64,000 bases of DNA from Paraphysomonas bandaiensis (Eukaryota > Protista > Chrysophyceae): assembly GCA_965644295.1 (NCBI GenBank), contig CBFFRP010000400.1:62001-126000 (forward strand). Reading direction: 5' to 3'. Positions 1 through 64,000 of this stretch are shown piece after piece. Made by a program: the position numbers and the translations under genes. Position 1 is the first letter of the stretch, and the number at the start of each line of letters is the position of its first letter. A model generated the notes under the pieces. It ran no database searches. It saw only the letters and a program-made list of their open reading frames with translations, and was not told the origin of the DNA.

Positions 1-1238
1 GTCAAAGTACCTCTTGTGATTGGTCTGGTAGCACAGAGCCATCATACATAAAGCGCAGACATGGACAGCAATAATAACGGGCCAGTCCCATCCTTTTTCG
101 AGTCTTTCGTTCGTTTGCTCGTTTTGCACGAGCTGCTTTAGAGTCCTTGTCCTTAGATTGCTAATAGTAATATCGTGATTTACTGGATTTTTTAATGGTA
201 TTCGTTTCATACCTTCAATTTCTCTTCTCTGCGGATAGCCTCCAATTGATTCTTTTTATTTTCCCAAAACCTGAGTAACAGATGCATAAGAGCACTACCT
301 TTAGACAAAACACTTCTCAAAATTAGAATACGACAGGAGCCCTACCTTTTCCCCATTATATATCTCGTCATATTTATTTGTACAGAAAAGGCGGGCTGGA
401 AGAGTCGGGGGAATTCCTTGTGAAAATCTGATTCACTCTCAATTAATTGGCTCATAACAACATAAATAAAATTCCATGAATATGGCCATATCAATAACTA
501 CTAATAATAAGCCATGTCCATACGTTCAAATTCTTCGAAATCTACCCTGTCATCATCGCCGAACTTGAGGTTTTGCCAAGAAATCTTGATGTTACCCTGA
601 ACAGACAAAAGTCATAAAATGAGTGCAAGAAGGTGTCATGCTATCACAATACCTTTACTGTTTCTCCGTCCTCAACACGGTGAAGGATGTTCATAAGCAT
701 CTTCAGTTCGTCAGTCTCAAAATACCCATGCTTGTCTTGGTCGAATACAAAGAAACAAACTGTATCAAGCGTACATGAGCTAAAGCACGCTCAAAAGATA
801 TTTAATTTCTGGCGCATATACACCACATATAAATAATTACATTTTAATATTTCTCGCGGTTCAAACAGGCAGTAGGTCGTGACCATTAGAAGAAATGCAC
901 CAAAGTTGATTTTTCCATCATTTTCAATTTCTGATTAAGATTTTCAGATGACAATAAAAAGAGTAAAAGTACTTACCTAAAAGATCACATATACTATCAG
1001 TAAATATGGTACGCTTTTCTTCAATTGATTCAAATATTACAGATAGTTTAGCAAATCCTTTCAAACCAATTACACAGTTGTTCATATATGTATGTATATA
1101 TAACAAACCTGACTTCTCTTTATCATATCTACGAAATATCTTATAGAGCTTCTTGACCTCTTTTTGAGATAAATTTCCAAGTACAATAGCACGTTTAGCA
1201 TAATCATCAGGCTCTGGTACACTACCAGTAATACCCAT
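1..1238 (-). CDS. Multi-exon EF-hand calcium-binding protein (calcineurin B/CBL-like, N-terminal MG possible myristoylation); 3' end at or beyond the window edge
   Basis: Spliced translation: MGITGSVPEPDDYAKRAIVLGNLSQKEVKKLYKIFRRYDKEKSG|FAKLSVIFESIEEK...|EIENDGKINFGAFLLMVTTYCLFEPREILK|FCFFVFDQDKHGYFETDELKMLMNILH...GDDDRVDFEEFE; four EF-hand-like loops; GT-AG introns. Confidence 0.8.
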
Positions 1239-1644
1239 CTTAGAATATGACTGTTAATGTATATATATATACAATAAATCACTGATATTACATGCTAATG
1301 AAGGGATATAATGAGGGTGATGTGATGGTATACATACGGTGTAATGGTATGTAATAGGGGTGTTTGATTGGGGTAATGTGCCCTATGAAGGTAGAGATAT
1401 CACTACCAGACAGCACTATTCGAGTGAATGTAAGTTACAAGGCAGTAGAAAGATGGGAATGTAGCGTATGACTACTTGCGTTCTTGACTGCCTATATATA
1501 TATATACAGTATACAGTCAAAGTACAGAGTGGAGCTACACTGCAGAGGAGTGTAAATATCACATTTCCGTTGAATGTATGTGTGTTATGTACGTATGTAT
1601 GTATGTAGTGCTGTAGGTAGGTACGTAGGTACCGCTGTACATAC

Positions 1645-1742
1645 TATGTATGTATGTATGTATGTATGTATGTATGTATGTATGTATGTATGTATGTATG
1701 TATGTATGTATGTATGTATGTATGTATGTATGTATGTATGTA
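1645..1742. repeat. (TATG)n microsatellite between divergent genes
   Basis: About 24 perfect TATG units; source of the spurious MYVC N-terminus of ORF 1574..2599. Confidence 0.98.
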
Positions 1743-1879
1743 TAGGTACATGTACTGTAGGTGTACCTATCTATGTATGTATTTGTATATTGTTGAGGTG
1801 GTGGAGTGTGTTAAGAAGGTTTAAAGTCATCGCATCTCAGTTAGCATCATACACATACATATACCGAAACACACACACA

Positions 1880-3387
1880 ATGATACGTTCACTCTTTCAA
1901 TCCACACATTCATTTCGTACTATTCGTTCATCAATTCTAACCCGTCATACATCTACATGGCCATCATTTAGTGCTGAACATGCGGCTATATCAGAAATGT
2001 GTAAAGCATTTGCAGAAAAGGAATTAACACCCATAGCAAGTGATATTGATAAACACCACAAGTTTCCAGAGGAACAAATTAAAGCTATGGCAAGTCTTGG
2101 ATTAATGGGTATGATGGTTGATGAGCAATGGGGGGGATCTGGATTAGATTATATGTCATATGCTATTGCTATGGAGGAGATCAGTAGAGGATGTGCATCT
2201 GCAGGTGTTATTATGTCTGTAAACAATTCTTTATATTGTGCACCTGTTAAACAATGGGCAAATGATGAACAAAAAGAAATGTTTTTAAAACCAGTTGCTT
2301 CTGGTGAGAAATTGGGATGCTTTATGCTTACTGAACCTGGGAATGGAAGTGACGCTGGGGCTGCATCCACCACTGCAACTGATGGAGGTGATTGTTGGAT
2401 CATCAATGGCACTAAGGCTTGGATTACTAACGCCTATGAGGCTTCATATGGTATATTTTATTCCCAATGTAGTTGCCCTTCTATTTACCTGACTCCAGGT
2501 CTCTTACTGGCGACGACGGACAAGAGCTTGAAGCACAAGGGTATATCTGCTTTTGTTGTGGATATGAAAACGCCTGGTGTATCTCTGGGTAAGTTATAAC
2601 TGTGTACTGTTTAAAACGTGTTTTGTGGGGTAGTATATTTATGTCTTTTGGTAAAGGTAAGAAAGAGGACAAGTTAGGCATCAGAGGATCTTCTACTGCA
2701 GCTGTTATATTTGAAGATTGCCGTATTCCTAAGAATAGTCTAATTGGACCTCCTGGTGCTGGTTTTAAGGTGAGAATAGGGCGTGTATTACTTAAATTGT
2801 AAGTAGATGTTCCATCGATTTGAAGGTGGCAATGGGAACACTTGATGGCGGACGTATCGGCATTGCAGCACAGGCCCTTGGAATTGCACAGGTATTATTT
2901 ATAAGAGATTCGTGTATTCCGTTGAGTGGACTGAGTCATTTTATTCTTTAGGCATCTCTTGACTGTGCAACGGCCTATGCCCTGGAACGTAAGGCATTTG
3001 GAACGTCTATCTCGAATATGTATGCAATCCAAGAGAAACTGGCTGATATGTCGACGAAGACCAGCGCATCCAGACTGCTCACTTGGAATGCTGCTATGCA
3101 TGCGGATAAGTTAGTAGTTGAGTGATTTTCATTACATTTTCATTTATTACTGTTTTAGCGGACTGCCATTTACGAAAGAAGCCGCACAAGCGAAATTAAT
3201 GGCTTCCGAAACGGCCACATTCTGTAGTCATCAGGCTATCCAGGTATTGGGAGGAATGGGTTATGTCAGTGACATGCCCGCGGAGAGGCACTATCGGGAT
3301 GCTCGTATCACGGAAATATATGAGGGAACGTCTGAAATACAAAGATTAGTAATCGCCGGACAGGTACTGAAGGAGTATAAGCCTTAA
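1880..3387 (+). CDS. ACADS: Mitochondrial short-chain acyl-CoA dehydrogenase, 6 exons
   Basis: Presequence-like [18 protein letters not shown]; motifs [78 protein letters not shown]; exons join in frame across GT-AG introns. Confidence 0.95.
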
Positions 3388-4711
3388 AGCTCGCCCGTGA
3401 GATATTGTCTCAATGTGTATGGTTATGTGGGAAATGTAGTATTGTCGAGCAGTCGGAGATATTGTTCTTGTGAGATCATATAATGCTAACCATTTATTTT
3501 CATTTTGGTAACGCAGTTTAGTCTGAGCATTCTGAAGAACCCAATATATTACGTAGTATAGCTGTGTTGCCAGATTGTGTATAGTATATAGTCAGGACTA
3601 GGGAACAATTGTCAATTGTCCTCCAACATTCAGGTTCTGCTCAAGTGGTTGAATACGTACTCTATATTAGATTAAAATGTAGTTTTTATTAGCTAATAAA
3701 GAAGCCAAACTCTGCAGCGCACTCAAGATGGGAAGTTTTCATAAATACAAGCTAAAAACGATAAAACTTCATCTTATGTATGTCGTATGTGTACCTATCA
3801 TATATGTGTGTATATGTATGTATGTATGTATAGGTACCTGTACAGGACTGGTTATGTCATCAAAACATAATCCATAGATTAGATTCTCATCCACTGGAGC
3901 CAGGAATAGAGCCACTGTGAAGTTCGCTAGTTTACGTGTGAGTAATTAATGTGCGGTTAGTTAAGTAGCACAACATAATAGTCGAAATTATTATATTACA
4001 ATAGGACATTACATTAAAGTTAATCTTGCACTGCATGTAATCCTTCAACTTGCGTTGTTGCAGACAACATAATTTTGACTTTCACACTTAAATTTAAACA
4101 CTTTAAATCATATTCATGCAATATCCGTTCTTAATCACATCTGTCTACCATATGTTCACTAGTCGATATTATATCCATTAATTACGTACATACATTATTT
4201 GTAATAGCAGTCACGCAGTCACGCGGTCACCCTTTACTACTACGTAAATTTTGACCTATTGCACACTACTAACTCACTTCAATAGCACAATATAAACCAT
4301 GTATTTAGCAGAGCCCAAGCGCTTAAATAATATATCAATACTTGGAACCACTTTTTTATGTACACTCTGAACATATATACTCTACAAAAAATTAAATAAA
4401 ATCTGTCATATAGTCCTGAAGTAAATAATAATAATTTCCGAACCACTGTGTTGGTCATATTTTTTGACTTCTCTAGTTAATTTTTCAATGCTGATTTTCT
4501 GATAAGGATGTCCGCTTCATTCATGTATCTCTATTGTTTCATGAAAAGAAAAACAATTGCCCCAAAACTAGGAACGTAAATATAAAGTGGAATGGCGACT
4601 TTCAGAAAAATACATGCTGAAATATATTATTCACATCAATACGCGTTATGTACAAAAGTCGTCCTATAGATAAGAAAAAGATATATCATATCACAATAAA
4701 GTGCACAATGA

Positions 4712-7700
4712 TTACTTCTTTCTGTTCTTCTTTTCTTGCCAAGTTCGCAACAATTCGTCTTCTGCGTTTCTCAGATCTTTTATAGCCTTTCTCAATCCAT
4801 AAGTAACCTAGATAGACGTATACACATGAAACAGACACACAATTGTAAGTATGGACACAGGTAAAGCCTTTACGTAACATAAAATACATACATACCACAA
4901 ATACATATCATAAAATTGTTACCACAATAAGCTATGTTGAACTACTCACCTCGTGGTACTTGTCATATACACCACCCAGTGATAATTTCCTCTCAACCCA
5001 CGATGCATCTCTATTATTACTACGAAAGAAATCCGCTTTCCATTCCGATATTTTCATTTTCAATTCTCGCTTTTCCTTCATGAGCGCATGTATTTCTTCT
5101 CTCAGAGGAGTAAAGAATCCCACAAGGGCATCTAGTTCTGTCTGCGGAATAGTCTCGCGAAACTGTTGCGACGCCTTGTTAACTTTCTCGTCGTCAGAGT
5201 CGTCACCTTGCAACATGCCTGATGGATTCACACTGCTCCGACGACGAGAAGATCGTCTGAGAGAACTGCTACGACGACTACTAGTTCCCGTTCGCGGTGA
5301 TGCAGTACTTGGTGCACCACTAAGAGTGCGGGTAGACAATGGTTGAGAAGGTGGAACATCACTTGGAAAAGCGTCATCATCTTCCTTACCAGAGTCCTCA
5401 CCTTTTTCTTCATCTTTCACTTCCGTTACCTTGTCTTCATCTTTCACTTCCGTGTCCTTGCCTTCATCTCTCAAGTCCGTTTCCTTGTCTTCAGCTATAT
5501 TTTCTTCAATCGGATCAACGTTAATCTCGTCGTCAATATCATCACTTTCAATTCCACGAAGCTCATTCCATTCTTTACTGTATCGTTCCCGTATCTCACG
5601 GAGCAAGGCCTCTTCGTCGATTTCTTCCGCTTCATATACTGTTTCGTCTGTCCGATTGGTCAATTCTTCTTGTACAGGAGTAGTGGCACGTTGTATAGGC
5701 TCAGCTTGCACTACAATAGTGAATATAATGTCGGCCAACAATTGACGAATAACGTCATCGGAGTCTTCTTCTATTGGTGTCGACACATCTGTTCTATCTC
5801 CCTGGCTACTATTTTCATCATCGTTTCTGGGATGTTCACCATGGAGTTGCCTATCTTTTAGGATTTTCTCTCGCTTTCGTCGATTATCCGCTTCTTCCCA
5901 TCTTTTTCTTCGTCTGTCAGATTCAGCCCTTTCATCTTCCAACATCTGTGCCATATTATCCCCAAGTTGCCTGATCTTTCTCCTCGCCCGACGGCCCCTA
6001 ATATGGCACGAAATTATGAATAGTCAAGCATACTATAGCAGCAGAAGATTCATACATAACAGGGTCTGTTAATAAAACCACCAGTAAAATATACACGATA
6101 AATACCGAAATAGTCTCTGTATATTAGTTACAGCTAGGATCTGATCTTCTCTGATGGATTTTAAGGGTGACGAGAACCATTTATTTCTAGGTAGCACAGA
6201 AAGGCGCTCACGAATCTCCTCGAAAATGAGCTAAAACACGACATTCATTTAGCAAGAACACCAAATGCTAATAAAAATCGTATTACGAATAAAGAATGAT
6301 ACTCAATCTCATTATCATAAAATACAGTACCTTGCTCCTGAGAAAGCGCCCTTCTTTAGATAAGCACGATATGAGCTCATCTTCGCTTCTCGCATGGAGT
6401 AATTTATCTCTGAGTAACTATACACATGCCGCAATGATTGACTGGTTGTGATACAAAGATTCATGTCTACACTTCGTATACTCATGCTTCTCAAAGACGA
6501 GGGTTACATACCTTTAAAAGGGCGCAACATAACACTGGCATTATGTTCTCCCAGTCGCGCGGCTTACCACCCCACATCACTAACTGATCCCATATGAAAA
6601 AAATCGCAAACTCTGGTACATACCCGACAAAACCTGACAAATTGAGGGGCTTAGTACAATTTATTTGCGTTGTTACACTGAGCGCCTACACATGTTCAGC
6701 CAATAGAATATATATAACTCTCTTTTCCTGTAACTCTTACCGGTCTCCAACCAATCTCGAAGTAGCCTGTAGCATCCTGGAGGTTGAATAACGTGAATGA
6801 ATTGCCCCCCAGCTTTCTTTGACCTGGGTGATTGATTCTCATGTTGAATTACATCCGGACGCCGCGGGCTCCTGCTAGTAGCACTTGTGCGATGAGTTTT
6901 AATTCCGACAGAGCCCTCGTCACGAGATTCCAAATATTTCTGCATTACGATACAACCAATAATCAATACAATTTAACACGTGTATAGATTCCCCTATGAC
7001 GTACTTTGAAACATTGCGTCACAAAAAGAACATAACAACATCAATATGCGAGTATAGATTACTGCTTAATATGCCGCACCTGCAAATGGTAATAAAGTTC
7101 AGGGTCCTCTTTTGACAGCAACACAAATGCCGCCGCAGCCACAGAGGAAATGTTGTATTTGTGATGAAGTTGTTCTGATGGAAGGCACGCAGTATATATT
7201 CTCATCAAAAACTTCAATGTCTTTTCTGAGACTGGTGTTGACGCTGGAAAGCACATCAAAAGAAGTAGAGCAATGGAAGCTATTCGGTCGTTGATATCAC
7301 CTAATCCACAGAAAATATTAATAATATTAATATGTAAACGCATTATACTATAGCGACAAATAGAGGCTATAGCGACAAATGCAGCGACAGTATGTGTAAT
7401 GTTGTAGCACCAGAGTACAGTATAATTATCACCGGTCAAAATGTAGGCCGCTCGAACCAATAATTCTGCCCTCCTGCATATCGCCATTTCATTCATGAGT
7501 TCAAAATGAGAAGGAAAAGGTCGAAAGTTATTTTTCCCACATTGTCGCGGTGGTAATTCGACAGTTGGAACCTTATGAGTTCGAGGCAACGCGTTCGTCT
7601 GAAGTATATTCGTTGGAGGAGGAGGAGGCTCAAACCCGCTTAATTCATCGTCAGGATTCGATTTAAACTGCTGCTCGTATAAATTATACGCAGCTTTGCA

Positions 7701-9724
7701 AGCAGTAGTAACGAAAGGATCATTGTGCTTCAAGGGACGACAATTGACAATTCGCTGGTTCGGCCGCACTGAATTATAGCTCTCCCCCGAAGAAAAGTGT
7801 GAAATGGAATTATTTTGGGGAAGTGCGCGCTCTTTCGCTAATGCAAAGCTTATAGGAAATCCTTTAGCAAACATCCGTTGCACTGCACCTCTCGCAAGAT
7901 CTATGAAAATTGTTCAAAGGCATTTTCACATACTCACTTACATTTATATCATCACATATCACACTTCAATGATATGACACGATAAATATGGAACATTAAC
8001 GATCGCACCTGTAACTGAAGCAGCTTTCTTTCGCCCAAAACTTCCATCTCGTCCAATATTAGACAGAAAAGTCGATCTTCCTAACTCTTCTGCTGTAGTA
8101 ACAGGACTAGTATGCGCCAAAATATCTGCTGGCATACCGCGCTCAGATCCTGTTCGATATAGCCAATCACAATTAAAATTACATGCGACAATTGATAAGA
8201 AATATTTCAAAAATATCTGCACATAAACAAGGGTGGTTAAAACTTACCAAGGCGTTCCAACTCTAACATCCAAGTTATACTTTCTGGTCGATCATACCAT
8301 TCCCTACACCACGTTTAACACACGATACAACGATTGAAGTGCTAAAATGTTTCCAAGCGATTGAGATAGCTCTTCAGGTATACAGTTAGCGAAGGGAACA
8401 CATTCCACATGCTGTTTCAAACACATGCACATAACTTACTTCCTTAATACTCTATGTATCCACATTGGTCCCCGCAAAGATTCCGGTAATAATGTCCCTT
8501 GCAGTTTCTCGCAGAGCTTTTCCATATCTAAATCATAGGCACAACATTAGTCTAGACAGCACATGCAGAAGCATTGTTGACGGGCATTCACTGGCAGATA
8601 AACGTAGTACATAAATTCCACAATATACAAATTCATATAACAACCTAGCGACATAAAATTATCTGAAATGTCGATGGCTTCCCCTTCAATAGCGCCGTCG
8701 ACAAGAGCGCTATGGTTCATTTGTGCGTAGGCCTCACTCTGCACCCGCTTCGAAAAATCTAACGGTGTAACGGGTCGATAACTACTTTCATGTTTGATTC
8801 CAATATGTGAAAGAGAGGGATGTGCAGGTACGGCAACTGACGGAGTCATAGCCAACATTGGCAATATCGTTTGGCGATGTAGAAGAGCGACAACGAACCA
8901 TCCGTATATGTTGTCGTCGTCGCGATTAAGTACACTGCCACGCCGAACAATTCTGTGATATACAACTTACTATATCCTCTCATACAATTAAAATAATATT
9001 TCTAACAACACAATCAACATATTGTTACTACACAGTGCGATAACGATGCCTTCCACATCATGATGCTTTTGTAAATATACTTACGGGTCATCAGACGCCG
9101 AGGATTCCCCAGTCACATAGATTTGAAAACACCTCGAGGCTATGCTTAGCATGAATTTTTTCGCCTTAATAGTTTGCGGTTCCAGTGCGCGTGCTACAGC
9201 TTGTTTGCGTATACATGCATGAAGCTGCAGTTCACATTACAACTTTGCAGAAGCATATAGCACACATACACAGGAAGAACCAACAGTATACCTGAGTTAG
9301 TATAGTAGTGAGTAATTGCTGTCGCTGCATCTTTCTCAAATACGGCTACAAAAGAGCAATCACAAACGAATTAGGATTCATATATTAACCTCACGCAGCA
9401 GCTCGGGAGTGTATTCACCACTACACTTCCATAACCTCCGCATGTTAGGCCCAACTACATGCAGTACCAACTGAACAAAATTAAAAGATGTAAGTCAATA
9501 TCATCACATGAATCACCTGTTTATGTAGTTCTTCATCCAAGCGGTTTTTGTTCGGGCATTCTTTCAAATCCGCCGAAATGCGAGAAAATAGCTATACGCA
9601 ATAGAGCTGTTACGACTACTATAATAAACACTGAGTTACTGTCTACCTCAGACCATTCTGGAGATATACAAGTGTACTCAATACAATGTCGAAGGATCCA
9701 TTTCTCTCTTTCTAATGTGTTCAT
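4712..9724 (-). CDS. Large multi-exon protein with a TBC/Rab-GAP-like helical region and an acidic, coiled-coil C-terminal region
   Basis: Exons join from MNTLEREKWILRHC (9724) to ...RTWQEKKNRKK* (4712). TBC-like segments: LPESLRGPMW, LLSKEDPELYYHL, FAIFFIWDQLVMWGG...LCCALLK. Includes track ORFs 7059..7883 and 4932..5954. Domain call is by motif resemblance only. Confidence 0.65.
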
Positions 9725-10253
9725 TTGTTCAGTTAAACGAAATCACAATACTCTATCATCTTAATAAAATATAATACACCCTATCTTAGACTCATTCACA
9801 GATTAGATGCACTAGAATTAAGGTAGCTAGAATATATTTCTTAAACTATTGCCAGGAATTAGCTTCACTGTGTGCTGCTGTATGATGCAATCCTCGTATA
9901 GTAATCCAAAAAAGCCGTTACCAGCCATATATTTTCAGTTTCCAGCAGCGTCTGTTCAAGATTCACATCTGTTCATCACATCAACCACCACAGACCCATA
10001 TATGTACACACCACATTTCCTATTTTCAGTTTCCTACACTATCTCTTCAAGATCCACCTTTGTACACCACCGTTCTTCTTTTATTTTCAGTTTATAATTG
10101 CATCTGTTCAAGATACTTGGCTGTTATGTATCATATGTCTCCTATTCACCACCACTCAATGCATGTATATGTCCACAGCTCGTCATGTATATCAACCCAC
10201 TTATCTTGCATTATTTACAATAGTTACGTGTTAATAACATCATAATATTAGAA

Positions 10254-10659
10254 ATGTTTGCTATCTCTAAACTCGCCAGGGCTATTCCCCGCCAGTCTTT
10301 TGTGTAAGTCAACCTTTATTCCTGTTCTTTTGGCTCTGTTTAATTTGTTATCTTTCAATAGCGCCACTGCGGCATTCTCCCGCACCACCGGGACTGTCAA
10401 ATTCTTTGATGTCGCCAAGGGATTTGGATTTATTACTCCTGATGATGGATCTGATGACGTGTTTGTGCACCAGTCAGCTATCCACGCTGAGGGATTCCGC
10501 TCTCTTGCTGAGGGAGAGCCAGTCGAATTTAACACTGAGATGGACACCGGAAAAGGAAAGACTTTTGCTAGCAACGTCACTGGTCCCGAGGGCGCATACG
10601 TCCAGGGCGCTCCTCGTCAGCCCAGGAGAAATTCCTTCGATGATGATTTTGGCCGTTAA
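10254..10659 (+). CDS. Cold-shock domain protein with probable mitochondrial presequence (intron 10304-10361)
   Basis: Spliced: [73 protein letters not shown]; RNP1 KGFGFI and RNP2 VFVH; donor gtaagt, acceptor caatag. Confidence 0.92.
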
Positions 10660-11294
10660 ACAGTAGTTACTAGCTCCACATGTAGTTCATGTTTATACCG
10701 CACCAGCCCATCTGTAGCAATGAAGCATGTACCCTATTGCGTGATACCACTTTGCACATGAGAATAGAACATTTCCGGCTTCATTCTATAAATAATATTT
10801 ATATTATCAGAAATGATCGAATACATTGTTGCTGGCCCCAATAATTAGATAATTAGTCACTGTGACTTCTTGTATTGCGTAAAAAAGAGTAGTAGATTCC
10901 ATATATCGATTGATAATCAATATTGGCTGTGCGATTTATTCACACCAGGTGCGTGGTTATAAATGATGCTCTGACTCCCCTGTACACGTCATAGCTATTT
11001 CAGTATCAATCTATTGTCCTTAATTTACAAAGAAATAGCTATTTACATTGATTATGACCAGAGCAGTAGAGTAAAAAAGAATGATAACATCAAATAGAAT
11101 TTAGCAATACAGTTCACTGCTTCTCAAGTGAAGTATTTCATCACAGCTGATTTGCTACTAGGGGACTGATTTATTACTTAACTTTTTATACTCTTTTCGC
11201 TTTTACTTTACACTCTCATACGACAGTTACTTCAGTGTTTTATACAGTTTGTGAATGATTCTATCAGATTCTATCAATGCTTTCCATCCCCTAG

Positions 11295-11531
11295 ATTATG
11301 CTGAGCTTCTCGTGACCATGCATGACTCAGTATAGGTCTAGCGTAGCACTAGCTGAGCCCCCTCTTCCCCTAGCATGCGCAGGGCTTTTTGTCACCATGC
11401 ATGGGTTATGCAAGTATAGTGTAGATCTAGTTGGAGCTTGCTTGTCATCACACAATAAGTACGCAGGGATTATAATAACAATCTATACTTGCTTAATTTA
11501 ATCAACACTAGGGCACGCTCTCGGAATGGGG
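11295..11531. mobile_element. 5'-truncated copy of TIR element X (MITE-like), homologous to 37840-38230
   Basis: Aligns by eye with 37985-38230 (gagcttctcgtg.ccatgcatgactc.gtatagg.ctagc ... actagggcacgctctc.gaatg.g); ends in the right TIR. Confidence 0.7.
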
Positions 11532-12750
11532 ATATACATACTCTTTAATTACATGTCAATGGATCTGCTTCTGGCTGCAAACACAGCTACTAGTGTGGGA
11601 GCACAACTTAACTCCTGCTCTCTACCAGTACCGTTAACTTGGCCACATGCTACCCAATACGTTTACTAGTAGGTTACGTTATTGGTTGAATTACGCAAGA
11701 GGCTACAATTGACCACAAGGCAAATCAGAACCAAATGGGGTACTGTTGTATCGCTTCAGCGACTCTTACTTTAAAAATACAATCCAATATGCAATGGAAG
11801 CACTTATACCCTTCGTCCAAAGAATGGGCCTATTAGTTTTTGAACAATAATTCAAGTATCAAAGATAATATCCTGTTATTGCATGTATTATTATCGAAGT
11901 ACTGAAATAAGTGTGTTCTAGTTTTGGTAGCAATATAATGAAGCCTGCAACATGAGATCTTGCACAAGAGGTCACTATACTCTCCATCTATATTCTCAGA
12001 ACATTATATTAGATATTAGTATAGTGTTCAACATAATAACTAAGGCATATCCTGAAAGATACTGGAATGGATTGCTTTAAAAAATTTCTGGTGTTTTTAT
12101 ATACAGCAGTAACTACAACCGTCAAAATTTGGGGATTTTCTCACAGTTTCTGTGAAAAAACATATCACTCCCCGAAAATACTGGCACTTTCCAACTTTCC
12201 CTATAGAAAGCCTTCACAATTCTAGATATTCCTGATTTATATCCTATAAAATCATCATATAGTGCGTCGAACTCTTGTATTGCTTGTATATGACATACAG
12301 TCACTCCGCATTATAGTCACCACGTACAAATACACAGACTTTGTGACATCATGAAAACCCCTCTTTTTTCTTAATCGATCTGAAAACATGGGGTATTCAT
12401 GCCCTCCTGGAAGCCAATGCAGTCGCTCATTCAACAACTCGCTTGCTGTTGTGAAGTGAAGTGAAGGAAGTTAAGCGATCTCACTCATAGCGTATGAAGA
12501 TCTCCAGGTGTCTGTATATTCATGGGGTTACTTCACTGACCACTCCTCCTCCTCATAACACTGATAGGCTATACAGATGCTGCATATACATACACATACA
12601 CTGTGAAGTAGATATGCATATATGAATTAATTGCTATGTTTGTTGTGATATGCTCTCCGAGCCATCAATATATTGTGTGGTGTGTGCGCGTATCTTAGAC
12701 AGTCACAATGTGTAATCAATGGATATAAGAACGACTAGGTTTAATACTAT

Positions 12751-12845
12751 ATTTGGTTAGGTTGAGTCATTTATTGCTTTGACTAGGTTTTTACACCGAA
12801 AATAGTATGACTAGGAAATTCAACCAAATTGACTAGGTTGAATAA
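12751..12845. repeat. Dispersed repeat Y with reiterated GACTAGG motif (DNA-transposon subterminal-like), homologous to 39033-39127
   Basis: Shared ctaggtttttacacc.aaa...ccaaattgactaggttgaataa; roughly 80% identical by eye. Confidence 0.75.
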
Positions 12846-13239
12846 TATATCTCGGACTGTTGGGTAATCAGTTCATTCATTGTATGTACAGTTATTGCTC
12901 TTCTGTTACATGCGCAAGCAATAATGCATGAGAACTAGATGGTACTGTAATGAACTATGAGATTAGGTGAAATTTATGTATGCTCAAGATTTGTCGTTAA
13001 TTTGCAGCAAACGCATGCATGTGTATGATGCATGTGTATGTATGTATGTGCATGTGTATGTATGTGTGTATGTAATTCACTCGATTTGGATTTTAAAATG
13101 CTCTCTTTATCTATATACTAAATAATAATCATGAGATTTCTATTATTTCTTGTCTGATTTAGAATAATAGACACCTAAAAAATAGGCCATAATGCATAAT
13201 ACATCCAAACAACCCTACTATGCTGCAGTGGCATTTCCC

Positions 13240-15705
13240 TCAAAAACATGGACATGGAGTGTCTTGTGAACGAAGCCACTGCAGCACATCCAAGTGCCCT
13301 CCCTTTGCAGCTGCCCTGCAACCCTGCAAGTGCCTTCACCCCAGGGACATGGAGGGTCCTGTGAACGAAGCTACTGCAGTACATCCAAGTGTCCACCCTC
13401 AGCAGCCTCCTTGCAAGTCTGTTCACTCCATGGACATGGAGGGTGCTGAGAACGAAGCCACTTCAGTACATCCCAGTGCCCTCCGTTTGCTGCACAAAGG
13501 CAAGTCCATTCATTCCATGGACATGGAGGGTCCTGTGAACGAAGCCACTGCAGCACATCCAAGTGCCCTCCCTTTGCAGCTGCCCTGCAAGTATGTTCAT
13601 TCCAGGGACATGGAGGGTCCTGTGAACGAAGCCACTGCAGTACATCCAAGTGTCCACCCTCAGCAGCCTCCTTGCAAGTCTGTTCATTCCATGGACATGG
13701 AGGGTGCTGAGAACGAAGCCACTTCAGTACATCCAAGTGCCCTCCGTTTGCTGCACAACGGCAAGTCCATTCATTCCATGGACATGGAGGGTCCTGTGAA
13801 CGAAGCCACTGCAGCACATCCAAGTGCCCTCCATTTGCAGCAACATTGCAAGTACGTTCATCCCATGGATCTGGAGGGCTCTTTGAACGAAGCCACTGTA
13901 GAACATCCAAATGTCCACCTGCAGCAGCAGCAGTACAAGTGGTTCCAAGCACTGAATCTGGAGGGTCATGTGAACGAAGCCACTGTAGAACATCCAAGTG
14001 TCCACCCCTAGCAGCAACACTACAAGTCAACAGATTCCATGGACATGGAGGGTCCTGAGAACGAAGCCACTGCAGTACATCCAAGTGCCCACCCCTAGAA
14101 GCATCGATGCAAGTCGCTTCATTCCATGGACATGGAGGGTGCTGAGAACGAAGCCATCTCAGAACATCCAAGCGCCCAAATCTAGCAGAAATTGAGCAAG
14201 TCGTTTCATTCCAGGGACATGGAGGGTCCTGTGAACGAAGCCACTGCAGCATATCCAAGTGCCCTCCATTTGCAGCTGCCCTGCAAGTCTGTTCATTCCA
14301 GGGACATGAAGGGTCCTGTGAACGAAGCCACTGCAGTACATCCAAGTGTCCACCCTCAGCAGCCTCCATGCAAGTCTGTTCATTCCATGGACATGGAGGG
14401 TCCTGTGAACGAAGCCATCTCAGAACATCCAAGCGCCCAAATCTAGCAGCAATTGTGCAAGTCATTTCATTCCAGGGACATGGAGGGTCCTGTGAACGAA
14501 GCCACTGCAGCACATCCAAGTGCCATCCCTTTGCAGCTGCCCTGCAAGTCTGTTCATTCCAGGGACATGGAGGGTCCTGTGAACGAAGCCACTGCAGTAC
14601 ATCCAAGTGTCCACCCTCAGCAGCCTCCTTGCAAGTCTGTTCATTCCATGGACATGGAGGGTGCTGAGAACGAAGCCACTTCAGTACATCCAAGTGCCCT
14701 CCGTTTGCTGCACAACGGCAAGTCCATTCATTCCATGGACATGGAGGGTCCTGTGAACGAAGCCACTGCAGCACATCCAAGTGCCCTCCATTTGCAGCAA
14801 CATTGCAAGTACGTTCATCCCATGGATCTGGAGGGCTCTTTGAACGAAGCCACTGTAGAACATCCAAATGTCCACCTGCAGCAGCAGCAGTACAAGTGGT
14901 TCCAAGCACTGAATCTGGAGGGTCATGTGAACGAAGCCACTGTAGAACATCCAAGTGTCCACCCCTAGCAGCAACACTACAAGTCAACAGATTCCATGGA
15001 CATGGAGGGTCCTGAGAACGAAGCCACTGCAGTACATCCAAGTGCCCACCCCTAGAAGCATCGATGCAAGTCGCTTCATTCCATGGACATGGAGGGTGCT
15101 GAGAACGAAGCCATCTCAGAACATCCAAGCGCCCAAATCTAGCAGAAATTGAGCAAGTCGTTTCATTCCAGGGACATGGAGGGTCCTGTGAACGAAGCCA
15201 CTGCAGCATATCCAAGTGCCCTCCATTTGCAGCTGCCCTGCAAGTCTGTTCATTCCAGGGACATGAAGGGTCCTGTGAACGAAGCCACTGCAGTACATCC
15301 AAGTGTCCACCCTCAGCAGCCTCCATGCAAGTCTGTTCATTCCATGGACATGGAGGGTCCTGTGAACGAAGCCATCTCAGAACATCCAAGCGCCCAAATC
15401 TAGCAGCAATTGTGCAAGTCATTTCATTCCAGGGACATGGAGGGTCCTGTGAACGAAGCCACTGCAGCACATCCAAGTGCCATCCCTTTGCAGCTGCCCT
15501 GCAAGTCTGTTCATTCCAGGGACATGGAGGGTCCTGTGAACGAAGCCACTGCAGTACATCCAAGTGTCCACCCTCAGCAGCCTCCATGCAAGTCTGTTCA
15601 TTCCATGGACATGGAGGGTGCTGAGAACGAAGCCACTTCAGTACATCCAAGTGCCCTCCGTTTGCTGCACAACGGCAAGTCCATTCATTCCATGGACATG
15701 GAGGT
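13240..15705. repeat. 87-bp coding tandem repeat with 957-bp (11-unit) higher-order duplication
   Basis: Identical alternative-frame ORFs recur at a 957-bp offset (13724/14681, 13846/14803, 14159/15116); 957 = 11 x 87. Confidence 0.97.
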
Positions 15706-16013
15706 TCCTGCGCATGAAAGCTCATGAGATGTATCATCTGCTGTAGTCTGCCGTATTGTGCACATGTATTCATTAGTTTGATGTGTGGGCAGCCCATAGC
15801 CAGAGCCCATGAGACCATTGAGTTGGTCATACAGTAGTGAGATGCATGTGACTCAAGTCTCTCTCTGCTCTTATCAGTGTATACTATATCGTGAAATCTC
15901 TTACAAGTTAATATCACTGGAAGGAGAGCCGTGTGTGGGATCAGAGAGATGATGACACGAAGAACATCAACATTAAGAACATATATATGCGACATATCTA
16001 AACACTGATTCAT
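13371..16013 (-). CDS. Intronless F-box-like + ankyrin-like (WLR...CPW) repeat protein, 880 aa, about 27 repeats of 29 aa, degenerate 3' end
   Basis: N-terminal F-box-like VLNVDVLRVIISLIPHTALLPVILTCKRFHDIV; repeat consensus WNExTCxxAAxGGHLDVLQWLRSQDPPCP; the stop is TAG at a TGG position and eroded repeats continue to about 13240. Confidence 0.88.
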   Translation of the reverse strand: MNQCLDMSHIYVLNVDVLRVIISLIPHTALLPVILTCKRFHDIVYTDKSRERLESHASHYCMTNSMVSWALAMGCPHIKLMNTCAQYGRLQQMIHLMSFHAQEPPCPWNEWTCRCAANGGHLDVLKWLRSQHPPCPWNEQTCMEAAEGGHLDVLQWLRSQDPPCPWNEQTCRAAAKGWHLDVLQWLRSQDPPCPWNEMTCTIAARFGRLDVLRWLRSQDPPCPWNEQTCMEAAEGGHLDVLQWLRSQDPSCPWNEQTCRAAANGGHLDMLQWLRSQDPPCPWNETTCSISARFGRLDVLRWLRSQHPPCPWNEATCIDASRGGHLDVLQWLRSQDPPCPWNLLTCSVAARGGHLDVLQWLRSHDPPDSVLGTTCTAAAAGGHLDVLQWLRSKSPPDPWDERTCNVAANGGHLDVLQWLRSQDPPCPWNEWTCRCAANGGHLDVLKWLRSQHPPCPWNEQTCKEAAEGGHLDVLQWLRSQDPPCPWNEQTCRAAAKGWHLDVLQWLRSQDPPCPWNEMTCTIAARFGRLDVLRWLRSQDPPCPWNEQTCMEAAEGGHLDVLQWLRSQDPSCPWNEQTCRAAANGGHLDMLQWLRSQDPPCPWNETTCSISARFGRLDVLRWLRSQHPPCPWNEATCIDASRGGHLDVLQWLRSQDPPCPWNLLTCSVAARGGHLDVLQWLRSHDPPDSVLGTTCTAAAAGGHLDVLQWLRSKSPPDPWDERTCNVAANGGHLDVLQWLRSQDPPCPWNEWTCRCAANGGHLDVLKWLRSQHPPCPWNEQTCKEAAEGGHLDVLQWLRSQDPPCPWNEHTCRAAAKGGHLDVLQWLRSQDPPCPWNEWTCLCAANGGHWDVLKWLRSQHPPCPWSEQTCKEAAEGGHLDVLQ

Positions 16014-16196
16014 GGTTTATATGAGGCTGATAGAGTGTTAATATACAGCAGATGAGTTTATCATATATGCGTGCAGAGTACCACTATACATATCTACAGC
16101 GATGTGCATGCACAGCTATATACCGCAGTATACGTATACCATATCCACTTTTACCAGGAGACCAGAAAAGAAATTTCCTCAACGTGAACACCATGA

Positions 16197-16570
16197 ATGT
16201 ATGTATGTATGTATGTATGTATGTATGTATGTATGTATGTATGTATGTATGTATGTATGTATGTATGTATGTATGTATGTATGTATGTATGTATGTATGT
16301 ATGTATGTATGTATGTATGTATGTATGTATGTATGTATGTATGTATGTATGTATGTATGTATGTATGTATGTATGTATGTATGTATGTATGTATGTATGT
16401 ATGTATGTATGTATGTATGTACTGTATGTATGTATGTATGTATGAACAGTTCATGCAGTCGTGTTGTGTATGCATAAAGTACAGTATGTATGTACATACA
16501 TACATACATACATACATACATACATACATACATACATACATACATACATACATACATACATACATACATC
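16197..16570. repeat. (TATG)n tract (16197-16445) followed by an inverted (CATA)n tract (16493-16570)
   Basis: Directly visible. Confidence 0.98.
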
Positions 16571-16735
16571 ATACACACTCTGGAGATGTAGAGATGGTAT
16601 TATCATATGAAATTCAACGTAGATATAGTGCTACTCTATTAACAATCTCAGTGAGAGAATTACTTTGATTGATATCATTATAAACAATTCTAGTAATCTT
16701 TTAACGCATAATATTCATTGTAAGCAAGTGATAGT

Positions 16736-17294
16736 ATGGCACAAGTATATCTTATTGTGGTTATATATCATACTATAGTCTAATATGTTGTTACAGGCAG
16801 TTATCCTTATTTCCTCTTATCAATCAGATACTACGCAAGAACAAAATCAAAGAAGATTGGAACATACAATGCAAGCTAATAAGATTGATTATTTATCAGT
16901 TGATGGGGCACTTGCAGAGAATAAGGTATGATATCATGTGTGATGCATGCACTTGTCTGAAGGCATACATAGGAAACACGCGACACTCTCTTCTCTGTAT
17001 CTGGACAACGTGGAAAATACCCACAGTGCTTTATAAAAGAAAACGATACGTACACATTTATTGGACTATGGGATGCAATTGAGGTATGTACAACTGAGTT
17101 GCGCTTATATTAATAATTGTTTGCTTGATAATTAATTTGGTAGTCTCTACTCGAATGTAACGATTTACCTGCCGAAGTGCTGGAGGCTAACCCTAATATC
17201 CCTACTTTTGAAAAGGTAATACACCATTCTGTCAGTTGAATTTCTTTTTAACTCTTCTTCGTAGACATTTGCTAATGTTATGAAAACTGAGTAG
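16736..17294 (+). CDS. SH3BGR-like / glutaredoxin-fold small protein, 5 exons, absent from the ORF track
   Basis: MAQ|AVILISSYQSDTTQEQNQRRLEHTMQANKIDYLSVDGALAENK|ETRDTLFSVSGQRGKYPQCFIKENDTYTFIGLWDAIE|SLLECNDLPAEVLEANPNIPTFEK|TFANVMKTE*; all introns phase 0 GT-AG; the PQxF...G motif is typical of SH3BGR/Grx; the first micro-exon is less certain. Confidence 0.8.
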
Positions 17295-17835
17295 ATATAA
17301 CTCTGAACAGCATAAATAATATATGCATATCGGTCATTGCGCTTCTAGTGTGCTTCACTTTCACAAAGTTGTACTTTGCTTGTACGATTAACTTCATGTA
17401 ACAGTAACAATGTGTGCTACAAATTGTTAGTATTATTTTGTAGCAGTATATATGAACAATATATAACATTGTAAACTTTGTACGCTATGTGTGAGCACCA
17501 TGAAATCTTATAGTCCGCCAATAGTCATTAGGCTACTATGTTGTTATTGCGCTATCATTGCATAAGTACAGCAAGTTGATAGCAACAATAACATACAAAT
17601 AAAAATAACACTGCACAACTCGATGTACCGTTGTCATATTATTACTTTAGCTTTGGATTTCATACTTATGAAATATGAGATCAAGCATAAGCTTATTACG
17701 CCATAATATAGATAATGCATAGTAAGATTAAAGATAAAGAATATGGGACTAATAACATTCACAAAAACTGTGTAATATAAAGTCTGATTATTACATGAGA
17801 ACGGTTGAGTATAGAGACTAGTATTATATCTATAG

Positions 17836-18022
17836 GCTGACTAAACTGGGCTTGCTATGTACTACTAGTGGCGGGCAACCTTCTCAGGACTGCTTGTGCA
17901 TCGCTGCGAGCACCATGGTGCAACCGTGCCTGGTGGTGAGGTTAGTCGGGGGGTCTGCCTTTGGGCAGCGTGTCTGGCGGGCCTGTATCACAAAAACTGT
18001 GTTACTTATTAACGGCCCAGCC
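17836..18022 (+). other. GC-rich, multi-helix foldable segment (candidate structured RNA or retroelement UTR relic)
   Basis: Pairings CTGGGC/GCCCAG, GCTTGCTA/TGGCGGGC, AACCTTC/GAGGGTT, TCAGG/CCTGG, TGCATCG/TGGTGCA, CTGCCT/GGGCAG; many rely on G-U pairs on the + strand. Confidence 0.3.
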
Positions 18023-18604
18023 TGTGACTGTCCATTCCTCTAACCTATCCCTTTAGAACCCTATACCTCTCTTGTTGGTAGTATATCATATTTTTTTACT
18101 TATGATACACTGTGGAGTGGAGATACGGTGATACGGTAATCTACACACACATAGTACATTAGTAAGTTAGTATGCAACATACAGAAGTTTTATTTGACAA
18201 GGTCATTATTTGTTTCACTTTTAAACCTACTAAATATAGTATCATTTGTTATAACTACGCTAAAAAGTTGCATTTGTTCTAACTAAATTTTCGTTTTAGT
18301 CCTGTGTACACTAAGCTAAAAACAATAGTTAATAGTTGAGCCTACTAAAATTTTCAGTTATTTTAAAATTATATCTAAACCTACTAAAAATTAAAAAAGT
18401 AGAGTAAGCTACGAGGTAACTCAATTTCTAGGGAATTAGGCGAAGGGTGACGTAGATACTAGGCGGCAGATACATATCGATATTCTGTCTGGGCTCCACC
18501 ATTCTACAGCTTCGCACATGCAAAGAAGCGGTCGTGTCTGCATTTGAAGCACTGGCGCCCATACTGCCTACTGCAGATGGTAGGTGCAATGGTAGAGTTA
18601 CACC

Positions 18605-18763
18605 CTGGGCAGCACATGTCACCGAGTGGTCTTGGTGAATCTATTGGAGGTTAGTGAATCATAGGTCAATAAAGTACACAATACTGATATCCCTTGGAGA
18701 GCAGATGTACTGTTTATTCACTAACCTCCAATAGCTTAGCTCCACCGGGTGACATGCGCTCAG
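18605..18763. repeat. About 160-bp imperfect palindrome (fold-back) with a perfect 19-bp inverted repeat
   Basis: ctattggaggttagtgaat (18641-18659) / attcactaacctccaatag (18716-18734); outer arms catgtcacc.agtgg / ccacc.ggtgacatg. Confidence 0.85.
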
Positions 18764-19230
18764 ATACGAAGTAGTAGGATGAGATGGAAAATATAGTAGG
18801 AACAAAAATAAAGTGAGGCCATTGTCAACCCAACGTTTAGAGAGGATAGGTGACTTCTCCAGTGTCTAGTTTAGTTTTCTGGTTTCCAGGATATTACAGC
18901 AATATGTTTATTGGACTGACTAAACTTGTGTGGACAGTAGCTTGGACTGATACTCATGAAGTACTCCATGTATACAAGGTCGGTAGGTACGGTAAGTAGG
19001 TACGATAAGTACGTACGATAAGGAGGTACTTGTAATGTACTGTGTACTCTGTGTGTATGTGGGTATATGATGTCTGTGCAATGATAGAGTAGTACGTTTG
19101 TATTAGGTGAAGAAGTACGCACATGCCCATCTCTCTCCATACTTTATGTACATACTGCAGTACATATATACAAGTATCTATCCATCCATCCATCCATCTA
19201 ACCTCATGTACGTATACAATAGCGTATCGG

Positions 19231-19355
19231 CATCCTTTGTATATTTTTGTTCAAATATGCTTCATATATTGAGACAACAATTATCTGTATTACAGCCGTA
19301 GTTGTATGTTAATAATATAGAAGATATTTACTTCAATTTATTTCCGAAAAATACG
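19231..19355. repeat. Dispersed repeat Z (about 125 bp), homologous to 28051-28173
   Basis: Shared catcctt...tatttttgttcaaa.atgc...atattgagacaa.aattat.tgtatt.cagccgta...tttacttcaatttatt.ccgaaaa. Confidence 0.8.
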
Positions 19356-19474
19356 AGTAAGAGACATCCATTCCATATGTAACTACTTCCATCCCTCTCA
19401 TTATCTCCATTCTATCCATCATAGAACCCTCCTATACATTATTTCATGTTCTACTTTCATTCATCACCTCATTA

Positions 19475-22053
19475 ATGGTCTCATTGATCATTCTTCTACC
19501 ATGTATAGCACTCTTAACCCTTATAGTTATATATATCACATATCGGAAATATAAACACATACAACATAAACGTAATTTACAAAAATCAAGAATACAATGG
19601 AAACAATCACATCGAAATACATTAACAGGAAATTTTGTTATGACATTTATAACCCCAATTGATGAAATATATAAAATAAAACAAGAACGTATATTAGGGA
19701 AAGGATCGTATGGTGTGGTAGTCACTGGGATTCATAAAGAATCAAATGTAGAATATGCTATCAAATTAGTTAATACAGAAAGTGGTAAACGACATCGTAT
19801 TGAAAGAGAATATAAATTATTAAAAGATATTGATCATCCTAATATTGTGAGATTATTTGCGGTGTATGATACACCTCATGAGGTGGGGTTTGTGATGGAG
19901 CTTTGTACCGGGGGACATATAGGGCACTGGCTAGAGAGGATTCAGTTTAACCCTCGAGCCGTGCTTCCAGAAACAACCACTAAGTCAGTCATTCGGCAGC
20001 TGCTCTCAGCCATCGCTCATATGCATGATAGAGGCATATGTCATCGCGATATCAAACTCCAAAACATTATGCGGGAGCATGCAGGATGGAATGCACAAAT
20101 CAAGCTGATTGACTTTGGTCTTGGTACGCGGTTTATTGGTGCAACCCCCATGAAAACCAGGTGTGGAACCCTGTATGCAACTGCCCCGGAGGTACTCAGG
20201 GAGTCTTATGATGAGCGATGTGACGTATGGAGTGCTGGGGTAGTGGCATTTACAATGCTGAGCGGTAGGAAACCGTTTGAAGCTCTTGTCCTGCACCCCG
20301 CTTCTGGAGAAGACAGCGATGGGAAGTGTTCAGTTATGGCGAATATCCTAATGGGTAGGTATCATTATCGTCACAAGGACTGGAAGAAAGTGTCTTCAAC
20401 TGCAATGGAGTTCACACAGAAAATGCTGACTCATGACTATAAGCAGCGGTGGAGTGCACAGGAAGCCTTGGAACATGATTGGTTCAGCGAAAGAGATGAT
20501 GGGGGATGCTCTGGAGATGCAGACGATGTGGACAGCACGGACGATCCCGTCGATCCAGTGGCGAGGGCGCGCAAGTTTTCATCGACATCTATTATGTCGG
20601 ACTCCTCAGGCGATGCGAATATGGTTCAGACGGCGTTTAAGAACCTAAAGAGACACAGCGATGTATCTGTGCTTCATCAAACAAGTATGCTCGCAGTTGC
20701 CTACAATATGCCACAGAATAAGACAGCTGACCGGAGGGCTTTCTTTCAGTCGTTTGATGTGGACAAGAATGGCACTCTAGATCGAGAAGAATTCAGAGCG
20801 GCAATGTTGGCGTGTAATATATTCAACACCGGCGACACCGAGAAGCTATCTGAGGACGACATAGACTGCATCTTCAAGGCTGTAGATGCAAATGGTGACA
20901 ATCAAATTTCGTTTACGGAATTTTTGGCTGCTACATTAGATCCGCGCGACTTCGATATACAGGCCCTCAATACGGCTTTTCAAATCCTAGACACAGATCA
21001 GAAAGGTAATAGCTATGGCACCGTATTTTCGTCTATAATTTTGATATGGCGGGGTTGTTGTAGGATATATTACCTTCAACGATATGGAACGTGTTCTCAG
21101 TGTCACGTCGGCAGCCCGTAAGAGATCGGTCATTATGTCACAAACATCCTCCCAGAGTTTACTAGGGAAAGGTGTAGGAATCTCACCAAGTCTATCGAAA
21201 TCGCAGTCGATAAAATCTGCTCCGTCGAAGTCGTCTAAAGTGTGCCCGGTTGTATCCAATCCAACTAACGACAACGATTCGGATGATAATAGTGCAGATG
21301 GTGCCCCTGAGGAGAAGGATCACAGTTTCGGAAGAGGGCGTTCGATGTCCCTCGGAAACGTACTCAGGAGGTATGTTTGATTATTAGACGATCGTGTTGC
21401 TGTCGACTCAATATCTGTTTGCCTTATATAGGCCAAGCATGTTGAAAGATATCATGCCTATGATGTCAGCTCCTCGTCGGTCATCCATGACAAGTGCTCC
21501 CATCGCTTTGTCATTTGGAGCCAGTGGAGAAAGTGAGCATTCTAACAGCGACATCAAGATACGTAAGAAATCATCCTCTGTGATTCCCATTCTATCCGCA
21601 AAGTCATCCCCGATGCTCTATAGCAAAGCACAAAATAATCCTGCCCCCCCTCCAGGTACTTATACATTTGTATTTTGTGATTCTTTCCTCATCGATTTAT
21701 AGAATTGGATCCGGTTGTGGCAGAGCAAATCCAAAGAGCAATTAAATTGGTTGATAAAAATGGGACAGGTGTTGTGTCGTATACAGATTTTTTGTTAGCA
21801 CTGACAGAGAATGGGAACAGCAGTCCGTCAAAGACAAGTACGAACTAATTATTACTATTTAACTGTTTCTCATGTCATCACTGCAGGGGACACCTCTCCA
21901 CGTACTCGAACGAGCTCATGTGACCAGGTTACTATGACTGACACAACTGCAAGTTCAAAAGATAATGTTTTTTCAAAGACTTCACAGAATTTCCGAAAGC
22001 TCTCTAATTGCGAGGAGAAAGATAGCATGTCAGGGTCTGATGTAAAGATGTAG
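19475..22053 (+). CDS. Calcium-dependent protein kinase (CDPK-type) with N-terminal signal-anchor and 4 EF-hands, 5 exons
   Basis: Hydrophobic MVSLIILLPCIALLTLIVIYITY then basic residues; GKGSYG, AIK, HRDIKLQN, DFG, APE; EF loops DVDKNGTLDREE, DANGDNQISFTE, DTDQKG|YITFND, DKNGTGVVSYTD. Confidence 0.92.
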
Positions 22054-22245
22054 CTCGTTGTCTTGAATGTATATATATTGCCTCGACTCATTTATAGACG
22101 TCTTATCGAATACGTGCAACTGTTGTAGACCTTGATACCACAGTAACACTTAAATATGACGGTCTCAAAAAGAATGATGATTATGTTATCGTAAATTCTT
22201 ATTATATATATTCCTATACATGGCAGAAATGTAGTACTGCGTAAC

Positions 22246-22495
22246 AATTAATTGTCAATTAATTGATTAATTGGCACATGTTGTAGTCAATTACAATTGC
22301 AATTATTACTTGCTGTCCCGATATCCCAATTACTACAATATATTGCTATTAATCTATTAATTGATACTAAACTACGTACGTATATGTCGTAGCAGGCTTG
22401 CGTAACAATATATTTGCAGTTAATTGGAGACAGGTGTCCAACAATAATAATTGCGATAATCAAGCATCCAATTATTGGCAATGAAATTAATTGCC
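22246..22495. repeat. AATTAATTG/CAATTG-rich array next to a hAT relic; related block at about 23660-23730
   Basis: Reiterated aattaattg; gttgtagtcaa shared at about 22280 and about 23691. Confidence 0.5.
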
Positions 22496-22618
22496 TTTCA
22501 TTCTATTGATAGATTTTAGAATAACTTTCTGAACTAAAATCTCATCCCAAAGAAAATTCAACATTTCAAGGTGTCTAGGTGTCATTCGCTCGCGAAAATC
22601 TAGTCTGACAATATCTTA

Positions 22619-23000
22619 CCTGCTAAACAGCCTCTCACTAACATTGGTAGTGCTATACGAATACTTCATGCAACGATATCGAGTTCGAAGTTTGATGCGT
22701 GCTTTTTGACGCTTTCGGTTGTCTTTAAGTATACGAATGGCCTCGTCTTCCTCCTCTTCCTCCTCCTCCTCATCTTACTCTTCATAATCAAGTTCACCTT
22801 CGTGTGCAGGTACATCATTTATCAAAAGCCCCCCCCTGTGCTTTTTCAGCGCGGTTCAGCTCTTCTTCCCTACAGCGCTGAGTTTTGACTACTGCTCTCT
22901 CAAAATCTGCATTTTGAACGATTTACGCGTCTGCACCCACCAGGTGAATTTCATCCCAGGGGGTACTGACGAATAAAATCATCAAATTTGTTCATTCGAT
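22619..23000 (-). pseudogene. Decayed C-terminal part of a hAT-like transposase
   Basis: Minus-strand fragments GADA*IVQNADFERAVVKTQRCREEELNRAEKA and ...RYRCMKYSYSTTNVSERLFSR, matching the hAT dimerisation motif (S/T)xxxERLFS; stops and frameshifts present. Confidence 0.7.
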
Positions 23001-24701
23001 GCCGTCCTGTTGAATAAAGTAGAATAATAAGTAGGACTATCCAATGCATCTAGTCCATTATTCTTGTACACACACACTACGGATCCTCTGTATTAAGGTA
23101 TTCTTGCACACACATATACTTCTCTTCCTCTGATAGTGGTACCTAACGGATACACTTATATAACGTCATTTACATTACTATACTTGAATATTTCGAAGCA
23201 GTTGAATATGCTATCACATTATATATATGCTATGTATCTAGACGATCGTTATGGAGGTGCTCAGTTTGTTCTTTGCCATCCCGGTGAATCAGTGTGTTGA
23301 TCAATTAAATGAATAATGAGATAAAGCCTATCGATTTCATATTGGCTACTTAAAACAAAAGTTGCTTCTTAACAGCATGCAATGACTGCAGTCATCATCA
23401 GTGAATAGGGTGATGTAGTATGTCGCTATTTGTATGTTGAAAGATGACTATTCCCCATCATGAGCGCGTTAGATCTGCTTCTACAATTGTCTGACTTAAT
23501 GAAGATTTTTCCAGCAGCCCGGTGAATCAGTAATAGAATGAATACATGTTGAAAGCCCTTTAGTGAGTTTGAACATTTAACTAGTTACGTTTAGTATGTA
23601 CCGCTTACAATTATGTGCAGTAACTAATATACGCACTCAAATTGATGGTATAAAAAAATAATCCAATTAATTGACACTTAATTGAAGCAGGTTGTAGTCA
23701 ACTATAATCGCTATTACTATTAGCTACCTCAATTTCTATTATTGAAATTCGATAATAGATAACTAATCGTATGTAACCCTATCACAGAGGGTCATAGCAT
23801 TAATGTTGTGAAGGTTTGACTGATACAGTTTCATACATTAACATATGTACCTCAACGCATCAAAATCGATTGCTACTTTTATACGTATGCTGGTGATAAT
23901 GCTGCAAAGAGTTGAATGTAATGCAGGTTCAAGTATGAGCAGATTCTCCTCTTCCTTTATTTCTTCTGTTAATATATATATGCATTATCCTTTCATAAAT
24001 GTGGTATAGTAACTGTCGTCGTTGGAATGATACTATATATTGGCCATTTTCCCGAAAACGTCATACTAAACCCCTCTTTTTATGTTGAGATTGAATGAAA
24101 AATAGGGATTTCAAGAACGAAATAACACCAATGCCTGATTTATGTTAGCAAAATTGGCTGTGTTGTTTGCTGTCTGCATACACTAGTAAACTATCATCAT
24201 AAGTATCCAACAGTAGTGTAACTGGATAGAACTGCTACAATCTCTAATTCTGGAATTCAGTACTATAGAATCAGATGCAGATACAATCTCCCTCTACTCT
24301 AAAGCCTTGTGGCCCATATCGCATTTCTCGATTCCCCCACAAAAGTATCCTTCCATAAAAAAAAACACAGTAAAAATATAGGTTTTTATCTGTCTAAAAT
24401 TCCGATTTTCTACAATTCCCTAGATTAGAACTCCAGAAATTTTATAATGACGATATATATTTCCGTTGTTTTTTATATATAGTCAACTGTGTATTAAAAA
24501 CCCCTATAGATAAGTTGCATTCATCTCCAGCATTCATTGATGCCATCCCCAATCCCTATTCAACTGAAACATCATACATACGTCATATTAAGCACTGTCC
24601 TAGTATGATATGCAAGAATATGCTTGAGGGGTATAGGAATAGGTACTCATTGATCATATGGTTACTTGTGAGAGTTCTATATATTGTATACCATTGCAAC
24701 A

Positions 24702-25947
24702 ATGGAACTCTGTACATTAATAGTCAACTATCTGCCCCATGATATGGACGATGCAGAGTTCAGGGTAATCACTTCTATCATTGAAGAGTTAAATTAATTC
24801 TTATTACATCTACTGACAGAGACTGTTTGAGGAGCATGGTGATGTCACACAGGCCATTATAGCCAAAAACAAGCAGACAGGTGAAAGCCTAACCTATGGA
24901 TTCGTAAAGTACACTAGTCCACAGGCTGCATCATCGGCTATACTAGGGAAGAATGGGTTTCAAATCGGAAAGAAAAAGTTGAAAGTAAGCTTAGCAAGAC
25001 GTCGCCCGGAGGATATTCAACATAGAAAGTTATTTGTTTCCAAACTTCCTGTTTCCTATACACAAAATCACGTCAGAAATCTCTTCCTTCAGGTCTAGTC
25101 TACTCTTGTTATACCCTCGCGACTTATATATATATAGTACGGCGAGATAGTGGAGTGCCGTTTGTTAATGGAGGCAGAATCAAAGACCTCAAGAGGGTCT
25201 GCATTTGTGGAATACTGCAATGCTTCGGATTGTGCTTCAGGTCATCTTGATGTGACCTAGTGTTGTAACACCTAACGACTAACTTCACTTGCAGCACTTA
25301 GTTTAAACGGTAAAATTCCCTCTGGTGGCACGAGGCCTTTGAAAGTTCAGTACGCCCGGCCTCCGCCTATTGAACGGACTGAAAACTCTTCATCACAGTG
25401 CGCTTATCAGCCCCTCCCTTGCCCGGAGATGGAGGTTTCTCTTCCTTGTGCGGTGTATTCATCAAACCCAGAATCGTGGACACGGACAAGACCTCCTGGA
25501 ATTACAACAGAATATTTTACACCTGCGTCTGCCAATGCATCTCCAATGTACCTGAGTGAGAACATGCCGTCTCCTATAAGCATGTCAGTGCCTATCCCTA
25601 CTTCGACTATGGTTGCCCCTTCTCCAGTCACCATCAGTCCTATGTCCAGTTCAACAGGAAGTAGAGATCATTTTGCCGCGTTGTGTGAGCATTTCATAGA
25701 AATATCTGGGCTCCCCCCATTTGTTAACGTAGGATGGTTATTGGATATCTTTTCTCCAGCTGGGTCAGTATTAACAGCAGGTATTAACGTCGCTGAAGTA
25801 GGAAACTCAGTCGTGACAAACGGTCTAGGATGGGTAAGGATATTCAGCATTCCGGAATATGTTGATGCAGTGGTCGCGCAGCTCCATGGATACTCTATAT
25901 TTCCAGCGTATCCACCCCTCCAAGTGCGTGTGACGCGCAGTGTGTAG
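24702..25947 (+). CDS. ELAV/Sex-lethal-like RNA-binding protein: two RRMs, S/P-rich hinge, third divergent RRM; 4 exons
   Basis: MELCTLIVNYLPHDMDDAEFR|RLFEEHGDV...KQTGESLTYGFVKY...KKLKVSLAR; LFVSKLP...SRGSAFVEY...PLKVQYA; third RRM IEISGLP...GLGWVRI. Confidence 0.88.
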
Positions 25948-26537
25948 GCTCCCTGAGCTTAATCTATGTTACACAAGATGTCTCGCACAGCCAAACTTAT
26001 GAAATTGGTTATGGTCCGACTTTTGAAATAAAACAGATGAAGATTATATTTTCTGACTAAACATTGGTTGTGGTATTACTTGAATTGGAAGTATATATGA
26101 CTGCATTAATATAGTAAAGTTAACAGGAGTAATATTTTCGAAATGTTAACCAATACAAATAATATCAGGTAATACATGGTGAAGTATTCTCTCTTTTGTC
26201 TCACATTAAGCTTAGCCCTTACTTACACATACACAACACAGAGTGAAAAAAATCTACAAGAAATATATACCCTTTTCACAAACACTACACAGAAACACAA
26301 GAAATCATGGTTGCATTTTTTGATTCTGTAGTCACTGCTACTGCACTAGGATATATAAGATATATTATACCACACAATGTTGAGTTTCTAGATGCGTAAG
26401 CGCTACAACTAGAAAACATAATGCTACGTATAATAATGATAAATACATAGCATGTGTGTGCAGTGTACAGTGATAACGCAATTAATTAATATATTAAAAA
26501 TGTATCCTATTTCGTGTCTTTTCTGTCGTCCTACTTA

Positions 26538-28021
26538 CTACTTTGATATGTTTACTACTGGAATAGAGTCTACAGTTCCTTTGACAGCTGCTTCTACCCA
26601 CCAAGATCCCAAGAGTCTCTCAAAGGGTCGAGGGGTCTTAGATGCTTTAACGACATGAGAAAACTGTATCCGATAATGTCCCTCCCGATTTTTACCCAAA
26701 ACTTCACCAGTGTCACCTTCATAAGGGCCACTTACTAATCTCACCACACTGCCCTCTCTTAGATCAAGTAGAGTCAAATGCGAGGTCCCGCTTTGTTTCT
26801 GATTCCAAGGTCGCAAAAAACTAGAATCCGTAGATATACGGTGGCCATTTCGGTTGTACGGAATAATGAAAACGTCGTCTTGCTTAATTTTCTCTCGAGC
26901 CACATCAGGCCTGTAACTCTCGGTCATAGGCTGCGTTGTAAGGTCTAATTCATCCATAAGTAGTTTCATGACTGTGTCGATTTTGCCGAAGATTCGTAAA
27001 CACGAGAGGCTATCGAATTGTGTTTGCTGGGAATTGACAATGACACCGCCAATCGATGATCCAGCCTTCCCTTTGTTGGCGACAGTAGTAAAAACTCTAT
27101 CTGCATTCATGCCACACATACTAGTGCCCATAGAAAGACATAAATCGGCGTGGTTCTCCCATTCTATCATAGAGCTAAAGAGATCGGAACGTAGACTACC
27201 ACTCATAGGCACAACAGGGTTTGAGGGGTCATACCAAGCACCGTGTATCTATAACAGAAGTTAAACGTTATCTTGCCAAACTCTTTTCTCACAGTTTATC
27301 TAACTCACCTCATTAATAATGTGCTGAGGGAACCCTGCCTTTTGGGGTAGTCCATCATGGTTCTGCTGCACCCACTGATGGATCATTCCCGCCCTGTACA
27401 TAGCAGCAAGACTCCTGTGCGCATACGTCGGTTGAGCTTCCAATGGTGATCTCAATCGTGGTATATTCATCTGAGTATGCTGTCCTCTAGTAGCATAATC
27501 ATTTATACCAGATGATGTAGAGATCCCTGCCCCTGTATATACGAGACATTTCTCTGATCTTCGTACTAATTGAGCTAATAATAATATTTTTTGTTGCATA
27601 ACATGTGGAGTATCTTCATATTCATGAGCTTGTTTGGTTATATATCCTGGACGTGCCTCAAGATCACAGTGTACTACTTTACGTGGGGGTTCCCATAAGG
27701 GGTCACCAAGCCATCCATGCATCTCTTCATATCCATTCTCAGGTACTAATACATCCATTGATTGATATCTAGAGTCTTGTAATTGATTCACTTGCATAAG
27801 GATTCTGTAGAAGGTAATGTGGGTGTATTGTGAAGGTCTGTTAGTCTGATATCCATATATGGATCACTATGTGGATAGTATACCATACTACGACCGACGT
27901 ACAGTGTGATGATATGACTATGATTTCCGTGTACATATTTTCCGTATATTTTCTGTTCCAATGAATTAGTAAAGTTTAGAAATAGAAGTGGCTCATTGGA
28001 TGGATATATGGTTGTGTTCAT
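26538..28021 (-). CDS. Divergent Sir2-family (sirtuin) protein lacking the Zn-ribbon, with a C-terminal KOW/SH3-like domain
   Basis: YTGAGISTSSGINDYA, QQNHDGL, E|IHGAWYDPSNPVV (intron about 27249-27308), GTS, VNSQQTQFD; tail GSVVRLVSGPYEGDTGEVLG is KOW-like; first exon 28021-27903 uncertain (alternative ATG at 27797). Confidence 0.85.
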
Positions 28022-29760
28022 ATCAAGAACTTTCTTGCACTATTTCCACTCATCCTTCTAGTATTTTTGTTCAAAGATGCCTCTAATATTGAGACAATAA
28101 TTATGTGTATTCCAGCCGTATTTGTATATAAGTAACATAGAAAACTTTTACTTCAATTTATTCCCGAAAACTACTCTGCCTGTTGACTGCCGATACAATA
28201 TATGTATACAATGTATAGTATACCGTGTATACTGTTAATGTATTATAGCAGTAATACAGCTGTGTGTTGTGGTCAAACATGGACGAACAGGCAGTTAAGA
28301 GTGCTAGTGGTATATGCATATGCATGTTAATATTGAAGGTATCAAAGAAGAGTGCAATTAAGGAAAATATATGTTGGGTAAAGTATTTAGTATATATACC
28401 CTCTGTGTCTGTATCATACACCAGAAGTTGTCTCGGTGTAAGATCGGTACTTCTTATATGCCACATACCGCAGAGTGACTGCTGTGTAAGTGTTCTGGAT
28501 TGAGAGTACATGTAGTGCTCTTAGGGTGTAATGCGCAGGTAACCAATACTGACCAACGGTGGTGCCCCATCCAAAACTATGCTACCAGCAACCTTAAGAT
28601 ATTGAACTTCTACAGATTTATCATTACATCGTAGGTGTGCAAGTTAACTAAAAGTTAATTATACTGACATTTCATTTATTGCTTTTGGTTTCATGCGATA
28701 TGGATATATGATATACTAGGTTCGCAAGTGCAATTGCTATTCACATAACATAACTCTACAACATCAAATATAAGTCATCATTTCGTAGCCACATTACCTT
28801 TTGCCAAATGTGTCCTTCTTTTCTTAGTTGGCGGACTGCCCACTTAAGATAGCGTATTGCTCATGCTTCTGTTTTCTGTTCCAATGAATTAGTAAAGTTT
28901 AGTAATAGAACTGGCTCATTGGATGGAGATATGGTTGTGTTCCTATGAACTTACTTGCACTATTACCCTCGTTTAATACCCTTGATAATACAGTACATAT
29001 GTTTATGTATACATTGTCTATAATGCCGTGTATACTGCTATGTATTATAGCAGTAATACAGCTGTGCGTTGTGGTCAAACATGGACGAACAGGCAGTTAA
29101 GAGTGATAGTGGTATATGCATATGCATGTTAATATAGAAGGTATCAAAGAAGAGTGCAATTAAGGAAAATATATGTTGGGTAAAGTATTTAGTATATATA
29201 CCCTCTGTGTCTGTATCATACACCAGAAGTTGTCTCGGTGTAAGATCGGTACTTCTTATATGCCACATACCGCAGAGTGACTGCTGTGTAAGTGTTCTGG
29301 ATTGAGAGTACATGTAGTGCTCTTAGGGTGTAATGCGCAGGTAACCAATACTGACCAACGGTGGTGCCCCATCCAAAACTATGCTACCAGCAACCTTAAG
29401 ATATTGAACTTCTACAGATTTATCATTACATCGTAGGTGTGCAAGTTAACTAAAAGTTAATTATACTGACATTTCATTTATTGCTTTTGGTTTCATGCGA
29501 TATGGATATATGATATACTAGGTTCGCAAGTACAATTGCAATTCACGTAACAAAACTCTACAACATCTAATATAACTCTACAACGTATTCCAAGTAGGAG
29601 TTAGGTTATCAATAGCTGGTGAGAAAGGGTAGTTCTTACTACCAACTTTCTTTCGAAGGAAGTCATCATTGGTAGCCACATTATCTTTTGCCAAATGTCT
29701 CCTTCTTTTCTTAGTTGGCGGGCCACTTAAGTTAGCGTACTCCTCATTCTTCTGTTTTTC
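27950..29760. repeat. Tandem duplication (about 27950-28870 / 28870-29760) with a near-identical core at 802-bp offset
   Basis: 28240-28750 is almost identical to 29042-29552; the flanks are diverged; repeat Z is present only in the left copy. Confidence 0.9.
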
Positions 29761-30813
29761 ACGAATACTCAATATATTAGTCACTGCTGCCTCTGCATAG
29801 CTGCGTATGGTACGTTGCCAATTTTCATGTTCCTGAAGGTTGCTTTCGCTTGGCTTCTCAGGAATTGTTATATTTGGCCCGATGAAATGTTTCATAGCAT
29901 GTACCATTCTTCTGTACATGTTGAACACTTTCCTCTGTGCATCCGTCAAACTTGTATTGTTTAAGTCCTTCAAACCTGATGCATACCAATGGAAGAAAAC
30001 AGAAGCCGATGATATACTTCTAGAGGAAGTAATCATCCCTAGGCACTTCGCAGGAATGGGCGTTATTGGCACCTTTACAATTTCAGGTGGTGCCCAAGGT
30101 GAAACAACAGAGACTCCATTACTAACTACCACTGGTGTCGCAGGTATAGATGATGTAGCTGTATCATGTAGAGGGGCCTGGCTTCGCTGACTTAGTAATG
30201 ACTCTATCCGATTAAGTTGAGCCTTCAAGTTCTGAATTTCATCGGAATGGGCTTGTTTCAATTTCTGAATTTCATCGGAATGGGCTTGTTTCAATTCAGC
30301 AATATTCGAACTGAGAGCTACGATTGCATTACGTGAGTCCGACATGTGTTGATCACGCGTTGTTACGGCTATGACATCTTCAGGCACTTGGTCACTAAGT
30401 TTTGTTCCATCGCGAGCACATTTCTTCACGTATTCCTTCATTATATTGAGGCGTAACTTTCGATACCATGTGCCATAAAATACAGTCGTCCCTGGATTTT
30501 CACTCTCGATCTTCATTCGGAGTTTGGAGATGTAGTTGAGAACACATTTCGGTTTCTTGATTTTGACAGTATTAATTATGAAATTAGCAAATCTACCGAA
30601 TATATCAGACGTAGTTTTGACTTCCTTAAAATAATCATCGTTGTATACGGGATAGGGATACCTTTCCGCATCGATCCCGTGACACTTACAGATGAAATTG
30701 TTGAAGTGGTTCATCACAGTGTTAAGGGATCTTTCGTACTCACGGCTGGTCCTATCTGCCAGATTCTCATCCAGGTTGCCTAAGAGAGAACCATCATCAC
30801 TTGTGAGTTCCAT
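29578..30813 (-). CDS. Intronless 411-aa ORF resembling a Crypton-type tyrosine-recombinase transposon protein without the catalytic domain
   Basis: N-terminal helical region (DIFGRFANFI...LNYISKLR...WYRKLR...KKCARDG) recalls the core-binding part of stramenopile Crypton proteins (from memory, not searched); no R...HxxR...Y motifs; coiled coil with an 11-aa duplication; basic PTKKRRR. Confidence 0.5.
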   Translation of the reverse strand: MELTSDDGSLLGNLDENLADRTSREYERSLNTVMNHFNNFICKCHGIDAERYPYPVYNDDYFKEVKTTSDIFGRFANFIINTVKIKKPKCVLNYISKLRMKIESENPGTTVFYGTWYRKLRLNIMKEYVKKCARDGTKLSDQVPEDVIAVTTRDQHMSDSRNAIVALSSNIAELKQAHSDEIQKLKQAHSDEIQNLKAQLNRIESLLSQRSQAPLHDTATSSIPATPVVVSNGVSVVSPWAPPEIVKVPITPIPAKCLGMITSSRSISSASVFFHWYASGLKDLNNTSLTDAQRKVFNMYRRMVHAMKHFIGPNITIPEKPSESNLQEHENWQRTIRSYAEAAVTNILSIREKQKNEEYANLSGPPTKKRRRHLAKDNVATNDDFLRKKVGSKNYPFSPAIDNLTPTWNTL

Positions 30814-30923
30814 AATTATTACAAGAATAATAAGGTGCAGGCTAAGATTATATCAATATCATCAATAGATAGTATGAACACAGCAGTCGTGATGAGATCT
30901 AATACACCATGCTGCTGTACATG

Positions 30924-32174
30924 ATACATACTTACATACCTACCTACCTACCTACCTACCTACCTACCTACCTACATACATACATACATACATACATACA
31001 TACTTACATACCTACCTACCTACCTACCTACCTACCTACCTACCTACCTACCTACCTACCTACCTACCTACCTACCTACCTACCTACCTACATACATACA
31101 TACATACATACACATACATACATACATACATACATACATACATACATACATACATACATACATACATACATACATACATACATACATACATACATACATA
31201 CATACATACATACATACATACATACATACATACATACATACATACATACATACATACATACATACATACATACATACATACATACATACATACATACATA
31301 CATACATACATACATACATACATACATACATACATACATACATACATACATACATACATACATACATACATACATACATACATACATACATACATACATA
31401 CATACATACATACATACATACATACATACATACATACATACATACATACATACATACATACATACATACATACATACATACATACATACATACATACATA
31501 CATACATACATACATACATACATACATACATACATACATACATACATACATACATACATACATACATACATACATACATACATACATACATACATACATA
31601 CATACATACATACATACATACATACATACATACATACATACATACATACATACATACATACATACATACATACATACATACATACATACATACATACATA
31701 CATACATACATACATACATACATACATACATACATACATACATACATACCTACCTACCTACCTACCTACCTACCTACCTACATACATACATACATACATA
31801 CATACATACATACATACATACATACATACATACATACATACAGTACATACATACATACATACAATACATACATACATACATACATACATACATACATACA
31901 TACAGTACATACATACATACATACAGTACATACATACATACATACATACATACATACATACATACCTACATACCTACATACCTACATACCTACATACATA
32001 CATACATACATACATACATACATACATACATACATACATACATACATACATACATACATACATACATACATACATACATACATACATACATACATACATA
32101 CATACATACATACATACATACATACATACATACATACATACATACATACATACATACATACATACATACATACA
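30924..32174. repeat. About 1.25-kb compound (CATA)n/(CCTA)n microsatellite
   Basis: Directly visible. Confidence 0.99.
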
Positions 32175-32375
32175 GTGCGTGATATATGATCTGGCTGTAT
32201 CATAGTAGTATGGTTTATACACGTAGATGACTAGCCATGCATATCTTTCCATCGCATCTATCATTCTCATTCATATTACAATAACATTCCATTAAATTTA
32301 TCCTCTATTTTACTTCCCTCTTAATAACCCCTCTCTCTCTCTTCATACTCTACATATTCTCCATATATACTGTAT

Positions 32376-33574
32376 ATGTTCATGGATATATATGTATTAG
32401 TGGGATTAGGGCTCGCATGTTTCCCTATAGGGTCATGGATTATTTTATCATATATACAAAGTAAACGTTTATATGATGGTCTTTTACGTGTACAAATATT
32501 AAGTATACGTACAGCTATGATGTTACCAAGTTATGCATGTCTGATATGGTTAACACTCTTAATACCTAAATCAGCTGCACTTATGGCTGTCCCGATTGCT
32601 ATAGCTGAAGGTAATAGAAAACTATATATTTCTAAGTTTTTTATATTAAATATATGGAATTTTATTATATAGGCTTCTCATTTTATTCATTTTTTGCAAT
32701 GTTAATTGCTAATCTTGGTGGCGGGAATAATGCATTGCAAGAGTTAATATCACATAACAATCCTCCTTGTGGATGTTTTACAAATGTTGATTATCGAGGT
32801 TTTTATGCTAGAGTTCAGATAGCATTATATCAATTTCTTTTTGTGAGACCACTGTTGGAACTTGCTGCAGCGATATTCAGTTATATGAATTATCGTGTGC
32901 CATCACTGCTATGCACTATCGGTGGGACTGCTCAATTTCTATGGGGATTCATATACCTGGTTACCTTTTGTAGGTTTTAGTACTTAACCAGCTGTGTATA
33001 TGTAACTGTTGTGTATTTAGATCAGACAATATACAATCTCAGTGAGAATCTCTTCGCCACATTGAAGATTCTACTGCTCAAAGTTTCTGTTGGACTATAT
33101 ATCACACAAGGTATGAACAGTACTTTTTTTCCATTTGTAATTTACAATGGTGAGAATAGGAGTGGTTGTGGAAATACTTACGGCTACTGGTACATTAGAT
33201 ATGAAAGACACCAGTCGATACGATTCAGAAGAGAGATTGACACGAGGGCTAGGTATGCCAATTACCAAATAGACAACTTGTTCTCTAACTGTCCAACAGC
33301 CCTTCTTGTGTTGGCAGAGTACTTTATACTTTCTACACTCCTCTATTTTGCTTTCTCTCACCATATTCAACCCAATTTTATTCTCGTTCACTCTTACCCT
33401 CAATCTACGACTCCAGTGAAGATGACGTATTTCGAGTTCTTAACTAAAGTATTCACATTTTCGGATGTGTTTCAAGAGCTGATGCCGACATTGGCATACT
33501 CTGATGATATGGACAGAACATCTTCGGCCCATGAGAGATTGCTTCCTGGGAAACGGCAGCAGAATTATTTCTAA
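32376..33574 (+). CDS. OST-alpha / TMEM184-like multi-pass membrane protein, about 5 exons
   Basis: IRTAMMLPSYA, AEG|FSFYSFFAMLIANLGG, ALYQFLFVRPL, LKILLLKVSVGLYITQG, LVLAEYFILS; several hydrophobic helices. Confidence 0.8.
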
Positions 33575-34290
33575 TATTAGATATTTAAAATTATTGTTCA
33601 TTATGCAGAATTGAGATCGTTAGCTGCAAATAACGCATCAAGGATGCTGATTCCGTTTACAAAAAATTAAATTTTTCGCCATGCATAAAGTGAAGCTCTT
33701 AGTAATTAAGTATTTGGGTGATATACTTTAATTAAGATTTGTTGCTAGTCATAATATTCAAGAAGTTTAGCGTAGTACTCTCATGTTAAAATCGTAGTAC
33801 TTCGATTGCTAGAAAGAAATTGCTATAGAATAAAATTCATGACGTATTTTCGAATATTCTTCACTACAGCGAGTTCCTATTGCTCGTACTTACTTCTATA
33901 GTGTCCTACAAAATACCTACGCGTACTACCATCAACGTCTGTCACGTCCGTATGTTCTGAGTACTGATAGTTCCGGTACATTCCAACCTTATATCTGGAC
34001 TTAGTACTTATAACTTCTGATCTGATCATGACTACTATCTACCTCTCATCTCATACTACTAACCACACTGCTTCATTTAATTACATATTTGGAAATACAA
34101 ATCACATATTGATTCAATTAAAAGGATAGCCTAGAAACTTCTGTCGTCGAAACAACAAGAACAGATGCCTCCATTTTATAGCTCTATGTGAAACTCAAGA
34201 AACCATACAAAACTATATTAACTTATCGAAATAAACGATAAAACGAACGAGAAACTAAATCATACGAACTGACAAAACTCGTGGAGTATG

Positions 34291-36069
34291 TTACCTCTCT
34301 TCTGTTAGTGGTTCCTCCATCCGTGGTGGCATGAAGTATGGACCCTGTCGAACCATAGTGTCAAGGGCTTCAATTACATCGTCCGACAGCTGTGCACTCT
34401 TTGGCGAGTACCGTATGGCAGATATCAGACTAAACTTCCACTCCTTGCCTTCCTTTGTGAATTCAGTGGTGCGATCCTAAAAATATACAGCATAAATAAA
34501 CTTACAGAATAACCTGCACGTGTGTGCACACTATGTTTACCTTGAGATACGTATAGAACCCAGCGTGCCCAATCAGTGTATGAAGGCCCCAGTTATCAGG
34601 TGTGTCTTGATACGCTAAAGCCCTCAACACATCAATCGCCCCTTCCCGAGCTTCAAGCACCGGCTGGCGGCAGAGCTTAAGAAGATAGTCCATTGTACTC
34701 CCCCCGTGGCCATGAGTGGAAGGACAAAGACGATTGAACAATGTCTTCTTCACTTCAGTAAGAGACATTAAACTGCTCTGTATGCCCCCATCTTGCTGGA
34801 GAAGGGGTATGGCACTAGTGGATATGGTCGCTGAGGATGAAGATCCTGGTGTAGGGGGTAGAACAGACTGACAGTCCTCGACTAGAACATACGGGTAGAG
34901 AAACACTTGCGCGGCACAATGAAGTGCCGCCCCCTGTACTTTTGGTTGAGAACGCAACAGATAGAGCCAGGCATCTATTAGGGGAGTGTGAGAGAGTACA
35001 GTCCGCATAGCAGATGGAGAGGATGTACAATACGCCGCAAGAGACGTCAAAGACGACAACTTGTCTGCCTCTCCAGAAGAACTCAACATCTCAGTGAGAA
35101 CAGACAAAAGTTGTGGTACGCTTCTCGTATATACCGGCATGGCTAGAGTGGGATGGGCAGTGCGCTCAGCAGCTGCCATAACTTGTGATGCAGCTGAGAG
35201 ACATTGAACCGAAAGTGCGCCCCCACTTTCCCCTCCCGTGCATTCCGTCAAGAGCCATTGTAAATGCAACCCAGAGAGTAAGAATGTCAACCCAGGGGAT
35301 GTACTCGCAATAGAGGGAATGAAATCAATAGCCACCATCTGTGCAAGAATGTCTGGCTGTTCACACGCACGGAGAACTGCCTCTGGTGCAGAGTGCCTGG
35401 CACATATGTTGAAACACTCTTCTTCGCCGCTTCCCATGATATCTGAAAGCAGCTGTAGGTATCGCATGAGTACGGTGGCTGAGGAACCTTTCTTGGTGTA
35501 GTCCATCGCACCTTGAACTATTTGCTCACATAGAGTTGAGGATTCCGTAGCGACTTTGCGCAACAGACTTACTGCAGCATTCGATGTGGTGATATTTTCT
35601 AGTGACACCCACACTAGAGCAGATGAGACTAGTGAGTTCACAGTACTTTGTGGCAGAGTCTTTAACGCTCCATCGCGTAATAAAATATCAATAACTGAAG
35701 ATATGACCGCGTGTTCGGATGTGGTCGACACTACAGTATAATTCTATTAGTAATATATATATGCATACACATACACATACGACACATATGCATATATATA
35801 CGTATCACTGTATGCCCACACTCACCATGAGAAAACAATGCCTCACTTGATGGTGAAGTTAATAACCCATCTACTCCACCAGGATATGCTTGAATACGAT
35901 TGAGAAATTGTATACATAAGTCTGTATGAGTAGATATAAGTTGCATTACAATACTGCCTGAATCTGTTGTATGTTTGTCTAGAAGTATCTGTAAGGATGA
36001 TTTCTCATTACTAGAAGCAATAGGAGTATCAATAAATTCTTTTATATCATGAATTAATAGATTGGACAT
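34291..36069 (-). CDS. PSMD5/S5b(Hsm3)-like ARM/HEAT proteasome assembly chaperone, 3 exons
   Basis: Helical repeats, DILAQMVAID, C-terminus GFYTYLK|DRTTEFTKEGKEWKFSLISAI...VRQGPYFMP resembles the PSMD5 C-terminus. Confidence 0.75.
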
Positions 36070-36673
36070 GTTATATAATATAATTCTATATATAATAAAT
36101 AAGATGTCAAGGTATGATATATTAACGAAGATTTCTATATGTTAAGTTCTCCTTCTATACAAGGACTTGTAGGAATATGCATGACATCAACTTGCTGTTG
36201 AATTCAAGTCAATTATATTGATTTCTAGATTTATAGGTGGAGGTTTATACAGCAATAAGTATATTTTTAAGGGTTTTATGTAGTGTTGTATGGTGACTTT
36301 TAGAGGAGTTTATGTAGAAAATAGGGACTTTGTATACACACATACCAGTACTGTGTTGGTTTTGTGTACTGGATATGATGGTGGGAAATTACAGCTTTGA
36401 ACAACTCGTGGACTGAGAATGTTGGGCAGCGTATTTTCAGGATATGTTTGAATACAATAAAAAAACTAGGATTTATTCAACAAAAATAAGGATTTTAATA
36501 TTAATTTTCAAGTATTTGAAATTCATTACATACATATACATACATATATGTACACTGTACATCCTCCTTCTAGTCCATCATATTAAAGGACCGCCCATAT
36601 ATATCCACTAGCCTATTAACACACCTCCTCAAGCCCTAAGTAAAGGGTAAAAATATCATCATCATCTATAAAT

Positions 36674-37619
36674 ATGGCATCTTATTTACAACAATTATTA
36701 GAAACATTAGATGAAATACCAGAATTTATTACAAATTCATTTGCAAAATTAAGAAAAATGGATGAAGAAACTCATAATTATTCGAAACAAATTGATACAG
36801 ATGGTAAACAACTTTTACTTGATATTAAAATGTATACGAAGGTAGAATATAATGATTTTATTTTTATTTTTTAATGTAATTATAATAAAAGGAAACTGAA
36901 AAAGAATGTAATATTGAAACAATTGAAGAAAGAATGAAAGATATTGCTGCAAGACGTGAGATACTGCATAATATGGTACAAAAGCAGCAACGACTTTCAC
37001 AAGAAATATATGATGCATTAGATAAATGTGTCAATAATTTTGGTATGTCTTTATGCTATCACACTTATTTATCGAATGACTACACGATGAATGTGCAGAT
37101 AAAGACAATGGAAAGTTGAAGTCGATGGTTGCACATTCGAGACCTAAAGAGGTAATTAATATTCACATTTTGTGACATTTTTTGACATTATTCAAAGTCT
37201 CTCGACAATACAAAACGACAGAAGACCGAACGAAAGGATAGTACCCCGGCATCTAGTCTGGAATTTTTAGTAGATCCGAGCGCGATAGAGGAGGAGAATC
37301 CGCTAGAACCGAAGTATTGCACATGCAGGTGGGGATGCCAGCTCTAAGTTTTTGGATGTTTTGTTCTATTTGGCACCTCTGTCACCATTGCTATATATAA
37401 CAAGCTAAGTGGTTGTGCGTTAACCAGGCGTGTATCATCGGGTATGATGGTTGAGTGTGAAAATGAGGACTGTCCCATCGAATGGTTTCACTTTGAATGT
37501 GTTGGTCTCACAAAAGAGGTGGCTTCTATTTTTCTAAGTTTATTGTGTCCTTATTATATTCACAGACGCAGCCGGAGGTATGGTACTGTAAGGCATGTGC
37601 TGCAAACATGAAAAATTGA
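36674..37619 (+). CDS. ING-family (inhibitor of growth) PHD-finger protein, multi-exon
   Basis: MASYLQQLLETLDEIPEFITNSFAKLRKMDE; PHD EPKYCTCR|RVSSGMMVECENEDCPIEWFHFECVGLTKE|TQPEVWYCKAC. Confidence 0.93.
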
Positions 37620-37839
37620 GCTTCGCATATTGTATCTAAATAGTGGTATATTTGTGTCGTAGTGTAGAGATTATATTAGACGTTATTATTGAATAGTGGC
37701 TACTTTTAATAAATCTCGCCTTGCGTGTGAATGGCACTAGTATGGTTTTGCGTGACGAATCTTATAAGTAGTTCACGCGTATGCTGCCTTAGTGAAACTA
37801 CTACTGAAATGTGCTTCCTGCATCTTCTCATGACATCTT

Positions 37840-38230
37840 CCCCATTCCGAGAGTGTGGCCATAGTGTAGGCTGGCTGGTACACAACATATAACACCGAGA
37901 TTTTGTGCTGATTATACCAAGCACCCGTGTACCAAGTCTAGTAAGACCATGTTTACCCTCCCATTAGTACGTAACAAAATTACGCGGAGCTTCTCGTGGC
38001 CATGCATGACTCCGTATAGGCCTAGCACAGCATTGGTTGGGCCCCCTTCTCCCCTAGAATGTGCGGCGTTTCTCGTAATCTCATATCGGCTACGCAAGTA
38101 TAGTGTAGACTAGCTAGAGCTTGCTTGGCGTCGACACACAAAGAATACGCTGAGATTTCATTGTAACAATATATACGTTACTTAGCTTAATCAACACTAG
38201 CACTTTACTAGGGCACGCTCTCAGAATGAG
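37840..38230. mobile_element. About 390-bp non-autonomous TIR element X
   Basis: Left end ccccattccgagagtgtggccatagt is the near reverse complement of actagggcacgctctc(a/g)gaatg(a/g)g at 38207-38230 and 11507-11531; TSD not recognisable. Confidence 0.7.
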
Positions 38231-38549
38231 ACAAGAACAAATACTTTTCTGTCTCCAGTAGAGTGGTGCGCACATAGCATAACATTCAACCTCCGGAATG
38301 GAAGAGTTAGAACTCATATCCATGAAAGGAAGCGTCCCAATGATGAATATATTAGCTACGAGAGACCCATAAACGAGAACTATACGGCTATAGAGGACAT
38401 CCCAGCAAAATCGATACTGAAACAAAAGGGAGTACACCTACCCCAGTATATACATGTATATACTCAGGAATGAAGTTGTGCGTAGACTATACACAACCCA
38501 GACACTAAGATGGGGGAACTGAGTAGTAATGCCTATCAGAGAAATCTTG

Positions 38550-38690
38550 GCAAAGAGCCAGAGAGATGTCAAGTGTGTGATCAATTAACTGATCCGCAAA
38601 GACTGACGGTAGGAGGACTATGTTACCATTGTTCTTTCAAATGATGTATTGATTGTGATGATCGAGTTCATGCAGTAGAACTCCAAGGAG
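38550..38690 (+). pseudogene. Relic of a Cys/His zinc-binding domain (B-box/CxC-like, possibly transposase-associated)
   Basis: KEPERCQVCDQLTDPQRLTVGGLCYHCSFK*CIDCDDRVHAVEL with an in-frame stop. Confidence 0.35.
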
Positions 38691-39032
38691 GACTATATTC
38701 AATGCAGAATCAAAAGAGGTATGTCAGGACCACCTAAGGGATGGTTCAAGGATCAATTATGAGGTTGAGGCATAGAAAGTTTATCCTATTGCTAATAAGA
38801 AGACATTTATATGATACAATACTTCAGTTTTACATTTATAGCTGCTGTATAGTGTCTCTGACTACGTATTACTGTTTTTCACGTTACTACAATTCTATCT
38901 TAGAGAAGTATACATATTCCCACAAGGGGTGCAGTCAGTGGATTCGACCAGTATGCACTACCACGTTATACTACCAGTGCCTGTGTACCATTACAGATTC
39001 GAAGAATTCCCCTCCTCCCGCTGTATGTCTAA

Positions 39033-39127
39033 AATTGGGTAGGTTGCATTATTTATTACTTTGCCTAGGTTTTTACACCAAAATTTGTGTGACACTACAA
39101 TTCTACCAAATTGACTAGGTTGAATAA
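39033..39127. repeat. Dispersed repeat Y, second copy
   Basis: Matches 12751-12845. Confidence 0.75.
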
Positions 39128-39435
39128 CCTTTCCCCTAGAGTGATGGATGATATGACCCTACGTCAGCCCAAATGAATTAAGTTGGTAGTGATTACTAAT
39201 AATCTTAATTTTTACGATATAAATCAACATTTACTTATCTAATTCACTTTACTTCGCTGAATTAGCAGTAGTTATATAATTACATACTCTATAGCTTAAG
39301 AAATAAAGAAGCAAAAATGTGGTGAGAAATATAGGAAATGAGAATGTTTAAACTGAAGAGTCTTCTGAATATGATCGTTGTGTAACGACTATGAGATAAC
39401 TCACATTGAGGATGGAAAGTACTGCGTTTTCCAGC

Positions 39436-40860
39436 TCAGTGCGTTATCTCCTTGCTTGATATTGACACCATCTTAATAGATTCACTCAAATCACTTGCAA
39501 CCACATGGTCAGCATGTTCCCCAGGAGTTGAAGCCACTGCTCGAAAAAAGTATTCATTGCGACAGTGGAGAAACAGCTCCCACATCACTGAGCCGTCCGG
39601 AGGGCAACCTGTGTGGACTTCAGGGGAGCCTTTAACTCTTAAATTGCTGTCGATATCAAGGAGAATTCCAGCTTTCACATTAGCTGTTCTTACCGCACAC
39701 TCAAGAGGAGTCTCACCAAGTCTTCGCGAGCCCCCTGGAATCGCAATTTCAATTAAATCATCATATTTGACAACAGTCAGGAGCATGTGGCTGGGGAAAT
39801 CTTTACGCAATCGTCGCATCTTTTTCAATGCGGACTTCAAGTGGTGATTCGTTTTGATTTTACGATCACCTGTATCCCGCTCTTGTAAGCATGTCTTCAC
39901 TTCGTTAACCTCTGTGACATCGGTACAGTCCAACAGGCCCTGAGTTTCCGCGCAAATGAGGTCCGTTGGAGGGGTATCTACGGACATATCCCTTATAATA
40001 GTGTTCAGTATTTCTTTATCTCCCAAGAAAACTGCACATGAGGTATCCATATCATGATAATCTGTTATGCCTTTCGAATTTCGTACTTCCACTCTGCCAT
40101 CTCTATACAAGCGAGATGAAGAAAGTACCTGGATTAGACGTTCCTCCTTTCGTAAAAATTGGGCCTTTTTCTGAACGCCAACGCCTTGTCGTCGTTGGTC
40201 TCGTCGCGAATTTTTATATAAATTACTCTTTAGAATACGGTCAATGGCCGATTGCAAATGACTCTTATTCTCTGCTCCAGCTAAAGCAGGATTACACACT
40301 GGTACTTCTATATACTTATTGTATGTAGGCGGTGTAAATTTCATAGATCCATGATATTTTTTCTTAGTATCGCCGATAAAAATATACGACTTCGCTGTTC
40401 CTGATTTGTTCAGCTTGACATGAATCGCGGTGTGTATCTTATTATCGGGAGATGGACTCTCAAGCCAGCGCGCAAAGCAGTCATAGTCAGGTAAGGTAGA
40501 TGTGAGGTCAATTTCCTGCATTCTGGGTTGTGATAATGATTGATCACTCACTGGACAGTTATGATGGTTATGTTTACAGAAGCAGATGGGACATGGGCCT
40601 TCACTGGAAGAACCCTCTGATTGCGATCTGTTTGGCCGTGAACCCGCTGGTTGCGATTTGTTTGGCCGTGAACCCGCTGGTTGCGATTTGTTTGGCCGTG
40701 AACCCGCTGGTTGCGATCTGTTTGGCCGTGAACCCGCTGGTTGCGATCTGTTTGGCCGTGAACCCGCTGGTTGCGATCTGTTTGGCCGTGAACCCGCTGA
40801 TTGCGATCTGTTTCCGTTTAGTGTACGTGGAGGTGTTTGTAAACCCGTTGATGACGGCAT
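39436..40860 (-). CDS. Intronless protein: 10-aa repeats, CCHC knuckle, degenerate Nudix domain
   Basis: First ATG at 40860 (MPSSTG); (NRSQPAGSRP) about 6.5 times; CPICFCKHNHHNC = CX2CX3HX4C; IPGGSRRLGETPLECAVRTANVKAGI versus the Nudix box GX5EX7REUXEEXGU. Confidence 0.75.
   Translation of the reverse strand: MPSSTGLQTPPRTLNGNRSQSAGSRPNRSQPAGSRPNRSQPAGSRPNRSQPAGSRPNKSQPAGSRPNKSQPAGSRPNRSQSEGSSSEGPCPICFCKHNHHNCPVSDQSLSQPRMQEIDLTSTLPDYDCFARWLESPSPDNKIHTAIHVKLNKSGTAKSYIFIGDTKKKYHGSMKFTPPTYNKYIEVPVCNPALAGAENKSHLQSAIDRILKSNLYKNSRRDQRRQGVGVQKKAQFLRKEERLIQVLSSSRLYRDGRVEVRNSKGITDYHDMDTSCAVFLGDKEILNTIIRDMSVDTPPTDLICAETQGLLDCTDVTEVNEVKTCLQERDTGDRKIKTNHHLKSALKKMRRLRKDFPSHMLLTVVKYDDLIEIAIPGGSRRLGETPLECAVRTANVKAGILLDIDSNLRVKGSPEVHTGCPPDGSVMWELFLHCRNEYFFRAVASTPGEHADHVVASDLSESIKMVSISSKEITH
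40617..40813. repeat. 30-bp coding minisatellite, about 6.5 copies
   Basis: ctggttgcgat(c/t)tgtttggccgtgaacccg reiterated. Confidence 0.97.
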
Positions 40861-41550
40861 GTTTTCTTTTCGCAAATGTAGAGGAGTAGATAGATCAGTC
40901 CTTATTAATATATGAGGAATTGTCTACTTAAGTGAATTGTGAGAGATTTGAGAACTTGTATGTGTATGTATGTATGTACAGTGTGTATGTATGTCTGGAT
41001 AAACGCCCCAATTCAGCCCACAGACAGGAAAATTCCTCACGAATGGTGTGAGAGACTGAGGCAAGTGTATTTATGTTTGGATATCCAGACCACAGACAAG
41101 AAAATTCCTCACAGAGAGTGAACTACAGGAAATACAGAAACTACACACAGGTATTTGTACGTCGTAGTAATGTGGTGTACCTATGTACTGGTTCCTGAGG
41201 TACGATGAAAGATAGTTAAGTACGTGTGCACCTAGGTACGGGTTCAGAGCAGGCAGTATGTATATATATTTATGTATGTGGATAGCGAATAGTATCTGTG
41301 TATTGCTACACAATATGTTTTTATTGGTTTAAATTTCTTCTTATATATAGTACATATATTCTCATATGAGATGACTTCCTCATACATGTATATACGTGTA
41401 TATGGTATACCTACAGCAGTATCATATACATATAGCTAGCTGTGTATGTTACTATATAAACCTACCTAACATCCATCTCAATACATAGACATACACACAT
41501 ACATACATACCCAAATTAAATGAATTAAATCAATAAGAATAAAGATTCAT

Positions 41551-43155
41551 ATGTCAGTGTTTTTATCAAAGAATGATAAGACACTTATTGATCCAGAGGG
41601 GTTCTATAGTACACTACATATCCCCCCTACATGTAGCATGCAAGACATACATACAGCCTATGAAAGAGAATACACAAAATGGCATCCAGTAAGTAGAAAG
41701 TTACTATATAACTATATGTAGTATAATGTATTCTATTAGAATGTAACGACAGGTAATGAAGAACATTTTAAGAAAATTATTCAAGCCTATGATATATTAT
41801 CTGATCCACATACAAGAACTGCATATGATTCATATGGAAAGAGTTTAGTTGCTGAAGCAGCTGAAGCAAATGAAGAAGAATGGGAAAATACACGTACTTA
41901 TGTAGAAGATCAATTACGAGGATGGTATCGTAATAATCCCCTTATTACACGTAGTAATAAATCGGCTTATGCAACATATAAAGATGGTCTTGAAACCACT
42001 TGGGGGGTTGCTGTATCCGCTGCTCAGCTTCGTACATGTCCATCAAATGCAATACGTGTAATTGCAGTCAGACATGGAATGGGTATGCATAATGAGTCAT
42101 TAGGAGTAACATCAGTTGCTAACCGAGATGCTCAACTTGTACCTGAGGTGGGAACCCTCCAAGCCAAAGAAACTGGACAACGCCTAGCAGATTTGGGGGT
42201 CTTCATGCCTCCAATAAGTGATTCCCTACTTGTAGTTATTTCTCCATTTCGACGAACTCTCCAGACAGCCCTCGATCTAATAGGTGAAGATATGTGGACC
42301 TATCCTACTGTGGTGACACCCCTTGCCGCTGAACATTCGTATGAGATCTCGGCCTTGCAACAAGGAGATAGGGGGTCGAAGACACGCCAACTTCGTGCAT
42401 GGTTTCCACCAGAGAAACACCCCCAGTTTCACTATTTCACTGAGGTCGACCAGTACTGTGAAGATAAGCAAATAGAGGATGGGAAATGGTGGGCACATGG
42501 ACCGGGATGGGCTGAAACACCAAGTAGCTTTCGGGCTCGGGCAGAGGAATTTCGTGAGTTTCTATTTAAACGAGCTAGTGATGTTGGAGCCCGAACTGTG
42601 TTAGTGGTAAGTCATGGAGGGCTTCTACATGAGGCTTTCAACAAGGTCAAATACGACAACTGTGAATTTCGATGTTTTGACCTTTTTTCTGATTCTTCGT
42701 TTCGACTTGTCGGGTGCGCACATGGAGAGAGTGAAACTACTGGAGAGGGCGGATGCACTGAATGTATGGGGGTAAACCCAATGGATGACGCGGCCGTGCA
42801 GTGTGCCCTCGTTATCAGACGTGTGGTGCAGCTCTCGAGGGATAAGAAGGGTTACCACTACCATATCAAGGGCAGTCTCAATGGGAGAGAACTTGACTGC
42901 AAATTTAGATTAAGTGAGATGAGGGAGCGTCTTAAGGACCGCATTAAAGCTCAAGTGTCGAGGGCGACATATAACAAGCTTGGTGATTTTCCTTCGAAGC
43001 AGTGCTCCCATCTGTTGGTGATGACTTACCTTGTACCCTGGTTGCAGGAAGTGAGTAAGCACACAGCTATATACAGTGGTGGCAACAGAGAAAGTGCTAT
43101 TATTAAACGTATTGCAACTGAATTTTTTAGCGAAGGGTGTAAACGTGATACGTAG
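41551..43155 (+). CDS. Fusion of J-like domain + histidine phosphatase (PGM-like) + PX-like C-terminal domain (intron 41689-41739)
   Basis: FYSTLHIPPTCSMQDIHTAYEREYTKWHP|NVTTGNEEHFKKIIQAYDILSDPHTRTAYDSYG; VRHGMGMHN, SPFRRTLQTA, VVSHGG; tail YHYHIKG...FRLSEMRERLK...LGDFPSK...LVPWLQEV. Confidence 0.85.
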
Positions 43156-43924
43156 AGTAATGAATGATGCGTGTGTACTATATGATTGTATATATTGGAG
43201 TGTAGAGCCTTTTGGGAAACCGTTAATTGTTTTGGTCATTGATAGCCATAAATTAATGACTCATGTCCTGGCGCTGCACGATGGGGATATGTAGCAGTGG
43301 CACGTTTGCTGAATATGGCACGTCACTGTAATGTATATAGCAAAATGGGAGGTTTACATGAAAGTGGGAGATGAGACTATCTGACAGCCCTGGTCGCAAG
43401 AAGTGTTTATGGTACGTCCTTTATATGCTTGCAATAACTGCGACTGTGGAGTTAGGTGTAGCATATTTTTTGTATTGTAATAAAAATATTTGAAGTACCT
43501 ATTGGCGTGGTTTCGTATTGAATATATGATACATTTGATTTGACACGATTCGGATATGAAGATTTCAACTATAGTCGATATATACTTAATTGTTAGTAGT
43601 GAATGTTTTGTTATTATCGCTTTTCAGATTTAAGAGTCAGAACTAATTTCGCATTGCAACTTTACTAACTAGTACTTAACTCGTCAGCTAGTTAGTAAAC
43701 GCTACTGATATCTTACTAGTCAACGCTATGAAAGCTGCTTGTGCGTCACCGCAAGCACCAAGGAGCAACCTCTTTCACTCTCACTCAAAGAAAACGCAGT
43801 GAGCAAGCAGCAAGCAGAATGTTGATATACCTAACATCTGCTGACTTAAGCATATTTTAGTCCTTGACTTCAGCAGGCAGCCCAAGATGCCCTTGAGGTG
43901 GCTCCAGTCCTGCAGGCTTGCGTA

Positions 43925-44582
43925 ACCATTAATGGTAATGGCCTTCCCCCATAAAATGGAAAAAAAGCAATTCATTAATGGCCATAAAAATGGGGGAGAG
44001 ATGTAGTGCCCATTAATGGCCATTAATGGCCATATCCATTAGTTAGTATCCAGTTGTCAGCATCATGTAAGAATACGTGACAAGCCACGACCTTCCGGTG
44101 CATTATTAGTTATTAATATATTATATACGTATTTAAGTCATTTAAGACATTTAGAAGAGGCTGGGAACAGGGGGGAAAGATAAAAGACAAAGGGGGGGAC
44201 CATATCTAGCTATATGGAGAGGACAGTGACAAGGAAAGCCATCAATATTCACAAATGGTTAGAGTGGGTAATTATGGGTGACCAGCCTTTTTCCTTTGTG
44301 GAGAATTCTTTCACTCGAAAGAACACTAATTTGGAGTCGATTTCACGTATAACTCTGATGAAGTATCTTAAAAAACTTGGGTTATCTGTGGAGAATGCAA
44401 TAAAACACATCATCCCCAATTCTTTCGGTCTTATTTTCGATGGTTGGACTTGCGGAACCGAGCACTACATAGCAATTTTTGCAACATGGTCAGATGGTAA
44501 AGGCAATGTAACAACTGTATTGTTGTGCGGTGGTCCACAGGATGAGGTGGACGATGACGATAATGATGAAGATATTGACTTT
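43925..44582 (+). mobile_element. Truncated hAT-like element: ATTAATGG subterminal array plus N-terminal/central transposase fragment
   Basis: About five attaatgg/ccatta motifs at 43925-44045; ORF 44214 WLEWVIMGDQPFSFVEN...FGLIFDGWTCGTEHYIAIFA contains the hAT DxWT first catalytic Asp; homology breaks near 44582. Confidence 0.8.
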
Positions 44583-44676
44583 CAGTCCTGGATGCCTGTT
44601 TTTTGTCAGGGCGCAAAGACGTCTACAGAAGTGGCAATTATATATTAGTTTCCTTTTTGTCCCTTGTTATTGTATT

Positions 44677-44938
44677 ACACCAGCATTGGGCTGTGAGTGG
44701 GCAGAACTATAACTGCTGACTATATATGCGGCTCACGTTAGTTTCCCAGAGAAATATCTCCGGTACTTATTCCCCAGAATCCAGAAAAAAGTGCGAGTCC
44801 GACTTTATTGAGGGCTTTGTACCACACTAGCATTTGGCTATGAGTGGACAGGATGTTATCTGCTATCTATGTTTGCGGCTCACGACGTTCGTTTCCCGAA
44901 CAAATGTCTCCGGTACTTATCCCTCAGAACTCAGAACA
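44677..44938. repeat. Two diverged direct repeats, about 145-bp period
   Basis: agcatt.ggct.tgagtgg...tgcggctcacg...gtttccc...tctccggtacttat.cc.cagaa at about 44680 and about 44828. Confidence 0.85.
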
Positions 44939-45411
44939 CTGTTGAAGGTATTTAATTGTTAATTGCACCATTTACAATGCACTAAGAGTGTGCTTCATGT
45001 GGTTTTCTTTGGAATATTTTGATATGAGTTGTATTTTACAACAATGTAGATAGAAAATAGAAAGATAGAAAAAATATATCAGAATATTCCCCTTTATTTA
45101 CAACAATAAGAAAAAGCGAAGTGCTTCTTTCTAAAACGCAGAACGAGCTTATAGTAGAGAGCTGAAATTGGGCAATGGGGTAGTAGTGGTGTTATGTTAC
45201 GTGTATGGAGCTTAAAATTTATCAGTGAGAGCTTAAGTTTCAGTGAGATGTCCCACTCCCTAATAACCATCGGCTGAAGTGATTATTTAATCAGAAGAAA
45301 TCAAAACCTGTGGAATCGTTTTAACTCATAAAATCAGCATGTGTGTTGCTGCAATGGAAACATGATGTACTACATCTATATGCACCAACAATTAGCTATG
45401 AAATCAGAATT

Positions 45412-46945
45412 TTACTTCGATTCTGCTACTCCGCGATTCTGTAATCACATATTAGATAAGTCACCCACTCATGATGAGGATTAACCTTATTATATTTCTT
45501 GTAGTCACCCATGTATGGAGCAAAGTATGAAAACACTCCCGTCAGGAAATCATAAGGGATCAAGGCAACAACTAATAAATAAAGGTATCACCACGGAAAA
45601 TAGGTAAAGATGAAGTGCACAACATACCCAAGCGAACGCCAGTAGCCATCTCTCCCAGATCTCCTAGGTGGCAGCGTCCAACACATGATAGCATCTTCCC
45701 AGGAACCTGTTTACGTTAATCACATTTTAAAACACTGAAATATTATCAAAAGAATCTTACCGAGCTTGGAGATACTGCACTCTTCTGAGCCATCTCCAAA
45801 CTATCCAGCTGATGCACTTTGTCGAAAAAGTTGGATGCTACAGGAGAAGGGTGGACGGCTAGGACGTCGATTCCCATTGAGCGAACCTATAAGACAGGAA
45901 TTAAATATACCACATCCACTGTTGAAGTGCTAAAATACTCACCTCAACAGCCAATGATGCCGCAAACTGAGTAACAAAGCTCTTGGTCGCTCCATACCTT
46001 CACGAAAAAAGTTACAACATCATTACTGGGCAGTGGATTATGTTCTCACATTACAGCAAAAGGGTTGGGGATATAGCCCGACACTGAGGAGGTAAAAATA
46101 AAGCATCCCTGAGGAAACATACAATAATGAATATGCGTGCACCGCAATATAATAGACAAATAATCACCTTGATATTCTTCGAAAGCATTTGCTGAAGAAA
46201 GTGATGGGTCACCTTGACGCAAGCTGTCGCATTGCATTCCTACAAATTATTTATTGAGAAATTTACAGCACCAAATAGAACAATACCATATTAGCAAGCT
46301 GAGAGTCCAAAGAAGTTTGGTCAAAAAAGCCGGTTACAATGTAGCCAGCGTTGTTGAACACAATAGCCACATCGATATCTTTAGTTGCCTTGGAATTAAG
46401 CAATAAGCTCAACATATAATATATAATATTAATTCACTCACTTCAATAATGCCGGGCATGTAATCCGTTTTGTGGTCAAACTTTGCAGGGACGCTGGGAT
46501 AAACAAATCATCACAGAAAAAAACACAGCCGGTCAACTACCTTCTGAATTCTTGGTTAGGGAACTGAGACTTCAGTATCTTAGTTGTTTCTTCCAAATGC
46601 TACACAATAAAATAAGAACTACTTTATATTTATTCATGTGAGCTCAAACCTTATCAGGAAGGGAAACAAGAACAACATTTAATCCCTGCATTGCGAGTGT
46701 TTCCGCAATACTCTTTCCAATACCTGTACCAGCCCCTGTAACTAATGCCCATTTGGCATTATATTTTTTTTTCATATCAACAGGTCCTAATTTCTGCATA
46801 TATAAATTGGATCCTAATATATATAAGATGTATGTAGATTAGATCTATATAGGAGTGTCTTACCGACATATATGAGTAGCCAGAGGATAGTGGGTAATGC
46901 AAACACTACCAGGAGAATATCTTTTAATGACTCACAACAAAACAT
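45412..46945 (-). CDS. Membrane-anchored short-chain dehydrogenase/reductase (3-ketoacyl-CoA reductase/17-beta-HSD12-like), about 12 exons
   Basis: N-terminal TM; KKYNAKWALVTGAGTGIGK, NNAGY, FTSSVSGYIPNPFAVM|YGATK (YxxxK); ends NRGVAESK*. Confidence 0.9.
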
Positions 46946-47703
46946 TGATGAGATGAAGATTATAAATAAAGGAATGAAGAGTTGTATTGAGTATATATAT
47001 GATGTGATTGGTGTCTATATATATATATGCAATCCATAGTATGGTATATCTATACACACATACATACACACATATATAGAGAGCAGTACATGGAGTGACA
47101 GGCTAGTTGTGTGGTGCAGGAACATACTGCATATTTTAGTACACAAGGGTAGTTGAAATTTCATGGATTTTATGAAAAATTAGGAGAATATAGTCGAAGG
47201 ATTTAATATCCTGATTTAATATAAAATTATGAGTACTTTGTTATTATAGTGTTAGAAATCATGGTTTTTACGTCAGAATTCGAAAATTGGCATCTCTGTA
47301 TCATCTTGTATCTGTTGTTGTATCATATATGCACAGCGTATGGGCATCTTATTTTTCGGAAATAAATTGAAGCAAAATTCCTCTATATTACTAATATACA
47401 ACTAAGGCTAGAATACAGATAATTATTGTCTCAATAATAGAAGCATCTTTGAACAAAAATATACGAAGCGATACTATTGTGAGACACCAACTTCTGTATT
47501 GCTGCTGTATGTATATACACACATATCTCTACCTAGATCTCCATAGTACTTATAAGGTCCATATATATATACATCAACTCATAAGTTACTCATATAGCTA
47601 ACCCTTAACTATAATACTTATGTAGAGATATCTCACTAATGAATATTCTCTATATAACAATTCATTATTATTATCCATCATTATAAAGAGTGTATATATA
47701 AAC

Positions 47704-50700
47704 ATGTCATCTAAATCACAGTTTTGTTGGATTCCAGATGAAGATAATGTATATCGTATTGCTGAAATTATATCTGGTTATGGTACAGATGAATATAAGA
47801 TCAGAGTTGTAGATGGTACAACGGCTGCAACTGCTAAGCGCCCATCTGCTCCAGTTTCTGTTAAGGCATCAAAGACCTTTCCAATAGATTCTATGGAAGA
47901 ACTATCAGATCCGCCATCAGATTTGATTCGACTTACTGATGTCCATCGCCCTGGTATATTACATACATTACGAACCCGATTCGATAGAGATATAATATAC
48001 ACTAGTATTGGTCCGATATTAATCGCTCTAAACCCTTTTCGATGGATCCCCGGCTTGTATGACGATGACGTCAAAATGAAGTATCACAAAGAGGCTCTCA
48101 ATCTGTCTGATAATCCTCATGTCTTCGCAGTGGCTCATGACTCTCTTATGGGCTTACAGTTTGGTAAGAATCAAAGTCTAGTCATTAGTGGCGAATCAGG
48201 TGCAGGAAAGACAGAAGCAACTAAGCAGTGCTTAAATTATCTCGCCGCAGTTGCCGGATCAAGTTCAGGTGTACATGATAGAATTTTGCTTGCCAATCCT
48301 ATACTTGAAAGTTGGGGTAACGCCAAAACGCTCAGAAATAATAACTCTTCTCGATTCGGTAAATTCATTGAGATATTGATTGCGAGGAGTGGTGAGATTG
48401 TTGGATCATCTAACACCACATATTTACTGGAAAAATCACGTGTTGTGTTTCAAGAGAAGGGGGAAAGAAGCTATCATATTTTTTATCAATTCTTGTTTGG
48501 AGGTCCGACTGATCTTATTGAAGAGTTTGGTCTGGTGCGAATGAGGGATCATCCAGAAGAAGTCAGTTATATCAATCAGAGTGGGTGTCTCCGAATCGAT
48601 GGCATAGATGATAAGGCCGAATTCGACGAGGTAGAAAAAGCACAAAATGTAATTGGGTTTGGAGAAGAATATAAAACTCTGCTAAGAATTGTGGCTGGTA
48701 TTTTACATCTTGGTAATATTCACTTCGGTGAAAATCCGAATGACTCGGAAGAGTCGGTAATAGTTAATCAGTCCGAGAACCACCTCGAGAAGGCTATACA
48801 CCTTTTTGGGGTAGACAAATCTACGTTTCCGCGCTCATTACTATTTAAGACAGTGCGCTCAGGGAGTAAGCGCAAGTCTGTCAGCTTTAGTCCGTATTCT
48901 CCATTGGCAGCATCGGAGAACCGCAATGCCCTCGCGAAAGCGATTTATAGTCGATGTTTCGATTTTATCGTAGAAAGGATAAACTCATCGATCAACGCAG
49001 ATCCAGAGAGTCTGGCGTCTATACAGACTAGCATGATCGGCGTGCTTGATATATTTGGTTTTGAAATATTTCAGAAGGTAAGACGACTTTTTTAATGTAC
49101 TTATTGTATGATGGTGATGACAGAATTCCTTCGAACAATTATGCATCAATCTCGCGAATGAAGCCCTTCAGCGGCACTTCAACATCCACATATTTCAAAC
49201 TGAGATGGAGATTTATATGTCTGAAGACATTGTCATTCCAAATCTTACATACAATGATAACCAAGATGTTTTGGATTTGTTGATTAAGAAGCCCAAGGGT
49301 CTCATACCTATGCTCGATGAGGAAGGGCAAGTTCCTCGAGGGTCTTGGGAAGGATTTTTGAACAAGTTCACAAAGCATCACTCCGGCACAAGCAAAAGAT
49401 TAAAATTTCGGCCTGGGTCGAAGGTATTCTCGCTTATACATTACGCTGGAGAGGTTGTATATGAACCATCCCAATTTATTTCGAAGAATAAGGACACCCT
49501 CTCTGCTGATCTTGTGGAGGCTATGGCAACATCATCTGTTCCACTTTTAGCAAACATATTCAGCGAACTTGTTGATTATTCCAATTCTGTTGGTCGTTCG
49601 TCTACGCTATCATCCAAACAAACAGTTGGAACAAAGTTTAGAGTTCAATTAGATTCTTTAATGACAACTCTAAATGCTACAGAACCACGTTATATTCGCT
49701 GCATCAAGCCAAACGCGCTGAAGAAAGGAGGGATATTTGAGGCAGCGCTGACGAATGAACAGCTTACTTATAGTGGTGTTTTTGAGGCGGTGATAATCAT
49801 GCAAAATGGATACCCTTTTCGGTTAAGTCATCGCGAATTTCGAAACCGTTATCATATGCTTGTCCGTCATCCAGAACAACGCCAAAGAATATTTGGGTCA
49901 GAAACAGATACTTGTGGACGACTGGAGCTCCAAGCACTCGGCGATATTTTGTCTGAGCAAAGCAACTCACTGAAGGAGTGTCATGTTGGAAGGACAATGG
50001 TATTTTACCGTGTGGAGCAACATCGTGAGCTAGAATCATTACGTAAATGTGTTGTTGACTCTGCTTTGCGTATACTACAGAGAAACTTACGAGGTTATGT
50101 TGCGAGGAATTTGTATGTTCGTGTGCGTGACGCAATCCACATATGCACAAGGGCTATTTTTAAAAGGAACGTTGTACTTATGAATTCTTCAGTCTCGACA
50201 CTGCAGGAAATGCGTGAACGTGTATTGACTGTGTATTCTATTGATTTGGGTGTACAGGAATGTTGTAGTGTTGCGAATGGGTATGCGGAAGCCATAGAGT
50301 CTGAGAAAGTACTTGTTCAGACGATATCAGCGTATATGGATGACGAAGCCGACATATTTCAAGTGTTCGATGCTCTAAGTGAGGCTGTTGCAGAAGCGAA
50401 GTCTCTCCACTTTCATGCGACACTAAATGGAGTTAATATTTCTGTTGAATGGGATAAAAATCCGCTGTTTGTTAATGCTGATAAAAAGGTGGAAAAGTAT
50501 AGGAAAATAATTGATATCAAAACGAATTTAGATAGAGGAGTTTTGGAGAATGATGAGATTACACTTAACCACTGGTTGCAGAAATTGGAGGAATGTAGAG
50601 TGAGTGGGGAAGTAGACCCAAGGTTTTGTAAGGAGGAAGAAAGTATGGCTAAGGCTACGGTGAAAACTGCCCAAGAAATCTATTCTGCGTTTTTAGCGTC

Positions 50701-53700
50701 AGTTAATAATGCTATTTTGACTGGCAGACTTACTTATAAAATTCCGCCGCCCTCTAGCGACGTTTCAAGTTTTGAAGATATGATAAAAATAAAGGCAGAT
50801 GTTGACCCTTCTGATATTAAAAAGTTTCTTTCAGATTTCGATAAAATGGAAAGCCAAAATAATGCTCGACTTGAAAAGGATCGTAGCAGTGCACGATCAT
50901 CCATGCAAATGGCTCGTCTCTTGCAAGTGTGTAGGGAGCTCTGTACTTTAAGAGAAGCAGCATTTGTAAGTGACTGGGAAACTGTATGGAAATCACTGTC
51001 CATTTGGAAGAATTATCTGCAAACCTTTTCGATAAATCTACATGGAGGCGCGGAAAACGACGTTGACGAGCTGCAAGTACTACCTGTTGTTGTCGAAGTT
51101 GAATCAGCCTTGCGTGATGAAATTCGTGCCTTTTTTATTTGTGCGATTGCGAAAGTAAAATTCGAGAGCTTGGCTGTTGAATTACGAAGAGATTGTATTC
51201 CCCCTATACCACAACTGGAAATGCCCAGTGTGGATCTGTCTGAATTGAGCACATTGGTAGAATTCGTAAGTACTACAGATTGTGTCAACTTGATGTGTGC
51301 TCAGCTATGCCACGCTCTCGAGTTTGCTGCGTCCAAGGTGCGCCTGAGGAAGGCTATTGTTTCAATTGACAAGGGGTGCTTATGCAGTATTTTGGAAAGT
51401 AGTGAAACGCCGCTGCCACCATCTGATGAGGACATGTTGAAAGGTAGGGTGTGGCTGGCGTTTTATAATTGTGTCGACGATATTCGACATGTCCTTCGAA
51501 ATGATGGACCAAAGGGACCACCGGGACATTTAGATATGCTCGGTGTGTCTATTGGTGCGCTACAGCGGACACTACAGATGTGCATTTCTATAAAAGTCGA
51601 GCCCCAGGAAAAATGGGACGGTATTATTTCTGCAGTAGAAGCACTGTGTCGAGTTCGTGCATCATTGTGTGATGGTGACAATGTTAAGTCATCCTCCTTA
51701 ATATCACACATGATGAATTCATCTAGCGAAAGTCGTATCTTTTCAATATCGTATGATGGTGCTGATGGTAGTGAGTCTGACCTATTTATGGAAGTGCTTG
51801 GATTAGTTAAAAATGAAATCATGTTGTGCAAGCGGGAACTTGATCATTTGAAAGCTGTGCAAGATCTAGTTGACGCAATTTCGCAAGGTTCTGTACACGG
51901 CGAGGTCGGGGCACTTGATATACAATCAGTTCAAGCTGATTCACTGCGAGAAGCTGTTTCATCGTGCCGAAATTCTTTAATATATTCCGATGAGATCGTT
52001 CAACTGGTGCAGGATTGTGAATTGTTAATAACACTTAGGTCGTGTGTCATGTCGTCTGAATGGGATTATCTGCTTCGGTTAGCTGGTGATTTGTATGAAA
52101 CCAGTAACGGTTTTTCTAGTACTCACGAATATGTAAAGTCTGAGTTTGAAGTAATATTTGGCGAAGCACAAGATTTGCAGGCCAGAAAAAAAATGGAAAT
52201 TGCACTTGCTGAAAACGCGCTCTATGTAGGCGATGATGATGAGCTTCATATGATAGAATCTGTGAAGCCTTGGGAAAATTTGAGGAATTCTATTCTGTTT
52301 AGTAAGAGTCAGAAGAGTCTATCGTTCGAGGCTAAATTTTTGCTCGCTAATTCTATTTTGGTATTTGCACTGCGAGAATGTGTTCGGAAGTGCTTGTGGG
52401 AAGATGAATATTTACTACTTCAGGGCGTACGAACTTCAGATATAGCATTCAAACTGACTGAGAATTGCAAGATTTGGAGCGATGAAGAGGTTAAGGGTGT
52501 TATTGTTAAATTAATGGCAACCCAACGACGACAATATTTGGATAACATCGAAAGCATCTTTGGTTTTGATAACCAGTCTTATGATGAGATAAGATCTGAT
52601 ATTGATGTTAATGTAAATTTATTGTTAGCACATGCTCAAGCTATCGAAATTCACGACTGTGCGTACGATGAAATAGCTCTTATTCGTAGAGTTGCAATAG
52701 AACGTCGATGTCGTGCAGTCATCGTTCTTGCGGCATCAGTTGATCGCATAGAAGGAACAGTGGAGTGTGTGGATAATTCCCGTGTTGGTATTGACATTTT
52801 GCTTCAGTGTTTGGCGTATGTGAAACTCTATTCTTCTCAGACTTCCGAATTATTGCGATTATGGTCAGATGCTGCTATGGATATTTTAAATTTTCGCATT
52901 ATTGTTGGTGATAAAGCTACACAAGAAGTAAATGTTGATTTGAGCAGCTATATCACAACGGAAGACCTTTTGCGGTGTGAGAATATTGTACGTCTAGCTG
53001 ACGAATCTGACGAGTTTGATAAAAATTTGCGTGGATTTCCAGTTAGCGAACTAAAACTTGTTGTTGAGCATGTGTATGATTGCTTAAGTATCGAAGCGCT
53101 AGCCGATTCGTTACATCTCGGAAGGCCGCAGTTTTACAATGGAAAATTTGACACACAACATGTCGAATATAATCATGTCATAAATGCACTCGAGGTTGCA
53201 AAGAAATGTCGAAATAGGTCGGATCGTTTAGACCGATTGATGTTTTATGCAGAGTTGTGTGTAATGCTTCGTAAGGCCATTATAAGCCACAAATGGGATT
53301 TAAGCGAGAGTGGTCAGCGCACGCACCCAGTGGATAATGGACGTGGTGTCGGAGTAAAACAATGTTTGTTTGAGTATGAGCAATCACTCAAGTTTTTTCA
53401 ACGTAAAATGGAGGGCATTCCACCTGCCACTGTTACGGATGAATTTATTTTGACCCAAAGAGAGTGGGAGAGACGCCTTATTTTGCAAGGATACCCAGCA
53501 GCTTTGCAGGCAGGAAAAATTGGCGGAACGAACGGAAATCTTCTGCTCCATGAAGTTAAATATCAGCGACTTGCTGATCAAATAGATCTAACTCGATCTT
53601 GGTTTGAGCAGACTCAGGTAAAGGACCCTGACCTTGATTTACTTGTGAAGGCAGGACAAGAAATCGTGAATGTTCGAAAACGTTGTCTTGAAGTTCATGC

Positions 53701-56700
53701 TAAGTATAAGCGCGAGGTTGTGTTTCGGAAACCCACTAATTCTATTCGTGAGATTGTGTTATCGGATTTCATTTCAGAAGCAATATTTACTGCACTGGAA
53801 AAAGTGGAAGGACTGCTTGTCTACCCTTATCCGATGACAACTGAGTGGAAATTAGTTGATCAAGCTGTTTCGAAAATGGAGATATCGGGCCGTTTGGAGG
53901 CAACTCGCATGCAAGTTGAACTCCTTGGGACAGAAACTTTCGAACGGAATTTTAACGGGAATTGTATTAGAATATTTCACAATTTAAACGACTCTAAGTA
54001 CTCCCCACCTCATGACGATGATGTCAAGCACATTCTAAGTGAGTTGAGAGCCTCATGTCAGTCTTTCCGAGCCAGAGCATCAGAATTAAGTTTACATGCG
54101 TCCATAAAGCCCAGCGAAACATCTGAGTTTTTGTATATTTCCTGTGTTGTGTTAATACACTTGCTTGCTGCGGAGTCTGCAGGCAAGTACGAGCATTTTC
54201 AGCGCTCATGGTTGAGTAGTGGACCTGATAATCAGGCTGATACCACACCAAGCATTTCGAAGTTGTGCTCAAATATTGTGACGAAAACTTATAATGTACA
54301 GAGCGTGTTGCGAGCGGTGGCTGAAATGCCTAAAATTCACCCATGCGTCATGAATCAGATTTTGCGGGTTACCAAACATGTGGAAGATGAAATCACTTCT
54401 TTAGAATTATCTCAAGCTTTGTCGGAGGGAGCTGTTACTGGTTGTGTTGGGCATGTTCGTCATGATCGAATATCGTCTGTTGCTTTAGCGAGTGCTCTTG
54501 ATAGAGCGATTATGTTCGCCGTTACTGACGAACACTCTGAGAGAGATCGCTGTGCATCTCCAGCGACTGGTGGTGTGGTATCGAGAAAGTCTTCGGTATG
54601 GAAATGCAGGAATACGGAGGCCTTTGGCAGAAGAGGAAGTGTTCGTTACAGCGCATTCAGAAAATCTGCGCGCTTTCGTTACAGTTCTCGATACACATCG
54701 AACCAAATTGCGTATATCGAAATGAAGGCTGGTCTTAAAGAAGCTGTAGCCACTGGGGATGTAGGTGGTGTTGTATACAACGATATTTCTGATAATATTT
54801 TAAAATCTGCGTTGACTATATCTGAAGTGCAGTCAGCCCATCGTCCGGATGTAGTTCATCTTCGTCATACCTGTGAAATCGTATGCGAGCTCAGAGATGC
54901 GCTGGCCATGAAGAACTATCAGAAAGCTTTTGATATAATTAATGATAATATCGGACAGGAGGGGCAAACATTTAAAGAGCTTCTTAGGACGATATATGCT
55001 GCTGATTTTGCAATACATCCACTTGCGGTGGAAGAGTTTTCTCTTATTGCTCTGGAGACATGTGAAAGCTATTGGAGGTTTGCTGCAAAGAGAGCTTTAA
55101 TTAGAGGCTGTGTTACAGGATCACGTTGTTGCTTTCAAATGTCTGAAGTTAACTGCGAATCTATCGACGAGGTGTTGAATATGATTGAAGGGCTCGTTGA
55201 TGTCAGCCGTGCGTCAATTATTGTCAGGGAAGTGTGTTTTATGATAAAACATATGCGAAAGAGTGTCATAAATGCAATTGTATCTCATGAATTGGAAGAC
55301 GAGTTTTATCAAAAGAGGAAGGAGAAGATTCCTGATATTGCGTCGAATAAATTGGCAGCCTTATTGAAGCTCGGTTTTGTAGATGATGCGATCAATAATG
55401 CTCTCTTGGTTGTGAGAGCCCTGTCTCCTTTGTCTTACAGAGATATTATAAAAACCAATTATGCTAAGTTCGTAACGATTGAGAATATAGTTGACCATGC
55501 TAGAGAAAGCGTTAGAGTGATTCATGACGATGATTTGGTCGACACCCATCGTAAAATATTACTTGATGAATGCGACTTGATATCTTCGTTTTGTCGATTC
55601 TACTCTGTGATGCTTGCATTAGAGCGGCTTATGAATACGGAAGCTGTGTGGTTTTCTTATTCCTCTAGCCGATTAGAAATGGATAAAAACATAAAAGGCT
55701 TGCTATCGAAGGCCGTTCAAGATGCAGTGGAGTTAAGATTGGATGCTGATATTCCTGCAGAGCGTATCTGGTTTAACATCTTGGCTGTCGCTCAGTCTCT
55801 TTGGCATGTAGTCGAAGTCTGCCAAACAGATAAAGACCAATCGTCAGAATATTGCGTAGGTACTGAGTACTTTTCTTCTATGGTTGTTCCACAAATGGTT
55901 GTATTTTGTGAAACGGTATCGTCAGTAGAGGAGACAGACTTCTTTTTACCAGCTGCGGTTGTAGCCCAGCGTGCTCATATTAGTAATGCCTTACGAGACC
56001 ACTCGAACTACTGCTATTTGAAGGAATTAGTCAGCGATTCTTCATTTTTTGCTGTACGACTATCAGGCGATGATTCTGATCAAACTCATCGTTATATTGA
56101 ACCAATTTCTGTCTCGAGTTATTCCGCAGATCACCCGGATTTAACATATAAAAAGGTCCATGATATAGAAATGCACTCATTTGCTGGAAGCACGATTAAA
56201 TCTCTAACTGAGCTGCACCTGAAAATGCGAGCTTGTATAATGGAAGAGCAGTGGGCTGATGCAGAAGTATATGCCAACAGTATTCTTTTGGAGCAGTTTA
56301 TTGAAATTGAATTCGAGGAAGCAAACATGGTTTTACAATACTGTAGGACGCTAACGGCTCGAAAGCGAATCGAACAAGGTTTGGTAAACTGTGTTTTCCC
56401 GCCAGTGCCTGGGTGGTCTGATTTTTCCACTGCCTCTGCTCTTGCATTTGGCATAGTGGACCTTCCCCTACGTGCTGGTATGGATGCTGTAACTGGTGAA
56501 TTATCTTCTGTTGGTGGCAAGGCTACTATTGATTTCAGGCACCCTTCCTTAGCCGAGCTGATGGAATTGGGACGGTGTGTATTATCATTGGTTTGTGCTG
56601 TAAGAAGGCGTACTTGGGGAGCTGAATATATAGACGACGATACTTCCGGTGATGGACTACACGAATCTACTTTCCGAGAGGATATGTTTACGAAGTTATT

Positions 56701-59700
56701 TCCGATGGATTCTTCATCTGCCCCTGTTATTGCCACAGAGCGTTTGCATGAAGCATACAGAGAAGCTTTCAGATTTGAAGAACGTGACATTACCGTCAGA
56801 TCAGCTTTACAACATCTACAAACCGCATTACGCCAATGTGTGTTTCTGTCAGAATCTGTCAGAGCGTATTTAGATTTTATGGTACACTCTGCGAGTGTTG
56901 AGCAACGAATATTCGAGTTATACAAAATTGTAAGAGACGCTTTATGTCAACAAAAGGTTTTGGGAATTCCAGGTTATCTTAAGTGTTCCCAAGATGCCTA
57001 TGATGCTGTTTCTTCTGCTGTGAAGCGGTTGGAAAACGAAAAACCAATACTGAGTCAGAGTATTGGTCTTAAGCGGGCATTTCAGTCTTTAAAGTTATGC
57101 AGAGCTGCGCGTTCAGCTGTGTTGAAACAAGACTGGTACGCACTGGGCCCAATCATGCATCTGTATCACTTCATGGTTAGGGTTGATATAGCTGAGGGTG
57201 ACAATCAATGTGCTGAATTAATGCATTTGCCTATCCTATCTGACTCAGATTTACTAAGACAAAGTAGTAAAAGCTTCGACAATTCTGTTTATTCTTCAAT
57301 AAAAACTTTTTCTGAGTACTCTGTTCAAGCAACTCAACATTCTTCGGACAAGAAGTTTACCAGTGACAAGAAATTGGAGGAGTATTCTCAATGTTTGTTG
57401 GATGTGTCGGATACGCGTGAGCTCTTGCAACCACTGACAGATATTGATAACGAATTGCGTGTCCTGGAAAAGCACTTCTATTTTGAAAAAGCTTGTCACC
57501 TTTTTGCAGTTGCTTTGGAACGAACTCCTGCTCAAGGTGACCCGGGAGAATTGCGCAAAGACAGTATAGAATACAATCGCTTCTACCAGGTTAATGAGCT
57601 GTTGCGTGATAGTGGTCTGCTCCAGTATGAATCTGGTCAGCGATTACTTCAGGCAAGCTCTGCAATGATTAACTTACGTGTCAGTCAACGGAGCGGCCGA
57701 ATTGAGGACATAAAGGTAGCACTTCAGAAATGTAAAGAAGTTATGGACGAAGAAAAGCAGACAGTACTCCAACAAACTGCTTCTGCCGGAGTATCCCAGT
57801 CGGTAAGTCGGAAGTACATAAGTGAGGCTGCGGGTGAGATAGATACCGCATCTTCGGATTTCGTGCAGTTAGAAATTGTACAGCTGCTGTACAAAGCAAT
57901 CATATCTGATATGCTTCCAATGAGTAACGAATTAACTGCGGTTGTGGCCTTGACTCCGCAGACAGAAACACTTGAGGTCGAAGGCGCCGCGTCTACTGAT
58001 ATCACTACGGAATTGTCAAATGCCATTCGGGATAGTATAAAACGAGGGGTAACTTCGAATCGAGGACGCATACTTTTAAACACAGCTCGCCTAGTCATGA
58101 ATATTCGGAAGTATGTATTAAACAGAGACTGGGCTGACTTGCGTGCACTGTTTTCCGAATACGACATGGAAGATAAAGGTTCATATGATCGCATTGCAAT
58201 TGACGAAGTGGAATGTGCGAGACGGTTGATGTTGGTGTCATGTGCGGTTGAATTGGCGAAAGAGGCTGTTGACACTAATAGAATCAGAGGACTTATAGGT
58301 GAAATAGATATATCAGCTGTGAGTGTTGTTGCTCTTGAGAGAGCGTGCGAACAATTTGATGAGGTTAAGAGCGAATGGCGAACTAAGGCCATTCTTCCTT
58401 ATTATGTATCATGTACATCTCTGATGCCTATTCGAAACTATGCACTGAAGGAAGATTGGTCTGCAGTATATGACTGCGCCACTGTTGCTCTTGAGAAGTC
58501 AAAGGGGGTTTTCCAGCTTACTCCCAATGCTCAATTAGAGATTCAATTGGCGCATGATCACGCTGGATACGTGATCAGTCGTAGAGTTCTAGTTGATGCG
58601 CTCTCCAACGGTAGAATGGAAGGTGACGTAGGAGAAATAAATACGGCATGCATATCGTCGACGGTTGTTGAAGAAGCTATAAATATATGTCGCAATATTG
58701 GAATTGATCACCCAGATATTGAGCGCTTGGAAGCATATGCAAGGATTATTTATGATCTTAGATGTGCCCAGCAGATAGGTTGCTGGATGTCCGATCCAAG
58801 TAATGTGGAGGACACACCTGAAAGAGTGCTCCTTCCTGATACAGATACAATGGTCACGACCATGTCGTTGTATCCTATTTCTAGGTTCCCTAATACAACT
58901 ACACCTATGGGATTGTCCAACTGTACTACGACGCTTGAAAGGTATCTACAATATTCATGTCGTGGCTGTACCCCCACAAGCAATATCTCTATTTCGCACG
59001 AGTATGGTAGCATTGGCTGGTTAATTGATAATGCAACCGTTGACAGTGATGCTTGCCGTCTTGTTGGAGATGGTACAACCGCTAAAGTGCACTCCGTTCA
59101 AGATGTACTGGACGGTGCGGCTTATCTTGAAAGAGCACTTGGAATTGCAGAAGAAGCTTTTCCTGAAATAGCATTTGCCAGGGAAGAATTTAACTATCGC
59201 CATATCGTACACATGCTTCTCTCGTCAGTGTGCACCGCAGGGTTCAAAGGCATGCCAGGAAACTTAGATTCAAGTGAGCTAGATTTGTATCCACTTGAAC
59301 GTGCGATTGCATACGCTGAAGCTAATCCTGATGTTAGCAGTAGAGGGACATGTCGATGGATTCTGCGAGATGCAAGAATACTGTATGATGTGCGGAGGAG
59401 TCGGCACTCAAAGAATTGGAACGAACTCAACCATGCTATCAAGAAAGCTGCAGATGCACATACTCTAATACCCCCTCGTCCCGTTCAATTGAATGAATAC
59501 GGAGAAGAGTTTCTACCAGAGCCAATAATTCCATCTGTATGGAAAGAAATTTTGTTAGTGAGAGCTGATATGTTGTTTTACACTTGTTTATCTGAGTTTG
59601 CCCAAGAGATGACAAACAGATCCATAAAAGATACCAAGCGTCTGGGAAATGTCAGTACCAAAAAAGAAGAAACGGCTTTGTTGACTGAATTACTTCGAGT

Positions 59701-62700
59701 TATTTTGAAAACTCAAGCTGCTTCCAAGTTGTACCCGTCCACGGAATTTGACCGACTTCTGGAAGCTGAACATGCAGCACTGGAACTTAGAACACATATG
59801 ACGTTTGACTCTACTGTGTCTCCTCGTAAGATCATCATGAACGTTGTAGATATAAAAGAAAGAGATAAAAAGAACGGTGTCACATCGTATATTTCCTTGC
59901 TGATGCCGGACATATCACAACTTTCGGACGTTTTAGATACAGAACAATTGGTGGACGTGTTGGAGAAATCAATTATGAAGGATCAGGGTTACTTGCGTTG
60001 CCCTATCGGACACATTGATGTCAGTGAAATTGATTTGGAGTATATTCGCTTAGCAATTCAGTCAGCTATGCCACTACTTAATGTCACGGGTTCGAAAGAG
60101 CATTTGAGTTTGCTTAGTCTTGTGACAGCCATGTTGGCCATTCGCACCGAAGTGGTAGCAAAGAAATGGAATCGTGTCGTAGATCTGATCGATTCACACG
60201 AATCCCTTCTGAGTCTTCACCCTACGCTGGTATCAGAAGAGATATCTCGTTTAGTTGTGGAGGCGGAAAACGATGACGCATGCGAACATATGCGTCGTGC
60301 CTTGGAGCAAGGCCGTTTGACCAATGTTTTAGCACTTGTGAAAAGAATCAGTCGCCATCGCTCGGCGTCAATGACAGCTATTATGGAACCTAGTGTTAAA
60401 ATAGGTTTCAATGATTTCTCTGGCAGCTCACCCATGGGAGTGCTGCAACTTGGAAAATCGACGCCAGATGACGGAGATGAGCTGTTTGTTGCCGATATTG
60501 ATAGAGCAATTGAAAGAGCAATTGCGATACGACATAAGTCAGATGTAACTTCGGCGATGCTTCGTGCCTCAGTCTTAATTAGGGCACTTCGTTCAGCAAT
60601 AGCTTCAGGTGACTGGGATGAAGTTCAGCAAATAGTATCTGAGGAATCAAATTATACCCGTATGCCACACTCGTCTATTGAAGAGATACGAGCGGCAAAA
60701 GCCGCATTACATTATCGTAACTGTATGTCTAATTTATCGAAGGGTTTAGTCACTGGTGCAGCTTCTGGCGTTCCTGGAAAAGTTAATATTTCAGTTGTTG
60801 ATTGCACAGCTTTACAAACTGCCATTAGTCAAGCCGAAGTGTTGGATATATCCGACCCGGCTACAGCTATTATGCTTGAAATTTCTCATAGAGTGTGTGA
60901 CCTCCGACATGCTGTTGTGTCTTCACATTGGTTCGAAGTAAGGCCGTTCGAGTCGATATCAAGCAATAAAGGCAGTGCAAAGAAAACGTCACCCCAAGAT
61001 TGCACAGAATCTAAAACATATATTCAGATAGATACAGCTGTACCGTTTTCCAATGATAGTGATATGAGTTGTGGTATAGAAAGCTCTATGAGCGATCAAG
61101 TGAATCGAGGAATGGAGTCTACTGACGCTAGTATAATGCATGACAAAGGGAGATCTGTAGAGTCTTTGCTTGCGGATTTTAAAGAGCGAATTTTCATTAT
61201 CTCTGACTTAAAAGCTATCTTGAATATGCGGACCACTCCTACTGCCGAAAGTGCCGGTGTCATTTCTGAAAGTGCGGATCCATTTGATTATATAGATGAT
61301 GACGTTGACACTGCTGACCCTAACGACTTTGAGGGGGGGGCTTCAAGTGCCCCTGATTGGGTCGAGCATCAGTTGCGTGCGATAAAGTCTGTTGTACAGG
61401 AAGTGAAGTTGTTGGATAGTGATTTAAGAGAGCGGAAGAGACAAGAATTGATCGTATCGGCACTAGAATCTATTCCAGTGCCGGTTCAACAATTCGGTCG
61501 AGGACGTATTGGACAACAAGCAAACGGAGAATTACCTGACGATGTCTTGTCAGCAGATCAAAACCCCCCTGAGCGAGATATCTTTCTTATTAAGCCATTG
61601 GAATATGCGATTGATATGGCAACCAATATTGAAGGTGATATACCACCTGAAACTGTCAAACTTCTAAAATCTGCAGAGCTAATCCTGCGATTTCGAAAAG
61701 CGATGCATACGTTTGAGATTAGTAACTTCAAACAGCTTCTTGATGAAGCGGCTACATTGACAAGTCGGAATATGCTATCTTTACATTACGGAGTGTACGA
61801 ATTGGACGCTTATCAATCTGCGACCATGACAGTTTCTTTAGCGAAAGCAGAGCTGATTAATGCCTTGAAATTGGGAAGAGTCAAAGGTTCACTGGAAAGA
61901 ATTAATACAGCTGAAATTGAGGTAGATTCACTTGAATTTTGGGTATCATCTTGTTCAAGCTTGATGGAAACCACAAAGGAGCTCTCGATGGGTCTTTTGG
62001 ATTCACTTCATGAAGCACAAGTCATGCTGGAGTTGCGAACATGCGTTAAGAATGATCAGTGGAGTAAAGTTGGAGAGTTATTGGACAAGTATTCGGATCA
62101 GTTCTATAAGTTCGAATTCGGGCTGGACGAAGTTCGGCATATCCAATTCGCGTCGAAGTATCGAGTAATATCATCGTCGATATCTGAACTAGTAGCTGAC
62201 GTATTGCCTGCTGGCAAGGATGAACAGTCAACGTTTGTTATTCTAAAAACGGATGCTTTGGAGCGGACACTACAATCCGCGGAAGCCATTTCGTTATATC
62301 TTGATTCCCTAAGGCAGGCTGATACTGGTAGCTGTGAGTACGAAGAGGATTCATCCTTGAAGCAAAAAGGAGAGAATGCTGCTGTAAATAAAAGTAAGTT
62401 TACAGAGCTGTGTGATGGCGCGAAGTGTGTACTGGAGTTGTGGAAAGCTATAAGAAATAAAGCATGGTGCGACGATAAAGTAGCGGCAGGTCAAGTGCAC
62501 CATTTTCCGCGGCCTAAAGATCCGTTTTTGCATGTATTTTTCGAAAGTATTCGGCAGCATGAAGTCGCTCAAAGGCTCGGCGGAGTACATGATCAACTTC
62601 AAGTTTTGAAAATTAACCCGGAAAAGAAAATAAGAAATATCAGGCAATCGATAAGGGCGTCAATTGCACTTCATGGGTTAGGACATTCCTTCACTGATAT

Positions 62701-64000
62701 TATGCCCTCACCGACAAGTACAACTACCCCTACTCAGAAGAGGAGCAGGAGATCGAGTTTGTCAGTGGATGCCTCACCGTCGTCTCCTGGAATTAGCCCA
62801 TTTCAGAAAAGCTATTCACAAGGCTATGACACTTCCCCTATAGTGTCCACTGATTCTCTGAAACAGTCACCTGGTAATTCGCAACCGTTTTCGTCCCCGC
62901 AGTTTTCTCGCCGTCGCTCTATGGGGTCTTTTCTAGATACTTCACGTAAGAGCTCTACGGAAGAACCCGCGCAAAAAATATTGAATGTTGATGGACGAAT
63001 TATATCGGTAACGCACGCGCCTGTTGAGCACACACCTGGATTGGGTGTGGCGACTATTCTGTGTCAAACAGACTGGGCAACGCTTCCCCCTTTTGCTGTA
63101 AAGCAGTTTTCACAGGCCAGAAATATTTTAGTGGACAAAGTAACGAAGCTACGTTTGTCCTGGGGGTGCTCAGAAGGAGCTGCTGAAGAAGGGAAATATG
63201 GAAATATATCGCTAGCACACATTGACATTAAATTGCTGAATGTTTGCTTAGCTGATGTCCGTCGAATTAATTTTTACACTCACCAAATGATGGTTGATTT
63301 TAATTTTTCGAAGGATGTTCAAGCATATATCAAGGTGGCCAAAATTTTGTTGTCATTAAGAAAAGCAGTTATTGACAATAATGTTGATGGTCTAGTACAA
63401 GAGCTGAAAAATATGAATTATCTCGGATGTTCGCGTATGATAGACACGTCCTTAACTGAATTTCCTTGTGTCGAAAAAGAGTTGGATTTATTTGAAAGAT
63501 TTGCATTCGAATGTGTTGCAGAGAAAACAGTTAGAAATGCAGTTAACTTACTATCATCATTGGAGTATGTGAATTCGAGTATCACTCGGCATCAAAATTT
63601 ACTTGCACTCAAAAACCTTGACAAAGCGGTGAAACCGAAAGGCAAATCCACTCAGAATTATCAACATTGTGTGCGAGTTGGTAGCTTCCTTCATCAAGCC
63701 CTTACAGCATCAGTTATGTGCAATCATATTCGAGTTAAACGTTGTGAAGCAGATATTTTATCCTATTTGCATGAACCGGAAAGTCCTTTGGGTGATCTAG
63801 TTGTTACAGTTGGCAAAGTTTTGGTTATATTATTCAATAGTGCAGTAGTTAGAACTGAAACTCTTCAAGGTTCATCCCCTGGAATATCTGATGTTCATGA
63901 TTTTAGAGGTAATGATATCACATCTATAGTATCGGCGCGGCGTCGATCTGTTTTGGGCCAGCAAAAGAATGTTCCGTTAGCATCTACGTTTGGAGGATTT
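47704..64000 (+). CDS. Giant myosin heavy chain (at least 5,417 aa; 3' end outside the window); exon 1 47704-49077, exon 2 49124 to beyond 64000
   Basis: SH3-like N-terminus, GESGAGKT, NNNSSRFGK, DIFGFE|NSFEQLCINLANE, YIRCIKPN, GYPFR, VGRTMVFYR, one IQ-like motif LQRNLRGYVAR. The exon-2 frame is open at every point I read and no ORF ending in that frame appears in the track. Confidence 0.93.

Follow-up and report, generated by a model that had tools for sequence, protein, structure and literature searches.

Class IV myosins are recognized by the joint presence of two domains, WW and MyTH4 (PMC3942036). Members of this class (also written class-4) consist of WW, motor and MyTH4, with or without SH3, and are found in Acanthamoeba, apusozoans, rhizarians and heterokonts (PMC3942036; PMC5583752). 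In the class as delimited by Sebe-Pedros et al. (2014), WW lies N- or C-terminal to the head and MyTH4 in the tail. Class-4 myosins of haptophytes and stramenopiles have gone through multiple tail domain changes, and dozens of further stramenopile myosins are unclassified orphans (PMC5583752). Stramenopile myosins of class XXIX possess 'very long tail domains' (PMC2375034).

The protein described here resembles those of class XXIX in being a stramenopile myosin with an unusually long tail. It is encoded on the + strand of the window (the whole analysed stretch of DNA, 64,000 nucleotides, from the marine protist Paraphysomonas bandaiensis), where two exons specify a myosin heavy chain of 5,745 aa and about 645 kDa, a mass that exceeds that of the dynein heavy chain; the protein is roughly double the size of the largest myosins that are well known. 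Among the well-studied myosins, myosin XV (about 3,500 aa) is commonly named as one of the largest. The two proteins share the large size and long tail of an unconventional myosin, and the MyTH4 terminus of myosin XV recurs in relatives of the window protein; the window protein itself, however, is about 1.6 times longer, has neither MyTH4-FERM nor SH3, and its tail is built of a different, unassigned repeat. Taken together, the data make it probable that the locus encodes one expressed unconventional myosin with an N-terminal extension, a complete motor, one IQ motif, a tail of at least 20 units serving as a segmented rod or tether, and an end region of about 530 aa.

Gene structure and transcription

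The gene and the head of its product comprise the following features.

47625..47703, + strand: 5′ untranslated region; transcript contigs start at 47625 and 47634
47704..49077, + strand: coding part of exon 1, 458 codons; N-terminal extension of about 70 aa and first motor half with P-loop, switch I and switch II
49078..49123, + strand: the gene's sole intron, 46 nt, GT..AG (starts GTAAGA, ends AG), directly after switch II
49124..64000, continuing beyond the window, + strand: giant exon 2, 5,287 codons, 15,864 nt including the stop
49124..50011, + strand: second motor half (relay, SH1 region, converter), from the Myosin_head match
50025..50080, + strand: rare alternative intron in the neck, 56 nt, GT..AG; supported by one RNA contig (X3; depth 2, shorter flank 30 nt)
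50075..50107, + strand: single IQ motif LQRNLRGYVAR, exon-2 residues 318-328, from a pattern scan

The first in-frame ATG lies at 47704. Translation from 49124 gives a frame that stays open to the window end for 4,959 codons, just as the original prediction had read it, and beyond the window the same frame runs on to a TAG at window-equivalent positions 64985-64987 (126985-126987 of contig C400), 985 nt past the window. The predicted minimum lengths, more than 5,400 aa for the protein and more than 4,600 aa for the tail, are both exceeded by the complete model, whose tail measures about 4,950 aa. Exon 2 is absent from the track of open reading frames because that listing omits frames running off the source end. 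GC content at codon positions 1, 2 and 3 (0.52/0.38/0.36) fits coding sequence.

RNA contigs from three runs (X1, X2 and X3), two of them 17.4 and 17.1 kb long, lack precisely the 46 nt of the intron, and DNA run X5 retains them, with no splice joint. The intron had been proposed at these positions, with the motor resuming after it, and its GT..AG ends, the continuous Pfam match described below and the RNA contigs all bear this out. The three RNA runs come from three different studies, and their spliced contigs span, without a break, the head together with 4.4 kb or more of the tail. Transcript contig X1 measures 17,417 nt, which by our arithmetic is the sum of 79 nt of 5′ UTR, 17,238 nt of coding sequence and 100 nt of 3′ UTR; reads were aligned over 5,901 nt, up to 53500, and past 53500 it is this contig-length arithmetic that indicates a colinear transcript. 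The locus is a single gene that is spliced and transcribed.

Motor domain and neck

Pfam Myosin_head (PF00063; gathering cut-off 33.3 bits) matches exon 1 over profile positions 3-379 (E 1.5e-118, 397 bits) and exon 2 over positions 380-679 (E 1e-74, 252 bits, exon-2 residues 1-296), so that the match is continuous across the intron. The catalytic motifs are all present (P-loop GESGAGKT, switch I NNNSSRFGK, switch II DIFGFE), with NSFEQLCIN directly downstream of the intron. These motifs and the complete Myosin_head match agree with the original prediction of an intact P-loop, switch I/II, relay and converter. The motor thus looks complete and intact, and from its sequence motifs it would be expected to have ATPase and motor activity. 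A single IQ motif had also been predicted, and the pattern scan returned one match, with no second in the first 1,200 exon-2 residues; with one IQ motif, the lever arm should be short and bind one light chain. No Pfam match to WW was found in either exon at E <= 0.01.

The tail is an array of divergent repeats

The tail is not of low complexity, and self-BLAST of it returned no repeats; profiles were needed to reveal them. Profile comparison resolved at least 20 units of about 100 aa each, all very divergent copies.

51416..63394, + strand: repeat array, 20 units at hhalign probability >=50%, 17 at >=90%
51788..52078, + strand: best-scoring repeat unit, exon-2 residues 889-985
53021-53299, 58511-58789 and 60656-60934, + strand: other strong repeat units (hhalign)
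51761..52759, + strand: segment modelled at high confidence (AlphaFold pLDDT 90.3, pTM 0.83)
63395..64000, + strand: start of the C-terminal region without detectable repeats, about 530 aa, which ends outside the window in the basic motif SRRKRQF

The strongest four units reach hhalign probabilities of 98.6-98.9% (E 1e-15 to 2e-17), and tail blocks compared with each other by hhalign reach up to 97.8% (E 8e-13). An iterated HMM counts 21-22 units, and hmmsearch picks up weaker copies upstream of the array, the first of them near exon-2 residue 394. Between units lie unassigned stretches, the longest of about 530 aa. The original prediction was right about the length of the tail and can be refined as to its make-up: the tail is not unique sequence, since one unit recurs in it in at least 20 divergent copies. 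Such a chain would have arisen by ancient duplication of the roughly 100-aa unit.

When the unit profile was compared with Pfam, no family recurred among 40 units, and the best match among PDB sequences (E 0.016) was not significant. A degenerate MyTH4 was considered as the identity of the unit and ruled out (hhalign probability 0.1%).

Predicted fold of the unit

In the AlphaFold model of 51761-52759 each repeat unit is made of a long helix, a beta-hairpin and three further helices, which pack into a small closed bundle; every bundle has a hairpin of its own, and short loops lie between units. A larger model of 1,200 aa (51464-55063) reached pLDDT 80.4 and pTM 0.42, and no coiled coil was seen in it. 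Foldseek with this model returned generic helical solenoids only (CAND1, TBCD, FANCD2, RyR; E about 4e-4, TM about 0.1), and with the 333-aa model the best E was 0.4. Among 48,161 chains compared by VIA-align, the highest Z was 6.9, with none above 8. The feature search of the ESM Atlas (scores 0.76-0.77) produced no usable match, and the sole return of its shape search was a 190-aa hypothetical protein of a haptophyte, which is probably a fragment of the tail repeat.

Among described architectures, a close one is that of spectrin and plakin rods (plectin SR7-9, alpha- and beta-spectrin), which likewise consist of tens of tandem helical bundles, each of about 100 residues and with one helix that bears a conserved tryptophan. 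Structural alignment to spectrin/plakin repeats covers 150-212 residues at Z 5.3-5.8, a value too low to signify more than a shared helical arrangement. The spectrin repeat is a three-helix bundle of about 106 aa, whereas the window unit has four helices and a beta-hairpin, and the window units are parted by short loops instead of a continuous helix. No sequence relation to spectrin or plakin appeared as a Pfam or PDB match.

The C-terminal region

The region that follows the array has no PDB relative, and a search of proteins of 363-1,157 aa yielded no homologue. No Pfam match to MyTH4 was found in it up to E = 1, and comparison of the C-terminal family profile with the MyTH4 profile gave an hhalign probability of 0.15%. 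The giant relatives described below keep a C-terminal SKR(K/R)RQF, a basic motif of the KRKRQF type, which supports the stop codon assigned to exon 2.

Giant relatives and class placement

Searches for homologues yielded 98 cluster representatives, about a dozen of which are colinear giant myosins of 4,000-7,200 aa; the homologues derive from metagenome or Logan contigs. Six of them (4,933-5,634 aa) have 79-100% of the tail in common with the window protein at 29-51% identity, with few gaps and with identities of 18-78% in every 150-aa window. Myosin_head was present in all eight giants tested. In a motor tree built from the C-terminal motor half only (284 columns), the giants form a clade with UFBoot 100, and the window protein lies inside it. 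WW and MyTH4 are both absent from the clade by Pfam, and MyTH4 also by profile-profile comparison.

The same unit of about 100 aa also fills, in regular arrays of 8-22 copies, the tails of metagenomic myosins of the type (WW)-head-repeats-MyTH4. MyTH4 stands at the end of 10 of the tested unit-bearing relatives, and WW was found in one (P0030). The units of the window protein and of the giant clade are far more divergent than these regular arrays, with unique stretches between them. The P. bandaiensis genome holds a second gene, of the repeat-MyTH4 type, which ends in MyTH4 (contig C144); no paralogue of the whole tail was found in this genome, where only the unit recurs, in that gene. Nearly all tested carriers of the unit are myosins, and the unit is conserved over dozens of protein clusters.

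The window protein shares its tail unit with the class-IV-like WW/MyTH4 repeat myosins, one of them encoded in the same genome. It differs from class IV in that it and its clade lack both signature domains and have a separate motor clade; this clade adjoins the WW/MyTH4-type repeat myosins with a support of 48-66%, in a tree that holds no curated class-IV sequences. In the giant clade a lineage-specific end region may have replaced the MyTH4 cargo end of the relatives.

No myosin of this size or with such a repeat tail is described in the myosin classification papers searched, and literature searches on giant, largest or longest myosins and on tail repeats of MyTH4, diatom or haptophyte myosins returned no description. 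The original prediction of an unclassified or poorly described class is supported in that the classification papers searched contain no matching class; it can be refined by the occurrence of the tail unit in class-IV-like WW/MyTH4 myosins.

Alternative explanations

A frame of this length could be an artefact, either a fusion of two genes through assembly or read-through or a pseudogene in decay. The only hint in this direction is the rare alternative splice at 50025-50080, which would remove the tail. Against it, 5,287 stop-free codons are expected by chance with a probability of about 1e-151 (from the window base composition), the codon-position GC is as expected for coding sequence, head and tail are joined in spliced contigs of three RNA runs, and the head-tail architecture is kept in about a dozen distant relatives; we consider an artefact extremely improbable. 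A less remote alternative, though still an unlikely one, is that the protein is an ordinary member of a defined class whose tail has already been catalogued, as a stramenopile/haptophyte class-IV variant or a CyMoBase orphan, and that only its size is new. The sharing of the unit with myosins that bear the class-IV signature (PMC3942036) speaks for this, as does the mention of class-4 tail changes in haptophytes and stramenopiles and of the many stramenopile orphans in PMC5583752. However, the window protein and its close relatives lack WW and MyTH4, the giant motors form their own fully supported clade with a weak link to the MyTH4 group, the classification papers searched contain neither such a repeat tail nor such a size, and Pfam has no model for the unit.

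The shape of the tail allows two readings. The units may stack into a long segmented rod, like those of spectrin or plakin, and we read the protein as a probable motor on such a rod. If each unit spans 4-5 nm, the rod would be about 100-200 nm long. It would place an end that binds cargo or a structure at a great distance from the head on actin, and the protein would then act as a long-reach tether or as a transport motor. Alternatively, the tail could be a compact alpha-solenoid scaffold, as in huntingtin or CAND1, on which a large complex is assembled on the motor. The 1,200-aa model is compatible with this reading, since its pTM leaves the overall shape open and its weak generic matches are to solenoids, but matches at TM 0.1 are not meaningful, and the closed bundles with their own hairpins and short connecting loops argue against a compact solenoid. 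The number of units, moreover, varies from 8 to 22 among the relatives, as one would sooner expect of a modular rod than of a fixed solenoid. We regard the solenoid as rather improbable and retain the segmented rod.

Implications

Most of the mass of this protein belongs to a domain for which Pfam has no model, of which no relative has been solved, and which the searched literature does not describe. A further reading, which we hold to be less likely than not, is that the unit is a hitherto undefined protein domain almost confined to myosin tails, that its arrays of more than 100 nm make the longest rod on any cytoskeletal motor, and that the giant clade is a new class, whose class-IV-like ancestors lost WW and MyTH4. 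If this were true, stramenopile-type protists would own a 'motorised spectrin' that ties actin mechanically to a distant structure. Defining the unit would allow a large unassigned share of protist myosin tails, class-IV-like ones included, to be annotated, and it would offer structural biology a new repeat whose fold is well predicted and whose structure could be solved. For cell biology, the question becomes what purpose a very long myosin serves in a phagotrophic flagellate.

Use of the alternative intron in the neck shifts the frame, which then meets a stop 16 codons on, and the transcript so spliced encodes a motor of 774 aa that has no tail.

Gene structure of the giant myosin

The original prediction placed a giant myosin at the right end of the window, with a motor domain resuming after a short intron in a frame open to the window end. 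The window covers 62001-126000 of contig C400. Translation recovers this arrangement:

47704-49077, +: exon 1 (458 residues), containing P-loop GESGAGKT, switch I NNNSSRFGK and switch II DIFGFE
49078-49123, +: intron of 46 nt, beginning with GTAAGA and ending with AG
49124 to beyond the window, +: exon 2, beginning NSFEQLCINLANE, the sequence that comes after switch II in myosins

Exon 2 runs for 4,959 codons without a stop as far as the window end. When downstream DNA was fetched and translated, the frame stayed open until a TAG at window-equivalent 64985-64987. Thus, exon 2 comprises 5,287 codons (15,864 nt including the stop, against a predicted minimum of 14.9 kb), and together with exon 1 it gives a protein of 5,745 aa, in line with the more than 5,400 aa foreseen; its mass, summed over the two exon products, is ~645 kDa. 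The ORF listing omits this exon, as had been noticed, because it leaves out ORFs running off the source end. Given the base composition of the window, the chance of an open frame as long as exon 2 is ~1e-151, and GC content per codon position (0.52, 0.38, 0.36) follows the pattern of coding sequence. The second longest open frame of the window, 881 codons, lies at 13373-16016 on the minus strand.

The exon 1 and exon 2 products were queried separately in Pfam, homology and fold searches. The Pfam Myosin_head profile is matched from position 3 to 379 in exon 1 and from 380 to 679 in exon 2, and so continues unbroken across the 46-nt intron. All of the P-loop and switch I/II motifs are intact, and a single IQ motif is found at exon-2 residues 318-328, both as predicted.

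Transcription and splicing

RNA and DNA reads were compared over 47600-53500 (5,901 letters). Three runs (X1-X3), each from a separate study, show the behaviour of RNA over this stretch. Contigs of 17,417 nt (X1) and 17,060 nt (X2) skip exactly the 46-nt GT..AG intron, and X3 has the same joint, providing RNA support for the predicted splice; in the DNA run X5, which contains this stretch undivided, the intron is retained. The transcript contigs start at 47625 and 47634, and the first in-frame ATG is at 47704. By arithmetic, the length of the X1 contig fits a one-intron transcript ending ~100 nt beyond the stop (79 nt of 5′ UTR, 17,238 nt of coding sequence and 100 nt of 3′ UTR), the reads having been compared up to 53500. 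The gene is thus transcribed and spliced, and it encodes a complete motor with one IQ motif.

In one X3 contig of low depth (2), with 30 letters on the shorter flank of the joint, a 56-nt GT..AG intron at 50025-50080 is additionally spliced out; it lies in the neck, immediately ahead of the IQ motif. Its splicing is computed to shift the frame and introduce a stop after 16 codons, leaving a 774-aa motor without the tail; this X3 contig alone points faintly to a candidate tail-less isoform. A seawater metatranscriptome (X4) contains 8% of sampled words of the 47600-53500 stretch, a hint of transcriptional activity of this organism or a close relative in seawater samples.

Colinear giant relatives

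Six proteins of 4,933-5,634 aa, all with Myosin_head, were returned when the tail only (exon-2 residues 320-4958) was used in a word-indexed search; they align to 79-100% of it with 29-51% identity. In the alignment of homologues every 150-aa tail window has 18-78% identity with few gaps, and identity peaks at exon-2 residues 1351-2100, 3450-3900, 4200-4350 and 4650-4800. An exhaustive HMMER comparison of exon-2 residues 781-1980 with 1.84 billion cluster representatives gave 98 matches at E ≤ 1e-3, about a dozen of them colinear giants of 4,000-7,211 aa; a myosin head is present in 8 of 8 giants examined. The sequences of the giant relatives come from metagenome or run assemblies.

Five of the six closest giants (P0001-P0004 and P0006) share a C-terminal basic motif, A(V/L)SKR(K/R)RQF, preceded by ~300 poorly conserved residues. 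In our protein this motif occupies window-equivalent 64940-64984 (locus L002, 1940-1984), and its stop codon is supported since homologues end in the same SKR(K/R)RQF. The motif may act as a targeting or binding signal. One relative, on a Logan contig, repeats the layout of the window gene, with a head exon of 462 aa separated by a short gap from an exon of 4,933 aa, and another is similar. P0006 and locus L005 appear to have the switch-II intron; in P0003 and P0004 the frame extends without interruption from the P-loop region past the switch-II position, indicating that the intron is not universal in the giant clade.

The tail consists of repeated units

Comparing the tail with itself by plain BLAST revealed no repeats, and its amino-acid composition is ordinary. 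Profile-profile comparison of 240-column blocks of a seven-sequence family alignment gave off-diagonal matches up to a probability of 97.8% (E 8e-13), and in many of the 98 HMMER matches query residues 115-205 recur, as often as 14 times in one protein. An iterated HMM seeded on these residues finds 21-22 copies in the window protein and 8-22 in relatives. Between exon-2 residues 765 and 4757, hhalign of the family alignment against an alignment of 40 units detects 20 units at probability ≥50%, including 17 at ≥90%. Statistical support at the sequence level thus argues for at least 20-22 copies, with the consensus E..L...ELDNR.....L..AL..G...G.VG.LD...VD...LD.AI..A..LGC.T.EA..LL..A.LVRRLR.AL..G.W..V...L. 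Stretches of up to ~530 aa between units, and likewise the last ~530 aa of the tail, have no unit assignment.

Two AlphaFold2 models were built from an input alignment of 19 sequences:

51464-55063, +: tail model of 1,200 aa, pLDDT 80.4, pTM 0.42
51761-52759, +: tail model of 333 aa, pLDDT 90.3, pTM 0.83

The predicted unit is a helix of 28-36 residues, a beta-hairpin carrying the G..G.VG.LD motif, and three shorter helices, with the conserved tryptophan in the last helix and short loops between units. The long tail is thus made of conserved, folded repeat units. The modelled tail has no convincing match in the PDB by Foldseek (best E 0.4), and VIA-align against 48,161 representative chains gave a best Z of 6.9, with none above 8. 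Spectrin and plakin repeats reached Z 5.3-5.8 across 150-212 residues, too low for more than a common helical arrangement. A shape search of the ESM Atlas returned solely a 190-aa haptophyte hypothetical protein. The unit profile has no significant relative among PDB sequences and no recurring one in Pfam. Identity of the unit with the MyTH4 domain was rejected by direct comparison.

We infer that the protein works as an active motor on actin; its lever arm would be short, and its tail would be a segmented rod that keeps a particular end region well away from the head. If each of 20-30 units spans its 28-36-residue helix length (4-5 nm), the rod would be of the order of 100-200 nm long. The main structural alternative is that the units pack into a compact solenoid, with which the pTM of 0.42 of the 1,200-aa model is compatible.

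The unit in class-IV-like myosins

A scan of the N-terminal parts of 15 non-giant proteins bearing the repeat showed a myosin head in 13 (all except P0028 and P0085). MyTH4 lies near the C-terminus of ten proteins (P0028, P0029, P0030, P0032, P0035, P0037, P0064, P0066, P0084 and P0102), which can be very large (P0066, 5,663 aa; P0064, 5,036 aa), and P0030 also has an N-terminal WW domain. WW, head and MyTH4 together are the class-IV signature (Sebe-Pedros et al. 2014, PMC3942036), and changed tails have been mentioned for class-4 myosins of stramenopiles and haptophytes (Kollmar and Muhlhausen 2017, PMC5583752). A genome-wide search found the unit in one other gene only, which looks like a class-IV-like paralogue:

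Contig C144, ~64554-76421, − (loci L014 and L015): second unit-bearing myosin gene, with a head, at least 9 regular units in ORFs of 265-901 aa, and MyTH4 in the last, 602-aa ORF

Neither WW nor MyTH4 is present in the window protein and its closely related giants, even by profile-profile comparison. Searches with their last 661 aa found nothing homologous in the PDB or among proteins 363-1,157 aa long. MyTH4-type relatives carry at their distal end a known module for binding cargo or the cytoskeleton; in the giant clade, a lineage-specific region of ~530 aa closing in a basic KRKRQF-type motif would replace it.

Motor phylogeny and myosin repertoire

A maximum-likelihood tree (LG+G4, 1,000 ultrafast bootstraps) was built from 284 columns of the C-terminal half of the motor only. 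Its 36 sequences were the window protein, 20 other myosin loci of the genome and 15 repeat-bearing relatives; only loci that cover this half completely and are free of internal stops were included. The colinear giants form one clade with 100% support. MyTH4-type repeat myosins, including the C144 gene, adjoin it with support of only 48-66%. The first motor half scores nearly equally against solved structures of class XI, Dictyostelium class II, class I and class V (292-280 bits), indicating no clear class affinity.

Stramenopile myosin classes, XXI, XXX and XXXI among them, have been described with other tails in classification papers. Neither in such papers nor by phrase searches did we find a description of a myosin of this size or with this tail repeat, and relatives could stand as orphans in curated databases such as CyMoBase. 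Within the literature covered, the protein stands out by its undefined tail domain and by belonging to a distinct, conserved clade of giants.

The myosin repertoire of the genome is very large, with 99 exon-level Myosin_head matches at ~35-40 loci. Several of these heads are split into many small exons of 100-600 nt (for example, contig C363, 119829-122384), so the predicted contrast between the giant exon and intron-rich genes holds at least for paralogous myosins.
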